Shown here: positions 1 through 64,000 of the stretch, one piece after another
How the letters are laid out: every line of letters begins with the position of its first letter
Position numbering within the stretch: position 1 is the first letter of the stretch
Source: Folioceros fuciformis
Lineage: Eukaryota
DNA length: 64,000 bases
Direction of reading: 5' to 3'
NCBI GenBank assembly: GCA_049999805.1
Contig: JBNGIO010006379.1
Span: 997,971-1,061,970, forward strand
Position numbers and translations under genes: made by a program
Notes under the pieces: generated by a model
The model's input: the letters and a program-made list of their open reading frames with translations, nothing else
Told to the model about the DNA's origin: nothing
The model's database searches: none

Positions 1-481
1 CCTCTTTTCTCCTCACGTTGGGCCGTGGAGACGGCCTGTCCATGTCCATCTCTGCCTGTCCCAGCCCGCCCCCTTCCTCTAGGCGACAAGCAAGAGCTAC
101 GCTTGAAGCGCGGGAAGCCACTGCTGCTCCTCCCTCTCCAGGACTCAGCATTCCATCGTGCACCTCGCTGGCATCCGTCAGGCTGTCATCTTCCCCTGCA
201 GATTCAAGGACACATGGAATCACCACACAGGCTTCAGGCTCCTCCCCTGTAACGGCACTACCGATCTCCTCAAACAGGAACAAATCCATCCCATCCGAGC
301 CTTCGAACTCCAATGTCCCTGCGCCGCATGGACTCAAGGCAGTGGCATCAAATCCGACCTCCTCCTGCAGGCTGAAAATTTCCTGAATGAACAGCGGGTC
401 ATCGTCAATCAGCTCGAACTCATCCAGCCCTGACATGGGCGATCCGTCTAGGCCACCATCCCACTCCGGAGCAGAGGCCAT
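1..481 (-). CDS. 5' part of an uncharacterised protein with a very acidic N-terminus; continues off the left edge
   Basis: Minus-strand ATG at 481 in accATGG context. The frame MASAPEWDGGLDGSPMSGLDEFELIDDDPLFIQEIFSLQEE...RPSPRPNVRRKE stays open to position 1. No family recognised. Confidence 0.6.
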   Translation of the reverse strand, partial: MASAPEWDGGLDGSPMSGLDEFELIDDDPLFIQEIFSLQEEVGFDATALSPCGAGTLEFEGSDGMDLFLFEEIGSAVTGEEPEACVVIPCVLESAGEDDSLTDASEVHDGMLSPGEGGAAVASRASSVALACRLEEGGGLGQAEMDMDRPSPRPNVRRKE

Positions 482-747
482 GGTTCAAGCTGATTGGAAG
501 GCGGAGAAGGTGGGATACCGCGTAGCGCGCCAGAGTGGCCCTCCCCCCCGTCCTTCGACCGAAAGCTGCACCCATCTCTCCTCGGACGCGCGGGATTTTT
601 CGCGTGCTCTTCCCGCGCAGGTTCAAACGGACGAGAAGCGCCAAATTCAACAACACCAGCCTCCTCTGCGCTAAGGCTTTCACATTGATGGAATTTGTAC
701 ATAGGAGACAGGGATGCGAAACCGGAAGGACGCCCCACTAACAACCC

Positions 748-3537
748 TCAGTACCCCAAGACCGTGTTGATCTCTCCGATTATGTTAACGGGTCTGCCGT
801 ACTGAGATGACAGTACAGATTCCACAACCTTCTTCACCTCCCGTGTCCTGGTCATTGCCGCCTCCTGCACAACATGGAGGCACGTTAGCAAGCATTTCAG
901 GTCTGGTAGAGTCCAGGATTGGACAGAAAAGGAGATCAAGCACCTGTTTCGGCCACAAGGCAGAAAGGGTGTTTCGAAGCTCCAACCGCTTCCGACCGAA
1001 CTCAGCCAGACTCTGGGCCAACTTTGTTTCCGTCTGTTTTTTCTGGTTGAGTGAGGCTTCTACTCTGTCCAAAAATCTGAGCCAGAACCGCCGGAAATGC
1101 AATCAGTACATGGGCACAGGACCGCCCAAGGATTGGATGATGAATGCGGGTAGCTTCATGCTTACCTTGAAGAAGTAAGGATCATGATTAGGCTCCGTGT
1201 CTTGTCGTTCATGAGAAGGTCCAGGATCCCAGTGACGCTCTGGACTATTTCTCTCAAGGAGTCAGAGCCGTGTTGTTGAACATCTGAGGGTGCAACAGCC
1301 CTGACCTGATCTTGCAACGCTGCAGTTTCGTCGCTGTGCATTTCCTCTAGTCTTTGCTTCAAAAACGCCTTAAGCTGTCAGGGAACACACCAGGAGCAGT
1401 GAGTGACGTGCGACGTCAGTTGATACCATACTTGTTCATGCTACATGTGCTGTGCCTGTTTCGAGTACAGATGTTTAGTGTCCCTTCCTTTGTACCGCTG
1501 ACTCCTGGCAACATTCTACACCCTCGAGACCAACTCTGCATGGCATAAAAAGACGACAAACTGCAGGTTTACAGGGAATGGCCTGGAAGCGCACCTCGAA
1601 CAAATCATTTAGCAGCCGATTCCTATGTTCTATATCTACCAACGAGCTCTTCATGCTAAAGTTGTCCTCCACGACTTGGGATGCGGCCTCCCCCGGACCT
1701 ACTTGTGACTCCAGACTGGCTCCCACATCTGCAGCATCCTCCACATCGATGTCCCAGCAGATTTCTCCAGTCTCCTGAGTGTCGTCTGCTGCTCCTTCTC
1801 TCTCCACACTTCTGTCATCCACCACTTCTGCAATTGGTTCGCCTATTTCGAACTCGGATGCTTCTACATCCCAGTTGATTTCTTCAGCCTGCCCTTCCAA
1901 TACGCGTTCATTCACATCCCAATCAATGATGGTTGTTGCCGGGAAGTAAGCGCCGCTTACCACTGGCGGCACATCCAGCGAGCCATAAATTGGTTCTGCA
2001 GACCTTCCAGTCTGTACAGGATCATTCAGGACCACACTTCCTGGGTTCTCACGGAGCTCTCTCAGAGTGGCCAGAACCGCTTTAGGTTGACCCTGAAGTC
2101 ATCCACCAGTTGCATTCAGCACCATGCATAGCAAGATGGTCTTTCCATGAGTTGAGCACACTCAGCGACAGGTTGTGGCATCCTCAAACGGATGGCTTAC
2201 CTGAGGCTCTGTGTGGGCATAATTGACAAACGCTTGATAACAATCCAAAGCCTGCCCGATTTTGTCAGTGCAAATTGCATCTGTAATCTCCGCCAGTAGC
2301 TTTGGCAGAGTGCGGACAAGAGCAAGAAGTTCTGCTCTGACATTGATACCCTATTATCAACCGTGCAAGACAGTGAGTGACTCGGGGCAGCGATTACAAA
2401 CCATTTTCCGAGTCATCCAATTCATTGAATTCACGGCTTGCACCTACTCGAAGACACGGAAAGAAAAAAATCCACAAGTTGCTTTCTGCGCTAACCAGTC
2501 GACAAGGCCTAGATCATACCGAAATACCGAGTCCCTGGCAAGCTTGCTGATACTTGAGAGCAGATGCAGCAGCATTGCGCTTAAACTCAGCCTCTTTGTG
2601 GTCCAAGTCCGCAGCTTGTTGCTGCAACTTAGCTATCTGCTTTTTGTAATAAGGACTTCAAGTTGGCCCGATACAACCAAAAAAGCCATCCCCAAATGAG
2701 CCAAGTATCCCAAATCGTAACGTTCGACAGAGTCTAAGTCTGGTGGCTAAAACCACAGTTCACGACGACCTACGGAGAAATGCACGAACCCTCAAACGAG
2801 CAAGCCAATCTTACATCTCATAGTTGATGTTCTGCACCATTATCTGGGCACTTTCTCCCAGGAAAAGGAGGTCTTTCTCATATGCCCGAACCACAGCATC
2901 CCACTCACCCTACAAACCACATCCCACAACACAAGACAGTCAAATATGAGCTCAACTGCCTAGCACAAGAGCTGCTCTCCCGATGCGCCAGATAACCCAA
3001 CAAACCCTGCCCACTCACAGCAGCTCCCGAAAGTCGCCCGAAGAGACCTCGAGCATCAGGATTCCCCTCCACCAACAACTCTCTCGTCCGCTTTGCCTCG
3101 AGATATCCTGTTGCTGCATGGGCATAATCCCCATCACGTCACCGCACGTCCCAAACATTCCCAACGGCCTCACGTTCTCAGATTCCAACTTACAGTCGGA
3201 GGTCAGAGTGCGAAGCCAGGGATCGGCAGTTGAAGACAGGGTCGAGAGGGCCGCCAGTATCCGAGCCTGGATGGGCACCAGCTTTTTCCGCCAGTCTGCC
3301 GGGAGCTTCTTCCGATCAACAAGCCAGTCTGCCACCCGAAAGTATCAAACTTTGACCTCCATAAGGTCCATCATGATTCAAGGTGCAGTGCCCCTCCAAG
3401 CAACCTAAATGACGAAAACCATCACATGCACGACGACTCAGCCAGAACGAGTGAGCACCTCCTAACTTCGCATACGCAATATCAATGGGCAGCTGGTCAA
3501 CTCCAGCTCCAAGTCCTCCTGATGCCGAGGAATCCAT
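748..3537 (-). CDS. C53: CDK5RAP3/C53 (UFMylation / ER-phagy receptor), multi-exon
   Basis: Exons encode [28 protein letters not shown], an acidic disordered region with shuffled AIMs IDWD (1916-1927), INWD (1868-1879) and ICWD (1751-1762), [10 protein letters not shown], and a C-terminal [11 protein letters not shown]. The introns checked are GT-AG. Stop at 748-750. Confidence 0.93.
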
Positions 3538-3774
3538 TGAATCCCGATTATACCATACCTGGGTCCTGCTCTGCCGAAGTCCTACTCAATAAACCATGCA
3601 TGCATTGTCACAAATTTATACACCACATCATCCTCGGTCCTCGAAATACGTTGGGCCTATTCCGATCTCGATGTCGTCTCATCCTCGGCTCACGATCTCA
3701 TTCATCCACCCGGACCGGAGACCATATAGAATGCTGTCAGATTTCTATTCGGTGCTTTATATGGCGTACAGGCT

Positions 3775-3782
3775 AAACCCTA
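3775..3782 (+). promoter_or_regulatory. telo-box (AAACCCTA) in the divergent C53/capping-enzyme intergenic region
   Basis: Exact AAACCCTA between two divergently transcribed housekeeping genes. A short motif, so it could occur by chance. Confidence 0.35.
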
Positions 3783-4430
3783 TTTACAAATCGTAAAGTG
3801 TGCACTGCAGCCATACTGTTTGGAGATCTAGACTGGACTGCGTTACTCGCATGCTACATGGGCGTTTGTGCTGGTCTTTGAATATTAGCTGTGGAAAGGG
3901 ACTAGGGACTACAGATATCCTAGACTGCCACCAGCAGACTCCTGCTGTGAGGAAGCGCGTACAGCTTCCTGTCGAAGGATCTAACCTCTGTGAAATAGGC
4001 CAACCAGTCGCGGAGTGCGCTACATGTGGCCAGTGCCAAGACAAGACGGAAGACGCCACGCCCAAGCTCATCCAAGTCTCTTGATTGGGGAAAACAATCG
4101 AATTGGAAGTTAGTCGTTGGCCGGGGACTTCAGGGACGCTACGGGCAATCAAGGCCGGCCCTAGCTCAATCGCTTCTTTTCTGTGTCATGGTGGCAAGGT
4201 TGTGTTGACACAACGAATCTCACCGAGGCAATTCTGCGCAATGTGGGCAGCTTGAGTGGCTCTTTGTATTTGAGCGACTAGGGAGGTCCAGCTCCAGGAT
4301 ATGTCTGTGGTGACAAAGCATTTTGGAGTATCTGAGGATAGCATTGGAATTCGAGGGGCATATATGTGCTGATTCCCGAATTACCTGTGGAATTCTATTG
4401 GTGGAGTGTTCTGTTTGGAACATCAGGGAG

Positions 4431-7400
4431 ATGGATCTCAATGCTCCCGCTCCCTCTGAGGATGAAGATGACCCGCACCAGGAGCTAGATCAGCAGCAGA
4501 GGCCAGATCAGCACCAGGAGTCGGCCCTGGACATTGCTCGCCGTGTATGTGTACTGTTGGTGTTTTTGGGCTGTTGTATCATGACTTACAGCTCCGCTCC
4601 ATTTGCCCGAGCGGCGAGAGTCTTGGGTAGTGTATGGATTTGTTCTTGCTGCCTCTGGAAAATTTCAGCGAGATGTATCACTGATATTGGGGAGTTCGCA
4701 GGAGAGAGAAGAACGCAGGGCGAGGATGAAAAGGCGGCGTGACGAGGAGGATAGTAACAAGCAGGGAGCACCAAAGGTTGCAAAGCCTTCGGCCGCTATT
4801 ACAACCTACACATCTTCAGACAGGCTTAAAGCTGCAGGGCCTCTTCCGCAAGGTTGTTGTCTAATTTGAGTTACAGTAGAGGCCAGCAGGATAAGGATTC
4901 CAGTCCAAAGGCGTCCTATATGTGAATTCATCAATTCGTTTTCACACGCTTTTGCCCAGGTTGGGTGGACTGTCCTCCTGCGGGAGATCCCATCGAGGGG
5001 TTGATTCCATCTAAAGTACCTCTGTCTGACTCCTTCAATGAGCTGTTGGATGCTGGAATGCGTTATTCCAAGTCCCACGTAATCCGGAAGCAAAGAACTG
5101 CAGGCCGAGATGTAAGGCTTGTCACTTGACCTTCCTGACCTGTTGGAGCTGAGGTGTTATTGCGCAATCCATCTTGGCCGTGACGTTGGGTCCCAACTCA
5201 TAGTGTTAGGACTGTTTGCTCTACAGATCGGCATGGTAGTTGATCTCACGAATACAAGTCGCTACTACTCCCCACATGAGTGGCGATCAATTGGCGTCAA
5301 ACATCTGAAGGTCAGTATCTTACCTCGAGCGCCGCAAGTTTTCCTTCTTCTCTTAAAGGTGATTGGTGCGAATAGTTTTGTGCTCTGTAGACAGTTGAGT
5401 GGTTCTGTAAGACGAACCTTCATGTATTTTACACACACTCCAGCATGGCTGCCTCACATCCATAGCTGCGTGTGTCCTCTTTTATGTTTGTGTAGATAGC
5501 CTGCAGAGGACGGGACGAAGTGCCAGACCCAGAGTCTGTGAACACTTTTGTTTTTGAAGTGAGTGGAACTGCAGCAGCGCTAGCCTTTCTCGTTGAGGTG
5601 TCATTGTGGACTTCCGAATGTGGCTGGCTGACCATTTGATACTGAGCAGGTATTCCGATATTTCAACCAGAAGAAGAATGTGACTAACAAGTTTGTTTTG
5701 GTGCATTGCACCCATGGTCACAATCGGACTGGGTTCATGATTGTACACTTTTTGGTGAGGACGAGGAATTTGACTGTTGAGCAGGTTTGTGCTACTGCTG
5801 CTTATGAAAACTGTATATTCAAACTTGTCACTGAGTTTTGAGTCTGCATCCACCCTGACAGTTCTACCACATTTTCAGGCCATCCAGGCATTTGCAAAGG
5901 CGAGGCCACCTGGTATCTACAAGCAGGAATATATTGAAAGCCTCTTTAATTTCTATCATGAACGGAGGCCAGAAAATATCGTCTGTCCTCACACACCAGA
6001 ATGGAAGAGAGAGGATGTCGACCTGAATGGGGAGGCCAAAGTGGAGCTTGATGATGATGGTGAAGATGATGGTGGCATCATGGCAGCTCTGCAGGTATAG
6101 ATTCATGATCTGCTCACAAGTAGGCATATTATGTACAGCTGTGTGGACGGTTTGTTCTGACCACAAGTTAAGTGTCCCGGTAATAGGAGGCCACACAAGA
6201 ACCGCCTGGTGAGATGACAAATGATGATGTCCTAGGTGATGCTATTTCTGAAGAGAACCAGCTTGAGCTGCAGAAGATATGCTGTTGGGGGCTAGGTGTG
6301 GTAATCATCAGATCCCAACCTATGGTTTCCGCTGGATATGAGTCGGAGGCAACAAGTTGAAAAATGGGGGAAATCAATTATCTTTTTGTCAGGGTTGAGG
6401 GTAATGCAGGTTCGCTGCTGGTGCAACTGGTCTGCTAATGAGTTTCTCTTGGGTTATGCAGAAGACTACTGGGCCTCTTCGATTTCCAGGCTCACAGCCT
6501 GTGTCCCTAGACAGGTGTGCACCCTTTGCAATTGCGTGTCTCTTTGTTTTTGTTTTTGTTTCGGCCTTTGGTTTCCACGTCAGGTCTAAATGGTGTAGTG
6601 GGTTTCTTGAGTGTTGCAGGAAAAACCTGCAACTTCTACGTCAGCGGTATTATTATGCAACTTGGAAGGCAGATGGAACACGATATATGCTGTTAATAAT
6701 TAAAGCAGGATGCTATTTGATAGATCGTAACTTCACGTTTAGAAGAGTTCAGCTTCGTTTCCCACTAAAGGTAAGCTTAGTAGACCTCGGTGGGTGGTGA
6801 CCTTCGATCTCATTGAAAGGCAGTGTGTTTTACACTTTCGTAGTTGCCTTAACAGGGATGTTCAGACTTTCAGCATGGTACTTTGCTTGATGGAGAGATG
6901 GTCATTGATAAAAATCCTGAAACTGGGGCCCAAGAAAGGAGATATCTTGTGTATGATATTATGATGTTAAATCAGACGCCGCTCAGCAAGGTAACAATCA
7001 GTGTCACGGGCACTGTTTCGAGACGGACTCTGATTTGAATACTTTGAGGTCTCTGAACGTTGATCAGCGCACTGAGCCCTGAAGCTTTGTGAGCAAGAGT
7101 TCGGCATGAGCTTTGGCTTGAAAGCTCATCATTTTTTTGTGTGATAGGTTCCTTTCTGCCAGCGTTGGCAGAAGATTGAGGAGGATGTAATAAAGCCGCG
7201 AGCACTAGACCGATGCTCAAATACGCGTTACAAGTACGAGTCAGAACTCTTCAGGGTAAACCCCATCAAGAACACTTTCAACTGTTTCTAATTCAGTAGA
7301 TGTCAAGCTGAGAACGACAACCTTTCATGTGTACATTAAATGCCCTTCAAAAACTGAACCCAACTGTTGCAGGTAAGGCGAAAGAATTTTTGGATGTTAT

Positions 7401-8314
7401 CAACGGTCAGGAAACTCCTCCAAAACTTCATTCCCACTCTTTCACATGAAGCTGATGGGCTCATATTTCAGGTTCGCTTCTTTATACTCTGCTCTTTATG
7501 CTCACTGTATTTTGTGCGCATTGCAGACCAGAGGTCATGTTCGGCTTCCTAATATTTTATCTGCTGTTAGGACTGGGAAGATGAGTATGTCCCACGAACA
7601 CATGAAGGCCTTTTGAAATGGAAATATGCGCACATGAACTCTGTGGACTTCCTCTTCAGGGTAGTCCCCTTAGACACATCGATCTCTTGTTGTAGACGTT
7701 TTAGGTTTGGCGAATGAATTCGTATGGTGAATGACTGTTATGTGTCACAGATTTCAGGCACAGGAGCTCAGATGCTCTACTTGGTGGAAAAGGGAGGGAA
7801 ATATAAGCAGTTAGATGGCGCACGTATTGTTTTCCCAGGTGCATTAATATCTTCCCGACCATATCAGAAACTGACTGGATTGTCACGTTGGTGGCTGTGG
7901 ACGTCTGAGAGTTAGTCACCTCTCTGATCCGTCAATTTTCTTGCAGACACTGTCGACCCAGGAGAGTGCAACGGCAAGATCGTAGAGTGCGGTTTGAATA
8001 AAGAGGATCACACATGGCAGTACATGCGAATACGGTATGATAAAGAAATGCCCAATGCCTATCACGTGTTCCAGAAGGTGAGTTTCATGATCCTCCCGAG
8101 TGTCGTTGCCAGTGATGCGTGTAGGATTATTTTGGAATGATTTGTTCCTCCGTAGGTCATGGGAAGTATAGCCGACAATATTACGGAGGAGGTACTTTTA
8201 AATGAAATCACAGAAATATTGAAGCTACCCATGTATGTTGAGCGAATCCGAAAGGAGACAGCGAAGCAGCAACAATGGGCACAGCAACAGCATCAGCAGG
8301 GTCGTAAATCGTAG
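4431..8314 (+). CDS. bifunctional mRNA capping enzyme (RNA triphosphatase + guanylyltransferase), multi-exon
   Basis: MDLNA start, GWVDCPP..IPSKVPL, VDLTNTSRYY, phosphatase motif HCTHGHNRTG (~5700-5735), KADGTRY (KxDG), DGEM, EADGLIF, LLKWK and RIRYDKEMPN. Stop TAG at 8312-8314. Confidence 0.96.
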
Positions 8315-8913
8315 CTTGATTAACGTATTCGATTTGTAGCGAAATTCCTCTTAAATGTTTGTCCACGTGCAAAGATGTGGAGATTATGAGTCATGAGGAA
8401 ACCTCTCTTAAAGCGAATTGGGATGCCTATTCAATTGGGACAAGTACCAGTTGCTAACTACTATCCCACGTTACTGACTTAAATCAGTCATTACCATCAT
8501 TACATGGTATCGGTATGTACTATAACAATGGAGAGACGCACATTCAACTCGACACCTATCGAGGTAGAACAACGCCGGGGGCGTGTCTTGAGTGTTCTCA
8601 TGTCTTGATCCTGCCTTCAGAACAGACGTGACAATTAGTTGCGAAAGGTGGACAATTGGCCATGCGTTGCAACCATAACTTCAACCAAACTCTTCTGACC
8701 TGTTCTGTTGCAAGGACAAACTGATGGAGCCGAGGTTGCAAGTCCTGATGGGAACTCCGATGTAAAGCCGCCCAGGAGAAGATGCAATGCCAATCATGGC
8801 ATGGACCCAGCCGGAAACAGAATGTGCATGCAAAAGAGATGGTGAACCGCATACTTGAAAAGAGGGAGTCTTCTCAAGCCATACAAGTGCAGATAGCCCC
8901 CTGGTAAACCAGA

Positions 8914-11694
8914 CTACGATGCAAGCCTCTCGGCAACTTCAGGCTGGTGAAGCCAATTGTACACCTTGACACCTTCACTTATAAAGCAGCCGACATTGGC
9001 ATCTTGAATCTTGAACGGGCTGCCCAGTTTCCCAAGCTTGACCTCAACGGCGTGTTTCACTAAAGAGGACCCGGTGACTTTACTGCGCTTCCCCCATCCT
9101 GTCACTATTTCAACCCTTTGTGGAATATGCCCTGTTCGGAGCATTGTATCTTTGAAGCCCATTAATGATTTTGCGAGCGCAGTTAGGGCTGTTCCCACTG
9201 ACATGACATGAAGGTTAACAGACCAATAATTCCTATCCTTCTCCATCACTGCAAGAGGATATAGGTGGTTGCCAAGGGCAACCTCCCAAACACAGCCAGC
9301 CTCTGCTCGGCAGTCTAGCTTGTGCAAAAAATCAATCAATGCATCAGCAAATCCTCGCCTAGTACCCGAATCCTCACTCCGCAAAGTGGTAAAAAACTTT
9401 TCTACATAGACATGCAACTCATCGGATTGCAGCTCCGCTTCCAGTATTTTGCACAGAAAGGAATGCGCAGGCTGACCTGTGTTGCCCAGAAGATGCAAGA
9501 CAGTGTCTAAATGCTCTTTCTCCTTACATGTTGTGCAGCAACTTAGGAGGAGAGTGTATGTCTGCAAACTCGGCGCGAGCCCCAGCTGTGACATTCCACT
9601 GAGCAAAGTCTTGGCTGCTTCATAATTGTTTAGCCTAAGGAAGGCACTCCCCAGAGAATTGCAAATTTGCACATTCGGAGTCAAACCAGCATTCAGCATT
9701 CGGCGGTACCATTGACAGGCCTTGTCAGCATCCCCGGCTTTTCCCCACATGTCGATCATAAGCCCATACATTGGCATGTCTAAATCCCAGCCTCCTTGCT
9801 CCATCTCTAAGAGAACTTGCTCTGCCTCTTGTATGTGGCCAGAGTTTCCAAGTACCTCCATCATTATGGAATATGTCACCTTGTTTGGTCGAAATCCAGC
9901 ATCCTGCATGTCATTGTAATGCTTCATAGCCAGACGCCAATTGCCAGCCTTAGCATGCAAATCAAGAAGAATATTGTGTGTTACTATGGTAGGACAGCAT
10001 CCGTGCTCAAGCATCTCCCGGAAAACCTTGTGTGCAGCACTTGACTTCCCTGCTTTTCCTAGGCAATGAATGATGACACTGAAGGTGAACGTATCCGGCT
10101 GGAGACCGGCCTGCAGCATTTGCTTGTATATCTGCATAGCAGTATCATGGAGTCCCTCTTTTGCATGTACATCAATGAGGGTGCAATATGTCACTCGATC
10201 AGGTTCACAACCAACTGTTTGCATGTAACGGAATATGGAAAGAGCTTCCAACAACAGACTGGCCTTCCCATAGCTGTGAATGAGCCTGTTGAATGTCACT
10301 ACACTAGGATTGATGCCATCGTGGATCATCTCTTGGAACAAAAGCTCCATGGCATCAAAACATTTTGCTCTGCCTAGTATACCTATCATTGTTGTGTAGG
10401 TGTGAAGATCATGTTTCAAGGAGCCATCTCGCTTGACCCACTGGAAGAACTGCATGGCGACTCCTACTTCATTCTGATTCTTCAGAATCTCATTCACTTG
10501 ACAGGAAGTAAGCCGGGGAGTCAATTTGTCGAGTGCAGCATTGGTGAATAATTCCGAGCGCGTTTCTTTCAAAATGCTACATACTTCATCCACCACCACA
10601 TTCCTGCTACCTGACTCTGACTTGCCCCGATAATGAGATTTTAGATGCCTTTTAGGTGCTCTTGTGGATTCCTGCAACATTCCAGACGAGCCAAAACCCT
10701 GCCAAATGGATTCACCGCCCTTCTCCACTGCTAAGATTTCATTTATCCGTTCAGCAGTTGACAATAAACCGTTGGAGGATGAACAATCGTTGCCTTCCTT
10801 GCAGGCATCGAAGCCAAAGACTGTGTCAGCAAGAGGCACCTCCTTCTGCGAGAAAATGTTGCTCACCTGCTTTGAATTGGTCACTGTACTCACAAAATTA
10901 ACCGTTTCCAAGCATTTGTCCGTAGATGGCACAGCAGATTTTGTGCCGTCAGGAAGAACATAAGTGCCTCGACCCTTCCATATAGAAGAAGCTGCACCAT
11001 CAGGGACCCAAGAGTCACCAACAAGATTCTTGGGAGGTGGAGCGCTGGTATTAAGGGTCCCAAGCTCCTTGTACCCACTGTGCGTGTCTATATTTCGCGA
11101 AACAGGTTTAACTCCACTTGACACAGTAGGTGATTTTTTTCTCGACAGCCCATCAATGTCTGCCAAACCAGATTTCCTGCTCCCTATAGGCTGTGCTGCA
11201 CGCTGACCACCCTGTACTCCTCTTCCCAGATCTTGAGTCTCCAGGGGTACAAATTCTCTGTTATTCCGCAACCCAGGAAATTTAGAACGTGCTGTAGCAC
11301 GTTCTGATGTAACATGTTGTACAGCTGGTTGTGTGTGCTCACCCGTCCTTTCATTGAAACGCTCTCCCCCAGCGGAACCTCCTGCATATGCTTGAAGAGG
11401 CAAAGCTCTATAAACAGAAATATCCACCGATCCCTGTCTTAAACAGGGACCTTTCAACTTCACCTGTTCGTGTAGAGAGGGGTCAGGACCCTCAAAGGCC
11501 GGCTTAGGCTTCAAAGCACCCGTCAGGTGTCTATGTGAGACATCATCCCGTGTTCTGGTAGGAGTCTGGTCATCGCATGGGTGACTCGCAGGGCTAGCCT
11601 CCATCGTGTTGGCTCTTGACCCACATGATGATCCAGCCACCAGCCAATTTCGTGCACCCTTGTACAGGGGGAGCACCTGCTTTGGACGCATCAT
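8914..11694 (-). CDS. P-class pentatricopeptide repeat protein with C-terminal Smr domain (PPR-SMR, At1g18900/At1g74750-like)
   Basis: Single coding exon with tandem 35-aa P repeats (HTYTTMIGILGRAK, VTFNRLIHSYGKA, VTYCTLIDVHAKEG) and an Smr domain (VNLHVMSVGTALTAL...IVTGWGKRSK). Likely start MMRPKQ at 11694, just after a 5'-UTR intron acceptor (ttgcag). Confidence 0.93.
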   Translation of the reverse strand: MMRPKQVLPLYKGARNWLVAGSSCGSRANTMEASPASHPCDDQTPTRTRDDVSHRHLTGALKPKPAFEGPDPSLHEQVKLKGPCLRQGSVDISVYRALPLQAYAGGSAGGERFNERTGEHTQPAVQHVTSERATARSKFPGLRNNREFVPLETQDLGRGVQGGQRAAQPIGSRKSGLADIDGLSRKKSPTVSSGVKPVSRNIDTHSGYKELGTLNTSAPPPKNLVGDSWVPDGAASSIWKGRGTYVLPDGTKSAVPSTDKCLETVNFVSTVTNSKQVSNIFSQKEVPLADTVFGFDACKEGNDCSSSNGLLSTAERINEILAVEKGGESIWQGFGSSGMLQESTRAPKRHLKSHYRGKSESGSRNVVVDEVCSILKETRSELFTNAALDKLTPRLTSCQVNEILKNQNEVGVAMQFFQWVKRDGSLKHDLHTYTTMIGILGRAKCFDAMELLFQEMIHDGINPSVVTFNRLIHSYGKASLLLEALSIFRYMQTVGCEPDRVTYCTLIDVHAKEGLHDTAMQIYKQMLQAGLQPDTFTFSVIIHCLGKAGKSSAAHKVFREMLEHGCCPTIVTHNILLDLHAKAGNWRLAMKHYNDMQDAGFRPNKVTYSIMMEVLGNSGHIQEAEQVLLEMEQGGWDLDMPMYGLMIDMWGKAGDADKACQWYRRMLNAGLTPNVQICNSLGSAFLRLNNYEAAKTLLSGMSQLGLAPSLQTYTLLLSCCTTCKEKEHLDTVLHLLGNTGQPAHSFLCKILEAELQSDELHVYVEKFFTTLRSEDSGTRRGFADALIDFLHKLDCRAEAGCVWEVALGNHLYPLAVMEKDRNYWSVNLHVMSVGTALTALAKSLMGFKDTMLRTGHIPQRVEIVTGWGKRSKVTGSSLVKHAVEVKLGKLGSPFKIQDANVGCFISEGVKVYNWLHQPEVAERLAS

Positions 11695-13087
11695 AATCTG
11701 CAACGAAAGTGGAAAGTGACGGTCTGAAAGAGGGGCAAGGTAACATTTACCTGCTATACAGATGAAACAACTTATGAAGCTCAGAGGAAACAAGTTATGA
11801 AACTCACTGCAAGACGGAAAGTGGTCCGCTGTGGCTTCCGGGGAAAGGACCTCACAACAGGCAAATGGTAAACGCCGCCACCCAAATACTGGGGAGTGTT
11901 GAACTGGCAGTCAAGAACACGCGACAATCAATAAATCTCCGAACAAAGCACTTCACAGCACAGACACCACAAGGGAGAATAGTTGCATGTCCGGGTCGAC
12001 AAGTACTCTTACCCGCAAGATTGACCAAGCCTGTCCATAGGGTTGCAGCAGCTGAAGCCTACGCCAGCACTGGACACAAATTCAAATAAACTTGGAAGGC
12101 CATCAAGGCCAACAAAAAGCGGCAGGCTTCAGATAAAATTCTCGGGAGGGCCCCCAGCAAAGCCGATCCTTCCTCGAGGCCTGAGGTCATGCTTGTCATC
12201 TCCAGACAGCCGGCATTACGACCCTCGCCAGGAGCACCATAAACTCTGCATCGCCATGAAACCACATACGAGCCAATCGACGCATCGATGCTTTTGGGCA
12301 AACCAAAGATACCGTGGCCCCACTTCGGACCTCCAGATTTAGCAGCGTGGCAACAGCTCGTGAACGCTGGATATGCAGGATCAAGGCTGCACCTCGCATC
12401 CGTCCATGTCCTTCACCACCACATCCGATGTCGCGCCTAAATATACACAAACGAAACATGTAAGCTCGCCCCGCAATTTCCTGAACACGAGAACTTGGTA
12501 GCATGAAACAGAGCTCCTTACCATACCTCCCTACACTAAGTCTCCATTCAACAGCACAACTCTGTCATGACCAGCTGGGCTCCAACGGACCGGGAGGATA
12601 GGAGACAAGGCATTCTCGAGAACCTGCTCCACGCCGTGTGCTGCGCATACCCCGCAGCAGCAAACAGCCATAAGGTGTGTGGGAGTCCCACATATCAACG
12701 CAGCGCTAACCCAAGGTTCCCACCTGGAGTAAACGGGCACAGAACGCCGAGCTTCCGATTGGGCCCCGTGAACAAAAAGTGGACCTGAGATGCATGGTTG
12801 CCACAAAAGAGCGACCAACTAGGACAAACTTGAGGTCAGGAACAAAAACAGCGAGCGTACCGCCGGGCGTGGGGGCAAGTCGCAGAGCCTACCCGTAGGT
12901 TTGCATACGTCATAGCTTTTCGCAGTTAGTTAGTTCCGTGCGAGGTTCAAGCTTCAGGTTGACTGCTACTCAACTCCGATGCACGTTTGTCTTGCTGGCA
13001 CCCTAGCAGGAGCTGGCTAACGAGTTCCTGCTGCTGTCACCCTGCTGTTTGTTTTGCTTCACATGCATTTGCTTGAGCTTGAGTTCT

Positions 13088-13156
13088 GCCGTTGGAAGAC
13101 TCGTGTCCTCGTATCCAACAGAAAGCGGGTGCTAAAATTCTAGCAGCTCCAACGGC
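13088..13156. promoter_or_regulatory. pair of MSA-like (AACGG core) elements in inverted orientation upstream of the small gene
   Basis: TCCAACGGC at 13148-13156 and its reverse complement at 13088-13096. A third TCCAACGG lies at ~12581. Confidence 0.4.
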
Positions 13157-13211
13157 AAGGTCGATTTGCTAGAGACTGCAATTGCCGAAGTCTCTAGGTC
13201 CAGCGCATGGG

Positions 13212-13499
13212 ATGGAGTCGGAACAGGAGAGTGAGAAGCGGAAGGTGGCTCAGGTGCAATCGGAGGTGGAGCGCGTAAGGAAGCTGCCCCCTTGCAGCGC
13301 TTACGCCACTCATCGTCTTCGTGTTCTCAACAAGATGTTGGAATTGCTGTCCGTTCATCCCAAGGTCTGACGCCCCGGTTTGGTTTTCTATTACTTTCTT
13401 GATTGCCGTAATGGATGGATTACTCCTCGTCTCTTGCAGACAAGAACGCCTTCCCAAGCGGAGGAGCTGGAGCTTCTCTTTGCAGCGATGTCACTTTAG
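13212..13499 (+). CDS. small (70 aa) two-exon protein resembling a conserved uncharacterised plant family
   Basis: Exon 1 13212-13364, GT-AG intron 13365-13439, exon 2 13440-13499. Product: MESEQESEKRKVAQVQSEVERVRKLPPCSAYATHRLRVLNKMLELLSVHPK|TRTPSQAEELELLFAAMSL*. Family resemblance is from memory only. Confidence 0.75.
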
Positions 13500-13704
13500 A
13501 AGCGAAGGCTTGAGGTCCGTACAATCCCAGAAGCTCAAGTTACGGCTGCTGGTTGGGCAGGTGATCATGAGAGATGGGCGGATTCCAGACGAGGTACGTC
13601 TTTAGCCAGCTTGGATGGAGGATCGCCTCCAAATCTCCAGCTTCGGTGAGGCCGCCTTTGTCTGTTCTGTGCATTTCGCATGAACTGAAGGGGGAACTCG
13701 GGGG

Positions 13705-16700
13705 CTAAAGCCTGATGATCTCGTCGATCTCCCCACCAAGCTCGTCCAAGATCCTGCTATCCTCACTTCGGTTACCGTCATCTGGTTTATCTTTAGTGAA
13801 GGCTCCTGTTAAGGAAGCCTGTTTCCCGAGGGCAATTGTTTCAAGCAATCACAGACGGCTTCGAGCGAGTATTGAAAGATGGAAGGATATGGTGACGGGG
13901 CCTTCGCCTTTTGCTTCAAAGGGCTAAACTTGGCAAATACATTCGGCTGATGATGTGACAACGGACTACCTCGCAGCCTGCTCGGGCTGCTGAGAGACCT
14001 CGAGAATCCTGCCGAGTAATGCATTGACATGCTTTGTTAGGGACTGTTTATCTAGTATGGCAATTTCTTGTTTTTTATGGGTAGAAGTTGAACTCTCATG
14101 TTCTTACCAGCCTGTTTGGGAGTTTGCGGTTGAGAGAGAGCAAGTGATGCCCGTTCTGTCAGCTCCTTGTCAATCATATTCCTCCTGCAGCCAGTAACAT
14201 GTTATGCAGAAGGGAGCGGACGCTGTCCGCCATCCTCGTCTTGCCTGTAGATGTGGAAAGACTTACCTATCAGAACCTTGTGTTCTTCCCTCCTGTTCTT
14301 CGTCATCGCTCGCCCATTTACCAAGGCCCAGCTCCACCTCGTCCCGGTCGTCTGGTGCCCCGGAGCTCACAGTCCCGGGGCCGGGGCCCTCCTTGCTAGG
14401 ACTTCCCGTTTCCTCCAATTCTTCCTCAAGCAGCTCTGAGAACAGCCCGTAACCGTTTGCTTGTTGCATGAACTGGGATTCTTCGCCATGCTTGGTTACA
14501 AATGGCTTAGGAGCAAAAGGGGCGCGTCTGTCCGAGGAGCTTGCTTGTTGCCTCCTTCTTGCAAACGCATCTGACTCCTCGCTGCGGCAGCCATGGTCGC
14601 TGATATCTGAGCTTGCTCCATCATGCATCCCTCTGCTCATTGGCCGTCTCGAACACTCCTGCCAACACTGCGCATAACACGACAAACATATGGTGACTTC
14701 ATCCACCAAGAAATCGTTCCTGAATAAGGACTGTGGATTCCAATGCAGACCTGTGGACCTCCTCGTCCGTCATCAGAGCATGCGTCAGAGTCGGAGCATT
14801 CGCTCATGCGAGAGTTGGACAAGCTAGGATTAAAGCTGGCTTCTATTTGCTGAACATCTCGGGTGTGGATTGCCCTCTGCAGAATGCACCATGCTCAGGC
14901 AATTGCGACCAGTCGAGATATCTATGTAACCAGAAGAAAGGTCTGAAGCAGCCTCACATCTGTATGCCAAAGAATTGCTCCCCTCTCGCTCTCCATTGCA
15001 CGGCGCTCGCTTACTCGAGCTTGCTCATAACGCAGAGCCCTTTGTTTCTCCAGCGCGGCAGCAGCCTGCGCGTACTTGGAGTCACTGCATATCCAACGAT
15101 CAGAAAAGGTGTATCAAAATCTACGAAAATAATCCGGAACACGTGCTTTCTGACAGTCCTCACGGCCTTGGCACCACACCTCAACCCTTCTGACGAAACT
15201 TGCACGCCAAACTTCTTCATCTCATTCTCCAATTGCGCATCCAAGACCTGTCGAATTCACAGAGGTAGAAGAGCTCATTCAGCTTTGTTACAGCCCTCAG
15301 GATGGACACTGGATATGGGCACAAATGGTTTCGGAGGTGACCTGGGCAAGCTCGTCATGCTTGGTTTTGAACTTTTCCGATGAATGTGGGTACTTCGCAA
15401 CTGCAAATGGCCTGTGGCAGTCAATCGAACAAACATCAGAACAATAGTGGACGTTTGCAGCCAACTAGAATCTTACTCAGGGCAACAATCGACTCTCTTA
15501 CGAGAAGGGGACGGGTGCATAAGAATGCTCCTTTAACCATTGCTCCTTTTCTGGAATTGACATCCATGGTGCTCCTCCACCAGTTTCAGTCACCGCATCC
15601 TTTGTTAATCTCTAAGATAACGTTCAGGGCCAGCACCCGGAGTTTGATAAATGCGTCATGATGATCGCACCAACCAGACAGATTCACAGCGCCACAAGTT
15701 TTACCTGCTGCGCCATGGTTCCCGGATGGTCCTGCAACTGATACCCAAAAGCAGTAAGGCGAAAGAAACAGAAAACTAAGTCCTTAAGCTGTCGAGCAGG
15801 AAGTCCCGTCCCTTTATGCACTATTTCAAACCCTGCAACAAAACTAAGCAAGTCTTTCCTCGACGGCCACATCCACCATGACTTACGTTGGAATCCTGTT
15901 CTCTCCTTTCAGCCTGTGTGCCATTAGATCGTCGAGATCCTTGTTCGTCAGTTTGATGTCTGCCACATACAGCGACGATCCAAGGTGATACGAACCAGTC
16001 AAGACTGACCATGCTTTATTTCGAAATGGCTTCGTAACAACAATGAAGATTAATGAATACCTTTCTCCATCATCGACAGCTGCCATTCCGCCTTCAGTAT
16101 CTGATCGCTCCCGAGCTTGAGCTCTCTCTTCCTGGCCCATTTCGGTGAACCAATTCTGTGATTTCAAATCCGTCAGCTTCCTACATTTCGGAGCTACTTT
16201 CTCTAAAACAGCCGCGAGACATTCGTGCAAACCTTCAGTGACTTTGGCCTCTTTAGAGCGTCTGGTGACAGTTTCACTCGGCCATGCTCCTGCGGCAGAA
16301 AAACGGCTTGGTAACTGACGTGCTACCAAACTTAGCTTGTACGTTCCAGCCTCCTTCATATGCAAGAAAAGCACCTTTCGGAGTGGCCTTCTTGCCTGCT
16401 GACCCCCCCTTTCCTGCTCCTCGGCCTGCACAGAAGCCGACACACACAACACCTAACATTGAAAAACGTCCAAGCGTCGGAAGATGACGACTACTCGAAG
16501 CACCCGGCGACGAACTTTCAAACCTCGTACTCCTCGTACAGTCCTTGCGGCAATGCTACGCGCGCGCGTCCTTTTACAGATACAGTGGTGACAGTGGTGG
16601 AGACCTGATTCTCCTGAGGCTCATGAGAGGACGGGAGTTCGTCTTTGTCGGATTTCAAACCATGTACCTGCAATTGGAGAAGACATGTAGTTACCAAGCA

Positions 16701-19298
16701 TGCCGGAGCTGATGGGGAGAATGAATGCATGTTAGGTTAGACGTGTTTACTTCCTGATACGCAGATTCAAGCTCCTTCACCAATCTTGCATTTTCCTGGA
16801 TGCAAGATTTGAAAGTCATTCCTTGCAGCAATCATCTCATGGAAGGATAATGAGATGGGCCACAGTTTTACATTATTCAGGTTGTTAAGCTGTTGATCGA
16901 GGGTTACAAACTTGAGCTCCAGTTCCCTCAGTTTCTGCAGCAACGAACGACCAAAGTTAGGCTTAAAGACTGGCGTTGACGACTATCTCCTAGAGATTCC
17001 CTGTCGTTAGTTCACAGAGAGCAGAAAGTACCTCCTGTCCAGAATAAAAGTCCTTGTCTGTTGTCCTCTCTATGGGCAAGTCTTTCGGCCTGAAACCCTG
17101 CTGGAAAGGAAAGCGATTCTTATGAACACAAGGGGTATACGATGCAAACTACCCTTGAGGCACTAAGCCATTGCTCAGAAACAGCAATAGACCGGAGTGA
17201 AAAGTGGGAACCTACAGAGGACGATGCAATTATCTGACTTTGAAGGTTCTCAAGACGATGCTGAACCTCCTGCAAAAACCAAGACGTATGTTGAGCAAAC
17301 AGAGCTCTCGTGGTGAAGCATTTGAGGAAGGTAGCACGCCTGGAGAGTCACAGGAGGAGGAGGAGAATGCCCACAGCTGCTGAAGACGCTTGCAATTGAG
17401 TCTGGATAGAGTCGAGCCTGCTTTGCACCTCCAAGAGCTTGTAATTACTGTCTCTCAGAGCTGACTGAAGCGAAGCTATCTGACTTCCAAGCACCAAATG
17501 ATGGATGCCCATGTTAATGACGCAAACCAAAGGGTGAACCAAGGGCAAGATGCTTCATTCTGCCTGCACCTGCGCCTGCGCTGCGGTCTCTGCTCGTTGA
17601 AACTCAGCCTGAACCCGAAGCGGTGAGAAAATAAGCGTGTGCTTGGTCGGACAAGGTCAGTTTGAGTGGTGCCATAGTCATCCAGGAAACCAAAAATGCC
17701 GAACCTGATCCACCCACCTGAGAGGTAATGCGGAGCTGCTGCAACTCAGCATGAAGGGCTGACGTTTCTGCTACCTGCATGCGTTATGCTGTTTCAGAAA
17801 GCAAGGTCTTATGCGAGGATCGGAATTGACAAGTGGAGAGCGCACTTGTGTTGGTCTCGACTCCTCCTTGGTGACCACTGCGATGATCTTCTCTTCCGTG
17901 CTGTGATTGCCCCCCGACTTGGCATGCCTTCTGGACATGTGAAGGTCCTGGCAAGCTTTCCCAGCGTTGGTAAACAGGCGTAAACCATGTCACAGCCTGT
18001 TGAAAGGGCAAGAAACCACAGCAGCACAGCATTGGGTCTACTTACGAGAAAGTAAGCCGACTCAAAGACTTTCTCGCACAAAGGGCAATGGGCGACCTGC
18101 ATAGGAGCACTGTCACGGTGACGATGCAGAGGGGAGGCGGGTGACATGACATCAAAAGCTCGTGTGCGCAGTCACTCACCTGATGGCCCACAGTCTGCAC
18201 CGGTGCTGGTGCTGGTGCCTGTGCTTGAGCTGGTGTTGGTGCTGGAACTGGTGTGCTGTTCTTCCCTTGCGTTCGCAAAAGGATCTCATACGTATGCATG
18301 GTCTGCACCGCCACACGGTGGCATGCCAACATTGAGCACAAGGGAAGGAAGCCCATTCACGGCTCAAGGCCTGCAGGCAACCCATTGCCTCAGCCTGAAC
18401 AGGGCACCTTCTTGGTCTGCTTCAACTCGCGGCGGACGGCAGCAAGCGCAGCACGCTGTGCACGGTACTTGACCCGGTTCTTCTCCCCTTCCTCCTGCAG
18501 CGCCGACCCAGCCTTGATGAGCTCCGCCTTGTGCGCCGCCAGCACCTCTTGGACATGCAGCAGATACTCCACCTGCCTCTCACCCCGGCCTCTCGTGAGC
18601 TCAAACTGGCTGCGGCAGCCCGCACAACCTCTCACCCTGCTCGTGCTTGAGCAAAGCAAGGCAACGCGGAGCGAGTACCATGAGCTGCGCAAGCTGGAAG
18701 ATTTTGAGGAAATTGGCTTCCGTGAAATTGCGTGTGTCCTCCCCGGCGATGTCCCCGAACGCGATGGTGTCCACCACCGACTCCAGCGTGTCAATGTCTG
18801 CAGAGGAGCCGGGGCGGCATGAGGGAGCAGGGGAGAGGAGAGGGAAGGCGCCAGGGCAAGGGAACGGAAGGGAAGGAAGCGGGTGGTTAGATCACCTGCT
18901 TCGCGGATGAGTTTGTCCACATCCACGGCGTGCAGGACGCGCCAATCGATCCGCGCCTTGCGCTTCTGGAAGGCGAAGGGCGCGGCGGGGAGGGAACAGC
19001 CCAGAGCTGCTGGCTTGCTGCTGTTGTTGCACAGCCGTGCGGTGGCTGCAAGGCCGCAGGTGCGGTCCCAGCCCTTGTCGCCGGAGCTGGTGGAGGAGGT
19101 CGGGGTGGAGACCGGGGAAGCCGAGTGCGCCTCTGCCGCTGCATCGCGTTCGCGGTCTCGCTCGCTCTCAGCGGGGGATGGCTTGGCTGACGACCTGCCT
19201 GAGCCGCCATGAATCCGGGCTTGCTGCTGGCTGTGGCGTCGGCAGCCGTCGGGCGCGCTGCTTCTGCGTGCCATTCTCCCCTCAGCCTCGGGCTCCAT
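13705..19298 (-). CDS. DZIP1: DZIP1/Iguana-like ciliary basal-body zinc-finger protein, multi-exon
   Basis: Dzip-like N domain (FAFQKRKARIDWRVLHAVDVDKLIRE..DIDTLE..IAFGDI..FLKIFQLAQLMVEYLLHVQE), coiled coil, C2H2-type start HCPLCEKVFESAYFL, and a long low-complexity C-terminus ending LDELGGEIDEIIRL* (13705). Middle exons were only partly traced. Confidence 0.8.
13796..13890 (-). other. U12-type (minor spliceosome) AT-AC intron, last intron of the DZIP1-like gene
   Basis: 5' site ATATCCTT, branch site TTCCTTAAC (13816-13808) and terminal CAC 12 nt later. Removing it joins ...KAKAPSP to KDKPDDG... in frame. Confidence 0.88.
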
Positions 19299-19538
19299 GA
19301 TCAAAGCCTGCCCGTCGCCCAGGCTCCTACGGTGGCCTGGCGAGCGGGCGCTCGGGTGGTTACCGTCCCCACACACGGACACTGCCGAATTCTCCTCCGG
19401 TCATTATTTCCTTCAACCTGCCATCCAACTTTCAAATAAAAGAAACCATTTTTCGTTCCAAAAGCAAAGTATTTGTATGGAAGCCTCTCTTTTATCCTTT
19501 GCGTACTAGTGTCAAAACAATGCTTGAGAACGTAAGCT

Positions 19539-21790
19539 TGTCACCACACGCTCCCACTCCGTCACCAGCTTCACACAACCCCGCACACATTGTTATCAAG
19601 GCATAGGGTTGTGCCCCAAGGAGGTTTCACTCCGCACATGCCATGCGACCCCTTGGCTTGTCCTAGGTTAAGGGGACTACAATTAGTATAGGTTTCTCCT
19701 AAGGGGTGATCTCCTTGGCCAAGAGGCTACAAACAGTAGAGATGCTCTCCTTAGGGTGAACTCCATGATCAAAGGGAGTACAATTAGTAGAGGTGCTCTC
19801 CCTAGGTGACTTCCTTGGCCAAGGGGGGCTACAATTGGTAGAGGTGCTCTCCCAGAGCTACAAGAATCCTAGGGATGGCAAAAAATCTTCTTGTTAATCA
19901 ATCCTATCTTATTGATATGCCTATGATGAGGTGCTTTGGAAAGACCCTTGATGAGAAGATTTGAAGTATTGTCTATCATTTTGATATCTTGTAATTGCAT
20001 CTATCTCTAAGAGACCACCTATCTCATGACATCGTGCTCAATCTTTAAATACTTTGTTCTTGCATGTAGGACAAAATTACGTGTCATTGTGATCAAGAAC
20101 TAGTTATCAAAAAATAGCCTAGTGGATTAATCTTTCTCTTTGTGGACTGGCTTTGTGGTAGAATAAGTCTTTCTACTAGTACTTAATTAGCCTTTTAGAC
20201 ACTATTTGGTTAAGGTTTTGTTTGTTCAAGTTCTGAAGTCTCTTTTTACAAGCTTAGCTTCAAAATAGCTTACATTAGTTATTTTATAGACTAATTGACT
20301 TAGTTAGTTGAATTAATTCTTACAAAGGATTGCATATGTCAGAATTAGGCTTTATAAACCTACATTTGCCAAGATTGTGCTACCAGCTAGAAGTGTGGGT
20401 AACGCCAATGTTTATGAGATAATGATCAACATAACTCTAATCTTAACAAGGACGAGGAGATGGTGATGCCTGTAAGGCTAAGAAAAGGTCTAGGGTAAAG
20501 AACGGAAATTGTGAAAGTTACGCCCTAGCAATGTTAAGTTTATGATAGTCCTCCTGCAATCCCTTTAAGAACATTGTCAAATTTGAATAGAATCTTATAA
20601 TCCAAGAATTTGAGGGTGTGAGGATTCATAGGCATAGCATAAATGTGAGAAATCTAAGGCCTAGCTCGACAAACTGGCTTTGGGGAGCATAACATTTAGA
20701 TTACATACATAAGAATAATTACAATCAATTAAACTTATATAGAAAAAATTCAGTCCTAGTTTGCTTAGAAAAATGGCAAGCTTTTCTCATTTCTATATTC
20801 ACTACCCTGGTAATGAGACTCTGGTGATGCATTTTTTGAGGGCTCTATACCCATCATAGGGCCCTTTATTCCAGGTCAATCAAATAGCGCAACACCTAAC
20901 AATCCTTTAACTCTAGCGACATTAATTCCTATATTGCATGAGAGTAGGCTAAGGAAATCATACCTTACTTCAAGTACTCCTATGAGTACCTTGGTTTTCT
21001 CTATAGGCAATAAGAAGCGTTGTAAACCCAAACCTCCTTTCTCCACTTATGGATCCCACGACCTTCTTCAAATCCTACACACAAAAATAAACATGTCACT
21101 ATTGTTAGAAACAAAATCACATAGTACTTGATCGTAGAAAAAAGAAAAGGAACAAATTTGAAGCTATAGAGATTCACAACCCTAATGCATCACCAGCTTC
21201 AGTTAACACAGTACAAGCTAGTGATCAAGGTCCTTCTTACGTCTTCACCATTCAGGTTGGTAGATTGATTTTTGATAAATGCTCTCAAGATATGTGGCTT
21301 CTTGACTATGGAGCAATTGAGCACATGTCTCCAAGGAGGGATATTCGCCATTTTCCATTACCAACTTTGAGGAAGATGTCGTCCACCCGCCTCTAATACC
21401 TATGCCGCTTCCTAACCCTATGATCATTACTCCAACAGTAGCTCCAAATTAGATGGTCACTCCGGCCCCTCACCTCCACCAACCTACTCCTACATATCCT
21501 TCCAACCTCAACAGCCCTACATCAATGAGAAATGATGCCAACCTTCCTTATCATCGAGTGCCGCCAATGGATGAGGCCAATGAATAATGCACTTTTTGAT
21601 CATGCCGAGCCATAGGGGAGAATAGGACCATATCTTGAAGTTGCTGGACATAAATAACTTCAAACCACTTCTAACAACAGCCCAAGACGATCTACCAGGA
21701 TAAATAGAGGGATTGCTTGTATACAATTTCATGAGCCCACTTTTGACAAATTCATTGCAAAAAAACCAAGGCCTTTGTGTTCACACTATC
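19539..21790. mobile_element. AT-rich, probably retroelement-derived decayed sequence
   Basis: Abrupt drop in GC and CpG, no long ORFs, internal tandem repeats, and contiguous with the copia pol remnant. No diagnostic domain read. Confidence 0.4.
19670..19853. repeat. about 4 degenerate tandem copies of a 50-51 bp unit in TE-derived DNA
   Basis: Recurring ctacaattagtagaggtgctctcc..aggtga..tccttggccaag unit, with periods of 50, 51 and 51 bp. Confidence 0.8.
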
Positions 21791-23698
21791 TTCGGTGTTG
21801 ACATTGCACCTATTAAGGAGGCGCTTGAAGGATCAGAATCCAACTCCTAGAAGCCAGCAATGGAAAGTGAATATCAAACCTTGGTTTCTAATGAAACGTA
21901 GACTTTAATTGATCCACCACAAGGAAGAAACATTGTAGCAGCAAATGGGTTTTAAAGAAAAAGCACAATGTAGATAGCTCCCTAGCTAGATTGAAGGCCA
22001 GACTAGTAGCAAGGGGATTTTTCACAAAGGAGTGGAGTCAACAATTCTGAAGCAAGCATTTGCAGTGCGATAGTAAAACTCATTTTTCTTCGTGTGATGA
22101 AGACCTTAGCTGCATTGTACAATCTCTTTATACACTACCTAGATGTGGAGACAACCTTTTCACATAGAATCTTAAAGGAAGAAATCTACATACAACAGCC
22201 TCTTGGATATGAAGTGAAAGAACAAGAATCCAAGGTCTGGCTTCTAAAAAAAACTGTTTCTGAATTATAATAGTCTTCCAAAGGTTGGTACAAATATCTT
22301 CTATAGTATTTACTTAGCCTAGGCTATATGAAAAGCTTTTTACACTCTAGTGTCTTCACAAGAAATAGAGGGCAAAAAATGCTTTTGGTAGGTCTTTATG
22401 TGAATGATTTGATAATGGTTTCAAATGATAAAGCTTATTTAGTTGAGTGCTAGTTTGCTTATGAAAGAATTCATGATTGTAGATAATGGCACATGATATA
22501 CTGCTTAGGTATTTAGGTTACTCAGGATCCATCTAACCATACCATCACCTTATATCAGAGGACATATATTTCTAATTTACTTAATAAGTATGACATGTCT
22601 AGCTACAAACCTATACATACTTCTATGCAAACAAGCTCTAGATTATGTAAAACAATGTCACCTCAACTAGATGTTGAAGGAATTGATGCAACCAGTTCCG
22701 TACAAGTGTGTAGTTGGCAATGTTCAACATTTGGCTTAGTACTCTAAATGAGATGCAGCATGTCCTAATGACCATGTTAATTTGTGTTTAATATTGGAAA
22801 GTTACACTTGGTGGCAGCCAAGAGAATCCTTGCATATCTTTAGCAAACAAGAACTCGTAGAATTTAATACAAAGGAGGTTCTAATGCTCACACCAAGCTT
22901 ATAGGTTGGAATTATGCGGACTATGCAAATGATCCGGGGACTAGGAAATCCTTAAGTGGTCATGTCTTTATGCTTGCAGAGGGGGTTATAAGTTGGAAAT
23001 CAAAGAAACAAACTTAGATTGCATAGAGCTCGATTGAATCCGAATATATTGTAACTGCCTTATCAGCGAAAGATGGTCTATGGATAATTCAACTTCTTTG
23101 CGACCTTGGATACTCACAGGAATGACCTTTGGAATTGATATGTGATATTTAGCTTCCATAGCTCTTTCCAAAGGTATCATATTTCATGAACGATCAAGGT
23201 ATATAGAAGTACGTTCCATAGCTCTTTGCAAAGATATCATATTTCATGAGCGATTAAGGTACATAGAAGTACGTTATCATTTCCTCTGCCTTAATGTGGA
23301 CTCAGGAGCACTCATATTGAAGTACCTACCTACCAAAGACCATCTCGCCGACATTCTGGCAAAGCCCTTGGGAAAGATCAAACATGAGGGCTTTTGCTTG
23401 AAATTAGGACTTGTTGACTTATCATAGATTTTGATCATGTCGCTTCAAGGGGGGTGTGTAAAACCAGTTCATGTCATGATGCATGTTGTTTTAAATGGAC
23501 ACCATCATAGGAGACACGGCCTGAACAAATGCAGCTCCTCCTCGTACAGACATATTTTATGCCTTCGCACACTCTCGTAATTCAATACACTATTTGTATT
23601 CTCTCATCTTTGTTGTGTGTTTGCTCTCATGTGTCTATGCACAAACACTAATCTAATAAGCTGCAAGCCGACAATGCCAATGGTAGGCTTCTTTAACA
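21790..23698 (+). mobile_element. decayed Ty1/copia LTR retrotransposon (RT, RNase H, PPT, 3' LTR)
   Basis: Broken frames read AMESEYQTLVSNET*TLI, LKARLVARG, LDVETTF..LKEEIYIQQP.GY, LYVNDL, ADYANDPGTRKSLSG, ISWKSKKQ, IEVRYHFL and LADILAKPL. PPT AAGGGGGG at 23447-23454. Putative LTR TGTAAAA...TTTAACA at 23457-23698. Confidence 0.92.
23154..23275. repeat. 60-bp tandem duplication inside copia RNase H
   Basis: Lines 23161 and 23221 align at period 60 with a few substitutions. Confidence 0.85.
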
Positions 23699-23700
23699 TG

Positions 23701-23800
23701 NNNNNNNNNNNNNNNNNNNNNNNNNNNNNNNNNNNNNNNNNNNNNNNNNNNNNNNNNNNNNNNNNNNNNNNNNNNNNNNNNNNNNNNNNNNNNNNNNNNN
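23701..23800. other. assembly gap (100 N)
   Basis: Run of N. Confidence 1.
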
Positions 23801-24137
23801 GAAGTTGAGTTTACCATTGGGTTGTAGCCGAGAAGTCAAAGTCGAGTTTACTGCTGGGTTGTAGCTAAGAAGTTGAGTTCACTGCTACCAAAAGTAGTAA
23901 TAATTTACAGTGTAATGTATAAATAATATAACTATAAATGTGTAATTTACTAAATACAAAGCTGTAAAGTAAAGTATAACTTTACACCATAATCGTTATT
24001 TTATATATCATAGTGGCCTATGATGGTCTAAACCTCAACCGCTAGCTAAGTTTAGCTAAGAGTGTCCTTTGTTGAACTTTCTAAGAGTGTCCTTTGTTAA
24101 GAAAAGCTTGTTCTGCCCAACAACAAGACAAAGTTTT

Positions 24138-24310
24138 TTTTATTGGAGATGTTGTTATTACTTATCTTCCTCATGACTTTGTTGTTATCTAAAATCTTTT
24201 ATTGTAGATGTGATTGTTACTCATCTTCCTCGTGACTTTGCTGTTATCTAAAAGTCTTTTATTGTAGATGTGGTTATTACTAATCTTTCTCGGGACTTTG
24301 TTGTTATCTA
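24138..24310. repeat. three tandem copies of a 59-60 bp AT-rich unit
   Basis: ttttattgtagatgtg.ttattact.atcttcctc.tgactttgttgttatcta repeated three times. Confidence 0.85.
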
Positions 24311-26484
24311 GAGCTTGCTTCTATAACCCTCCTCGTAATATTGTAAGTGAGTACACTATCTACAACTTGTTAGGTGGGCGGTCAAGGAATAGTATGCTGT
24401 AATAAAGCTTTTTAAGTACTCACCTATGTCATAGGGGCATGGCTTCATTCCCCTCATCATGGAGATTATTGGGAAGATTGAACAATCGTGAAGATTATTG
24501 GAAAGATTGAACAATCGGTAGAAAGCTATGCATGGCCCAACAGAACTTGAGTTGAAGTAAATGTTAATTATACAGGCACGGCTAGTTATGAGGTGCAAAT
24601 TTGTAGAGGAGTTGCCAAAATTAAATAGAATAGTGATTAAAAGGGCATGGATAGTTATGAAATATAAATAGGTAGAATGACATACGAGAGGATCGACATT
24701 TTATAGTAACGTAGGGAGGATAAGGAGATTTCTCGAGGAGAACTTCAACCAATCTCATTACTTACGAGAAAAGCTCGAGCAAGGTGAAGAAGATCAACGT
24801 AATTGACAACCTCCCTAAAGTAAATTAGCAGCAAATTGGAAGTTGACACTTAGGCTTGACCTTTTCCGTGGCCGAGGTGGCTTAGAAAGGATTAAGGGTG
24901 GCCTGGAAAGGATTAAGGGTGGCCCATATCTTTTTTCAACTTCTACATTATAGAATGCTATCATTAGCTAATCCAGTCGTAGAAAGATAGTAATTATATG
25001 TCTATGGCCCCATGGTTGAGGTTACCAAGCTAGTGACAACTCTTTGCTAATAAGCTTCCTTTGGTCCACTGTTAGCATCCCTTCACAGTCAAGATTACAA
25101 TATGGTGTTTCTTCCAAGCATGTTTCCCAAATGCCGATCAATAGGATGACTTGTTGAAAGCCGTTGAGGAGGAATTTTGGAGGATGTGCCTAGTCAATGC
25201 ACTCCACAAGAACTAGCATTTGTTTTTTTGATGTGATTACACTTAAGCAATTTGGATGGAGATCAAGAGAAGCACCTGTTTTATCGGTGTGATTGCAATT
25301 AAGCAATTTGGATGGGGTCGAGAGATGGCTACAAAGTCTCTTTTCAACAACTAATATTGTGGTCATGGAGCATGCAGCCTTGTTTAGCCGAAATGAAGCA
25401 TCAGGCAAGCCGTTGTTTAAAAGTGAGTTGTGGAGCTCCAACCTCTATAGTTTATGGTTGAATTGGAAAGTAATGGCTTATAGAGGGAAAGCACTATTGT
25501 CCATCAAGGCCATGTTGTGGAGTATTTGGACTAGTACTCACCTTCTAACAGTTGCAAAAGGTTTGTGACTGGCTACTCCCTAGAAGTTTAAGCAAAAGGA
25601 TTGGAGGCTTGCTAGTCTTCTAAAGCGAGGGATAGATTTTTTGTGGAACCACTCAATGCATGTGGAGAGGTTAGTCTTCTCCGCTGTCCTCACATCTTCT
25701 AGGAAGGAGGTAAGGGGCGAGTAGACTAGTCTTCTTTCTTACTTTATAGAGGGGGTCTTGGTTTGGTCACATAACTTGGGCTTTATGCTCTCTTTTGATG
25801 TACTCTTCTAGTAGCACTATGCTGTCATAATCTGACTTTTCTCTTGCCAAAAAAACATTTTGTAGTAAGAAGTAGGAAGATCAATCTTTTGACAACTTGC
25901 AAGGAGGAAACGAACCTATGGAGGGCAAGAATGCAACTATTTTGGTTACTTTAGAAGGAGGTTAGTGTAGCTACGAGGGCATGATGCAAGATAGCTGCCA
26001 ATGTCGCAACAATGTCCCATTAAAAAGACTTCTGGACGTAATGAATTTGTTCCAACAAAACCCATAACATGTAGGTAGCCGCCGACTCTATGTACCCGGG
26101 TTGTGTATGTCATCTAAAAATGCAAGGTGGAGTCGTCGGCTGTCGTGTTGAACCACAAGACGCAACTCAAGCACATAATAGGCTGCTCGAGTATGGAAAT
26201 ATAGTACATGGGAAGCAGCTCCGAGCCGACGTGGGAACAGCACCCGTGGTCGCCATGTGGCGAGGAGTTGCAGCGGGAGGGTAGAATGTTTTGTTCCTTG
26301 CGTCCTCAAAAACGTCGCTAATAAGGCATGTGACGAGTGTGCACCGACGTGCGGGCGGCGACGTGGAACGGAACAGACCAGGATGAGCAGCGAAAGGGAG
26401 GGGGAAACGATGTGAGTGAAGTGAGGCCGAGACCGTGGCCGTCGTCTGGGACCGTCGGGGTCGAGGCCTGTAGCCGGGCCCACT

Positions 26485-26494
26485 CCCAACGGCC
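26485..26494 (+). promoter_or_regulatory. MSA (MYB3R-binding, mitosis-specific activator) element upstream of kinesin-5
   Basis: CCCAACGGCC matches the YCYAACGGYY consensus. Further AACGG cores occur near 26367, 26513 and 26626, and reversed near 26785. Confidence 0.55.
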
Positions 26495-27142
26495 GGGTGC
26501 AGCTCGGAAAGAAACGGAGAGCGGTACCGCTATCTTTTACCAGGCTTCACACCTCCCTGGGGCTCCAGCGGGAAGCGCGAGACAGAAAGAAAGGGAATGA
26601 AAAGATGGATGAACATTCCTGGGGCAACGGGCCTGCCAGGCCGGAGCGCCAGGGAGCGGGAATGGTTTGAAATGCATCTTCCATCTTCCTGCTTGCCGTG
26701 ACACTGTGTTGCCCGTCTCTTGATCCGCTTCTCACTCCCACACACGCTCTGCCTCTGTTCACCCTCGCATGCTCCCGGCCCGGACCGTTTGGAGCGATTC
26801 TCGGAGCTGCCCCAAATCGGGCCGCAGGGGTTGCTGGATCCATCGCCCCGCTTGCCCCACTCCCTGCGAACTGCGCTCCCCGCCTCTGCTCGCCTGCCTG
26901 CTCCCGTGCACCCCGCCCAGTCTGCGCCTGCGTGCTGCGCCCTGCGTTCTGGAAGCGGCGGATCTGGAGGCGGGAGCTGGACGGGATGCGATGCTGTGCT
27001 GGATCTAGGAGATCGAGGAAGCCCGAGCCCCAGGTGGTGAAGTAGCAGAGCAAGATTCAAGACGAGTTTAGGTTCACTCATGTCCGAGGGGCTGGTCCGG
27101 CGGGGGGAAGACGTGGAGCTGTTCCCAGGTCCGACCAGGACC

Positions 27143-30100
27143 ATGGCCAGTCGGTTTGACACCAAGGAGAAGGACAGGGGTGTCAATGTGCAGGTGCTGC
27201 TGCGATGCAGGTGGGGGACCGTTCTGCGCCTTGCCTTGCTCCTCGCGTTTGTTCCGCCTGCTTCGCTGTTTTGCCTCATTCGCTGGTTCCGGTGACATAA
27301 TGCAGGCCATTCAATGAGGAGGAGATCAGGGCCAATGCTCCCCAGGTCATTTCTTGCTATGAGCAGAAGAGGGAGGTCACCGTGTGCCAGAACATCGCAA
27401 GCAAGCAGATTGATAGGACATTCACTTTTGACAAGGTATAGTTTCATTCCCTGACCTGTAACGGTGTCGGGGGGACGGAGCCTCCCACGCATTTGCTTAT
27501 TATTTCCGCTGGACCTTGTCAATATCTGCTCAGGCTTTTGCCGCCAATTTGTCGTCTCACATTTGTTTGGCACATTCCAGGTTTTCGGGCCCAATTCGTT
27601 GCAAAAGGACCTGTTTGACCAAGCCGTGGTGCCAATCGTGAACGAAGTGCTGGAAGGATTCAATTGTACTATATTCGCTTATGGCCAGACAGGCACCGGA
27701 AAGACGTACACTATGGAAGGCGCGGGTCGGAAAGCTAAGGTGACTCTTGAGCTTGTGCAGTCCCCTTGCTCTGAATGGCTTTGCTGTGTTCCCTTGAGCA
27801 TCTAGTGCATCTTGATGCCACTGCTCCTCTCTGTCCAAGTTACGTAGCGTTCGTTGTTGTGCAATGGCGTGACTCATGTGTGCTCTGTGTTCCCCAGCAA
27901 GGGGAGCTCCCAGTGGACGCTGGTGTTATTCCAAGATCTGTTCAGCAGATTTTCGACACTCTAGAAAGCCAGAATGCTGAGTACAGTGTCAAAGTCACGT
28001 TTCTAGAGCTATACAACGAGGAGATAACGGACTTGCTCGCACCTGAAGAGTTCTCCAAAGTTCTGGATGACAAGCAGAAGAAGCCACTCGCCCTGATGGA
28101 AGACGGGAAAGGTGGTGTGCTTGTCAGGGGCTTAGAGGAAGAGATTGTCACCAGTGCGAATGAGATCTACAGCCTCCTGGATCGGGGATCAGCAAAGCGG
28201 CGTACAGCAGAGACACTGCTCAACAAACAATCTAGGTAAAGACCACAGCGTAAATGCAGCTGATACAAACCATGACTGTGCTCGCCATTGCTTCTCATCA
28301 ACCGCGTTGCTGCAGTCGCTCTCATTCCATATTCTCCATCACCATCCATATCAAGGAAGCAACACCAGAAGGCGAAGAGCTCATCAAGTGTGGGAAACTC
28401 AATCTGGTGGACCTGGCAGGCTCAGAGAACATCTCTCGATCGGGTGCTAGGGAGGTGGGCAGTCAATTTGTCTCTTCGAGTCGGTGCATCTTGCCAAACT
28501 GTCTGGTTACATCTAAGTTATACATCGGTTCTTTTGATAGGGTCGGGCAAGGGAAGCAGGGGAGATCAATAAGAGCCTTCTGACACTTGGTCGTGTCATT
28601 ACAGCACTTGTTGAGCATCTGGGCCATATTCCCTACAGGTCGGCCATCCTGCAAGGCTGCATATTCCGTTTATCTGCCCCTGCTTTGTGCTCATAAAGTG
28701 GGTTGTCCCTTTCTCAGGGACAGTAAGCTGACAAGACTTTTACGAGACTCTCTTGGAGGGAGGACCAAAACTTGTATCATTGCGACCGTGTCACCCTCTG
28801 TTCACTGTTTGGATGAGACTTTGAGCACGCTAGACTATGCACATCGGGCAAAGAACATCAGGAATAAACCAGAGGTACAGGAGTGGTTCATTCGTATGGA
28901 CTTGTGTTTCTGTGCTCAATTTTCCAATGGAGGATGCTGTTCTCTAAACACCGTTGTATTGCAGGTGAACCAAAAGATGATGAAATCGGCTCTCATCAAG
29001 GATTTGTACGGGGAGATTGAACGGCTCAAATCAGGTTATTTCTGAGGTTCTTGCTGTCCTCCCCGTAGGGATGGCTCTCCAGTCCGGGAGCTCAAACTTG
29101 CGCTGCTGACCTGCAGAGGTCTTCGCTGCCCGTGAGAAGAATGGAATCTATATGCCCCGAGAACGATTTCTTCAAGATGAAGCTGATAAAAAGGTAAATT
29201 CTAAGCGTGTGATTTCATCAGGAGGAATTTGCCTTCCAATCGACAGCTGCACAGGCCTGTGTCTTAAACTGTTGATTCCACAGGCTATGACAGAGAAAAT
29301 CGAGCAGTTGGAATTTGAGCTAGATTCAAGGGACAAGGTTAGTGCAACGGATGTCCGGAGTAGTGTGGGTTCATTGAAGTTTGTTAAAGCCACAGGGTTC
29401 ATTGAAGTTTGATGTATTCGCAGCAACTGGATGAAACCCAAGACCTTCTGGATAATCAGAGGAAGATCTGTGGAGAACTGACTTCAAAGCTGGAAGCAAC
29501 CCAGGTACATCATTCATGTGACATGCATTGGATGTGATCTGCAGTCCCATACTTGCCTCCTTCTTGTGTCAAAGAACACAGCCCTGATGTAGCTGCTCTA
29601 CCAGAGAACCTTGGAGCAAACTCAGGATGCTCTTCTTGAGGCTAAAGACTGCATCAAACAAGCCCAGTACTCTATCAAAGCTCGGGATTTTGTCATTGTA
29701 AATCATCAGCGTTCAGGTGCGTTTACGTTGCATCTGCACCGGCACGCTGCTCTGAAGATGCGGTCAATTGCTCATTGCTCCAGTTTGTTTTCTTTGCAGA
29801 AAATGTGCTTGTCGATCAGGCGGCACGCATCCGCTCCGAGTTGGACGCTACTGCCCAGGATGTGGCTGCCTTATTTGCAAAGCTTGGTAATCTACCTCTG
29901 GTGAAACTCCAATCTGCAATGCTTCAGTGCTTGACGGTTCCCTCCTGTGCTTCAATCTCGTCGTCGTCGAAGGCTGACCCACTTCTACATTCTTTGCAGG
30001 ACGCAAAGAGAAAGTCGAATCTGGGAACCGTCAAGTTTTGCAGAACTTTCAATCTGCCTTGTCTGCGCATGTGGACGCCCTCCGGTCAACTATAGTTGGT

Positions 30101-32305
30101 TCCGTAACCCAGCAGCAGGAGTATCTTAGGAGCATGGAGGAGCAGGTGCAATCAATTTTGGCCCACAAGGATCAGGTACTGCAAGGTGTAATTTGCGTTC
30201 AACTGTTGTCCGAAGTTGCAGAACAGAGTGACCGACCTGTCCGCATCTATCTGTCACTGTAGACTGCAGAAGAGTTACGGGAAAAGTTGAAGGCTATGAG
30301 GTCAACATACTTGTCTCAATTGGGTGTAGTCCACGGTGTCGTCAACAGTCATGCGACACTTTCCAGTAAAACCTTCGAAAAACTGGATTCTTTAGTTTCC
30401 TCTAACGCCTCTGCTCTCGAAAAGGTGTGTAGAATTGATTCCATTTTTGCTCGCTAATGGAGTTCAACGTCTCCTTGCCATGGCCTCACACTCTCAACGA
30501 CTCTGCAGCTGTTGGTAGAAGCAATGGCGGAGGCGGAGGTTCTTTTGAAGGGTCTGCAGGCAGCCCTTGTCGAGCAACAGCAGGAGGTTGCTTTGTTTGC
30601 TCAACAGCAGCGTGAGGTTTGTTTCATTTTCAAACTCCCTGAAGCTATCGTCAGTTAGTCTAGGTGTTAGACTCAGCCGGGTGGAGCATGTCTTCATTTT
30701 GAATTTGAACGTCCGTCAGGCTGCCCACAAAAGTCTGGAGGCAACAAGGTCCATTTCTGCAGTGATAGTGAGCTCGGTTGAGGACCTTGAGAAAAGAGCT
30801 TCAGAATTGAGTACCCACATCGATGAAAGTCAGGCAGACCATGATCAAAGGCTTGCAGAGCTGGCGGAATCTTATGATGTAAGCTCCTCCTGTACACTGA
30901 TTTTTTGCCCCCCTTTCCTTTCCGATCATCCCCCTCACGAAGGTCTGAGAACTGTATTGAATTTGCAGAATCAGGCACGGCAAGAACATGACTACTTGCT
31001 GGCTGGTATCACTGAGCTGCTTATCTCCTCCAAAACCAGGCAGACAGATGTGGTGAGTAACGACCGTCACTGCTGGTGTAGCGACGCATGGTATCTCGTT
31101 GCCTTGTGGGCTAAGTACCTCTTTGACAGGTACAAAAGCGGGTTGGTTCTTTGAGGCAACATGCGGAACAGGCGGCGAAAGAGTATAATGGACGATTGCT
31201 GGACATGCGAAATGTGGCATCTGGTGCACACAGTCGAATGGACGCCCACACAAAGGCAGCAGAGGATGCAGCTGAGGAAACAGCTGCTATGCTGACGACA
31301 AGACATGGTCGAATGGAAGATCTTCTTCAGCGGTGGTGAGAGTTGTTCGACGTTTCCATCGACTGCTCTTGCATCGTAACCACATGAGGAATCTTTGACG
31401 CGACATAAGTCATGCAATTGCAGCGTCTTGGATGCGACAACTGCTGAAGTACAGTGGACATCCATCCAAGGATGTGTCGCAGAGCTGGAAAAGAACCATG
31501 TACCTGAAGTGGCAGCTGTTGTAAGGTATGTATGCTTGCAGCTTTCTAGCCGAGTGAAAAAATATTTATCTTTGGCAGTCATTGACAAGACCCATGTTGG
31601 TCAAACAGGAACGGCCTAGGTGGGAACGAGGTTCTAGTCAGCCGATTTGACGCAGTCAATGCATCAACACAACTTCAAGTTGATACGAGTCATGCGCATA
31701 TTGGTGATTTCATTGGAGGTACGCTCCTGTCCCGGTGTGTGTGTGGTGGACATGTGTTCTTGACCCAAGTTATGTTCTGGCGAATAACGTTATCCTTACG
31801 ACGGTTGGCAGCTACCTGTGATCTGGAGCATGTATCAACTGCAAGGTTGCATACAGCCATTGCAGCCCAGTCAAATGCTGCATCTCATCTCCAAAGTTTG
31901 CACGACAATAGCTTGGACGAGATCCGGGGTCAAACAAGCTACTATCTGGTGGAGTCGTACAAGGTACTTGCAGACAAAACGGGTTCTTTTCAATACGTTA
32001 CCTAGTTGTTCTGCGGCTTGTGACAAAGTAACTGTTTACTTACTGTGATTTTGAATCAGGATGACTTGCCCACGTGTACCACTCCGTCGAAGAGATCCAT
32101 TGTGATTCCCAGTCAAGCAGCTATCGATGAATTACGCACACCAAGCATCGAGAGCCTTCTCCAGGAGTTCCGGGAGAGGAATGTGCCTCCCCAACTGGAA
32201 AGGGCTGATCCCGAAAATGCCACCAGTCGGGAGGTAAAGAGCTACCTGTCTGCTGAGAACTCGGTGGTGAGAGAGTCTCGCGTTCCTCTTACTCTTTTGA
32301 ATTGA
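27143..32305 (+). CDS. KIN5: kinesin-5 (BimC/Eg5/KRP125 family), multi-exon
   Basis: [26 protein letters not shown]-loop [34 protein letters not shown], coiled-coil stalk, and BimC box PTCTTPSKR near the C-terminus. Stop at 32303-32305. Confidence 0.97.
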
Positions 32306-32577
32306 CTGATTTGTCAATCGACTACAGTACTATATTAGCCGGATGTAGGAAGATACATAATGACGACTTTGTTTTACCCGGCTCTGCGCGTTTCTGTTGT
32401 GTCCAGACAAGTATTATTGTCTGTCGGACATTTGAGTTCAGAGCGGGCTGTAAATTATAGCATGATTTGCGCTTTGAAAGTGAACCCCAGCAGGAGAGTG
32501 GGTTTGTACTACACACTTACTTACATGTTCTTTTCGCTTGCTGCAAGTGCTTGTGTATTCTCGTCTCGAGTCTAGCT

Positions 32578-33666
32578 TCAAGCACAAAGCGCATGGCAAC
32601 TAAGGATAACGTCGTCAACCGACCAGGGGGCTGAATTGTCCGCGGCCAACAACGAAGTCCTCCACCTCGTTTCCGACGCATTACAGTGGGCAATACCGAC
32701 AGTGAAATTGCCCAAAACAAGTCCCAAATAGTTTCCTAAATCAACCAGGGAGCGCAGGCTCTTGTTGAGTGCGCAGTCGTAGAGGGGCCGCCAGGAGTCG
32801 GTATCCGTTTCATATACCGAGAGGCCCGCCAGATTTTGGCCGTCAGGTACAGGCCACAAGAGCTGCTGGTCGCGGACCACGAAGGGATCGAAATGTTTCC
32901 ACTGCTCAAACAAGTTCGAGGAGACGGTGTCCCACTCCCACCGTTCAGCACAGAAGCGATGCGTTCGGACGGGCCCCGACGTTCCAGGATCGGGGACACT
33001 GTGGCAAGGAACGAAGAGATGATGGCCGAGGGCCACCGCGGGACGAGGCCTTATCGAGCCCCAAGCTTCTCTCCCCTCTGCCAACGCAGGAGCATCGCTC
33101 CATAGATCATCTCCGACGTCGTAGCATTCCATGGCCAAATGCTCCGAGACTCCACCAGATCCACAGTCTCGCTCACCTCCGAGAACGTACAGCCTATCAT
33201 TGACCACGGCTGCCATGAAGTCCGCTCTAGCATGTCGCATCGGGGCAGCGTTGCCCCACTTACCGCTGCCGGGATCGTACACCGCCACGGAGTCGAGCGG
33301 CACGCCGTCCGCGCGCCCCCCGCACACCACCAGCTTCCCCTTAACGACTTGCGCCTGCAGCTGAGCCGCCCGGGACAGAGGCGAAGGCAAAGGTGCCGCC
33401 GGCATCCACTTCCTTGCCTGCGGATCAAACGCCCGCAGCGCTATGCTGGCAGAGTAGGAATCAGGGTAGGAGACATGGTTCCTGCTCACCAGCGCGTAAA
33501 TCCAAGGCTCAGCTAGCCCCGTCTCGGCTCGAGCTCGGGAGAAGTAGGCGCTTTCCAGCGCGCTCTTCCACACCTTGCACACTGCTCGCATTTGGCCATG
33601 AAAGCGGCGTGGCACGCACAACAAGCACAGCAATGCAACGTCTTCGGGCAGGCCTGGGATCAACAT
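32578..33666 (-). CDS. F-box/kelch-repeat protein, intronless
   Basis: F-box MLIPGLPEDVALLCLLCVPR..MRAVCKVWK and kelch repeats (LVVCGG..VYDP..KW..AAPMRHARADF, LYVLGG..ECYD..W). Likely start 33666; the ORF is open upstream to 33873. Confidence 0.9.
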   Translation of the reverse strand: MLIPGLPEDVALLCLLCVPRRFHGQMRAVCKVWKSALESAYFSRARAETGLAEPWIYALVSRNHVSYPDSYSASIALRAFDPQARKWMPAAPLPSPLSRAAQLQAQVVKGKLVVCGGRADGVPLDSVAVYDPGSGKWGNAAPMRHARADFMAAVVNDRLYVLGGERDCGSGGVSEHLAMECYDVGDDLWSDAPALAEGREAWGSIRPRPAVALGHHLFVPCHSVPDPGTSGPVRTHRFCAERWEWDTVSSNLFEQWKHFDPFVVRDQQLLWPVPDGQNLAGLSVYETDTDSWRPLYDCALNKSLRSLVDLGNYLGLVLGNFTVGIAHCNASETRWRTSLLAADNSAPWSVDDVILSCHALCA

Positions 33667-33949
33667 TGCCCAGCCGGATGTAGCTACCACTCGAAGCTCA
33701 GGGCGCAGGTACTGGAAATTGGGATGGATGCCTGCCCTAGTCAAATGCGGCGCATTCTGCTTGATCTCACTGGCGCCACAACATCGCGCCGCAGAGAGAT
33801 CTTTCGGGCGACCAAATTTGTAGCCGAGAGGTAGCCGCCGTTCACGGCATTCAACATGGTCGCCATCTTCCACGTGATTTGCAGTTCAGCAGATACGTAC
33901 ATCGTTTTCTGCTTTCACCCGTGATAGACTTGACCGCAGTTTGCACTCC

Positions 33950-35612
33950 AGCACAATGGCTTTCCGCTTTCGCCTATCATGGACTGGATTGTGTGTTGTG
34001 TCAAACACGATGCCGACACGGCACTAAGAGACGGGGTCCACCATCCGGACACCCAAGCGGGCCACTGCCTGGTGCTTCATGCACCTTTAGCCGAAAATTG
34101 CTTGAGACACCTGTCTGAAAACCTCGAGGCAGAAAATCGCACTATGTACAGTATGGATGCTTTTCCCCTCGGGGAAATGAAGCACATCCTTTTCCGGAAG
34201 CTGGCCGTGGCATTATGTGGACTGCTCCACTTCACAGACATGTTTACGAGGCTACAGGCTACAACCCCATCCACACGAAGTCCTGGCTGTACCCTGCACA
34301 CATAAAGCAAGTCCCGGAAGCCTGTGAGTACTCACACTGACACATTTGTGTGCCTACCTGCAAGCACAGGGCCAAGTTATCAGATCAGTGACGCCAAGCT
34401 GTGTGTGTCAAGCTGCCATGTATTTTTTCACTAAGTCGTGTTCCGAAGAAGACTCTGAGAGCATCCTAGAGACGGATACACTTTGCGTTTATGTTGTCAA
34501 ACTGTTTATACGGCCAAGTCCGCGTCACGACATCCTTGTTCTCTGATATGTGTTCCTGCAGTGGCTCCCCCTTCTCCAAGCCCGTAGGATCCACACTTGC
34601 CCTTGCCTGCTGGAGGCATACAAACGTCCACAGAATGGGGTGCAGCAAAGCACCTTGGTCTACGCTTCGTGCAGCCTGCGAGCTGGCACTCGCTGCATAC
34701 ATGTCCACGAAAGAACTACACAGAAACAAAGCAGGCTAAATACCACTAGTCTGGCAAGCACATCAGCATGCATCTGCTCTCCAGTTCCCGAGGCTGCATC
34801 TCTTGTCCGGGCCTATAGCTGCCACAAACGCAGGGCCATCTGGCTCCACAGTTGACCTGTGCGTTCCATGACACGTCTATGGCCTGGTTAGCATGTCCCA
34901 CCTTAACATCGGCAAGAGCTCATGGAAGACGACGTGAAGGCATCTGGTTCAGGAACCCCGGGGGGAACATCCATCGCTTTTTCCAACCTGACACGCATGA
35001 CAGGCTCGAAAAAATGGGGTTGCACGAGTATGTGTCCGCCTCGTACCACTACAGCGCGAAGACTGCGGCCCAGAGGCAGATCTTTCTTAAGTTATCCCCA
35101 CACTCCTTCAGGATGTGTCAACACAACAAGACAGTCGGCCCGAGCCAGCTTCACCTCTTCCAAGTTCAACAATGGTGCCAGCCTACCAGTCACTCAACTT
35201 GGCCTCGGCAAAGAACTCTATCAGAGTGAGATCGGCCAGGCATACGAAACAGGACGACGCAGGAGTGAACACCCTGACAGGCCCTGCCTGACCTACACAG
35301 GTCAGCTCGGGGCGAACCGAGCGCAACTCTTTGGCCGGCTCAAATTGTTGAACGGGAACAACTACTGTTGGACTGCCTGCGCGATCAGCACGAGTAGGAG
35401 CCGGGACAAGAAAGCATAGTCTTCAATGCTCGAGCAACCCCCGCACCGTGTCGATGTTGCACTTTTCCCGATGGCATGGATCTCCACAGGCGTCCCCTGT
35501 TCCAAATCCTTGAATTGCAGAACTCCCTCACAAGCATCAAAGGGGACGCCGGCAGGGGGCTGGCGATTGTGGAACAAACTCCAAACCCTGCCCGGAATGT
35601 CGAGCATGCCAT
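33950..35612 (-). pseudogene. frameshifted PLS-class PPR pseudogene
   Basis: Fragments in different frames: HILKECG..KDLPLGRSL, EADTYSCNPI, LEKAMDV..VPEPDAF, KVGHANQAIDV, FLCSSFVDMYA..ARSV and GLRVDGVVACSLVNM. Multiple stops and frameshifts. Boundaries approximate. Confidence 0.65.
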
Positions 35613-36296
35613 TCGAATCCAGAACAGAGCTTTCCACGGCTGACTGCCTCCACGCTGACAAAGGCCAGGGAACCATCCTCGATTCCAGAAAGGGCGAATG
35701 CGTCCTCCCATGCCCCATTCCATCCTCAGACGATGCGGAACATTCACCACGCAGCCATTGGTTAAACCATTAACCACATTACTAGAAGTTATATGACATT
35801 AGCTTAAATATCTAGAAAATCTTATTGCTTAGAAGTCTAAGCGTCCTAAGTATGCAAAGAGGAAAGCTGCATCTCAGAGATAAGAACATAAGAACTTAAA
35901 AATTGGACTAAGGCTGGGTAGCCAGGCACTAACCTCCCAAGACCTACTTTGAAGATACTTTAATATATTTATAAGAATGTTTAGATATTTCATAAAACTT
36001 ATTTATTTTTCATGTATATATATATGTATTTTATATCTAGAAGGTTCTCAATAAAAAGACAAGATGGATTCGAGAGAGATTTTGAATATCCGATCCCATC
36101 CCATCCGAGCATTGGATGCGAGAGGTGGAAATATGTGAACTGAAAATGGGTGGGAAGGGAAGGTGCGGGTCTGGTAAAGAAAAACAAAAATGAAAAGAAA
36201 AAAATCATGCAAGAGAGGGGTATTAAAAGATGAGGGTGATGACAATGGATGCCTGATTTTTGCATAACCCGAGAACGTACAGCAAAGTAGGCTATT

Positions 36297-37133
36297 TGAC
36301 CATGGTCAGGAGAAGTGCTGTTTGCCGCCAAGTCTGTGGAGCCAGGCAGGAGGAGTAGGCGGGAGACGAGCGCGGGCATCATCAGTATCAGAGGTTTTTA
36401 TCATCCGTGTGTTTTTGTCGTGCCGGCGGCGCTGCCTCCCTCCTTCCCTCTTTTGATCGGAGGAGCGCTGGTGCCCCTCTCAGGCAAAGGCGTGGGTGCA
36501 GCAAGAGCGAGGACGCTGGTGGCCGGCCAGGGTTTATGCCCTGATCTTGCCCGCCGTGTGTGCGCATAGGCAGAGGCGGAGGCAGAGACAGAGGCAGGGC
36601 CGAGTGGAACCGGGCCCGCCCCACACACAGGTCAGGTCAGGTCAGGTTGGGCCTAGGCCGCTGTCATCTTTGGAGCAGGGCGGTGCGCTGCGTGCGATCG
36701 CCTGCGCCACGGACGGCCCGCTCCCGCTGCGGAGCTAGGTAGTGGAAGAGGTGACGCCTGCGGCTCTGTCTGCTGTCTTGTGTGCGCGCGCCCGCCCGAT
36801 GATCTTGCTGTGCTCTTTTGCCTTGACGGAACAGCGGAACGGATAGCCGGGCCTCAATTCTCCCGCACCCCCCCTGCCCGCCGGCCCAAACCTATCCATG
36901 TCCTGTGCCTGGCGCCGGGGGGAGGGGAGGTTAGGACCATGGTGTTAGGTCATGTGTGTTTGACTGCTGGTTGACTCGTGCGCTGGTGTTGGAGTGATAT
37001 TGTAGACTAGTGTAGTGTAGGGTGCGCTGGAGAAGCTCAATGTGGTACGCGGCTTAACACCTCCGCTGGCGCCGGTTTGTGCTTGTGGCAGGCAGGCAGG
37101 CCTAGTATGGCGGGTCCTGGAAGTGGTGCGGCC
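36297..37133 (+). promoter_or_regulatory. shared 5' module, copy 1 (promoter palindrome, 5'-UTR blocks, minimal uORF, UTR intron, first 9 codons of GIP1-like gene)
   Basis: Blocks TGACCATGGTCA 36297-36308, TCGTGCCGGCGGC 36418-36430, AGGGTTTATGCCCTGATCTTGC 36529-36550, GTCATCTTT 36663-36671, CGATCGCCT 36695-36703, GGAGCTAG 36731-36738 and MAGPGSGAA 37107-37133. All recur collinearly upstream of the G3BP-like gene. Confidence 0.85.
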
Positions 37134-40100
37134 GGGGGCGCTCTCCCGGCTGTTGCCAGCGCCAGCGCCTCCAGCTCCGCGGGTATCCCCTCCAATGCTC
37201 GCAAGGTGGTGCAGCAACTGAAGGAGGTGGTGCCAGGGACCGATGATGAGATCTACGCTATGCTCAGGGACTGTAACATGGATCCAGACGAGACGGTGCA
37301 GCGGCTGCTCAACCAGGGTACGCTCGCCTCTGCTGCGGCGTTTGTCGTTGCTACTCGCTCTTTCAGATTGGGACTTTCGTTTGCGTCTTAGGAACGCGTG
37401 GCTCTCGTGCTAGCCACTCCACCCCGAGACGCAGGTCAGGTTGGGTGGGTGCTCTTGGCCCCGCTCCACGGATGTTCTGTACGCCCAACCTACCTTGAGG
37501 GTGGTGAGGCAGCAGGGGGTGGCCTGAGACATGCAGCCCTCGGAACGGGTGGGGTTGCCGTGGTTGACTCGTAGGGTGTGCCTGAGACACGCAGAGGCTG
37601 CCGTGCGCTTGGACATATCTGCATGTCTGGGATGGATGGAAGCATGGATGGATAGATATATAGCCTTGTCCTCGCTTTACCTGAGATGTCTTCAGCCCTT
37701 CCTAGTTTGTGGATCACCCCAGTCGCTTGACCTGACTTAAGCCCTTCCTAGTTTGTTGAGCACCCCAGTCGCTAGTAACGCTGGCTTGTTTGCCTGTTAG
37801 TCGCCGGGTTTTGGAGCTTAAGGTTGTCGGATTCTACGGCCTCCTGATGCATTTTAGTAGGCCGTGTAGCTCGCTGGGATGTGCGGCGTCACAGCGTTTA
37901 TCTTACGTGGTGTCCTGCCCTGTCCGCAGATCCTTTTCATGAAGTGAAACGGCGGCGAGAAAAGAAGAAAGAGGTAGCGAGAGCACCAACCAGGATTGTC
38001 ACTCAGTGTGCAGCATCTGCCATCCTGTCCGTGGCCTTGTTCTCATATCGTTCCTGCCCTTGTCACCAGCTCGGAGGAAATAAGGACGGTAGTGAAAGCA
38101 GGCAAAGGCCAAATGGTCCTTCCTCAAGGGGAGGAAGAAACGGCCCCTCAGAGCGTGGTGCTGGGAGAGGGAGTGGTGCTCCCCGCTACTCCAGCGGTGA
38201 GTAATCTTTTCTTCTTCGTGGGTTTTACACAGGGATAAGCAGGCGGTGGTAGTTGTGATTGATGACTCCCCTGGGTTGTAGATTACAATGGTGGTGGACG
38301 AGGGAAGCAGTTTGTCCCTCGAGAGAATGGTATTCACTCCAACAACCGTGGTTCCAGTGGCATGGCGTCGGCTACAGCTTCATCTGGCTCAGGTTTTAGC
38401 CTGTCGAAAGGCTTCCCATCCGGAGCAAGGTGCGATTTTCTCATTTTTTTATGTCACTGTTTTTTATGTGTCTGTAAGTTCCATTATGTCTGTGTGGCGT
38501 TTTCAGACTAATGGTGAATTTGAACTTGGTGCAGCAATCCGGTATCTGCACCTGCTCCCATTCCACCAACTGCTGTTGCTGCAGGACCTGCTTCCATGCC
38601 TTCGCCTGCCGCAGTGCCTGCACCAGCATCTGTTTCAGCCCCCAGTCTATCCAATGGAAGTTCTGTCTATGCTCGCACAGCGCTTGTAGGTCAAAGTTGG
38701 GTGGCCACTTCCGGACATGCAACTATGGCAGACATTGTCAAGTCCAACGGTGCACCCCCACCAACTCCTCCACTTCCTGCTGCCCTCCAACCATCTCTAC
38801 CGTCTGTTGCACCTCAGCAATATGTTACATCTCCTCCTGCTGGATCTGTGTCATCTGGCGTGTACTCCTCTTCCACTGATCCTGTGCTTCATCCATCTCT
38901 GGATCCCCGTGCTGGTACACCTGGTACAATCAAACGTGAGCTTGGGTCAGTTGGGAATCAGCGCCCAATAGGAGATCGGCCGTCTGTTTCGGTGATTGGT
39001 GATGCGACTTCTATCTCTCCCCCCTCTCATCAGTCTCACATGATCTCTTTAACTGCTACCACTTCCGGCAGTGCTCCCCTTGAATCTGAGGTGCAGGTCT
39101 CTGGGCCGAGTAGCCCGGCTGGAACTGCTGATATCTCAGAAAGGGTGGGCAATCAATCAGCCCTGTCAGATGTTGGAAATGGCGGGGTAGTATCACGCCA
39201 GTCGCCAGGAGCAGTTCAGAGCAATGTGTCTGCAACAACTGTGCCCCGAACAGTGTTGGGTGGGGGCCAGTTCAATGGCAGGTCAGGGTATCAAGCCCAA
39301 CAACCCGTCGGAACTGTAAAATGTAAGCCATTGTGCAGGTCGAGGCTACCTTTTTCCTTTGTTCTTTTTCAGTGAGTTTCAACCTGTCATCGATCAAGCT
39401 GATCGCCTGGTGTTATCCTGCAGCCAGCGGATCTGGGTTGGAATGGAAGCCTAAACCATCAATTTCAAGCTCTTTGGGGATAGGCAGTACCATCGGAACC
39501 TCAAGCTCCTCAGTGGCTGCCCCTGAGCCTACAAGAGCTCCACCTGCACCAGCTCCTGCTCAGGATGCCAGTGTAACAGCTTCAGCGACTACTAAGCTCC
39601 AGGGCCTGAGTATCCAGGATGAGCAACAAGTGATTATACCGAATCATCTTCAAGTGCCAGAGGCAGACCAAGTTACAGGTTTGAGCTTTGGGAGTTTTGA
39701 CGCAGGTTATGGAACATCATATTCCTCAAACTTTGTTCCTGAAGAATCGATCAACTCGACCTTGCCTATTTCCGAGGCAGCACCACTCGTTGAGCCTCCT
39801 GTGGAACAGCCTAGCACAAGGTTTGTCAATCTTGTGTTTTGCGTATTTTTGAAAGCCATCCTTCTGAGACTTCTCCGAACTGACCTTTGGTGTTACTTTC
39901 CTTCTGTCGTTATATCAGTGTTTCGAGTCCCTCGCCAGTATCTCTCAGTCAAAGCTTTGTCCATCAGCCAGTGGCGTCCCCACCAGAAAGCTTGGTTGCC
40001 AGTAATGACGTGACTGCAAGCCCTCCTGTTCCAGCTGTGCAGCAACTGGAGTTGTCGAAGCCGGATCCTGTTGTCCAACAGCACTATCCGTACCACGGGT

Positions 40101-41446
40101 TACCACCTGTAGCTAGTTATCATAGTTTTGGGATGCTGCCACAGATACCATCACCACAGTACTCGTATGAACCAGATCCAGCGCCGGATGTCTCTAGGTT
40201 GCCAAATATAATGGTGAGATCTCTGCCGTGTCGTAGCCTTTGTATGTGTGATGTAGACTTGGCTATTGATGAGATCTTATCACCAATGACGTACTTGTCG
40301 TATGTAGCAGGCATATGCAGATCCCACGCCAAACTATTACACACCGGCTTTCAGACCTGGGGCAGATCCGGACCGGTATCCTGCGTTTTTGGCTAGCAAT
40401 GCAACCAGCAAGTTCAATGGCAATATTGGGCTCCAGAGTCCTCAGACATCACAGGAGGTATGTTTCATGCGGTGCTCAGCTTCCATGTTCCTTCTGTGTC
40501 GTTGGGTACATCTCTCACTGTGCCTCCGTGATGTCTAGACTGGAAGTTCTTTGCCATCAACGGGTGCATCGGTGCAGACGTCTCAGACAGGAAATGCACA
40601 ACCGGCCCCATCCATTCCTCAGCAAGGAGTGCCCATGCATGCTTATACAGCTCAGGCAGGAGTACCTGTGGGACACTTCGCAAGCATTTTTGGGTATCAG
40701 CTTGTGCCTTCCAACTACGCCTACATGCCCCATCCTCCATATCAGCATAGTTACACTGGAAATAGTGGATTTCCTCAGCCTCCTGCCGGTACCAGTTACC
40801 CTCAGGCTGCTGGTAGTAGCTACCCACCTGCTGGAGCTGGGGGTGTGAAGTATGGCTTGCCGCAGTACAAACCTGGCAGCAGTTCAGGCAATGTGCCGCA
40901 CTCAGGAGCTGGTTCAACCTACGGTGGGTACACTCCTACTCCTGCTGGCTATACTTCGAATCCGACTGTGACTGCTGGTAGTGCTAGTGGATACGAGGAT
41001 GTCCCTCAACCTTACAAGGATAACATCTACATTCCTCAGCAACCGGTAAGCCCTTTCGTGCATTGTTGTTATAGTTGATCGGCAGCCCCTCAGGCCGTTG
41101 GTAATTTTGTGTCTGGGATGTTCAGGCTGACGGGAGCACTGTATGGATCCAAACGCAACTGTCACGCGACATGGGTGGTGCTGGGTTGCAGACAAGTTCT
41201 TACTACAACATGCCCAATCAAGTTCAACACGCAGGTTACTCCCACACGCAGCAACCTACACATGCGCATGGTCACCCAGGCGCGGGTTATACCAATTTGT
41301 ATCATCCTACACAGTCTGGACCTGCCCCTAGTGGTCACCAGTTACTTCAACAGCCCCAGGCCCTTGGAGCTACAGGTAGTGGTGGCCAGGCGGGCGCCTA
41401 CCAGCAACCACAACGCACTCAACAGACATGGGCCGCTAACTACTGA
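37107..41446 (+). CDS. GIP1: GBF-interacting protein 1 / DUF1296 family (UBAP2/Lingerer-like), multi-exon
   Basis: N-terminal UBA-like IPSNARKVVQQLKEVV..DDEIYAMLRDCNMDPDETVQRLLNQDPFHEVKRRREKKKE, RG-rich segment, TMADIVK, EWKPKP, VIIPNHLQVPE..LSFGSF, and a long P/Q/Y/G-rich prion-like C-terminus ending WAANY*. Confidence 0.9.
37694..37773. repeat. 34-bp direct repeat in the first coding intron of the GIP1-like gene
   Basis: agcccttcctagtttgt(g/t)ga(t/g)caccccagtcgct at 37694-37727 and 37740-37773. Confidence 0.85.
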
Positions 41447-42465
41447 CTTGTTTGCTGGAGGGTTAAGGGATACGTAGTCACTGACTTGACTCTATTGATG
41501 AGCCAGCACTGGGACGTCGGGAGTTCTTGGGATCTTGTCCTTGACAGGCCCAGGAGCCATGAGAGATGGTGCCACCTAGGAGGGCTTGCTTCTTTTATTG
41601 TCTAGGCAGAGGAGTGGGAGAGGTCGTAGCTCAGATTGTAGCAGGGGCCTTCAATAGGTTGTCCTGAGAGTGTACATAACAAGGTTGAAGCCGATGAACA
41701 TCGATAGGCGTACTTCCGATGGAAGACGGTAGAATGTGGCAGACTACCCGATGATTTGTTTTAGTCCCAGGTTTGGTCTTGTTTTGTGTCTCATTCTGAG
41801 ACCTTGCATGACTCCGGCGTATCACAGCCCACTCATCCCATGCTTTGAAGGTGAGCACCGTTTCCTGGTGAAGATGAGGTACCGGATGTTGTACGAAGTG
41901 GTTGAGACATTGTTGCTGAAATCGTTAATGCTCAAGGCGGATATGTGAAATGGGACCTGGTGTCGCCTCTATTACCCTTAACCCGTCCAGGATTCGTGCG
42001 AGGGGCTTTGTCGAGGCGTACAGTCCGTCAACATTTTCAAATAAATCAACTCTTGTGGATCGAGGGTTCGGTTAACCGGTTGTGCAACGTTCGTGCGAAA
42101 CTTTTCATCACGAGTGATATCGATCGTTCCACGGTCAAACATGCCCGTAGGACTGCTCATCTTCCCTTTCCCTATTTCCCTCATGATAGCTCGAGTTTGT
42201 TGGACTTTTGTGTATGCATCATCGAGACACTTCGAGGCTGAAGCAAGCAAAGAGGCAATTTGGCCGAAACTTGGCTGCTTTACTCGCACGTCCCTATGAT
42301 TTGCTGACCGGGCCGCGATTTGACAGTGGCCCACCCAACGTCGTGGTTTGAATTTGAGAATCACATCGTCTCGTCTCCATTCCCGCCAGGAATTCCTTGA
42401 CCTGCAATGCTGGTGGACGATGGCGGCAGGTACGAGCAGGTAGAGTCCCTCCCCGCGACACCCTC

Positions 42466-43854
42466 ATGGGAAGAAGGGAGGGTGAGCTCCAGGTGACGGT
42501 GGTGGATGAATTCGAAGACTGGCTCCACGATGCCTCCTTCTTCGAGCGGCTTCCGCAGGAGGAACCGGCGAGGAAGGCAAGGGGGCTGATCAGGATGGAC
42601 GATCTGCTCAGGGANNNNNNNNNNNNNNNNNNNNNNNNNNNNNNNNNNNNNNNNNNNNNNNNNNNNNNNNNNNNNNNNNNNNNNNNNNNNNNNNNNNNNN
42701 NNNNNNNNNNNNNNTGCGAGAAGAGACTCCTGTGCCAGGAGGCGCCTGCGAAGAAGGCTTCCAAATGGGGAAGGAGACTCTTCGGGCCTTCCGCCCAAGT
42801 GCCCGCGCCACCTGTCGGGAGCGGGGTGCTAGAAATGGCGCTGCAGGTCATGCCGGACAGAGAGCCCTTGGAGCTCCTGTCTTCGGGCGACCTGCTTGTG
42901 GTAGCCCGTCTCAGCGGCACGATTGACCACCTCTTCTTCCAATGGGTGTTCCATCACATGGCCTTCTCATCAGATTCCGCAGCGGAGGAATCGGCCTCCT
43001 CGATGCTATGTCAAATTGCAGACCCGGCTGAACGATTCTCACCGAAGTGGGGCGGGTGGATGCCAGACGGCGGCTTGTTCGTTTCCGCTTTCCGTTGCCT
43101 AGGGTACGAGGAGGATGCGCCGCCTCCAGGACTGGTCGGCTCGGCAGATGTGCAAGGCGGGTGTCCCAGGAACGTGCGCTCTTTACTCCGGGTTCTGGCT
43201 GCGTTTTCCTCGCCTCCAGCTTTTGCTACTTTTTCGGTCACCGACGCGGAGAGGCTGGTGCTGCTTCTTCTTGGCTTTGTCGGGGATCGTGATCTCCAGC
43301 ACTTTCTGCCTCTCGTGTCTGTGTGCCTGGAGCAACTGCTGGACTGGTTTTCAGTGGATGACTGGCCCCATGTTTTGGAACGAATTGCTTCTCGCCTGGC
43401 CGAAGGAGGCGCCAATAATCTCGTGTTTGTGAAGGGCTATCTGACGTTCCATTGCCGCGTGAGGCAAGTCCAGAGCCAGACGGTCCTGTGTCATCTTCAA
43501 ACGTTCACCAAGACAGGACAAATCCGGTCTGCTGCAGATGTGGTGTCGCTTTTCAAGAATGTGAGTTTGCGAAAGGGAACAGCGTTTCTCGAGCTGTACA
43601 ATCAACTCGTGCTGGCTGATTTGTGGTTGTGGCAAAACCTGCCTACGTGCAGTAAGGATGCCACGGCTATGCAGGCATGGATCTCTTTCTTGCGGAGATG
43701 TTCCACCCAGATTTTCTGCGGAGATACCAGGCTTCATGCTACTAAGCTCAGGGATTGGGCTTCGTTTCTGTGCCATAAGTATACTACTCCAGCGGCCCAT
43801 GAGACGGAACCCGAACAAGGTTGTGAGGTACAGGACACAGGCTGGATAATTTAG
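42466..43854 (+). CDS. intronless helical protein, tentatively NSE6/SLF2 (CANIN/FAM178)-like SMC5/6 accessory subunit; interrupted by a 100-N gap (42615-42714)
   Basis: Long open frame with LIRMDDLL, KWGRRLFG, WVFHHMAFSS, WMPD..F..LGY, CPRNVR, DRDL and WISFLRRCSTQI..DTR..ATKLRD.ASFL. E2F-like ATTCCCGC at 42379-42386. Family assignment is from recalled motif pattern only, and the frame across the gap is unverifiable. Confidence 0.55.
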   Translation: MGRREGELQVTVVDEFEDWLHDASFFERLPQEEPARKARGLIRMDDLLRXXXXXXXXXXXXXXXXXXXXXXXXXXXXXXXXXXCEKRLLCQEAPAKKASKWGRRLFGPSAQVPAPPVGSGVLEMALQVMPDREPLELLSSGDLLVVARLSGTIDHLFFQWVFHHMAFSSDSAAEESASSMLCQIADPAERFSPKWGGWMPDGGLFVSAFRCLGYEEDAPPPGLVGSADVQGGCPRNVRSLLRVLAAFSSPPAFATFSVTDAERLVLLLLGFVGDRDLQHFLPLVSVCLEQLLDWFSVDDWPHVLERIASRLAEGGANNLVFVKGYLTFHCRVRQVQSQTVLCHLQTFTKTGQIRSAADVVSLFKNVSLRKGTAFLELYNQLVLADLWLWQNLPTCSKDATAMQAWISFLRRCSTQIFCGDTRLHATKLRDWASFLCHKYTTPAAHETEPEQGCEVQDTGWII

Positions 43855-44374
43855 GAAAACCGTTGGGCAAGGTTCTCAAGAGTCTCAAGCTCAGCGAAGG
43901 TGCTTGTTTCACATTTGCTTGAATGTACCGATGTATTGAGACACTTCACTCCTAGGTGAAGAGTGCATTAGGTTTACCATGGACTCTTTAGGGTGTCTTG
44001 AATGGGGTCGAGGCTGAGGAAATGCTGCTTACTATTACCCAAGAGGTTGTACAAGAAAAATTACATTTGAGGGTGGGAAGAAATAAAGATTCACCTTAAT
44101 CAACATGGCTTCAAGATTATCATGAAATGCAGCTATGTTGAAGAGGTAGAGAACAAATACACAAAGCACACCAAAGATATCTATTGAAACTCTAGATTAC
44201 AAAAGTTATAAGTTTACTCTTTGGATCCAATTCAATTTCCAAAGTGCGTTGGTCTTAGAGCGTTCTCCGCATGATGCGGAGTGCGCCTGAATATAAAGTT
44301 ATTACTAAGAGATGAACCCTACACTACACTATTAGTACATGAATGAAAGAAGGTATGCTGATCTACAGCACACA

Positions 44375-44537
44375 TAGATCCAAACTTCTTCATTTTGACA
44401 CTTTCAAACCACTTTGTTCTCATTGTGCCAGTAAATCCAAACTTCTTCATTTTGACACTTTTAAAACACTTTGTTCTCATTGTGCTGGTAGATCCAAACT
44501 TCTTCATTTAACACTTTCAAAACACTTTGTTCTCATT
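44375..44537. repeat. three tandem copies of a 57-bp unit
   Basis: tagatccaaacttcttcattttgacactttcaaa.cactttgttctcattgtg units start at 44375, 44432 and 44489. Confidence 0.9.
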
Positions 44538-44999
44538 TGTTGCACGAGGTGATATGCTTTTTTGGCTTCTACATGGACAAGGTCTTTTTTACACAGGTAT
44601 GTCTTCTTGTGTTTGAAATCTCATGATAAAATGTCGAAAATTAGCTAGGATTATGATTCCTTGAAAAGTGGAAAACAGACTTCATGCATTCCTTGAAAAA
44701 TGAGAAATTACTTTATGGAATTCAAACGTTTGGTCCTAAACCCTAAGAAATTTAAAAGAAAATTTTAAATTTTAAATAGAATGATAGATGAAAGAATACT
44801 TATCATGTGTAAGGTTTTCTACACGATCTACTTAAGTACGGTGTATTAACTCAAACAAATCACATTGTTGGTAAGGTTTTGAATGCATGTAGCTATCACA
44901 ACATAACGTGTATGGAGCTTGGGATTAATAAGCTCTTATTCAACATGGGTCTTTGTTTTCCATCCATCGTCCTTATCGTCGTTCCTTGCATGTTTCTTC

Positions 45000-45305
45000 T
45001 CTTATTCTCTTATGTTTGCTTCAGGGCCATTGAAACATTTCTTCCCTTGTCCTCTTATGTTTCCTTAGGGCCATTAAAACTTGTCCTCTTATGTTTGCCG
45101 TTTCTTCCTTTGTCCTCTTATGTTTGCCGTTTCTTCCTTTGTCCTCTTATGTTTCCTTAGAGCGATTAAAACTTGTCCTCTTATGTTGCCTTGGGGCGAT
45201 TAAAACTTGTCCTCTTATGTTTGCTTAGGGCCTCCAAAATGATTATTCTCTTGTCTCTTATGTTTGCTTCTCTTATCCTCTTCTTTTTGCTTCTCTTGTC
45301 CTCTT
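45000..45305. repeat. degenerate minisatellite with tgtcctcttatgttt core (about 29-35 bp units)
   Basis: Core recurs about 8 times, alternating with ccgtttcttcctt and ccttagggccattaaaact spacers. Confidence 0.8.
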
Positions 45306-45780
45306 CTAAACAAGTTGGCTTCGGGGTCATCGAACATTTCTTCTCTTGCTGTGATATGTTTCCTTGAGCGCCATCGAAATGGAAGTGGTTCAATTTCCAT
45401 CCTCCTTGTCCTACTCCATTGCTATTGGAGTTCTTGGAAGAGAAGTGAAAGTTCTTTCCCTTCCTATGAAGGTTCTCCTCGAAAGGGGAGTGGAAGCCGT
45501 CTCCTCCAAAGGGAAGTGGAAGTCCTTTTCCTGTTGTAGCCCTCTAGTCACATTGGAGGCCATAGACGGAGAGTTGGGCCCTCGGTGTCCTCCACCTACA
45601 CCAACACGAGCAACAATAAATAACTAAGAGAAAAAAGAAATGAAAATAGTATTTTTCCCTCCCATACACAGAGCGCTAGACAAAAGTTACCCTAGGTTTC
45701 AGGAAGCCAATTCCAGAGAACCTCTCGCCTTAAGCCAAACCGTCCGAGTGCTCGGCGGTACGGCTAATTGGTTCAACGGA

Positions 45781-46110
45781 TTCACCAGGGCTCGCCCTTC
45801 CAGCTTTTCATGGTAAGCGAGTAATGCTTTCACCAGGACTCGCTCTTCCACCTCTACACTGTAAGTGACTAACGATTTCGCCAGCCAGGTCCAGCTGGCC
45901 CTTCCAGCTGCACGCGGTAAGTGAAGAACGCTTTCACCAGGGCCTAACCCTCAAGGTCTTCACAGTTAGCGAGTAACTCTCTGGCCAGAGCTGACCCGTC
46001 CCTCTCTTCACGGTAGGTGAGTACCTACCTTCCACCAGAACCGGTCCTTTCAACTCTTCACGATAGATATGTATCTTTCACCAGGGCTAGGCCCTTCTGG
46101 ATCTTCACGG
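45781..46110. repeat. seven degenerate ~48-bp tandem units downstream of the G3BP-like gene
   Basis: TTCACCAG-like anchors at 45781, 45829, 45877, 45933, 45981, 46031 and 46077. Confidence 0.85.
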
Positions 46111-46527
46111 GAAGGAATTAAAAAAAATGTGCTTCAGAGAGTTTGCACCCTCCACCAAAGGGCCACCACAATAAACAGTCCAGGGACTGGGCTAATCCTT
46201 CCATGGATTACATAATTTCGAAAATCCTACACTCTGCAGACAAACAAAAATGCAATGGAGAACAGAGACCCCATGTAATCCCTCTTCCAACAATAACCTA
46301 AGCGCCTCAACACAGTTACCAGTCGTTACTTTATCTAACGGCCCCCACCCGAAGGAGCAGTTCCTAGCTTGAAGAAGCAAATGGGCACAGGGGAAAAACC
46401 ATGATGACTTGCATGACGACCAGAATGCATACGCTATGCCAGCACATGAGCGGTACATACTTACGAACTCTCGTGTGTGGTAAGCACAGCGATCAGCACT
46501 CCAGAAGGCAACACTAAAAAAGACAAG

Positions 46528-48871
46528 TCAGGCGATGGGAACTGGAGGTGGCGCATCATGCGCGAGGGGCAGATTATTACGGGACATCTGATTGCTTGGT
46601 CCTCTTCGCACTGGCTTCGGTCCCATGTTCCCTGCTTGGCCCTCGCTCTTGCGGTAGTTATCGCCTGTAGCATTTGCACCGAAGTTGTTGCCGAGGTTGG
46701 GGCCCGACCCTCCACTATAACCGCCACGCCCCTGACCACCGCGGCCTCGATAATAAGTCTCACCGCGATCCTGCTGGCCACCACGTCCTCCTCCCATACC
46801 TCGACCACCACCAACTCCCAGACCGCGACCACGCATGCTGTTCTCAGGGCGGTATGGCCGATCTCCCCTTCCAGCTGGCGGACGACCCCTACCGGCACTA
46901 CCACCTGCAACAACAAAACTGAAGTCAAGATGTATTCTTCAATCAAATCTTAAGTCAGCACAGCACATGATCGTCATCGAACACTACCTCGCAGCATGAG
47001 AGGCCTTTTCTCCTCGATGTACACGTGACGGCCGCCCAGAGACGTGGATCCAGCCTGCATTCACGGGATAAGATACAAATGAGATGCAACAGGAGAAGAG
47101 GCAATACGATAAAGGAAGTGAAGATGGCCACCCAGCAAGTACCTCTATTGCACGATGTGCAGCCGACGCATCGTCAAACTCTATGAACGCGTAACACACA
47201 CCCTGTTGCTGTTGAGAGAAACGGAGGAAAGCATCAAGGTGAGACTCAAAACTCGTTAAGACCAATTAGTTACGCAACCTGTAACTAGACAGCAGATCTT
47301 AAACCTTTTGGCTCTTCACATTCACACCACCAGGTTTTACTGGTCCAAATCTGGAGAACTCCTCCTCTAGCTGTTGCGCTGTCACATGCAAAGGCAAATT
47401 CTTGACATAAACTGATCTTCCGTCAGCTGCAAGAAAAGTAAAGCAATGAGTCCACAGCATTTTCAAAACCGGATGGGAACTAAATTAACCAGAGCATTGA
47501 AGAACCGTACCCTCATTTTCAACAATGATAGTCTCTTCCGATGCATCCTGCGACTGTGCAGGAGGAGAACGTGGAGCAGCAACTGGCTGCACATTTACAG
47601 CAGCAGGTCGATCAGGTGCAGGTGAGACCTTGGGAGCTGGATTATAGTGTGGAGCTGGCAACTGCGCTCCTCCGCCCTCTTTCATCAACCGAAGCTACCA
47701 TACGACAAGCAAGACAGCATGAGAAATGCGGATCATGAACCAAAAAGAGTCCTACCTTCATGTCACTCTAGAAGATGTGTTGTACCATGGATACTTACAA
47801 TAGATGCATAAGACTTCTTCGGAATTTCTCCGGGAGTAGATTCCTCGGTAGATGGCTGTACAGAGGGAGGCTCAATGATGGGCGATATTGCCTCGTCCAT
47901 CACAGGTACTGTAGCTTCACCGCGAACAAGGACTGCGTCTTCAGAAATTCCGTCATCTTCGGGTTCAGATAACTCAACACGGTCAGGAAGCTCGTATCCT
48001 TCCTCCACCACAGCTTCATCATCCGAGGCACGTGGAGACGATAACTCCCTCACTTCATGCTCAGCAGGCAGTGCAGGTTCCAGAACTGAAGAACAACAAC
48101 CAACACAAAGCGTCACAACAGGATAACGTGAAGGAACAAAGGAAACTTTTCTCTGTAAAACCCTAACTCCTGCTCGAGAGGAAGTACTCATTCTTACCCG
48201 CCTCTTGCGGAGTAAGCACTTGGGGGGGCTCTGGGATGCCATTTGATAATGGAGCAGCAGGTGGTCCCTGCTGGGGAGCTTCATCCAGATACCGAAACAT
48301 ATCATTCAGTACAAAGTAGCCCTTCTCTTGTGGAGCCAAGAAGAAGGTCTGGACAAAATTCCGCTTCCCAGAGGTCTTGCTAGACAGAGATCCCGTCACC
48401 ATAACAATAACTCCACCTTGATGGGAGTCCTGGGAGTCCACAGTCTTAATCTCTGCTTTAGATTCCGTGTAGTCAAGCAGCATAACTTTATTGTGAATCT
48501 CCTGCGAAAACATGTCCACGACTAAGACACAACCGACTCAAACACGAAAAGACCTTCACAGCACACCGCGCAAAGACGGCAGCTTACCGGCTGGCTCTCC
48601 ACCGTGTCAACGGCTCCACCGGCCCCAGCTTCAGCACGCGTTAGCTTACTGGCATTGGTGTAGAAACGATGCACAACTTGGGGGGACTGATGCAGCACAT
48701 GATAATACTGATTGACGAATGCATTCCCCACCTACAATCGGCATATTGCACTCACATTAGTACTGGTCCAGCTGCCCAATCACATCGAAGGACGAGCCGA
48801 GGGGGGAAGAAAAAAAATACCACGCTTGCAGAAGCCGTGATAGAAGCCGCTCCGCTTCCAGGCCCCGCCAT
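46528..48871 (-). CDS. G3BP: G3BP-like protein (NTF2 domain, acidic region, RRM, RGG tail), multi-exon
   Basis: MAGPGSGAASITASASV|VGNAFVNQYYHVLHQSP..HRFY, VDSQDSHQGGVIVMVTG..FVQTFFLAPQEKGYFVLNDMFRY, PKKSYASI, RRM (SVYVKNLP..EEFSRFGPVKPGGV..CYAFIEF) and RGG-rich C-terminus. Stop at 46528-46530. Confidence 0.95.
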
Positions 48872-49589
48872 GGACCTGTCAAACAACCAAACAGCGTTAC
48901 GACCAGAGGAAGGAAAAAAAAAAAATCCCTCACGCACACCTATATCTCCAGAAGTACTAATTAACGGCCGCTACAGCAGCCACGCCGCAAGAAGCAGCGG
49001 GCCAAAACCTAACAAGAGTATCCCCGCAGCAAGACGATGAGCCTGGAATCAGAAGCCAAGGAGACATGCCAACCGCTCCCTCGCATAACCCGCATCCCAT
49101 GGACCAGCACCAGGCGTGCATCCACCCCCGGCAAGCTCAGGAGGAGTAGGAAAAGCAGTAAGGGCTGAAGCGCCGGCACCGCACCTCTAGCTCCACCGGG
49201 GAGCCTGGCTTCCCTACGCCTCGACCCCCGGCCCGGCAGAAGGCGATCGGACAGCGCCTGCCCGAAAGATGACCGCACCCTAGCGGGCTACCGCAATCGG
49301 AGCCAATCTGGCTACCGCAAGGGGCGCAAGATCAGGGCATAAACCCTTGCTCCGCTCCTCTGTTCCCCAGCCAGGACCTGCAGTGCCGGCGCGATCGGCA
49401 CGGGGCAACGAGGCGCAAGGGCGAGGGCAATGGCGGTGAAGGGAGGGTGCCGCCGGCACGAAGAAGTGAAGGACGAAATACCTCCGGCTAACACTGCTCG
49501 CGCACACCTACGCGCTCGGCTTGTCCTCCTCGTACCACGACTAGCTGCCGGAGAGCAAGGGCAAACTCACCCACTTCTGACCAGGGTCA
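48845..49589 (-). promoter_or_regulatory. shared 5' module, copy 2 (upstream of and including the first 9 codons of the G3BP-like gene)
   Basis: Minus strand: TGACCCTGGTCA 49589-49578, TCGTGCCGGCGGC 49461-49449, AGGGTTTATGCCCTGATCTTGC 49347-49326, GTCATCTTT 49273-49265, CGATCGCCT 49249-49241, GGAGCTAG 49194-49187 and MAGPGSGAA 48871-48845. Confidence 0.85.
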
Positions 49590-50221
49590 TGTGCCGCACT
49601 TCGAGCCCAAGTACCTCTCGCCCTTTTTCCAAATGCTAGCTCCGAAGAGAGAGAGATTTTTTTCGCATCGAAACACCCTGTTGCAAATATTTTCCAGGCA
49701 CGGCGGGCCCTGCGTATGTAGGCTGTCCAAGCATGGTTGCTTGTTTGCGACAACTTGTAGAGAAATATCAAAATTTTTATTTGGGTGGGTTTATCCTCCA
49801 AGTAATGTTATTTATTTATTTATTTAGAACATAAGATAGAACATATTATTTAATTATTTAAACATAAGATAGAAAATTAATTTATCTCTATATAAAAAAG
49901 ATGAATATTTTTAAAATATAAGATAGGAAATTCATGTATCCCCACATAAAAGGTAAATCATGATTGGGACCTTAGTTAGGGCTAATCCTTGAAGCCTAAT
50001 GTCTACCAATAGCACCTAAAATATAATATAACGATATAAAGGAAGAAAAGGTCTACCTATGGTTGGGATGGAAGATTAGACATGCAAGTGCTCAGAATCA
50101 GGAAGTGCTCAGAATCAAGAAATGCTAAACCCTAAACCTTATATGGGAACTCATGTTTCTTATATAAATAAATAGAATATATGTATATTTCCTCACTTAT
50201 CTTAACAACTTAATCATGACT

Positions 50222-50456
50222 TACCCCTAATCATCAACAACAATAAACTTCTTACTTCTAAATCATCAAACTCAATAAACTACATCTTCAATATCTATCA
50301 CCTTTCGAATTGTTAACATACCCCTAATCATCAACAACAATAAACTTCTTACTTCTAAATCATCAAACTCAATAAGCTACATCTTCAATATCTATCTAAA
50401 TCATCAAACTCAATAAGCTACATCTTCAATATCTATCACCTTTCGAATTGTTAACA
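50222..50456. repeat. 97-bp tandem duplication with a nested ~39-bp duplication, AT-rich
   Basis: tacccctaatcatcaacaacaataaac... starts at 50222 and 50319. Confidence 0.85.
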
Positions 50457-51099
50457 CTTCTTCTACCAATGTCATTGCCTTTGTCTTGTATGTGGCATTA
50501 GCCAACTCTCATTATAAAACAATGTATCTTTGTTGAAAGGGTGTTACAACATAGGAAATAGAAAGACCAAGCACACTTTCCACTTTTCATGTTATGAACC
50601 TCTTTGGTGCAAGACTTCAAAAACTTGGAAAATATGCTTTGCTCACAACCCAATGGGTAGGATGGTATGTCTAGCCAAATGCTTTACACATGGCCCGTGG
50701 GTCCAAAGGTGTGTTTAACTGAGACCCATGTGGGGTCAGTAACATCAACAATAGAAACATGTTGATATCCTTGATGAGAAAAAGGTCTTCTCCGAAAAAA
50801 CACAGTTAAAAAACACAGTTAATTGCAGCGTATGAGTGCTCTCTCTAAACTGCAAAAAACCAACCTCTTTGGTCAACAAAAAATGTTAGTCTCAATATTT
50901 CTAGAATAGTCAATAAAAATTGCTATATTTTTATATATAGTTTAATATCATAAATTATCATTATTATATTATAATAAATAAAAATAACTATGATTTGAAC
51001 ATCATTCTATAATGGTTCTCACGTATTTACAAGAGTACCATGATCAAGAAGAAAACCCGACCTCGTGTCCAGACCTCATGATAGGACAAAGAAAACCCT

Positions 51100-52300
51100 C
51101 CTCATCACCTCGACACTATTAGACTGCTCAGACCATTCACCTACTAGGTCCATTTAGATTTAAACCTCATATTCACCCGAAGACCATGGGAGCTCACCTT
51201 CCCCAAGGGTAGGCGTGATTCCATTGTTCTTCATTCATAGGAAGCCCGGCAACTTCCACTCTCTTCACTTGAATTGTTTTCAATGGAATTGCCTTAGACT
51301 TTCTGCTGCAATCGATAAGTGCTCCCAAATGCGCCAGAGAAGAGCCTTAGATGAGGCCGGCACCGTTCCTCCATAGACCACGGAGGACTAGTTGACCCAA
51401 AGATGGAAAAGACAAGAAGACCACAGTAACCCCCACCATTGCGACTGAAGTAGAGCTTTGCCCGAGGTTGCATCCAACCCAAAAAGGGCACTTTGTTCAG
51501 TGATCCTGAGGTTGGTGCCGGGAAGAATTCTTTGCAACCACCTGCGCATCTCACTCCATATCTCCTGGGCAAAGCTGTTGTAGAAGAACAAGTGCTGACT
51601 TTTGTTTGGGGCACCATAGGTGCATAGTCGACACTGGTCTTCTCCCGTTGCAACCAACAACCCATCTCATCTATCCGCATTAGGCAAACAAGCTTGAAAA
51701 AGGCACCAAACTGTCATCCTAACCTTGGGAGGAATTCCATTTGACTTCCAAAGTAGCTTGATAGCTTCCCTTTGTCGCCGCACAGATAGCTGTTTGTCGC
51801 CGCACAGATAGCTGTAGTCGGGAGCCATTGGTTGCCGTTGTCTGATTTCTGCACTCACACCAGCCAGAGGAATATGTCGGCTGTTGGGAAGTTGAAGAAC
51901 GACCGAAGGCCGTCCGCCTTACACCCTGGACGCTTGGGCCATTTGTAGAGATCTGGCCTTAATGCCAACACCCAATTCTCCGCAAGCCGGAACCAACATC
52001 GGACAGCTGGTTTGTCCGAGGTTGGTTGTCCACTAGGGCCTTCGAGTTGAGTGAACCACTACCCTGCACGAGCAAACTTAGAGAGGGCCGTGCTGGCTCG
52101 GAGTTCCCCTCTTCGGACATCCCATCGTTCCTGCCCTGACTTTCCAAAAGCCCCTCCGGCGACATGACCTTGAATGTCCGCAAGTCCTCTTTGTTAGCCG
52201 TACCTGAAAGCCAGACAGCCCTATCCAATTCTAGGTCGTCCTCCTCAAAATCATCTAGATACCGCTTAGGAGCCTTAATTAGCGCATCTTGGCTCCACCG
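51100..52300 (-). mobile_element. decayed L1-like LINE 3' fragment (zf-RVT domain)
   Basis: LWKSNGIPPKVRMTVWCLFQACLPNADR*..CRLC..SQHLFF..FAQEIWSE matches the plant LINE zinc-binding C-terminus. In-frame stops and a 22-bp tandem duplication at 51771-51815. Boundaries approximate. Confidence 0.8.
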
Positions 52301-53308
52301 GTGGCTTTATAAGAGGTTGAGTTTATCTACACCACATTTTTTTAATTTTTTTTGTGGACAGCATCTTGCATGTCTTTGGCTTTGCCAAGCATTTTCTTTT
52401 GTTTGGTGAATAGAAGAGGAATAAGAAGAAAGAAGTAAAGTGCTAGTTTGGGTTGTAGGATGATGCTTAATCCGAGAGTTAGTAATATGCTTGTGTGGAT
52501 TTGGACTAATCCATTTGGAGACTAGGTCAGTAGTGTCTTCCGAGTTTGACATCCTCCACCGTCCGGTGGGCACTTGGTCCCACGCGAGGTGGTGCTGGGT
52601 CTCCTTCTTTCGTGAAAGCAATAAATAACATCTTTAGTTTTTTAATTAATGATATTCTGACTTGGAGGGTGCGAAGCTCATGTATAAAGGGGAGGAAGGG
52701 AGAGGTAGAGAGAGAGGGGGGTGGTGAGGGCGCACAGGACTGATAGATGGTGGAAGATGGTCATGGCTACACGGTGCTGTGATGGAGCCTGCCACCACCA
52801 ACCACCTGGACTAATTCATAATATATTCATTCACCCATCTTTCAACAACCTTGGCCTGCATGCCTGCCTTCCCTCCCTCCTTCCTTCCTTCCGTCCGTCC
52901 TCCCCTTCCTGGCTTCTTCCTCCTGGATTAGCCTGGTGGCCTACTGTACTTGGCCCTCTCTCTGACTGCCATCCGGTGGGTGGTCTCCGGAACGCCGGCT
53001 TCTCCTTTTCTCTGCCCACTCTTCCTGAGGATCTCTCCCTGCGAGGGGCTGTAGCAGGAGGAGCAATCGAGAAGGCGGGCGATTGCTGGCCTCCCCCCCC
53101 GGGTGTACGCCGCTCGCTTCGGAATTTCAGCGTGTTGAACGTCTCGTCCTTGTAATTGAAGCCCTCGAGCTGCGTGGGGTTGGCGCGCGGAGGCAGGGGA
53201 GTAGGGTGGCGTGGCGCGGCAAGGCAAGGCGCGGCGTGTGTGTGGCATGTGTGTGGCGTGGAGAGGAGAGGAGAGGGCGTGCTTGGGTGGTGCCGGTTTG
53301 GAGAGCAG

Positions 53309-55596
53309 ATGACATCGGCGGCTCAGTTTGTGGAAGGCGGAGTCCAGGATCCCTGTGAAGATGCATGCAGCATCTGCCTGGAGAGCTTCTGCGAGGATGA
53401 TCCCGCCACGGTGCGGTTCTCGCTCTTGGTGTCTCTTGTCTTGTTTTGTTCTGCTCTATGTACTTTTGTGGGCGGCTGGATGGTGGGCGATGTGGGGGGG
53501 TGCGCGGGGACTGGCCCGGCGGGAGGGGAATTGTGGGTTCGCACGGAATTCTCGGGAAATGTTTCTGCCTCGAGGGTTGATTGTCGTGCCGTGCATGTGG
53601 AGTTTATGTGTGGCGGAAACGCATAGATGTTTCGCGTGTCGCTTGATTTTCTGCAATTTTGAGGTTTCGAGAATGCAGCAATTCCTTGGCCTCCTTTGGT
53701 CTGCATGTCATGCTTTGCATGCTGGATGCTGAGCTGGTGTGTGTTGTTGTAACGGCAGGTCACCAATTGTAAGCATGAGTACCATCTGCAATGCATCCTG
53801 GAGTGGTAAAGATGCTCTTGCCCGGACTTTGTAGATTGGGGTCGAATATTTTCGACCGTCGTTGTTGTAGCTTTCCGCTTTGAACTCCTTGTCATAGCTT
53901 GCTTGAGTTGTTGCGAACGTTATCTGGTGCATGTGCTCTCCCGTGCAGGTCTCAGAGGAGCAAAGAGTGCCCTATGTGCTGGCAGCCTCTGACTTTGAAG
54001 GATCCGGACAGGTATGTTTCACTGCATTGGAGCAGGTCACAAGTTGTTGAATTTTGATGTTTCCCATCTATCTCTTGTTGTGCACTAATCTGGTGTTTGG
54101 ATGACTCATGCCAGTCAGGATCTACTGGCTGCGGTGGAGCAAGAAAGGGCCCTTCGTAGAAAGCGGTCTCAACAATCTGTTGTTTACCAGCGGCCTCAAT
54201 TGGAGGAATACGAGTTTCATCGAGTACGGATACCTTTCTGAATCCAATATTCGTCTTGAATGTTGTGGATTACTTCCTGGTGTTAATCGACGTTGGGTGC
54301 ACCCAGGGATGTCTTGCTAACCATTTTGCATTGCGCTTGACAGTTCTCATCGTACGGTGGTGATGATTCCGATTTCGAAGAACGGATCATGCAGCATTTG
54401 GCTGTAGCTGCAATGGGTAATGCAATGGGGAGAGCCCATCAGATGGCTAGATGGGACGTTCCACGATTTCGGCCATCAAGTGGTCAGGGCCATCAACATT
54501 TCCTCATTGTTCCTCATTCACCATCCGCACAGACTTCCAGCTCTAGTGTGTCTGGGAATGCTGCAAATACTTCTACTCAAGCACGTGGTACCCTCATTAT
54601 TGGTCAAAGTGAGCCCCCAGTTCATTCCTTGTCAGTTGGTGGCCAGACAAGCAGTCCAGTCGCCCGCCCAACTGTACCTGTAACCAATGACAGAGTGGTG
54701 GAGAACAACGACCCTTACACACCCAGGTAGGCGATTGATCCTCGAAGACGCGGATGTTAGAGGATGGTAGGTGGTCATGTGGTTCAATGACTTTCCTGTT
54801 GCTCGGAGGCTTCTTGTTCCCCTGCATTTCTAAACACGAGTGCTTTTCCCAGGTCAAGGCCTGTCGCGGGATCAGGTGAAGGTCAGCATGGAGCATCGGA
54901 ATCGCCTTCACTCTCTGAGACAATCAAGTCACGACTTGCAGCTGCCTCCTCGAGGTTGGTCTTGGGACTGCCTGTAGAGACTGCTTGTAGTGTCTTGAAA
55001 GCAATGTCATCTTAAAAATATCCAACGCTCTCATCTGCTGTTCAGGTATAGGGAATCGTTCACGAAGACCACCCGGGGGTTTAGGGAAAGGCTGCGATCC
55101 CGCAATGGTGCTATGGCAGATCTGGGTGCTCGAGCTCGTGAAGTCAGTGCTGGTGTCGCACGTGTGTTGGAGCGTATAACACTTGAACCTACTGATAAGC
55201 AAAGGGAAGGGGGCGAGGTTGCTGTGCACCCTGATGGAGGTGTGGAGCCTCCTGTGGGGATTAGTGCACAGCAGATAACGCCCCCACATGAATCACTCGG
55301 GCATGGTTGTGCAGCAAGTTCTACTAACTCTATTGGAGTGACTGTATTGGCTGGTAGTGTTGCTGCAAGTTCAAGCAGGGTGGCCCCACAGCCTCTGCAC
55401 GACGAAGGAAATAGCAGTTTGCCCGGTGCGAGGCTCAAGGTAATTGCTTGTGGTGAGCTTGTGTTGTGTATTCCGAGCACTTGGGCCGAAACTGTAGGAT
55501 GCCCTGGCCTCACGGGATGTTGTTTGATTGCAGACGCTTGATGGCAACAGTAGCACTGCACAGGAGGATACTCCTGTGGTGCCGTCGGTTGTATAG
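53309..55596 (+). CDS. RHF2A: RING-H2 E3 ubiquitin ligase, RHF2A/RHF1A-like, multi-exon
   Basis: MTSAAQFVEGGVQDPCEDACSICLESFCEDDPAT|VTNCKHEYHLQCILEW|SQRSKECPMCWQPL.LKDP, EERIMQHLAVAAMG and YRESFTKTTRGFRERL..AREVSAGVARVLERI. Last exon ends with TAG at 55594-55596. Confidence 0.92.
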
Positions 55597-56395
55597 AATG
55601 ATCACCTATCTACCCTTGATGGATGATTGGCTGTGGGAGTTTTCTCGGATGCAGCAGCTGCTAAGGTCTACCAAGTCACAGCCATGATGTCAAGAATACT
55701 ACTTTTCACGAATCGTTTTTGGCTGACCTGAAGATCCGATTCTGTACATTTTCTAGCTAAGTCCTCGTCCTACCTCCATATAGACATATCATCTCAGTGT
55801 GTATATTTGTTTGGCAGAGCGTGGTTGTTCTCGGAGCAGTCAGCACTTGCCTTAAAAGAGTTTACGCGGAGCAAAATCCTTCGTTGTGCGTCTTAGTGGG
55901 ATCAGGCTATGTAACTCCGGCTGGCTCCGAGTGTGGTAGGGGTTCTTCGTTGCTCATAGTTCTGATTTCCCTGATGCTCTACAAATTTTGTATCTGAACG
56001 ACTTTCAAACACTGCTCCCTAAATTTGAGCTATGCGTTTAGACCGGGCTGCCTACGTCCAACTTCGCCTGTCTGAATGTACAGACAGCTGCACAGGTCGG
56101 GGAAGTTTCCTTTCCTAGACGTTTCGTTTCTCCACGAATTTCGTCACTTGTAAACACATTGGCTGGTTAGTGGAACAGGAATCTTCGTGTGAGACATTAT
56201 TCTTCAGAGTGAAGTACATGGTTCTGTTGCCCGTTCATGCCCAAATCCCCATATGCGTGAAGGGAAGAAGGTACATCGGTGGTGACCTTACAAAGTAAAT
56301 TGCAGACCATCACTTTAACATATGAGTAGCCCTATGCGAGATTGTACACCTCAATACTGGTCCAGTATCCATGGATTTTTGTGTGTCAATGGTGC

Positions 56396-57000
56396 TCACC
56401 ATTTCTTCTTTAGGTTTTGGTGCAAGAGAGGGAATGTTGTTGCATCTATGAGATCAATACAACCTTTAAAACCTAGAGCATCAAATGTTACTTGGCATTT
56501 CTTCTTTAGGTTTTGGTGCAAGAGAGGGAATGTTGTTGCATCTATGAGATCAATGCAACCTTTAAAACCTAGAGCATCAAATGCTACTTGGCGTGGTGTG
56601 ACCTTGTTGTCTAAACTCTTCATAATTGAGTAAATTTTAAAATTAAATATATTTATACTTGCTCAAACGAAACCTAAACTAGTCAACATGGCCTTCAAGG
56701 ACAAAAAAGTCTTAAGAGAAACCCCTTTCTTTCTATATGTTGTTCATTCTAAGTATGTGACCCCTTACTTTGTTCATTCTAGTTATGAGACAAAAGAACC
56801 TAGGGCACATGTCATGCTGGAAAAAATGAGGTATATTAAGAACATTTGAAAGATTGCATCTTAGCTACCAAATGTCTTTCTTGTTTGGGGCAAGAGTAGA
56901 ATTACAGCAAACTTAAAGGGCAATGAATCATCAGCAAATGAATCTATATGGCAGGAAAAATCATCAACTTTACTTAACATGAGGTTAAGTGAAATCCTAC
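56396..57000 (-). mobile_element. PIF/Harbinger transposase remnant containing a 96-bp tandem duplication (56400-56592)
   Basis: Duplicated peptide GFKGCIDLIDATTFPL resembles the Harbinger DDE motif GF.GCIG.IDGT..PL. AT-rich with no intact ORF. Extent uncertain. Confidence 0.55.
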
Positions 57001-57340
57001 AACTTGGATATCTAGGACTTCAATGAGCATCAAGTCCTCTACTCTTTTGAAGCTTAAATCACGTACTTGGGCCACTACCTCCAAAAGTTCTTAGCAGTGG
57101 TTGAAATATATTAAAGATATTAATAGCAGGTATTTTTTAAATCCGAGAAATTATGCTTTTTAAGAATGTGTGATTTGAGTGAAAAACATTGAGAGTAGGA
57201 TTGCAATCTAGTGTGTTTGCCAAGTACATGTATAATAGCCTGTGCGTGCAACCATGAAATAAATATAAGGTCCTAACATAGTTTGTGACATGACCAGATT
57301 TTTGGTAGTAACATGTTCTTTGCATTACGCCTATATGTTT

Positions 57341-57415
57341 AAATGTGTCCATACCATACAAAGAGACATAAGACCGTTCAAATGTGTCCATACCATACGA
57401 AGAGACATAAGACCG
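57341..57415. repeat. 39-bp tandem duplication
   Basis: aaatgtgtccataccatac(a/g)aagagacataagaccg at 57341 and 57380. Confidence 0.85.
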
Positions 57416-57823
57416 CGAACGTTTCACCAAAGAACACATTAAACTGCGAACTCTCGCATGGTTGATAATTAGAAAATAAAATAATGAACAAAACAATGGA
57501 TACTGGTAGTCTACTTGGAGCCTCTTCATATCTGTCAGGACACGACCATCCCGAGGTATTCTGTACAAAAGCTTCGCCCCCTGCCCCCTGAATGGGGGGT
57601 ACATGCGGGTGCAAACTAGTTTCTGCAAGACCAAAGAATGTTCTCTTCAATGGCCCCAACAGCACGATGAGCAGTGTTTTGCCTCTGAAGATGCTTTTAC
57701 CAGTAACCAGGACAAATTTTGTTGTAAGTAACAAGAATTATTGGACTACAGAGTGTACTTCAATGACTTTGAAATCCGCGTAAGTACCTTCGTTAGGCTC
57801 TGAGAGGGCGAAGCAGCCAAACT

Positions 57824-60800
57824 TCAGTCTTGAGGTATTTGAAGAGCGTCGAGGCCTGAGGCAATGAATATGAAGTTAAGCAGGAAAGGTGACATCCAGC
57901 TTAAGAACAGAATCGACAGCAAATGGAGACCAGCCGCACCTTGCCGCACAGTGGGAACGGCTGCATTGGGAATGTGGAGGCCGACAATTCGCTGCTTGTT
58001 CGTGCTAGTCTCAACGCGAACGACACGTAGTCTCTGATGAATAGCTTTAGCCTGCAAGGAAGAAATTAATTTAGGAGACAAACCGAAGTCACCAGGCCCA
58101 TAAATCAAGGAAGGGGGGCTCATCACACCTGAGTTGCAAGCGCCTTCTCGACGGTTCCCCACACAGGAAGAATTAGCCCACCGATTATGTGCATGATCTG
58201 GATCCTCTTTCCGACGGTGCAGGCAACACCAACTTTGCACTTGGGACCATGCATGCACTGTAGGTAGACACGCGTCAGCAACCCCTAGCACAACCACACC
58301 CCATCCAACGTAAGCTCAATCAGCATGTTACAGACCTGGTTTGCAGTGATTTCGTAGTCCCCCATCCAGCCAGCTTCGGCTGACTCAACGGATGTAATCT
58401 TCCTGTACTTCGAGTTGAACTCGGCCAACGGCATTTCTCTGCACAGCTGGCTAGCATAAGCTCCACACACTTTCTTGACAGACATCCCACCTATCGATGG
58501 CGACTGGGTGCACTGATTCTGGCAGTCCAGGTAAAGCACGATGCAGACAAATAGGGGCTAAAGAAGAGAATGCTGACACAACCTGGGAGCTTCACCACTC
58601 TGTGGACGAAAGATTCGCACGCCTGCTCTTGATCCAGGCCTTTCAAATACAAACCGCCAGCAAGTCATCAGCAAGTGTTTTGAGATGAGGTTGAACGAAA
58701 AGAAAGCCAAGAATCATACCAACTAACCTTTCAATAGCCAGCAGGTGATGATATCTGCCAAGGCACTGACGAATGGACTGGTAGAAGCCATTGACTAGAC
58801 TGTGTCCTTCCCCAAGATTGTCATTCAATGTTTGGCTCGCAATCTGGATATCTCAATCAGCTTGGACCACCGACCGCATATGCAAGCCGTGAATGAAACG
58901 ACACAAGGAAATCGGCGGAAACGAACCTTCCATGTGAGACCTCGGTCAATCTCGAGCACAAATAAAGTTGTCGGGGCTCCCGACAATGGATCCACGTAAA
59001 AGGTCTGGGTTATACCATCTTTAGTCACCAACAGGAACGGAATGTAGAGAGCAAAAGCAGAACTGAAGGAAGAGACCGTACCCGTGGCTGTTCATGCAGT
59101 GCCACGCGATTAGCTTGGATGTCGACAATTCCAGAATCAAACTGTCCAACTTTCCGCGCATTGTGCACCAAGTAATCAAAGATGGTAACGAAGAACTCAA
59201 AAAGCCTGCAGTACAGGGCAATGATAAGGGCATATGGTAGTCATTTGCACGCCTGGTCCAATTATTACACCCACCGATTCTGGCGCTCTGGAGGTAGACC
59301 AAGAGCACGATTGAGAAAGCGCCCAACGTCGTGCATATCAGTCTCCAGAATTCGTCCGAAATGTTTATTACTCTTTCCCCCCGGTGGATAGACTGCACAG
59401 ATGAAATAAGGCTCGAAAGCCCGAAGTCAACCGCCCAGCAGAAACAAACCTTCTGGACCCCATACAATCAACTGTAACATGACTTAAGAAATGAACGAAC
59501 CAGCATCTCTTATAATCCCGACGGTCAAAAGAGCTTCTCTCATATCCTGATAGAATTTCCTTGCATCCTCTGTGTCTGGACCCGTACACTCAGGTGGTGT
59601 AGTGGGACATACCGTCTGTACACGCAGCAGGCAGAGGCAGTGCTTAAGTGAAACACAAATCACAAACCCACAGTACATTTCAATTCATAAGCAGGAGAGG
59701 GAAGACGTAAGGACCTGCTCCATTATTGCCTTGTACATCACTGTCAAGGCTTTCTTTCCATATGGACTGTCATAGTTGAATGCACTCAAAGACGGACCAG
59801 CAGATCTGTAGACAGGAGTGCGCATCAGAAACAGAATGCTATCAGACAAAGCAGCTCCAGAAAGACAAAAGTAGAAAGACCTTCTGTCACCCTGTGTTAG
59901 TGCTCCCAATGTTTCCAGGCGTTTAGCCACTATTGACGCAAATCTTTTTTCTCCTCCAAGAGTTGTAAAAAGCAATCTGCCAGCAAACGGGAAAACAATT
60001 TTGTTCTACAGACATGAATGCTGACATTCTAACATTCACTGAGATGGTCTATACTATCCTAGATCTCCAATGATGCTAAAACTCCAGGAGAAGAGCCGCA
60101 CAAGTACCTGTACTGAGGAGCCGAGGTTTGATTTGAACGATGCGTTCTGCCAAATTGCTGAATGGCACGATCAGCGCTCCACGGAAGCTCAAGTGTAATA
60201 TGCACTCGTCTCCTCTACATAGCAGCCAAGCCTCGACCCTTAGCATCAAGTCTAGATGTCACAATGCTGTACGTCCATTCAGATAATAACAATAATGATA
60301 AGCACTTGTAGCTTCTAACACGAATGATAGCATGATGCAAGGTAGCTTCTAACATATGCTGTGTCAAGAAAGCAGACCTGATTGCGAGCGCGTCTATCGG
60401 CCTGCAGTGATACACCAGCAGATGCTGCCTCAGAAATCACTGCAACTAGTTTCTTTTCATCCATAAACTGCTGTTTCTCATTTATGTTTATCATCTCCAT
60501 CGACACTTCCTTCCTGTTACCCATTGTCTTCACTCAGAGGTCGTATCCTTCACAAAAGTAGTTAAGCAACGGGAAAGAAAGGGTAAGAGGTAAAAGAGAG
60601 TACGTATTCCGAACTTGGTAGACGACACCCTTCCCTTTTGTTGCCCTGACAAGCATCCCACGCCTGCCAGACATCTCAGCAACCGCATCTGGGCCACCAA
60701 GCTAAACACTCACTTTGTTAGGGACCAGTGCACTCAAGAAAGAGAAACACAATCAACAATAGTGCATGCACGGCATCCGATGTCCCATCCACATGTAGTT

Positions 60801-63800
60801 TTCATGGAAAGACGTTTATGTAACAGCCTTTCTCTTGGCTTATCAGACCTGATCAATAATGTCATCAAGAGGATTATTTGGTAAACCCATTCCTTTGATC
60901 ACTTCAAGAACCAGTCGCTTCCGCTCCTTGGCCTCATCGTATCTGAAGAAATTACTTATAAGGTCACCACAGACGTGTTGCTCTTATAACCAGAAAAACA
61001 GACGTGCTTCTACACTTGCCTGCGCCAAAGTTCTTTATGAACCTGGTGAAATTCTGTATTTTTCTCCTCGCAGTTGGAACACACCCAATTATCAGAGAGT
61101 GGTTCCATTGGACAAGGCATAAGGCACACAGTGTGAAAGCCCATGCCACACTGAAAACACTGAATTGTTTCCGGCCCTTCCTGAAATTCAAAAGTAGATT
61201 GCATCATTTCCCGCTTGCTATTTGAAAGAGTAAAGGCTACGGTATAAACTCAGCCTTGAGAACCTCATGGAACACTTACAGCAGTTACATCTTCTCTCTG
61301 GCAGACACCACAGATTCTACCATCGTCGTCACTTTCTCCATGTTCAATGTCTGACTCAGCTGCACATAGTGAAACTAGATAAATGCACAACTAATCCTAC
61401 ATCCACTGTACTTGAGTTCAGAGAATAATTCACACTATTAGCCTCCTCCTCTCTCGTGAATGTCCAAATGGTCGAGTACACGACCCCTTGAACTCAATAG
61501 AAGCAAAGCCTATCCCACATCATGCCATACATGGGTTCAGAGCATACTTTCATCATCATCATCCTCATCAGTAACTTCGTCGGTGGCGTTCTCTGGTGGG
61601 CCTACTTTTATTCGTTTCCCCTTGCCATGCAAACTTGAACTTGCCGCTCGTTTCTCTGATAATTCTGTCCTTGAAAATTCGTCACCTGTACACAAAACAT
61701 TATGTTAAACCTAGAGCACAAGCTATGAGCGCATTCTTTAAAAGGATCTGGATAGAAAGTTCGGATGGAGCGACTTCTTGCAGGAAGAATGCAGCAGGGT
61801 TGCAACTGGCATACGGTCCCTCTCCAATAGACATACCAGAGGGTTTGTACCTTGGCTCCTCAGGCAGAGGAAAGTGCTCATCAACCAACTTCAGCAGGAG
61901 CTCCCTCGGCCCAGAAATGAAATCATCCAGTTCAACACCCTGGGGACGTGAGCACTTTACTAGAGGAACGAATACGAGAAGCTTGGGCAGCTTGAGTGTG
62001 AAAACAGGCACGAGATAGCTCAAAACTACGGTGGTACCTGTTTGGTGATCACTTCTTCTGTTCGAGCTTCGCCTGTACTTTGAAGGCCTATCACCACACA
62101 CTTACCTTCTTCAAGGGCTTGCCTTGCCAGACTCACTGCAGCAGGGACTTTGGCAGCCATGCACATATGCCGGAAAAATCTCTACAATTCATTTCACAGC
62201 CCATGTGTAAGAAACCAGCAGACCTCGCTGGTTTACTGCACAGTCCAATTTCTTATACCGTCTACACAACGTACCTGATGACTTGCCCAGTATAGACGCC
62301 ATAGCTGACTCTGGCTTGGTCTACTTTTCTTTTCAGGAACAGCATCCATAGCAGCCAGAAGGTGGACACGTAGCTCGGACCAGACTCTGACGGCATGCAA
62401 ATACATTTCCTGGATTTGATAAATCAGTTGGTTGAGGCTTGCATTTGAATGGCAACTTTGTAAGGAGGCAAAAAACGTGCTGCTGACCTCCATTGGTGGC
62501 TCTAGAGGCACTTCGCTGATATCGAACTCCGCACCCTTGAAGCTCAGAGTTCGACACACATACATCCCCCTACACATACACATGATGGGTTGAGATAAGG
62601 CCAGACCTAAGAGTTCCTAACATGACCGAAACGAGTAGCACTCCCAAATTGCAAAGCCTGAGCTTTTGAGTTGGTGAAAACCCATTCCACGACCTGAAAT
62701 GAATACAGTCCTCCCAGCTCCCACATGTCATTGCCGACAACACCTATTTGGTTGCTACTCCTGGCAGACATCTGAGAAAGCATTCTAGTGTTTCACAAAA
62801 GCAATGGCTAACCTGGCCTTCATGTCCATAGCCACAAGCTCCAATGCTCCTACTCCTCGTTTCTCAAGGGCCCCTGATTTAAGTCATAAGTCATAATCCA
62901 ACCATACATCCTGGGTACGAGGTTAAAAAACTTCACGTTTGCTATCACAGTAAGGCATGCAGGCATATCTATGGACGCAACTAAAGTGTGATTCCAAAGC
63001 TGTAACTCCATGAGAGGAGATCAATGAGTTAGGGATGGAAAGCTTTGACACAAACCACTCTTCAACAACGTTGACACAGGTGGTCTTGGGCCAATTAAAG
63101 ATCCTTCTAACTAAACCTTACCCAAAAAAGCCTGAAAATTGGGGAAATCTGTTCCAGTTCCCCATAATCCTAGACGAGCCATGTATCCCATGTTGCGAGG
63201 TTCTGACGCTCCAGTTGCAGAGCAGTAGACAACCCGAGCTTGTGGCAACCTATTCTGCTAATCATTAAAAGACAGGAACGAAGTAGGTTCACAAACTGCT
63301 TTGCACGCTCCAATAAAAGCTTGTGACACAGCACCACATACCTGAAGTTCGAGAACAGCTTCGCCTGTTCTAGTTGCCTGCCCTCCAGCTTCAGGGATAA
63401 GATTTTTCGCCTTGTGACACTACGCAGCCCTCCAAAAAAGAAGAGACCAAACTTTAGTGACTCTCAAGCATCACAACCTCCAGACTAGGCTGCAGCAGAT
63501 CTCTCCAGACTTCCAAATGCACCATAACTTGAAGTTCTTACCTCATCGAAGACTATTAGGCCATCATATTGCCCACCAAACCACTGCACCAGCTGATGGA
63601 GCCGTGTGCGACCACTATCGGCTGAGGCTATCAGGCTGCTATATGTGAGGAAGATAACACCCTCCTTAAGGCCTATAGACTTGGAGTCCAGCTTTGCATA
63701 CGAGTATTTATTGAGAGCATGAACTGCGTGAGCATTGAAAGAGCGACACAACACGATGACACACTTGGAAACTTAATAGTCACACTGGGTCTGGCACTGA

Positions 63801-64000
63801 GGTCCGGAATCATCAATGCAGTTTGCAGCACAACACAAAGTTCGACTGCGCAAAAACAACAAGTTTGACAGTGCATCACACCGACACCGCTCCTCACAAA
63901 AATCCGCTCACCTTCCACCTCTTTCGCTCCAACATCATCTAAATCCCGCCGAGCATCATATTTAAGGTCCGACCCAACAGACAACCATCTGCATACAATG
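57824..64000 (-). CDS. FGT1: FORGETTER1 / EMB1135 (strawberry notch homologue: helicase-like domains + PHD finger), 3' part; 5' end lies beyond the window
   Basis: [82 protein letters not shown] (FHTVCL..WVCSNC), [55 protein letters not shown] and RIVGLHIPN. Stop at 57824-57826. Confidence 0.96.

Follow-up and report, generated by a model that had tools for sequence, protein, structure and literature searches.

The locus described here, from what seems to be a land plant of bryophyte grade, raises the question of how two genes with unrelated bodies came to begin with the same 5' end, and what has kept parts of that end alike since. The window, by which we mean the whole 64,000-nucleotide stretch of DNA that was analysed, holds both genes in convergent orientation, now tail to tail and 12.8 kb apart. 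A sequence-only reading had named them a GIP1/UBAP2-like gene and a G3BP-like gene.

The first gene (36482..42059, + strand, the extent of a 3882-nt spliced contig of RNA run X3) is assigned from its domain and family matches to the GIP1_N/DUF1296 family, which includes Arabidopsis GIP1 and FUST1. Its predicted CDS at 37107-41446 amounts, by arithmetic on the contig, to 2985 nt and 994 aa, with a GIP1_N domain at the N-terminus and a long low-complexity tail rich in Tyr. GIP1_N (PF06972, which we take to be the former DUF1296) matches at 37107-37316 (+) with an E-value of 1.6e-19 and 70.3 bits, the cut-off being 26.4. Three body exons match full-length family members, and the Tyr-rich C-terminal region is kept among the land-plant members. 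The three-exon bit-score total is 447 for the Riccia sorocarpa member, itself a protein of 994 aa, 374 for the best lycophyte (Diphasiastrum) and 254-340 for ferns and Psilotum. Membership in UBAP2/UBAP2L found no support, and neither did the "UBAP2-like" label: a Pfam scan of seven exon translations (E 0.01 to 1) returned GIP1_N only. A PDB search with the GIP1_N-bearing exon gave no relative with an E-value below 0.27, and the literature yielded no paper linking UBAP2L with Arabidopsis GIP1. GIP1 is among further members of DUF1296 that have been described as nuclear factors, a point that weighs against the reading favoured below.

The second gene (46120..49212, - strand, the extent of a 2042-nt spliced contig) is predicted from its domains to encode an NTF2-RRM-RGG protein of the G3BP-like type. 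Its CDS at 48871-46528 gives 533 aa, with an NTF2 match at 48199-48501 (-; E 5.4e-24), an RRM_1 match at 47305-47424 (-; E 2.7e-6) and an RGG-rich C-terminus that is visible in the exon-joined translation. Among 1044 candidate NTF2 homologues, 969 reached E 0.001 or better, the closest being bryophyte G3BP-like proteins at 70-74%.

Run X3 comes from another sample and study than the DNA runs X1 and X2, from which the window may derive. In the X3 contigs 15 listed GT..AG introns are skipped, and exon 1 is connected to the ATG exon both in the GIP1-family gene (joint 36748/37090, cut +2; 341 nt skipped) and in the G3BP-like gene (joint 48873/49183, cut +2; 309 nt skipped). Neither joint is carried by any X1 DNA contig. 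The architecture common to both genes is a non-coding exon 1, a leader intron just before the ATG and then the peptide MAGPGSGAA, so that the 5'UTR intron supposed by the sequence-only reading is confirmed in each. In the GIP1-family gene, exon 1 occupies 36482..36750 (+), where 36482 is a minimum 5' extent because it is the end of the RNA contig; the intron (36751..37091, +, 341 nt, GT..AG) ends 15 nt before the ATG, and the start codon with the shared coding start lies at 37107..37163 (+), codons 1-9 being 37107-37133. In the G3BP-like gene, the intron (48876..49184, -, 309 nt, GT..AG) ends 4 nt before the ATG, and the leader-peptide exon (48821..48875, -) comprises 4 nt of UTR followed by 17 codons, beginning with the ATG at 48871. 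The contig of the G3BP-like gene reaches only 49212, but comparison with the GIP1-family copy predicts that its exon 1 extends to approximately 49395, and transcription of blocks C-E (described below) on this side is likewise a prediction.

Seven blocks, A-G, had been reported upstream of the two genes, and all seven were recovered in identical order, with positions given here for the GIP1-family (+) and G3BP-like (-) sides, respectively. Block A (36297-36309/49589-49577; 12/13 identical) is a near-palindrome, TGACCATGGTCA(G) on the GIP1-family side. In both copies it is followed by AGAAGTG and GTTTGCC, for a full span of 36297-36326/49589-49560, and on the GIP1-family side it lies ~185-156 nt upstream of the transcript contig's 5' end. 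Block B (TCGTGCCGGCGGC, 36418-36430/49461-49449; 13/13) lies 64-52 nt 5' of that end and is followed on the same side by a CT-rich tract. Block C is a 22-mer without a mismatch (36529-36550/49347-49326; 22/22), is identical at 29/33 positions over the extended span 36526-36558/49350-49318, and is the top inverted repeat within 34-52 kb of the window. Block D follows at 36653-36679/49283-49257 (22/27), block E, CGATCGCCT, at 36695-36703/49249-49241, block F, GGAGCTAG, at 36731-36738/49194-49187, and block G at 37107-37133/48871-48845 (23/27 nt and 9/9 residues, MAGPGSGAA). Blocks C, D, E and F are contained in exon 1 of the GIP1-family gene. Measured start to start, the spacing is 121/128 nt for A-B and 111/114 nt for B-C, where the sequence-only reading gave ~110/117 and 99/102 nt; C-D is 124/64 nt, with an additional microsatellite-like stretch on the GIP1-family side. 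Block F was said to sit beside the intron donor, which is true of the G3BP-like gene, where exon 1 ends 2 nt past GGAGCTAG, but not of the GIP1-family gene, where it ends 12 nt past (36750).

The likeness stood out clearly against shuffled sequence. A chained, gapped local alignment of 36250-37140 (+) with the reverse complement of 48840-49650 scored 202.75 (z = 13), far above 200 dinucleotide shuffles (mean 75.0, sd 9.8, maximum 108.75). With 286 real segments of the window as controls, it was over double the highest score among them (97). The homology is confined to a 5' module of ~0.8 kb (36291-37163/49594-48821). Within it, the upstream region (z 8.4 and 9.3 in two alignments), exon 1 (z 9.7) and the coding start (z 7.2) each gave a score that none of 300 shuffles equalled, whereas the leader introns showed no similarity between copies (z 0.5; 92/300 shuffles scoring as high). 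Downstream of the module the DNA of the two genes showed no similarity (z 2.0), and comparison of all ORFs of 20000-42600 with 42715-64000 by tblastn found no match between gene bodies; its sole match was a retroelement-like relic outside both genes. The coding regions are, as had been proposed, otherwise non-homologous, and the similarity of the two 5' ends is homologous and colinear.

In the nine shared codons, 4/27 nt differ and all four differences are synonymous, an outcome with a chance of 0.0087 for random single changes; about half of the synonymous sites have changed. After these codons the GIP1-family side has a 6-nt indel and then weaker homology up to ~37163. The remaining 24 nt of the G3BP-like leader exon match the GIP1-family gene at 16/24 positions, a level attained by 3/1928 null windows (its own site included) and by 0/72 coding controls. 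Each leader holds exactly one upstream ATG, and in both it falls within the identical 22-mer, where it opens a two-codon mini-uORF, AUG-CCC-UGA (ATG-CCC-TGA at 36536-36544 on the + strand and 49340 to 49332 on the - strand). Its start context is weak (U at -3), and we regard it as a candidate regulatory uORF kept between two paralogous leaders, those two alone being compared. The leaders fold no more stably than shuffles (z -0.3 to -0.8) and match no Rfam family, giving no sign of a structured RNA element.

We think it probable that these observations reflect an old, DNA-level copy of the ~0.8-kb module whose functional parts were then kept by selection. A segment of that size would have been copied, inverted, between two non-homologous genes, likely by local partial duplication or ectopic recombination. 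It would have comprised upstream promoter elements, the core promoter, non-coding exon 1, the leader intron, the ATG and the first 9-17 codons; such a segment spans promoter through first codons, so that one gene would have gained the whole 5' control module of the other as an in-frame chimera. As expected of a chimeric gene formed by partial duplication, significant homology is limited to one end and the remainder is unrelated. The event would be old, since the leader introns and inter-block spacers no longer align and about half of the synonymous sites in the shared codons have changed. Selection would have kept the distal near-palindrome of block A, the GC box of block B with the CT-rich tract near the transcription start, the block C leader element with its two-codon reading frame, leader blocks D, E and F, the position of the intron just before the AUG, and the peptide MAGPGSGAA. 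The sequence-only reading had seen a footprint of selection here. Blocks are conserved in a saturated background, spacers have diverged, and the shared codons differ only synonymously. This fits selection, with constraint read from a single pairwise comparison because each block is represented by only two sequences. As a consequence, the G3BP-like and FUST1/GIP1-family genes may be transcribed and translated under the same signals.

The colinear homology of the module fits the earlier proposal that one gene captured the 5' end of its neighbor through an old inverted duplication. On direction we lean weakly towards transfer from the G3BP-like to the GIP1-family gene, and the signals conflict. 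A profile built from 72 G3BP-family leaders gave 4.6 and 3.8 bits, scores matched or exceeded in 109/1000 and 192/1000 shuffles. A motif defined post hoc was found in 12/72 G3BP leaders and in 0/164 GIP1-family N-termini, and it is present in the GIP1-family leader of the window. That the homology stops at the donor site of the G3BP-like gene is compatible with either direction.

Other histories could produce two similar 5' ends. The module might be one of a larger family, either a mobile element that carries a promoter or a control cassette of many genes, with no direct exchange between these neighbors. A decayed retroelement piece does lie upstream of the G3BP-side module at a distance of 1.8 kb (a zf-RVT match of E 0.0012, which falls short of the Pfam cut-off), and a similar one at 25.3 kb, but the modules are without bounding terminal inverted repeats, an intron and an in-frame coding start would be unusual cargo for a small element, and the 64-kb window holds no copy of the module besides the partner. 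Only 10 of 1,277,711 X1 DNA contigs match the 14-kb stretch with a likeness of at least 85%, and among the 8 matches listed the two short extra pieces (36063-36091 and 36564-36596) are on the GIP1 side and off the blocks; these counts weigh only weakly against a family because contigs show presence, not absence. On balance we consider this unlikely. Recent or repeated gene conversion between old neutral copies could have left the blocks as patches, in place of purifying selection, and the inverted orientation and 12.8-kb distance would permit intrachromosomal exchange; the perfect 22-mer of block C amid an otherwise saturated background is what such exchange might leave. It would, however, demand many very short tracts to give eight separate colinear patches of 8-33 nt, it does not predict synonymous-only differences in shared codons, and blocks D and G reach an identity of 81-85%, short of perfect, which together make it more improbable still.

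Independent gain of similar motifs, or chance, draws on the GC-richness of both 5' regions and on the tendency of both protein families to begin with Met-Ala or Met-Ser and small residues. We give it very little credence, as the 200 shuffles and 286 real segments score only about half of the observed value or less, and block order, intron position and codon-level identity are all common to both genes. Least credible of all is an assembly artefact in which a single 5' end was misjoined to two gene bodies. A 100-N gap does separate the genes (42615-42714), but X3 contigs splice each leader onto its own gene body, X1 DNA contigs are unbroken over 36040-42614 and 45125-50000, and the two modules differ at most positions and hence are not one sequence placed twice.

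Returning to the copied and constrained module, the sequence evidence suggests an old local duplication that would have put a pair of cooperating proteins under shared regulation. Where eukaryotic genes that work together are regulated together, each is usually supposed to have acquired its transcription-factor sites independently; at this locus an entire 5' control module appears to have passed by copying from one gene to an unrelated one, with parts of it then held by selection. If the module imposes common control, it supplies a few experimentally accessible candidate cis elements for the regulation of stress-granule genes in an early-diverging land plant, and the locus would illustrate plainly how capture of a promoter and leader can rewire genes in nature. 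Why two proteins unrelated in every other respect should both retain MAGPGSGAA is a further question, open to direct test. A bolder and rather doubtful extension is that the cassette, complete with promoter elements, an AUG-CCC-UGA switch in the leader, an intron there and an N-terminal tag of nine residues, serves stress-granule genes as a portable control unit, which this lineage would have copied onto two genes or more, others perhaps lying elsewhere in the genome. A FUST1-type heat sensor and G3BP, as scaffold proteins needed at the same time, would then be coordinated in their production, their translation and perhaps their N-terminal processing. Were it true, this would be a eukaryotic regulon built by cassette duplication and not by single-motif gain.

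The sequence-only reading had cast the two products as partner stress-granule proteins, and this part stands for the families, the UBAP2 relationship being unsupported by the Pfam result. Arabidopsis FUST1 (AT3G07660) carries a UBA domain at its N-terminus and a prion-like domain rich in Tyr; it interacts with G3BPs, condenses earlier than they do and draws them into heat stress granules (PMC12205081), so that the Arabidopsis counterparts act in sequence during assembly; table rows elsewhere give AT3G07660 as a DUF1296 protein (PMC10264680, PMC12680889). The likeness to our locus is at family level, with an N-terminal UBA-like GIP1_N/DUF1296 domain plus Tyr-rich tail in one protein and NTF2-RRM in the other. 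Shared cis elements and gene neighborhood, described for the present locus, do not figure in the passages of PMC12205081 on FUST1 and G3BP. Chimeric genes that arose by partial duplication or illegitimate recombination and recruited the promoter, 5'UTR and first codons of another gene are described among tandem duplications of Drosophila yakuba (PMC5460883), with further chimeras in rice (PMC3673630) and on the Drosophila X (PMC1463047). As in those partial-duplication chimeras, homology here is limited to the 5' end, the fusion is in frame, the remainder is unrelated and the donor lies near the recipient. Unlike in those cases, the event here would be old, both copies carry a footprint of short blocks in promoter and leader, the donor gene seems intact, and the two families cooperate in one cellular structure.

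Duplicated plant promoters retain conserved non-coding sequences as paralogous footprints. Our blocks resemble these in being short, ordered islands of identity at similar spacing in an unalignable background; in the cases known the flanking genes are paralogous, whereas here the 5' module alone is. For the mini-uORF, the nearest parallel is the very short regulatory AUG-stop (AUGUAA) of Arabidopsis NIP5;1 (PMC11915504). Both are minimal upstream reading frames within a strictly conserved leader element, but ours has two codons and a weak context, and its conservation is seen between two paralogous leaders only. Finally, families of duplicated or transposon-borne regulatory elements are reported to build co-regulatory networks (bioRxiv 10.64898/2025.12.03.692127). 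Compared with the families treated there, no mobile element is evident at our locus, and a complete module with transcription start, leader, intron and first codons would have been copied once between two genes; as with them, the copying of cis elements could have wired separate genes to common control.

The GIP1-family gene (+ strand, 36482-42059) and the G3BP-like gene (- strand, 46120-49212) have in common homologous promoter-proximal blocks, a leader exon with a mini upstream frame, a leader intron in the same place and an N-terminal nonapeptide, the extent of the G3BP-side leader exon being putative. The + strand gene encodes a GIP1_N domain (PF06972, E 1.6e-19; a family formerly named DUF1296), and its best full-length match is a Riccia sorocarpa protein, likewise of 994 residues. 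The - strand gene encodes an NTF2 domain (E 5.4e-24), an RRM_1 domain (E 2.7e-6) and an RGG-rich tail, in agreement with the G3BP-like label proposed in the sequence-only reading, and its nearest G3BP-like relatives are bryophyte proteins of Sphagnum, Riccia and Marchantia (70-74% over the exon used). The source is accordingly a probable land plant of bryophyte grade that has no near relative among the collected proteins. The label 'UBAP2-like', which the same reading had attached to the GIP1-family gene, was not borne out: no UBAP2 family was found in a Pfam scan of seven exon translations of this gene, no PDB relative of the exon with the domain scored better than E 0.27, and no literature joining GIP1, UBAP2L and Arabidopsis was found. 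Database queries were single exons rather than whole spliced proteins (6 matches for the GIP1_N exon, 2 for the Tyr-rich exon), which reduced search sensitivity.

Transcript structure was taken from contigs of X3, which is recorded only as a guessed RNA run; its sample and study are not those of the DNA runs X1 and X2, from which the window may derive. Among those listed, X3 contigs skip 15 introns with GT..AG ends, and these joints are absent from all contigs of X1. The GIP1-family gene is covered by a 3882-nt contig from 36482 to 42059, in which exon 1 ends at 36750, a 341-nt leader intron follows (36751-37091), and exon 2 begins at 37092, ahead of the ATG at 37107; by contig arithmetic, with two internal introns lacking a unique placement, the CDS comes to 2985 nt (994 residues). 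For the G3BP-like gene, a 2042-nt contig runs from 46120 across a 309-nt intron (48876-49184) into exon 1, of which this main contig covers only 30 nt, so that transcription of blocks C-E is putative on this side. The acceptor precedes the ATG at 48871 by 4 nt, and the exon-joined frame is 533 residues. Both gene models therefore have a non-coding exon 1, a similar-sized leader intron just before the ATG and identical first nine residues, and the UTR intron that had been putative from sequence alone is real in both genes, being skipped in the X3 contigs. Contigs of X5 and X6, two other organisms of the same study as X3, matched only short exon pieces at <90% likeness and gave no 5′-end information. 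A 46-nt tandem duplication (37682-37773, 87% identical) also lies within intron 2 (612 nt) of the GIP1-family gene.

All seven blocks described earlier are present at both 5′ ends, each located by exact search after both regions had been read; positions are given for the GIP1 side (+) and then the G3BP side (-). Block A, TGACC[A/C]TGGTCAG (36297-36309 / 49589-49577), is identical at 12/13 positions, and AGAAGTG and GTTTGCC come after it in either copy. Block B, TCGTGCCGGCGGC (36418-36430 / 49461-49449), is identical throughout (13/13). Block C is an identical 22-mer (36529-36550 / 49347-49326) within a longer match of 29/33 (36526-36558 / 49350-49318), and a repeat scan returned it as the best inverted repeat of 34-52 kb. 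Block D (36653-36679 / 49283-49257) agrees at 22/27 positions; it is followed by block E, CGATCGCCT, at 36695 / 49249, and block F, GGAGCTAG, at 36731 / 49194. The claim that block F adjoins the intron donor holds only in part: the donor of the GIP1-family gene lies 12 nt beyond it. Block G is the coding start itself (37107-37133 / 48871-48845), with 23/27 nucleotides and 9/9 residues identical. The spacing between blocks C and D differs by 60 nt because the GIP1-side leader exon carries a microsatellite-like stretch at 36564-36650, (CAGAGG)n followed by (GGTCA)n, that is missing on the G3BP side. Loose ends of X3 and X1 contigs from elsewhere fall in this stretch.

Gapped local alignment of the two modules, with islands allowed to chain, gave a score of 202.75, against a mean of 75.0 (sd 9.8, maximum 108.75) for 200 dinucleotide-preserving shuffles and a maximum of 97 for 286 real 811-nt window segments on both strands, so the similarity withstands comparison with shuffled sequence. 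The module parts were then aligned one by one with 300 shuffles each. Similarity was strong in the upstream region (z 8.4), exon 1 (z 9.7) and the first coding stretch (z 7.2), with 0/300 shuffles as good in every case, and the leader introns showed none (z 0.5, 92/300). Farther upstream the score was marginal (z 2.8, 2/300) and the match was AT-rich low complexity; farther downstream, z was 2.0 (12/300). From these scores, the homologous module spans approximately 36291-37163 / 49594-48821. Past a 6-nt indel, 16 of the 24 positions that remain in the G3BP leader exon agree with the GIP1-family gene, a level reached in 3/1928 null windows (one of which is the sequence's own site) and in 0/72 coding controls.

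The nine shared codons differ at four positions, all synonymous, for which the chance under random single changes is 0.306^4 = 0.0087; by a rough count (4 changes over ~7 synonymous sites), synonymous divergence is near 1. The shared nine-residue start, MAGPGSGAA, was found in 0/301 database proteins examined. Saturated neutral parts, short islands kept in order and a peptide kept at the protein level together mark an old duplication after which purifying selection acted on both copies, as judged from these two copies only. The footprint pattern recognized in the sequence-only reading is thus upheld, with islands in order, neutral parts saturated and codon changes synonymous only.

A feature that had escaped that reading is a mini upstream frame. 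Each leader (the G3BP-side one being putative) has a single upstream ATG, located within the identical 22-mer, which opens the frame AUG-CCC-UGA (36536-36544 / 49340-49332) in a weak context with U at -3. In the minimum-energy fold of both copies this ATG lies in a small hairpin, in which there is no covariation to count because the sequence is identical in both copies; the leader folds did not exceed shuffles in stability (z -0.8 and -0.3), and no Rfam family matched 36000-50000 at E 1 or better. In a metagenome scan, the block C 21-mer had an exact match at two loci of one PP2C-like coding gene (L001 376-396 and L002 597-617), on one 1.07-Mb contig and one short one. The match is 29/31 with flanks, and its opposite strand forms part of the phosphatase motif region. 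These loci were rejected as relatives of the module, since they are at about chance expectation, by a rough estimate of collection size, and have no other likeness to it.

Weak evidence argues against a high-copy mobile element: no further copy of either module occurs within the window, no terminal repeats bound the modules, and only 10 of 1,277,711 X1 contigs match the 14-kb stretch with a likeness of at least 85%. Among the 8 X1 matches listed, the only extra GIP1-side pieces were 36063-36091 and 36564-36596, neither of which lies on a block. The modules might instead be part of a larger inverted duplication that included flanking genes. The sole protein-level likeness between the window halves is 25293-25565 (+) versus 51295-51549 (-), at 35.6% over 87 residues; this pair adjoins a zf-RVT match too weak to pass the cut-off (E 0.0012) and is therefore read as a retroelement relic rather than a larger duplication. 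Upstream of the GIP1-family gene lie a kinesin motor gene (27455-32305, +; Kinesin E 1.4e-25 on one exon) and an intronless F-box/Kelch gene (32581-33885, -; 435-residue frame), and the G3BP side has a counterpart of neither. An assembly artefact is excluded because X3 contigs show each module spliced to the gene body that belongs to it, and because most positions differ between the copies.

The decayed retroelement piece 51295-51918 (-) is 1.8 kb upstream of the G3BP-side module, and the related piece 25293-25565 (+) is 11 kb upstream of the GIP1-side module; relative to each other they are oriented as the modules are, yet they are probably independent insertions. An 81-nt AT-rich repeat in three overlapping copies (50219-50437, 98% between two) is also found upstream of the G3BP-side module, where the sequence is AT-rich. 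Between the two genes lies a third, unannotated one (42358-44103, +) that spans an N gap (42615-42714) and is represented by a 1779-nt X3 contig with a long open frame on both gap sides. By depth bins, this contig appears also to cover ~42369-42614, in which case the gap would be only ~140 nt. The middle gene had no Pfam match, and an ESM Atlas feature search returned plant clusters with 15-38% of members carrying CANIN (score 0.95), which serves as a lead only. Minisatellite arrays at 44375-44545 (three 57-nt units) and 44993-45379 (several 34-58-nt CT-rich units) separate the middle gene from the 3′ end of the G3BP-like gene, and X1 contigs break there. The two families are not adjacent in the named plant homologues, which paralogues reduce to a hint: in Riccia sorocarpa their locus tags share one 49-Mb record but are separated by ~1,540, and in Diphasiastrum and Adiantum they are far apart or on different chromosomes.

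As to the direction of transfer, we lean slightly towards the G3BP-like gene as donor and the GIP1-family gene as recipient. The motif [LIV]P[AST][ATVS]A[SH], which lies close to where G3BP leaders of bryophytes and ferns end, occurs at residues 13-18 of the window GIP1-family protein, and it is present in 12/72 distinct G3BP leaders versus 0/164 distinct GIP1-family N-termini, evidence that is weak because the motif was defined post hoc. The leader before the domain is also longer in this GIP1-family protein (26 residues) than in the relatives examined among bryophytes, lycophytes and ferns (13-22). Pointing the other way, the end of homology coincides with the leader-exon donor site in the G3BP-like gene but falls mid-exon in the GIP1-family gene, and the intron directly before the NTF2 start seems ancestral; the Sphagnum-like genomic gene calls P0007 and P0008 part from the Sphagnum protein P0009 exactly at this intron. 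A profile of 72 G3BP-family leaders gave no significant score and did not separate the two directions (4.6 and 3.8 bits, with 109/1000 and 192/1000 shuffles as good).

Arabidopsis FUST1 (AT3G07660) is described as having a UBA domain at its N-terminus together with a prion-like domain rich in Tyr, interacting with G3BPs and condensing ahead of them, and being needed for timely assembly of heat stress granules (PMC12205081). In two other reports AT3G07660 is tabulated as a DUF1296 protein (PMC10264680, PMC12680889), and plant G3BP-like proteins are likewise given as stress-granule components (PMC8230867, PMC7838295). The earlier proposal that the two genes encode partner proteins gains ground through the Arabidopsis FUST1-G3BP pair (PMC12205081) and loses its UBAP2 route. 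The window GIP1-family gene may be the FUST1 orthologue or belong to another DUF1296 subfamily. No literature pairing DUF1296 with 'stress granules' was found, 'GBF-interacting protein 1' and 'stress granule' co-occurred only in an unrelated table, and no description of shared cis elements between the GIP1 and G3BP families was found.

Blocks A and B could bind proteins in a promoter that has a CT-rich tract and no TATA box, and block C would act in the mRNA, where either its two-codon frame or binding to it would be responsible. Retention of the leader intron may have been for its position and not its sequence, which would fit intron-mediated enhancement, and the shared nonapeptide would serve a separate function. 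Overall, transcription and translation are hypothesized to be under common control for these two proteins, whose Arabidopsis counterparts co-assemble stress granules.

Paralogous promoter footprints are well known. Chimeric genes that arise by partial duplication and take a neighbor's 5′ end are also well known (PMC5460883, PMC3673630, PMC1463047), and minimal regulatory upstream frames have precedents such as the AUG-stop of NIP5;1 (PMC11915504). What is unusual is the combination of a complete control module captured long ago, the retention of its parts in both copies, and its occurrence in two non-homologous genes of cooperating families.

Follow-up and report, generated by a model that had tools for sequence, protein, structure and literature searches.

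Single upstream open reading frames (uORFs) with a poor start context, of the CHOP/GADD34 type, are bypassed under stress, and poor-context upstream AUGs of the eIF5/eIF1 type sense start-codon stringency. Small RNAs also have targets in plant 5' UTRs, for example the miR399 sites in the PHO2 leader; plant small-RNA target sites are 21-22 nt long. Among the closest described systems are the extremely short uORFs of plants. In Arabidopsis, 388 two-residue uORFs and 2,921 tiny uORFs are reported to be translated, and mutation of those tiny uORFs that were tested led to higher reporter output; the class is described as a documented repressive one in plants (PMC10896292). Telo boxes are described mainly from 5' UTRs, and in translation-related genes they occur mostly at -50 to +50 of the transcription start site (TSS) (PMC3022908).

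We analyzed a stretch of 64 kb from Folioceros fuciformis (64,000 nt, the window), which contains two convergent genes 12.8 kb apart, gene 1 on the + strand and gene 2 on the - strand. Domain matches agree with the identities that the original prediction had given to their products: gene 1 encodes a GIP1_N/DUF1296 protein and gene 2 a G3BP-like protein with NTF2 and RRM domains. The N-terminal GIP1_N domain of gene 1 (PF06972) was found with E = 1.6e-19 (70.3 bits; cut-off 26.4), and PF06972 was also found in 5/5 homologues of the product. The exon translations of gene 2 matched NTF2 (1.6e-24 and 2.7e-07) and RRM_1 (7.5e-06); its product has 482 homologues at E <= 1e-10, many of them named G3BP-like. 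No PDB sequence matched the GIP1_N exon with an E-value below 0.27, and of 602 pattern matches to the protein of this exon in metagenomes none was confirmed by tblastn. A relationship of the GIP1_N protein to UBA or UBAP2L is for us a presumed lead on which we make no claim. DUF1296/GIP1 proteins are listed in the Arabidopsis leaf RNA-bound proteome (PMC7226388). The earlier description of both products as granule scaffolds is half documented, in that the passages of this paper on DUF1296/GIP1 proteins report them as RNA-bound and not as granule scaffolds. The titles and abstracts of the matches listed in the literature on plant G3BP uORFs and on DUF1296 contain no shared leader or uORF.

The two genes have the following 22-nt element, AGGGTTTATGCCCTGATCTTGC, in common:

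36529..36550, + strand: 22-nt invariant element in the leader of gene 1, exact match, in non-coding exon 1
49326..49347, - strand: 22-nt invariant element in the leader of gene 2, exact match, in non-coding exon 1

These are the only two exact copies in the window. As predicted, they are identical, have the same orientation and occupy a similar position in their genes. No third copy with up to three mismatches occurs on either strand of the 64-kb window, and the number of matches expected by chance is 0.00 per window (100 shuffles). In shuffles the longest exact match was at most 14 nt. Similarity around the element extends over 33 nt with 88% identity (36526-36558 versus 49318-49350). The exact 22-mer was found at 0 loci in metagenome scans. 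A search with the Rfam 15 covariance models gave no family match at E <= 1, apart from a sub-threshold match to mir-150, which falls in an intron and scores 19.4 bits versus a gathering score of 55. A frame through the element that reads ARVYALIL in both genes was considered as coding sequence and rejected; the listed stop-to-stop frames contain no ATG of their own, and the frame of gene 2 ends five codons past the element.

The position of the element in the transcripts can be read from contigs of F. fuciformis (X1) and of three relatives, including X2 (organism B) and X8, from runs labelled 'RNA?'. These contigs are considered RNA-derived because they join across GT..AG introns and because X1 has no cover in the flanking intergenic bins. 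They define the following exons and introns:

36479..36751, + strand: non-coding exon 1 of gene 1, minimum extent from contig cover
36752..37091, + strand: leader intron of gene 1 from contig joints, acceptor ambiguous by 4-8 nt in a CAGG repeat
49185..49531, - strand: non-coding exon 1 of gene 2 from bin depths, upstream limit approximate
48878..49184, - strand: leader intron of gene 2 from the relatives X2 and X8, acceptor ttgacag/GTCCATGG

In gene 1 an X1 contig with a depth of 285.1 covers 36496-36671 and resumes at 37152; the depth is 0 at 36478 and 3.1 or 0 at 36879-36938 in the intron, versus 285.1 on either side. The X1 splice joint was deduced from the equal depth on both sides and from arithmetic on the contig size, while the X2 and X8 contigs connect 36751 with 37106 through 14 intervening letters. 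The donor is GAAGAG/GTGACG at 36751/36752. In gene 2 an X1 contig gives a depth of 89.7 at 49234-49295, and nearly the whole bin 49076-49542 has cover. This X1 contig seems to continue into the intron; splicing of gene 2 is known from X2 and X8, whose contigs connect 49187 with 48877 through 10 intervening letters. Here the donor is CTAGAG/GTGCGG. In both genes GGAGCTAG adjoins the donor (36731-36738 and 49194-49187). According to the spliced contigs, the element belongs to the first, non-coding exon of both mRNAs and precedes the leader intron, as had been proposed. The contigs thus speak against a TSS downstream of it and against its removal by splicing, two outcomes named as refuting in the original prediction; it is transcribed and kept in exon 1. 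The transcribed sequence upstream of the element amounts to at least 33-50 nt in gene 1 of F. fuciformis, a figure from contigs, which cannot show the TSS, and to ~250 nt in gene 1 of organism B and ~185 nt in gene 2. Cover gaps, such as those upstream of 36479 (X1) or beyond 49543, were not used to place a TSS. In both genes the first, non-coding exon has the 22-mer as a cis-element that is transcribed and conserved.

A location downstream of the TSS would also suit a transcription-factor site, telo-box-like or other, that acts on the DNA and co-regulates transcription together with other shared blocks. The opposite strand of the 22-mer contains AAACCCT, the AGGG..CCCT arms are a palindrome in DNA as well, the other blocks (the palindrome and the 13-mer described below) resemble promoter elements, and TGGGCC is located at 36648-36653. 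The reverse telo-box core of the original prediction is thus present as a 7-mer in a 5' UTR, with TGGGCC nearby in gene 1. The 8-mer AAACCCTA, by which the box is defined in the description in PMC3022908, is however absent from both copies; it has four sites in the window, none of them in the 22-mer, and the base after AAACCCT is G in gene 1 and T in gene 2. Furthermore, AAACCCT occurs 13 times in the window and accounts for 7/22, a third, of the invariant bases. Both copies lie inside transcribed sequence, by at least the distances given above for F. fuciformis gene 1 and for gene 2, and have the same orientation relative to transcription, although common descent would also explain the latter. 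Together, these data make it unlikely that the element works as a site on the DNA.

The element contains a minimal reading frame:

36536..36544, + strand: ATG-CCC-TGA (Met-Pro-stop) mini-uORF of gene 1; the main ATG follows 231 nt downstream in the spliced leader
49332..49340, - strand: ATG-CCC-TGA mini-uORF of gene 2; the main ATG follows 162 nt downstream in the spliced leader

In both mRNAs the AUG and its in-frame stop lie in the mature 5' UTR, which is the position of a tiny uORF (2-10 aa). The frame is not a minimum uORF of the AUG-stop type known from NIP5;1, since one sense codon separates ATG and TGA, and it is not a CPuORF, since the peptide is just Met-Pro and what is conserved is the nucleotide sequence, over 22 nt. 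The start context is weak in both genes (gggtttATGc, with U at -3 and C at +4), so that most ribosomes should scan past the mini-uORF. One weak-context upstream AUG before a gene tied to translational stress is a feature shared with the CHOP/GADD34 and eIF5/eIF1 types, where it offers a means of sustaining or increasing translation under limited initiation. The uORFs of those types are longer, and their effect depends on peptide or length; the likeness here is one of sequence. With the plant tiny and AUG-stop uORFs (AUGUAA of NIP5;1 and the Arabidopsis CiPS set, as presented in PMC10896292 and PMC11915504) the mini-uORF shares its extreme shortness, the long leader and the conserved flanks. 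It differs from the NIP5;1 and CiPS uORFs in that it reads AUG-CCC-UGA, is located in a predicted hairpin, has a weak start context and is common to two non-homologous genes.

The ATG of the mini-uORF is indeed the sole ATG from block B (the 13-mer, see below) to the main ATG in both spliced leaders; this status is not significant, with 1 ATG observed versus ~2.5 expected (P ~0.2 per leader). A further upstream ATG of gene 1, at 36302, has a strong context (ttgaccATGg) and opens a frame of 18 codons. The X2 transcript of organism B begins at the equivalent of 36279 and includes it. This uORF would dominate uORF control if it were transcribed in F. fuciformis too.

The hairpin AGGGU-UUAU-GCCCU, which had been proposed for the element, is the predicted fold of the isolated 22-mer with -6.7 kcal/mol:

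36528..36543, + strand: predicted hairpin C-AGGGU/UUAU/GCCCU-G of gene 1, 6 bp
49347-49334, - strand: predicted hairpin of gene 2, 5 bp

The predicted loop holds the AU of the AUG, and the 3' arm holds its G together with the CCC codon. For the isolated 22-mer z = -1.95, and 10/200 shuffles folded equally well. The small hairpin recurs in the predicted MFE structure of both long leaders; in longer contexts the folding is not better than in shuffles (z from -1.09 to +0.30). An outer pairing of GCAAG with CUUGC had also been proposed. GCAAG is present in both genes, at 36501-36505 in gene 1 and at 49350-49346 in gene 2. In gene 2 it runs into the start of the 22-mer by two bases, and the outer pairing and the full hairpin are therefore mutually exclusive there. 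An extended stem built from GCAAG/CUUGC and flanks was rejected, because it was inconsistently predicted and its z-scores were not significant.

Our best guess for the mode of action, which we offer tentatively, is that the element tunes expression at the level of the mRNA as a uORF in a hairpin. A hairpin of 5-6 bp would present the weak-context AUG-CCC-UGA on the mRNA, and a fraction of the scanning 40S subunits would initiate there and terminate after Met-Pro, possibly with stalling at the Pro codon before the stop. The terminated subunits would then either re-initiate or be lost. In this way one element could set or tune the output of translation for the two proteins in parallel. Translation of the mini-uORF, stalling and co-regulation of the two genes are steps that we infer.

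All 22 nt are invariant between the leaders and the mini-uORF needs only 9 nt; the mini-uORF alone therefore fails to account for the constraint. This leaves room for the view that the 22-mer is a binding site for a trans-acting factor on the mRNA and that AUG-CCC-UGA is incidental, a possibility that we regard as rather doubtful. The factor might be an RNA-binding protein, perhaps the G3BP-like or GIP1-like protein itself in a feedback, or a small RNA of 21-22 nt; either candidate is named with the same doubt. All 22/22 positions are identical although the spacers and the intron cannot be aligned, and this length exceeds the needs of a two-codon uORF or of a typical transcription-factor site. 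The element also stands in sense orientation in the mature 5' UTR of both genes. A perfect island of 21-22 nt in a diverged leader, common to different transcripts, is reminiscent of the miR399 sites of PHO2. No complementary small RNA is known for the 22-mer, nor any other partner. Apart from the two leaders themselves the window contains no third or complementary copy, and no Rfam family matches the element. Both products are RNA-associated, gene 2 by its RRM and gene 1 as a DUF1296/GIP1 protein, a group that is listed as RNA-bound (PMC7226388).

The two genes share a larger 5' module made up of colinear blocks, of which the 22-mer is the longest:

36297..36309, + strand: palindromic block TGACCATGGTCAG of gene 1, followed by GTTTGCC
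49589-49577, - strand: counterpart of the palindromic block in gene 2, TGACCCTGGTCAG, followed by GTTTGCC
36418..36430 (+ strand) = 49461-49449 (- strand): block B, TCGTGCCGGCGGC, 13 nt, identical
36653..36703 (+ strand) ~ 49283-49241 (- strand): patchy shared block of ~50 nt from local alignment
37107..37133, + strand: main start codon and first nine codons (MAGPGSGAA) of gene 1
48845..48871, - strand: main start codon and first nine codons (MAGPGSGAA) of gene 2

The original prediction on the 22-mer had omitted this larger module, including the first nine codons.

The GGAGCTAG that adjoins the leader-intron donor in both genes (see above) is a further block of the module. Block B precedes the 22-mer by 111 nt in gene 1 and by 114 nt in gene 2; at up to one mismatch it is restricted to the two leaders in the window, where one further site has two mismatches. 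A further upstream ATG (36302; 49590) lies in or next to the palindromic block, whose local alignment is not significant alone (20/200 shuffles equally good). The patchy block has the form CTAGG..GTCATCTTT..GCAG..GCGCT..CGATCGCCT, with a local score of 34 versus 18.4 +/- 2.6 in the null and 0/200 shuffles equal; within its 9-mer GTCATCTTT two positions (36664 and 36671) vary among the relatives. For the start block the score is 37 versus 14.4 +/- 2.5, again with 0/200 shuffles equal. The blocks follow each other in the same order and with similar spacing, and the leader intron is at an equivalent place in both genes. The intron and the spacer, on the other hand, gave no alignment between the genes, in that 162/200 and 101/200 shuffles, respectively, scored equally. 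This indicates that the identity of the blocks reflects constraint and not recent copying.

Over the first nine codons the genes differ at 4 of 27 nt; all four differences are third-position and synonymous, which fits an old copy under selection. From the sequence comparison, the module is best explained by an old copying of the 5' end of one gene onto the other, after which everything except the constrained blocks would have decayed. The coding part of the module looks native to G3BP. The arrangement resembles 5'-end capture or exon shuffling, in that two genes for unrelated proteins have a leader exon, a leader-intron position and their first nine codons in common; the copies are 12.8 kb apart in inverted orientation. 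It is unlike a typical capture in that the copy is old and just short constrained blocks survive.

A 22-mer without a function of its own could be left over from the duplication, or could be a short gene-conversion tract that is still undiverged. This would be in line with the presence of only two copies in the window. However, the flanks can no longer be aligned, nor can the spacer or the intron, and a neutral island of 22 nt with 100% identity is very unlikely in such surroundings. A conversion tract so short and without flanking homology would be unusual. The relatives bear on this point. The three relatives, which are other species, already have the 22-mer in the leader of gene 1, with no difference listed, and their contigs align through the gene 2 copy up to 49358, which is an alignment extent and not per-base identity. 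At a divergence of ~5% an unchanged 22-mer is expected by chance in ~30% of cases, and conservation in such close relatives weighs little against a relic. Overall we consider a 22-mer without a function of its own highly improbable.

In organism B (X2) the leader of gene 1 (36300-36751) has 24 substitutions in 452 nt (5.3%); 21 of these are listed, and 0/21 fall inside 36510-36577. The stretches 36300-36393 and 36672-36751 of this leader are also free of substitutions. For the listed coding pieces the comparison with organism B gives 197 substitutions in 2216 nt (8.9%), and for the neighbouring gene 166 in 1180 nt (14%). The leader of gene 1 is less diverged than coding sequence in this organism.

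The copying of the module and a trans-acting factor may also be combined. It is conceivable, albeit improbable, that the 22-mer is a site for a small RNA or for a G3BP-like or GIP1-like protein and that the GIP1-like gene received the whole module as a copy from the G3BP gene. Two mRNP proteins would then be kept in a fixed ratio by a single post-transcriptional feedback loop. This would amount to a 'leader regulon' in a eukaryote that arose through 5'-end capture and whose translational read-out is the Met-Pro-stop uORF in the hairpin.

In animals, the dosage of G3BP-type proteins decides granule formation. If the element is functional, it would provide a compact handle on how a G3BP-type condensate protein and a second RNA-associated protein are dosed jointly in a plant. 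The comparison of old paralogous leaders also serves as a natural footprint of regulatory elements, which here marks at least four blocks: the 13-mer, the 22-mer, the block downstream of the 22-mer and the first nine codons. Furthermore, this case shows the sharing of a regulatory 5' end between unrelated eukaryotic genes, which annotation by protein homology would never reveal.

The genes that carry the invariant 22-nucleotide element (the 22-mer, AGGGTTTATGCCCTGATCTTGC) in their leaders differ in the proteins they encode. Pfam searches with exon translations identified GIP1_N (formerly DUF1296; E = 1.6e-19) in gene 1 on the + strand (ATG at 37107), and two NTF2 matches (1.6e-24 and 2.7e-07) and RRM_1 (7.5e-06) in gene 2 on the - strand (ATG at 48871), a domain combination that identifies its predicted product as G3BP-like. 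The two genes are convergent, with 12.8 kb separating their 5' ends. Homologues of both proteins occur in land plants, with only moderate identity, which marks the source as a land plant that lacks a close relative in the protein collection searched. The GIP1_N search gave five matches, from ferns and a lycophyte; the NTF2 search gave 482 at E ≤ 1e-10, and the top ones among the best 120 of these, about 70% identical, are from mosses and liverworts. The original prediction regarded both products as granule scaffolds, which agrees with the architecture of gene 2; for DUF1296/GIP1, the parts of the literature searched place the proteins in the Arabidopsis RNA-bound proteome (PMC7226388) and contained no evidence of a granule scaffold. 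Between the genes, a long open frame at 42358-43854 (+), 498 aa from stop to stop and broken by an assembly gap (N run 42615-42714), matches no Pfam family; its transcript cover is of low depth, and relatives diverge from it by about 14%.

The 22-mer has two exact copies in the window, and no third site was found in the 64 kb even with three mismatches allowed. No such match is expected by chance (100 shuffles). The similarity extends weakly around it (33 nt, 88%; 36526-36558 and 49318-49350).

Features of the two leaders
36529-36550 (+): 22-mer, gene 1
49326-49347 (-): 22-mer, gene 2
36536-36544 (+) and 49340-49332 (-): Met-Pro-stop mini-uORF (ATG-CCC-TGA) within the 22-mer
At least 36479/36496 to 36751 (+): gene 1 exon 1, non-coding, from contigs; donor GAAGAG/GTGACG
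About 37091 (+): end of the gene 1 leader intron, from contig joints, followed by the main ATG at 37107
36418 (+) and 49461 (-): shared 13-mer TCGTGCCGGCGGC, 111 and 114 nt ahead of the 22-mer in genes 1 and 2

Contigs from four public runs, labelled "RNA?", were aligned to 36000-50000. X1, from the same organism, is at least 99% identical to the window, while X2 (organism B), X6 and X8 represent three related organisms and are mostly 80-95% alike. Since contigs join across GT..AG introns in both genes and X1 provides no cover in intergenic bins, the contigs are RNA-derived; they give the extent of transcripts, at a resolution coarser than the start site itself. In gene 1, cover by the X1 contig (depth 285.1) is lacking at 36478, extends over 36496-36671 and is found again from 37152; in between, the depth is 3.1 at 36879 and 0 at 36886-36938. 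In X2 and X8, 36751 is linked to 37106 through 14 letters, which correspond to the CAGG repeat that precedes the ATG. Together these patterns indicate that exon 1 is non-coding. In organism B the contig begins at the position corresponding to 36279, and its 22 loose letters agree with 36279-36300 except at two positions. For gene 2, X1 reaches a depth of 89.7 at 49234-49295; cover is nearly complete in the bin 49076-49542 and absent from the one after it. The evidence for splicing comes from relatives: in X2 and X8, 49187 is linked to 48877 through 10 letters. In both mRNAs, therefore, the 22-mer belongs to the non-coding exon 1; after splicing it is 231 nt upstream of the main AUG in gene 1 and 162 nt upstream in gene 2. 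It is neither spliced out nor upstream of the transcribed sequence, two situations that the original prediction had listed among those that would refute it.

Two further observations concern the transcripts of gene 2. At 49076-49184 (-) the X1 contig seems to continue from exon 1 into the leader intron, unlike the relatives, in which the intron is removed; retention of the intron or use of an alternative donor could explain this, and the intron part, if retained, would add several ATGs. At 46329-46474 and 46890-47142 (-) two relatives have contigs that lack 144 and 251 nt, with ends that are not intron-like; probably the Gly/Arg-rich C-terminal region differs in length there, or an intron is placed differently.

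The similarity of the two genes is not restricted to the 22-mer. Their 5' regions have 13 exact words of at least 9 nt in common, where resampled controls give 5.5 +/- 2.4; the longest word has 22 nt (at most 14 nt in controls), and the colinear words are, in order, GAAAAAAATC, TCGTGCCGGCGGC, the 22-mer, GTCATCTTT and CGATCGCCT. GGAGCTAG directly precedes the donor in exon 1 of both genes. Local alignments by segment were scored against 200 shuffles.

Alignment of the two genes by segment
Upstream region (palindrome TGACC[A/C]TGGTCAG and GTTTGCC): score 23, null mean 19.4, 20/200 shuffles as high
Spacer from 13-mer to 22-mer: score 16, null mean 15.7, 101/200 as high
22-mer to donor, 36653-36703 (+) / 49283-49241 (-): score 34, null mean 18.4, 0/200 as high
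Leader intron: score 19, null mean 20.5, 162/200 as high
Exon 2 start (ATGGCGGGnCCTGGAAGnGGnGCGGC): score 37, null mean 14.4, 0/200 as high

Both proteins begin with MAGPGSGAA (37107-37133 (+) and 48871-48845 (-)). Across these 27 nt there are four differences, each synonymous and at a third codon position, a pattern that suggests selection on the peptide itself. Together, the colinear blocks, the alignments and the identical N-terminus indicate that a whole 5' module is common to these unrelated genes, comprising leader blocks, the leader-intron position, the start codon and nine codons; within the 64 kb the shared blocks are confined to the two leaders. The simplest origin would be that one 5' end was copied onto the other gene long ago, with only the constrained pieces remaining recognisable since. 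In several G3BP homologues from bryophytes and ferns the protein begins with MAGQP(S/G) and continues through an Ala/Thr/Ser-rich tail into VGNAFV, like that of gene 2, and none of the five GIP1_N homologues (ferns, lycophyte) starts with MAGPG; the coding part of the module therefore looks native to G3BP.

Conservation in relatives was consistent with constraint on the leader. Organism B differs from the window in the gene 1 leader (36300-36751) by 24 substitutions (5.3%) and 26 gap positions, compared with 197/2216 (8.9%) substitutions in the coding pieces listed and 166/1180 (14%) in the neighbouring gene at 42715-43894. None of the 21 listed of the 24 leader substitutions falls in 36510-36577, and five lie just upstream at 36496-36509. 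For the 22-mer itself this is weak evidence, because any one 22-mer would stay unchanged with a chance of about 30% and 36300-36393 and 36672-36751 are likewise without listed changes. At the gene 2 copy, contigs of X2, X6 and X8 align across the 22-mer to 49358 before ending loosely, and for X6 the stretch 49187-49358 contains 18 substitutions and 9 gaps. Relatives differ at two positions of the shared 9-mer GTCATCTTT; constraint is thus not on every shared word. The element is real and transcribed, stays in the 5' UTR after splicing and is constrained; that it has no function at all is very improbable. At 36564-36600 (+) the gene 1 leader contains a (GGCAGA)n-like low-complexity run, common to other transcripts of the same organism and a relative, which diverge after it (loose contig ends); it is a repeated simple motif separate from the element.

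The isolated 22-mer is predicted to fold as AGGGU-UUAU-GCCCU (-6.7 kcal/mol, z = -1.95; 10/200 shuffles equally good), and the small hairpin around the mini-uORF is part of the MFE structure of each long leader. The identical 22-mer and its Met-Pro-stop uORF in a predicted hairpin are as originally described. Folds of longer leader stretches were not better than shuffles. The proposed outer GCAAG/CUUGC stem fared less well: it overlaps the hairpin in gene 2, and its gene 1 partner region is where relatives differ most. A36504G, common to all three relatives, would leave a G-U pair, which is at best weak support. The last 9 nt of the 22-mer (TGATCTTGC) recur at 36800-36808 (+) in the gene 1 leader intron, and the gene 2 leader intron contains the similar CATCGTCTTGCTG.

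We consider a uORF-in-hairpin that tunes expression at the mRNA level, in parallel on the G3BP-like and GIP1_N genes, to be the best mechanism, and hold it tentatively. The mini-uORF lies in the most conserved block of the leaders, and its ATG is the only one from the 13-mer to the main ATG in both; this depletion is not significant (1 vs about 2.5 expected, P ~0.2 per leader). The hairpin in both MFEs also speaks for this mechanism, as does the class of tiny uORFs in Arabidopsis, described in PMC10896292 as translated and repressive (388 of 2 aa, 2,921 of 2-10 aa), with reporter output rising in the tested examples when they were mutated. Against it count the fold results for longer stretches, the clash of the outer stem and a weak start context (gggtttATGc); the main ATGs have G at +4 in both genes and A at -3 in gene 1. 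Moreover, all 22 nt are invariant, whereas Met-Pro-stop needs nine. This full-length invariance and the element length are all that suggests a trans-factor or small-RNA site, a rather doubtful alternative; an Rfam search returned no family match. A DNA element is unlikely: AAACCCT is present on the strand opposite the 22-mer, as the proposed reverse telo-box core implies, but it occurs 13 times in the window and the sequence falls short of the telo box AAACCCTA as defined in PMC3022908. Further ATGs upstream also count against the uORF.

Upstream ATGs and the shared block
36302 (+), gene 1: ATG in strong context, 18 codons, inside the organism B transcript
49590 (-), gene 2: ATG, 7 codons
36297-36358 (+) and 49590-49567 (-): near-palindromic block TGACCATGGTCAG (gene 1) / TGACCCTGGTCAG (gene 2), then GTTTGCC

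Both ATGs are carried by or abut the shared palindromic block, and long isoforms of both genes would have two uORFs at equivalent positions. The element itself belongs to known classes, either a tiny uORF or a conserved 5' UTR element; what is unusual is that two unrelated genes have captured one 5' module.
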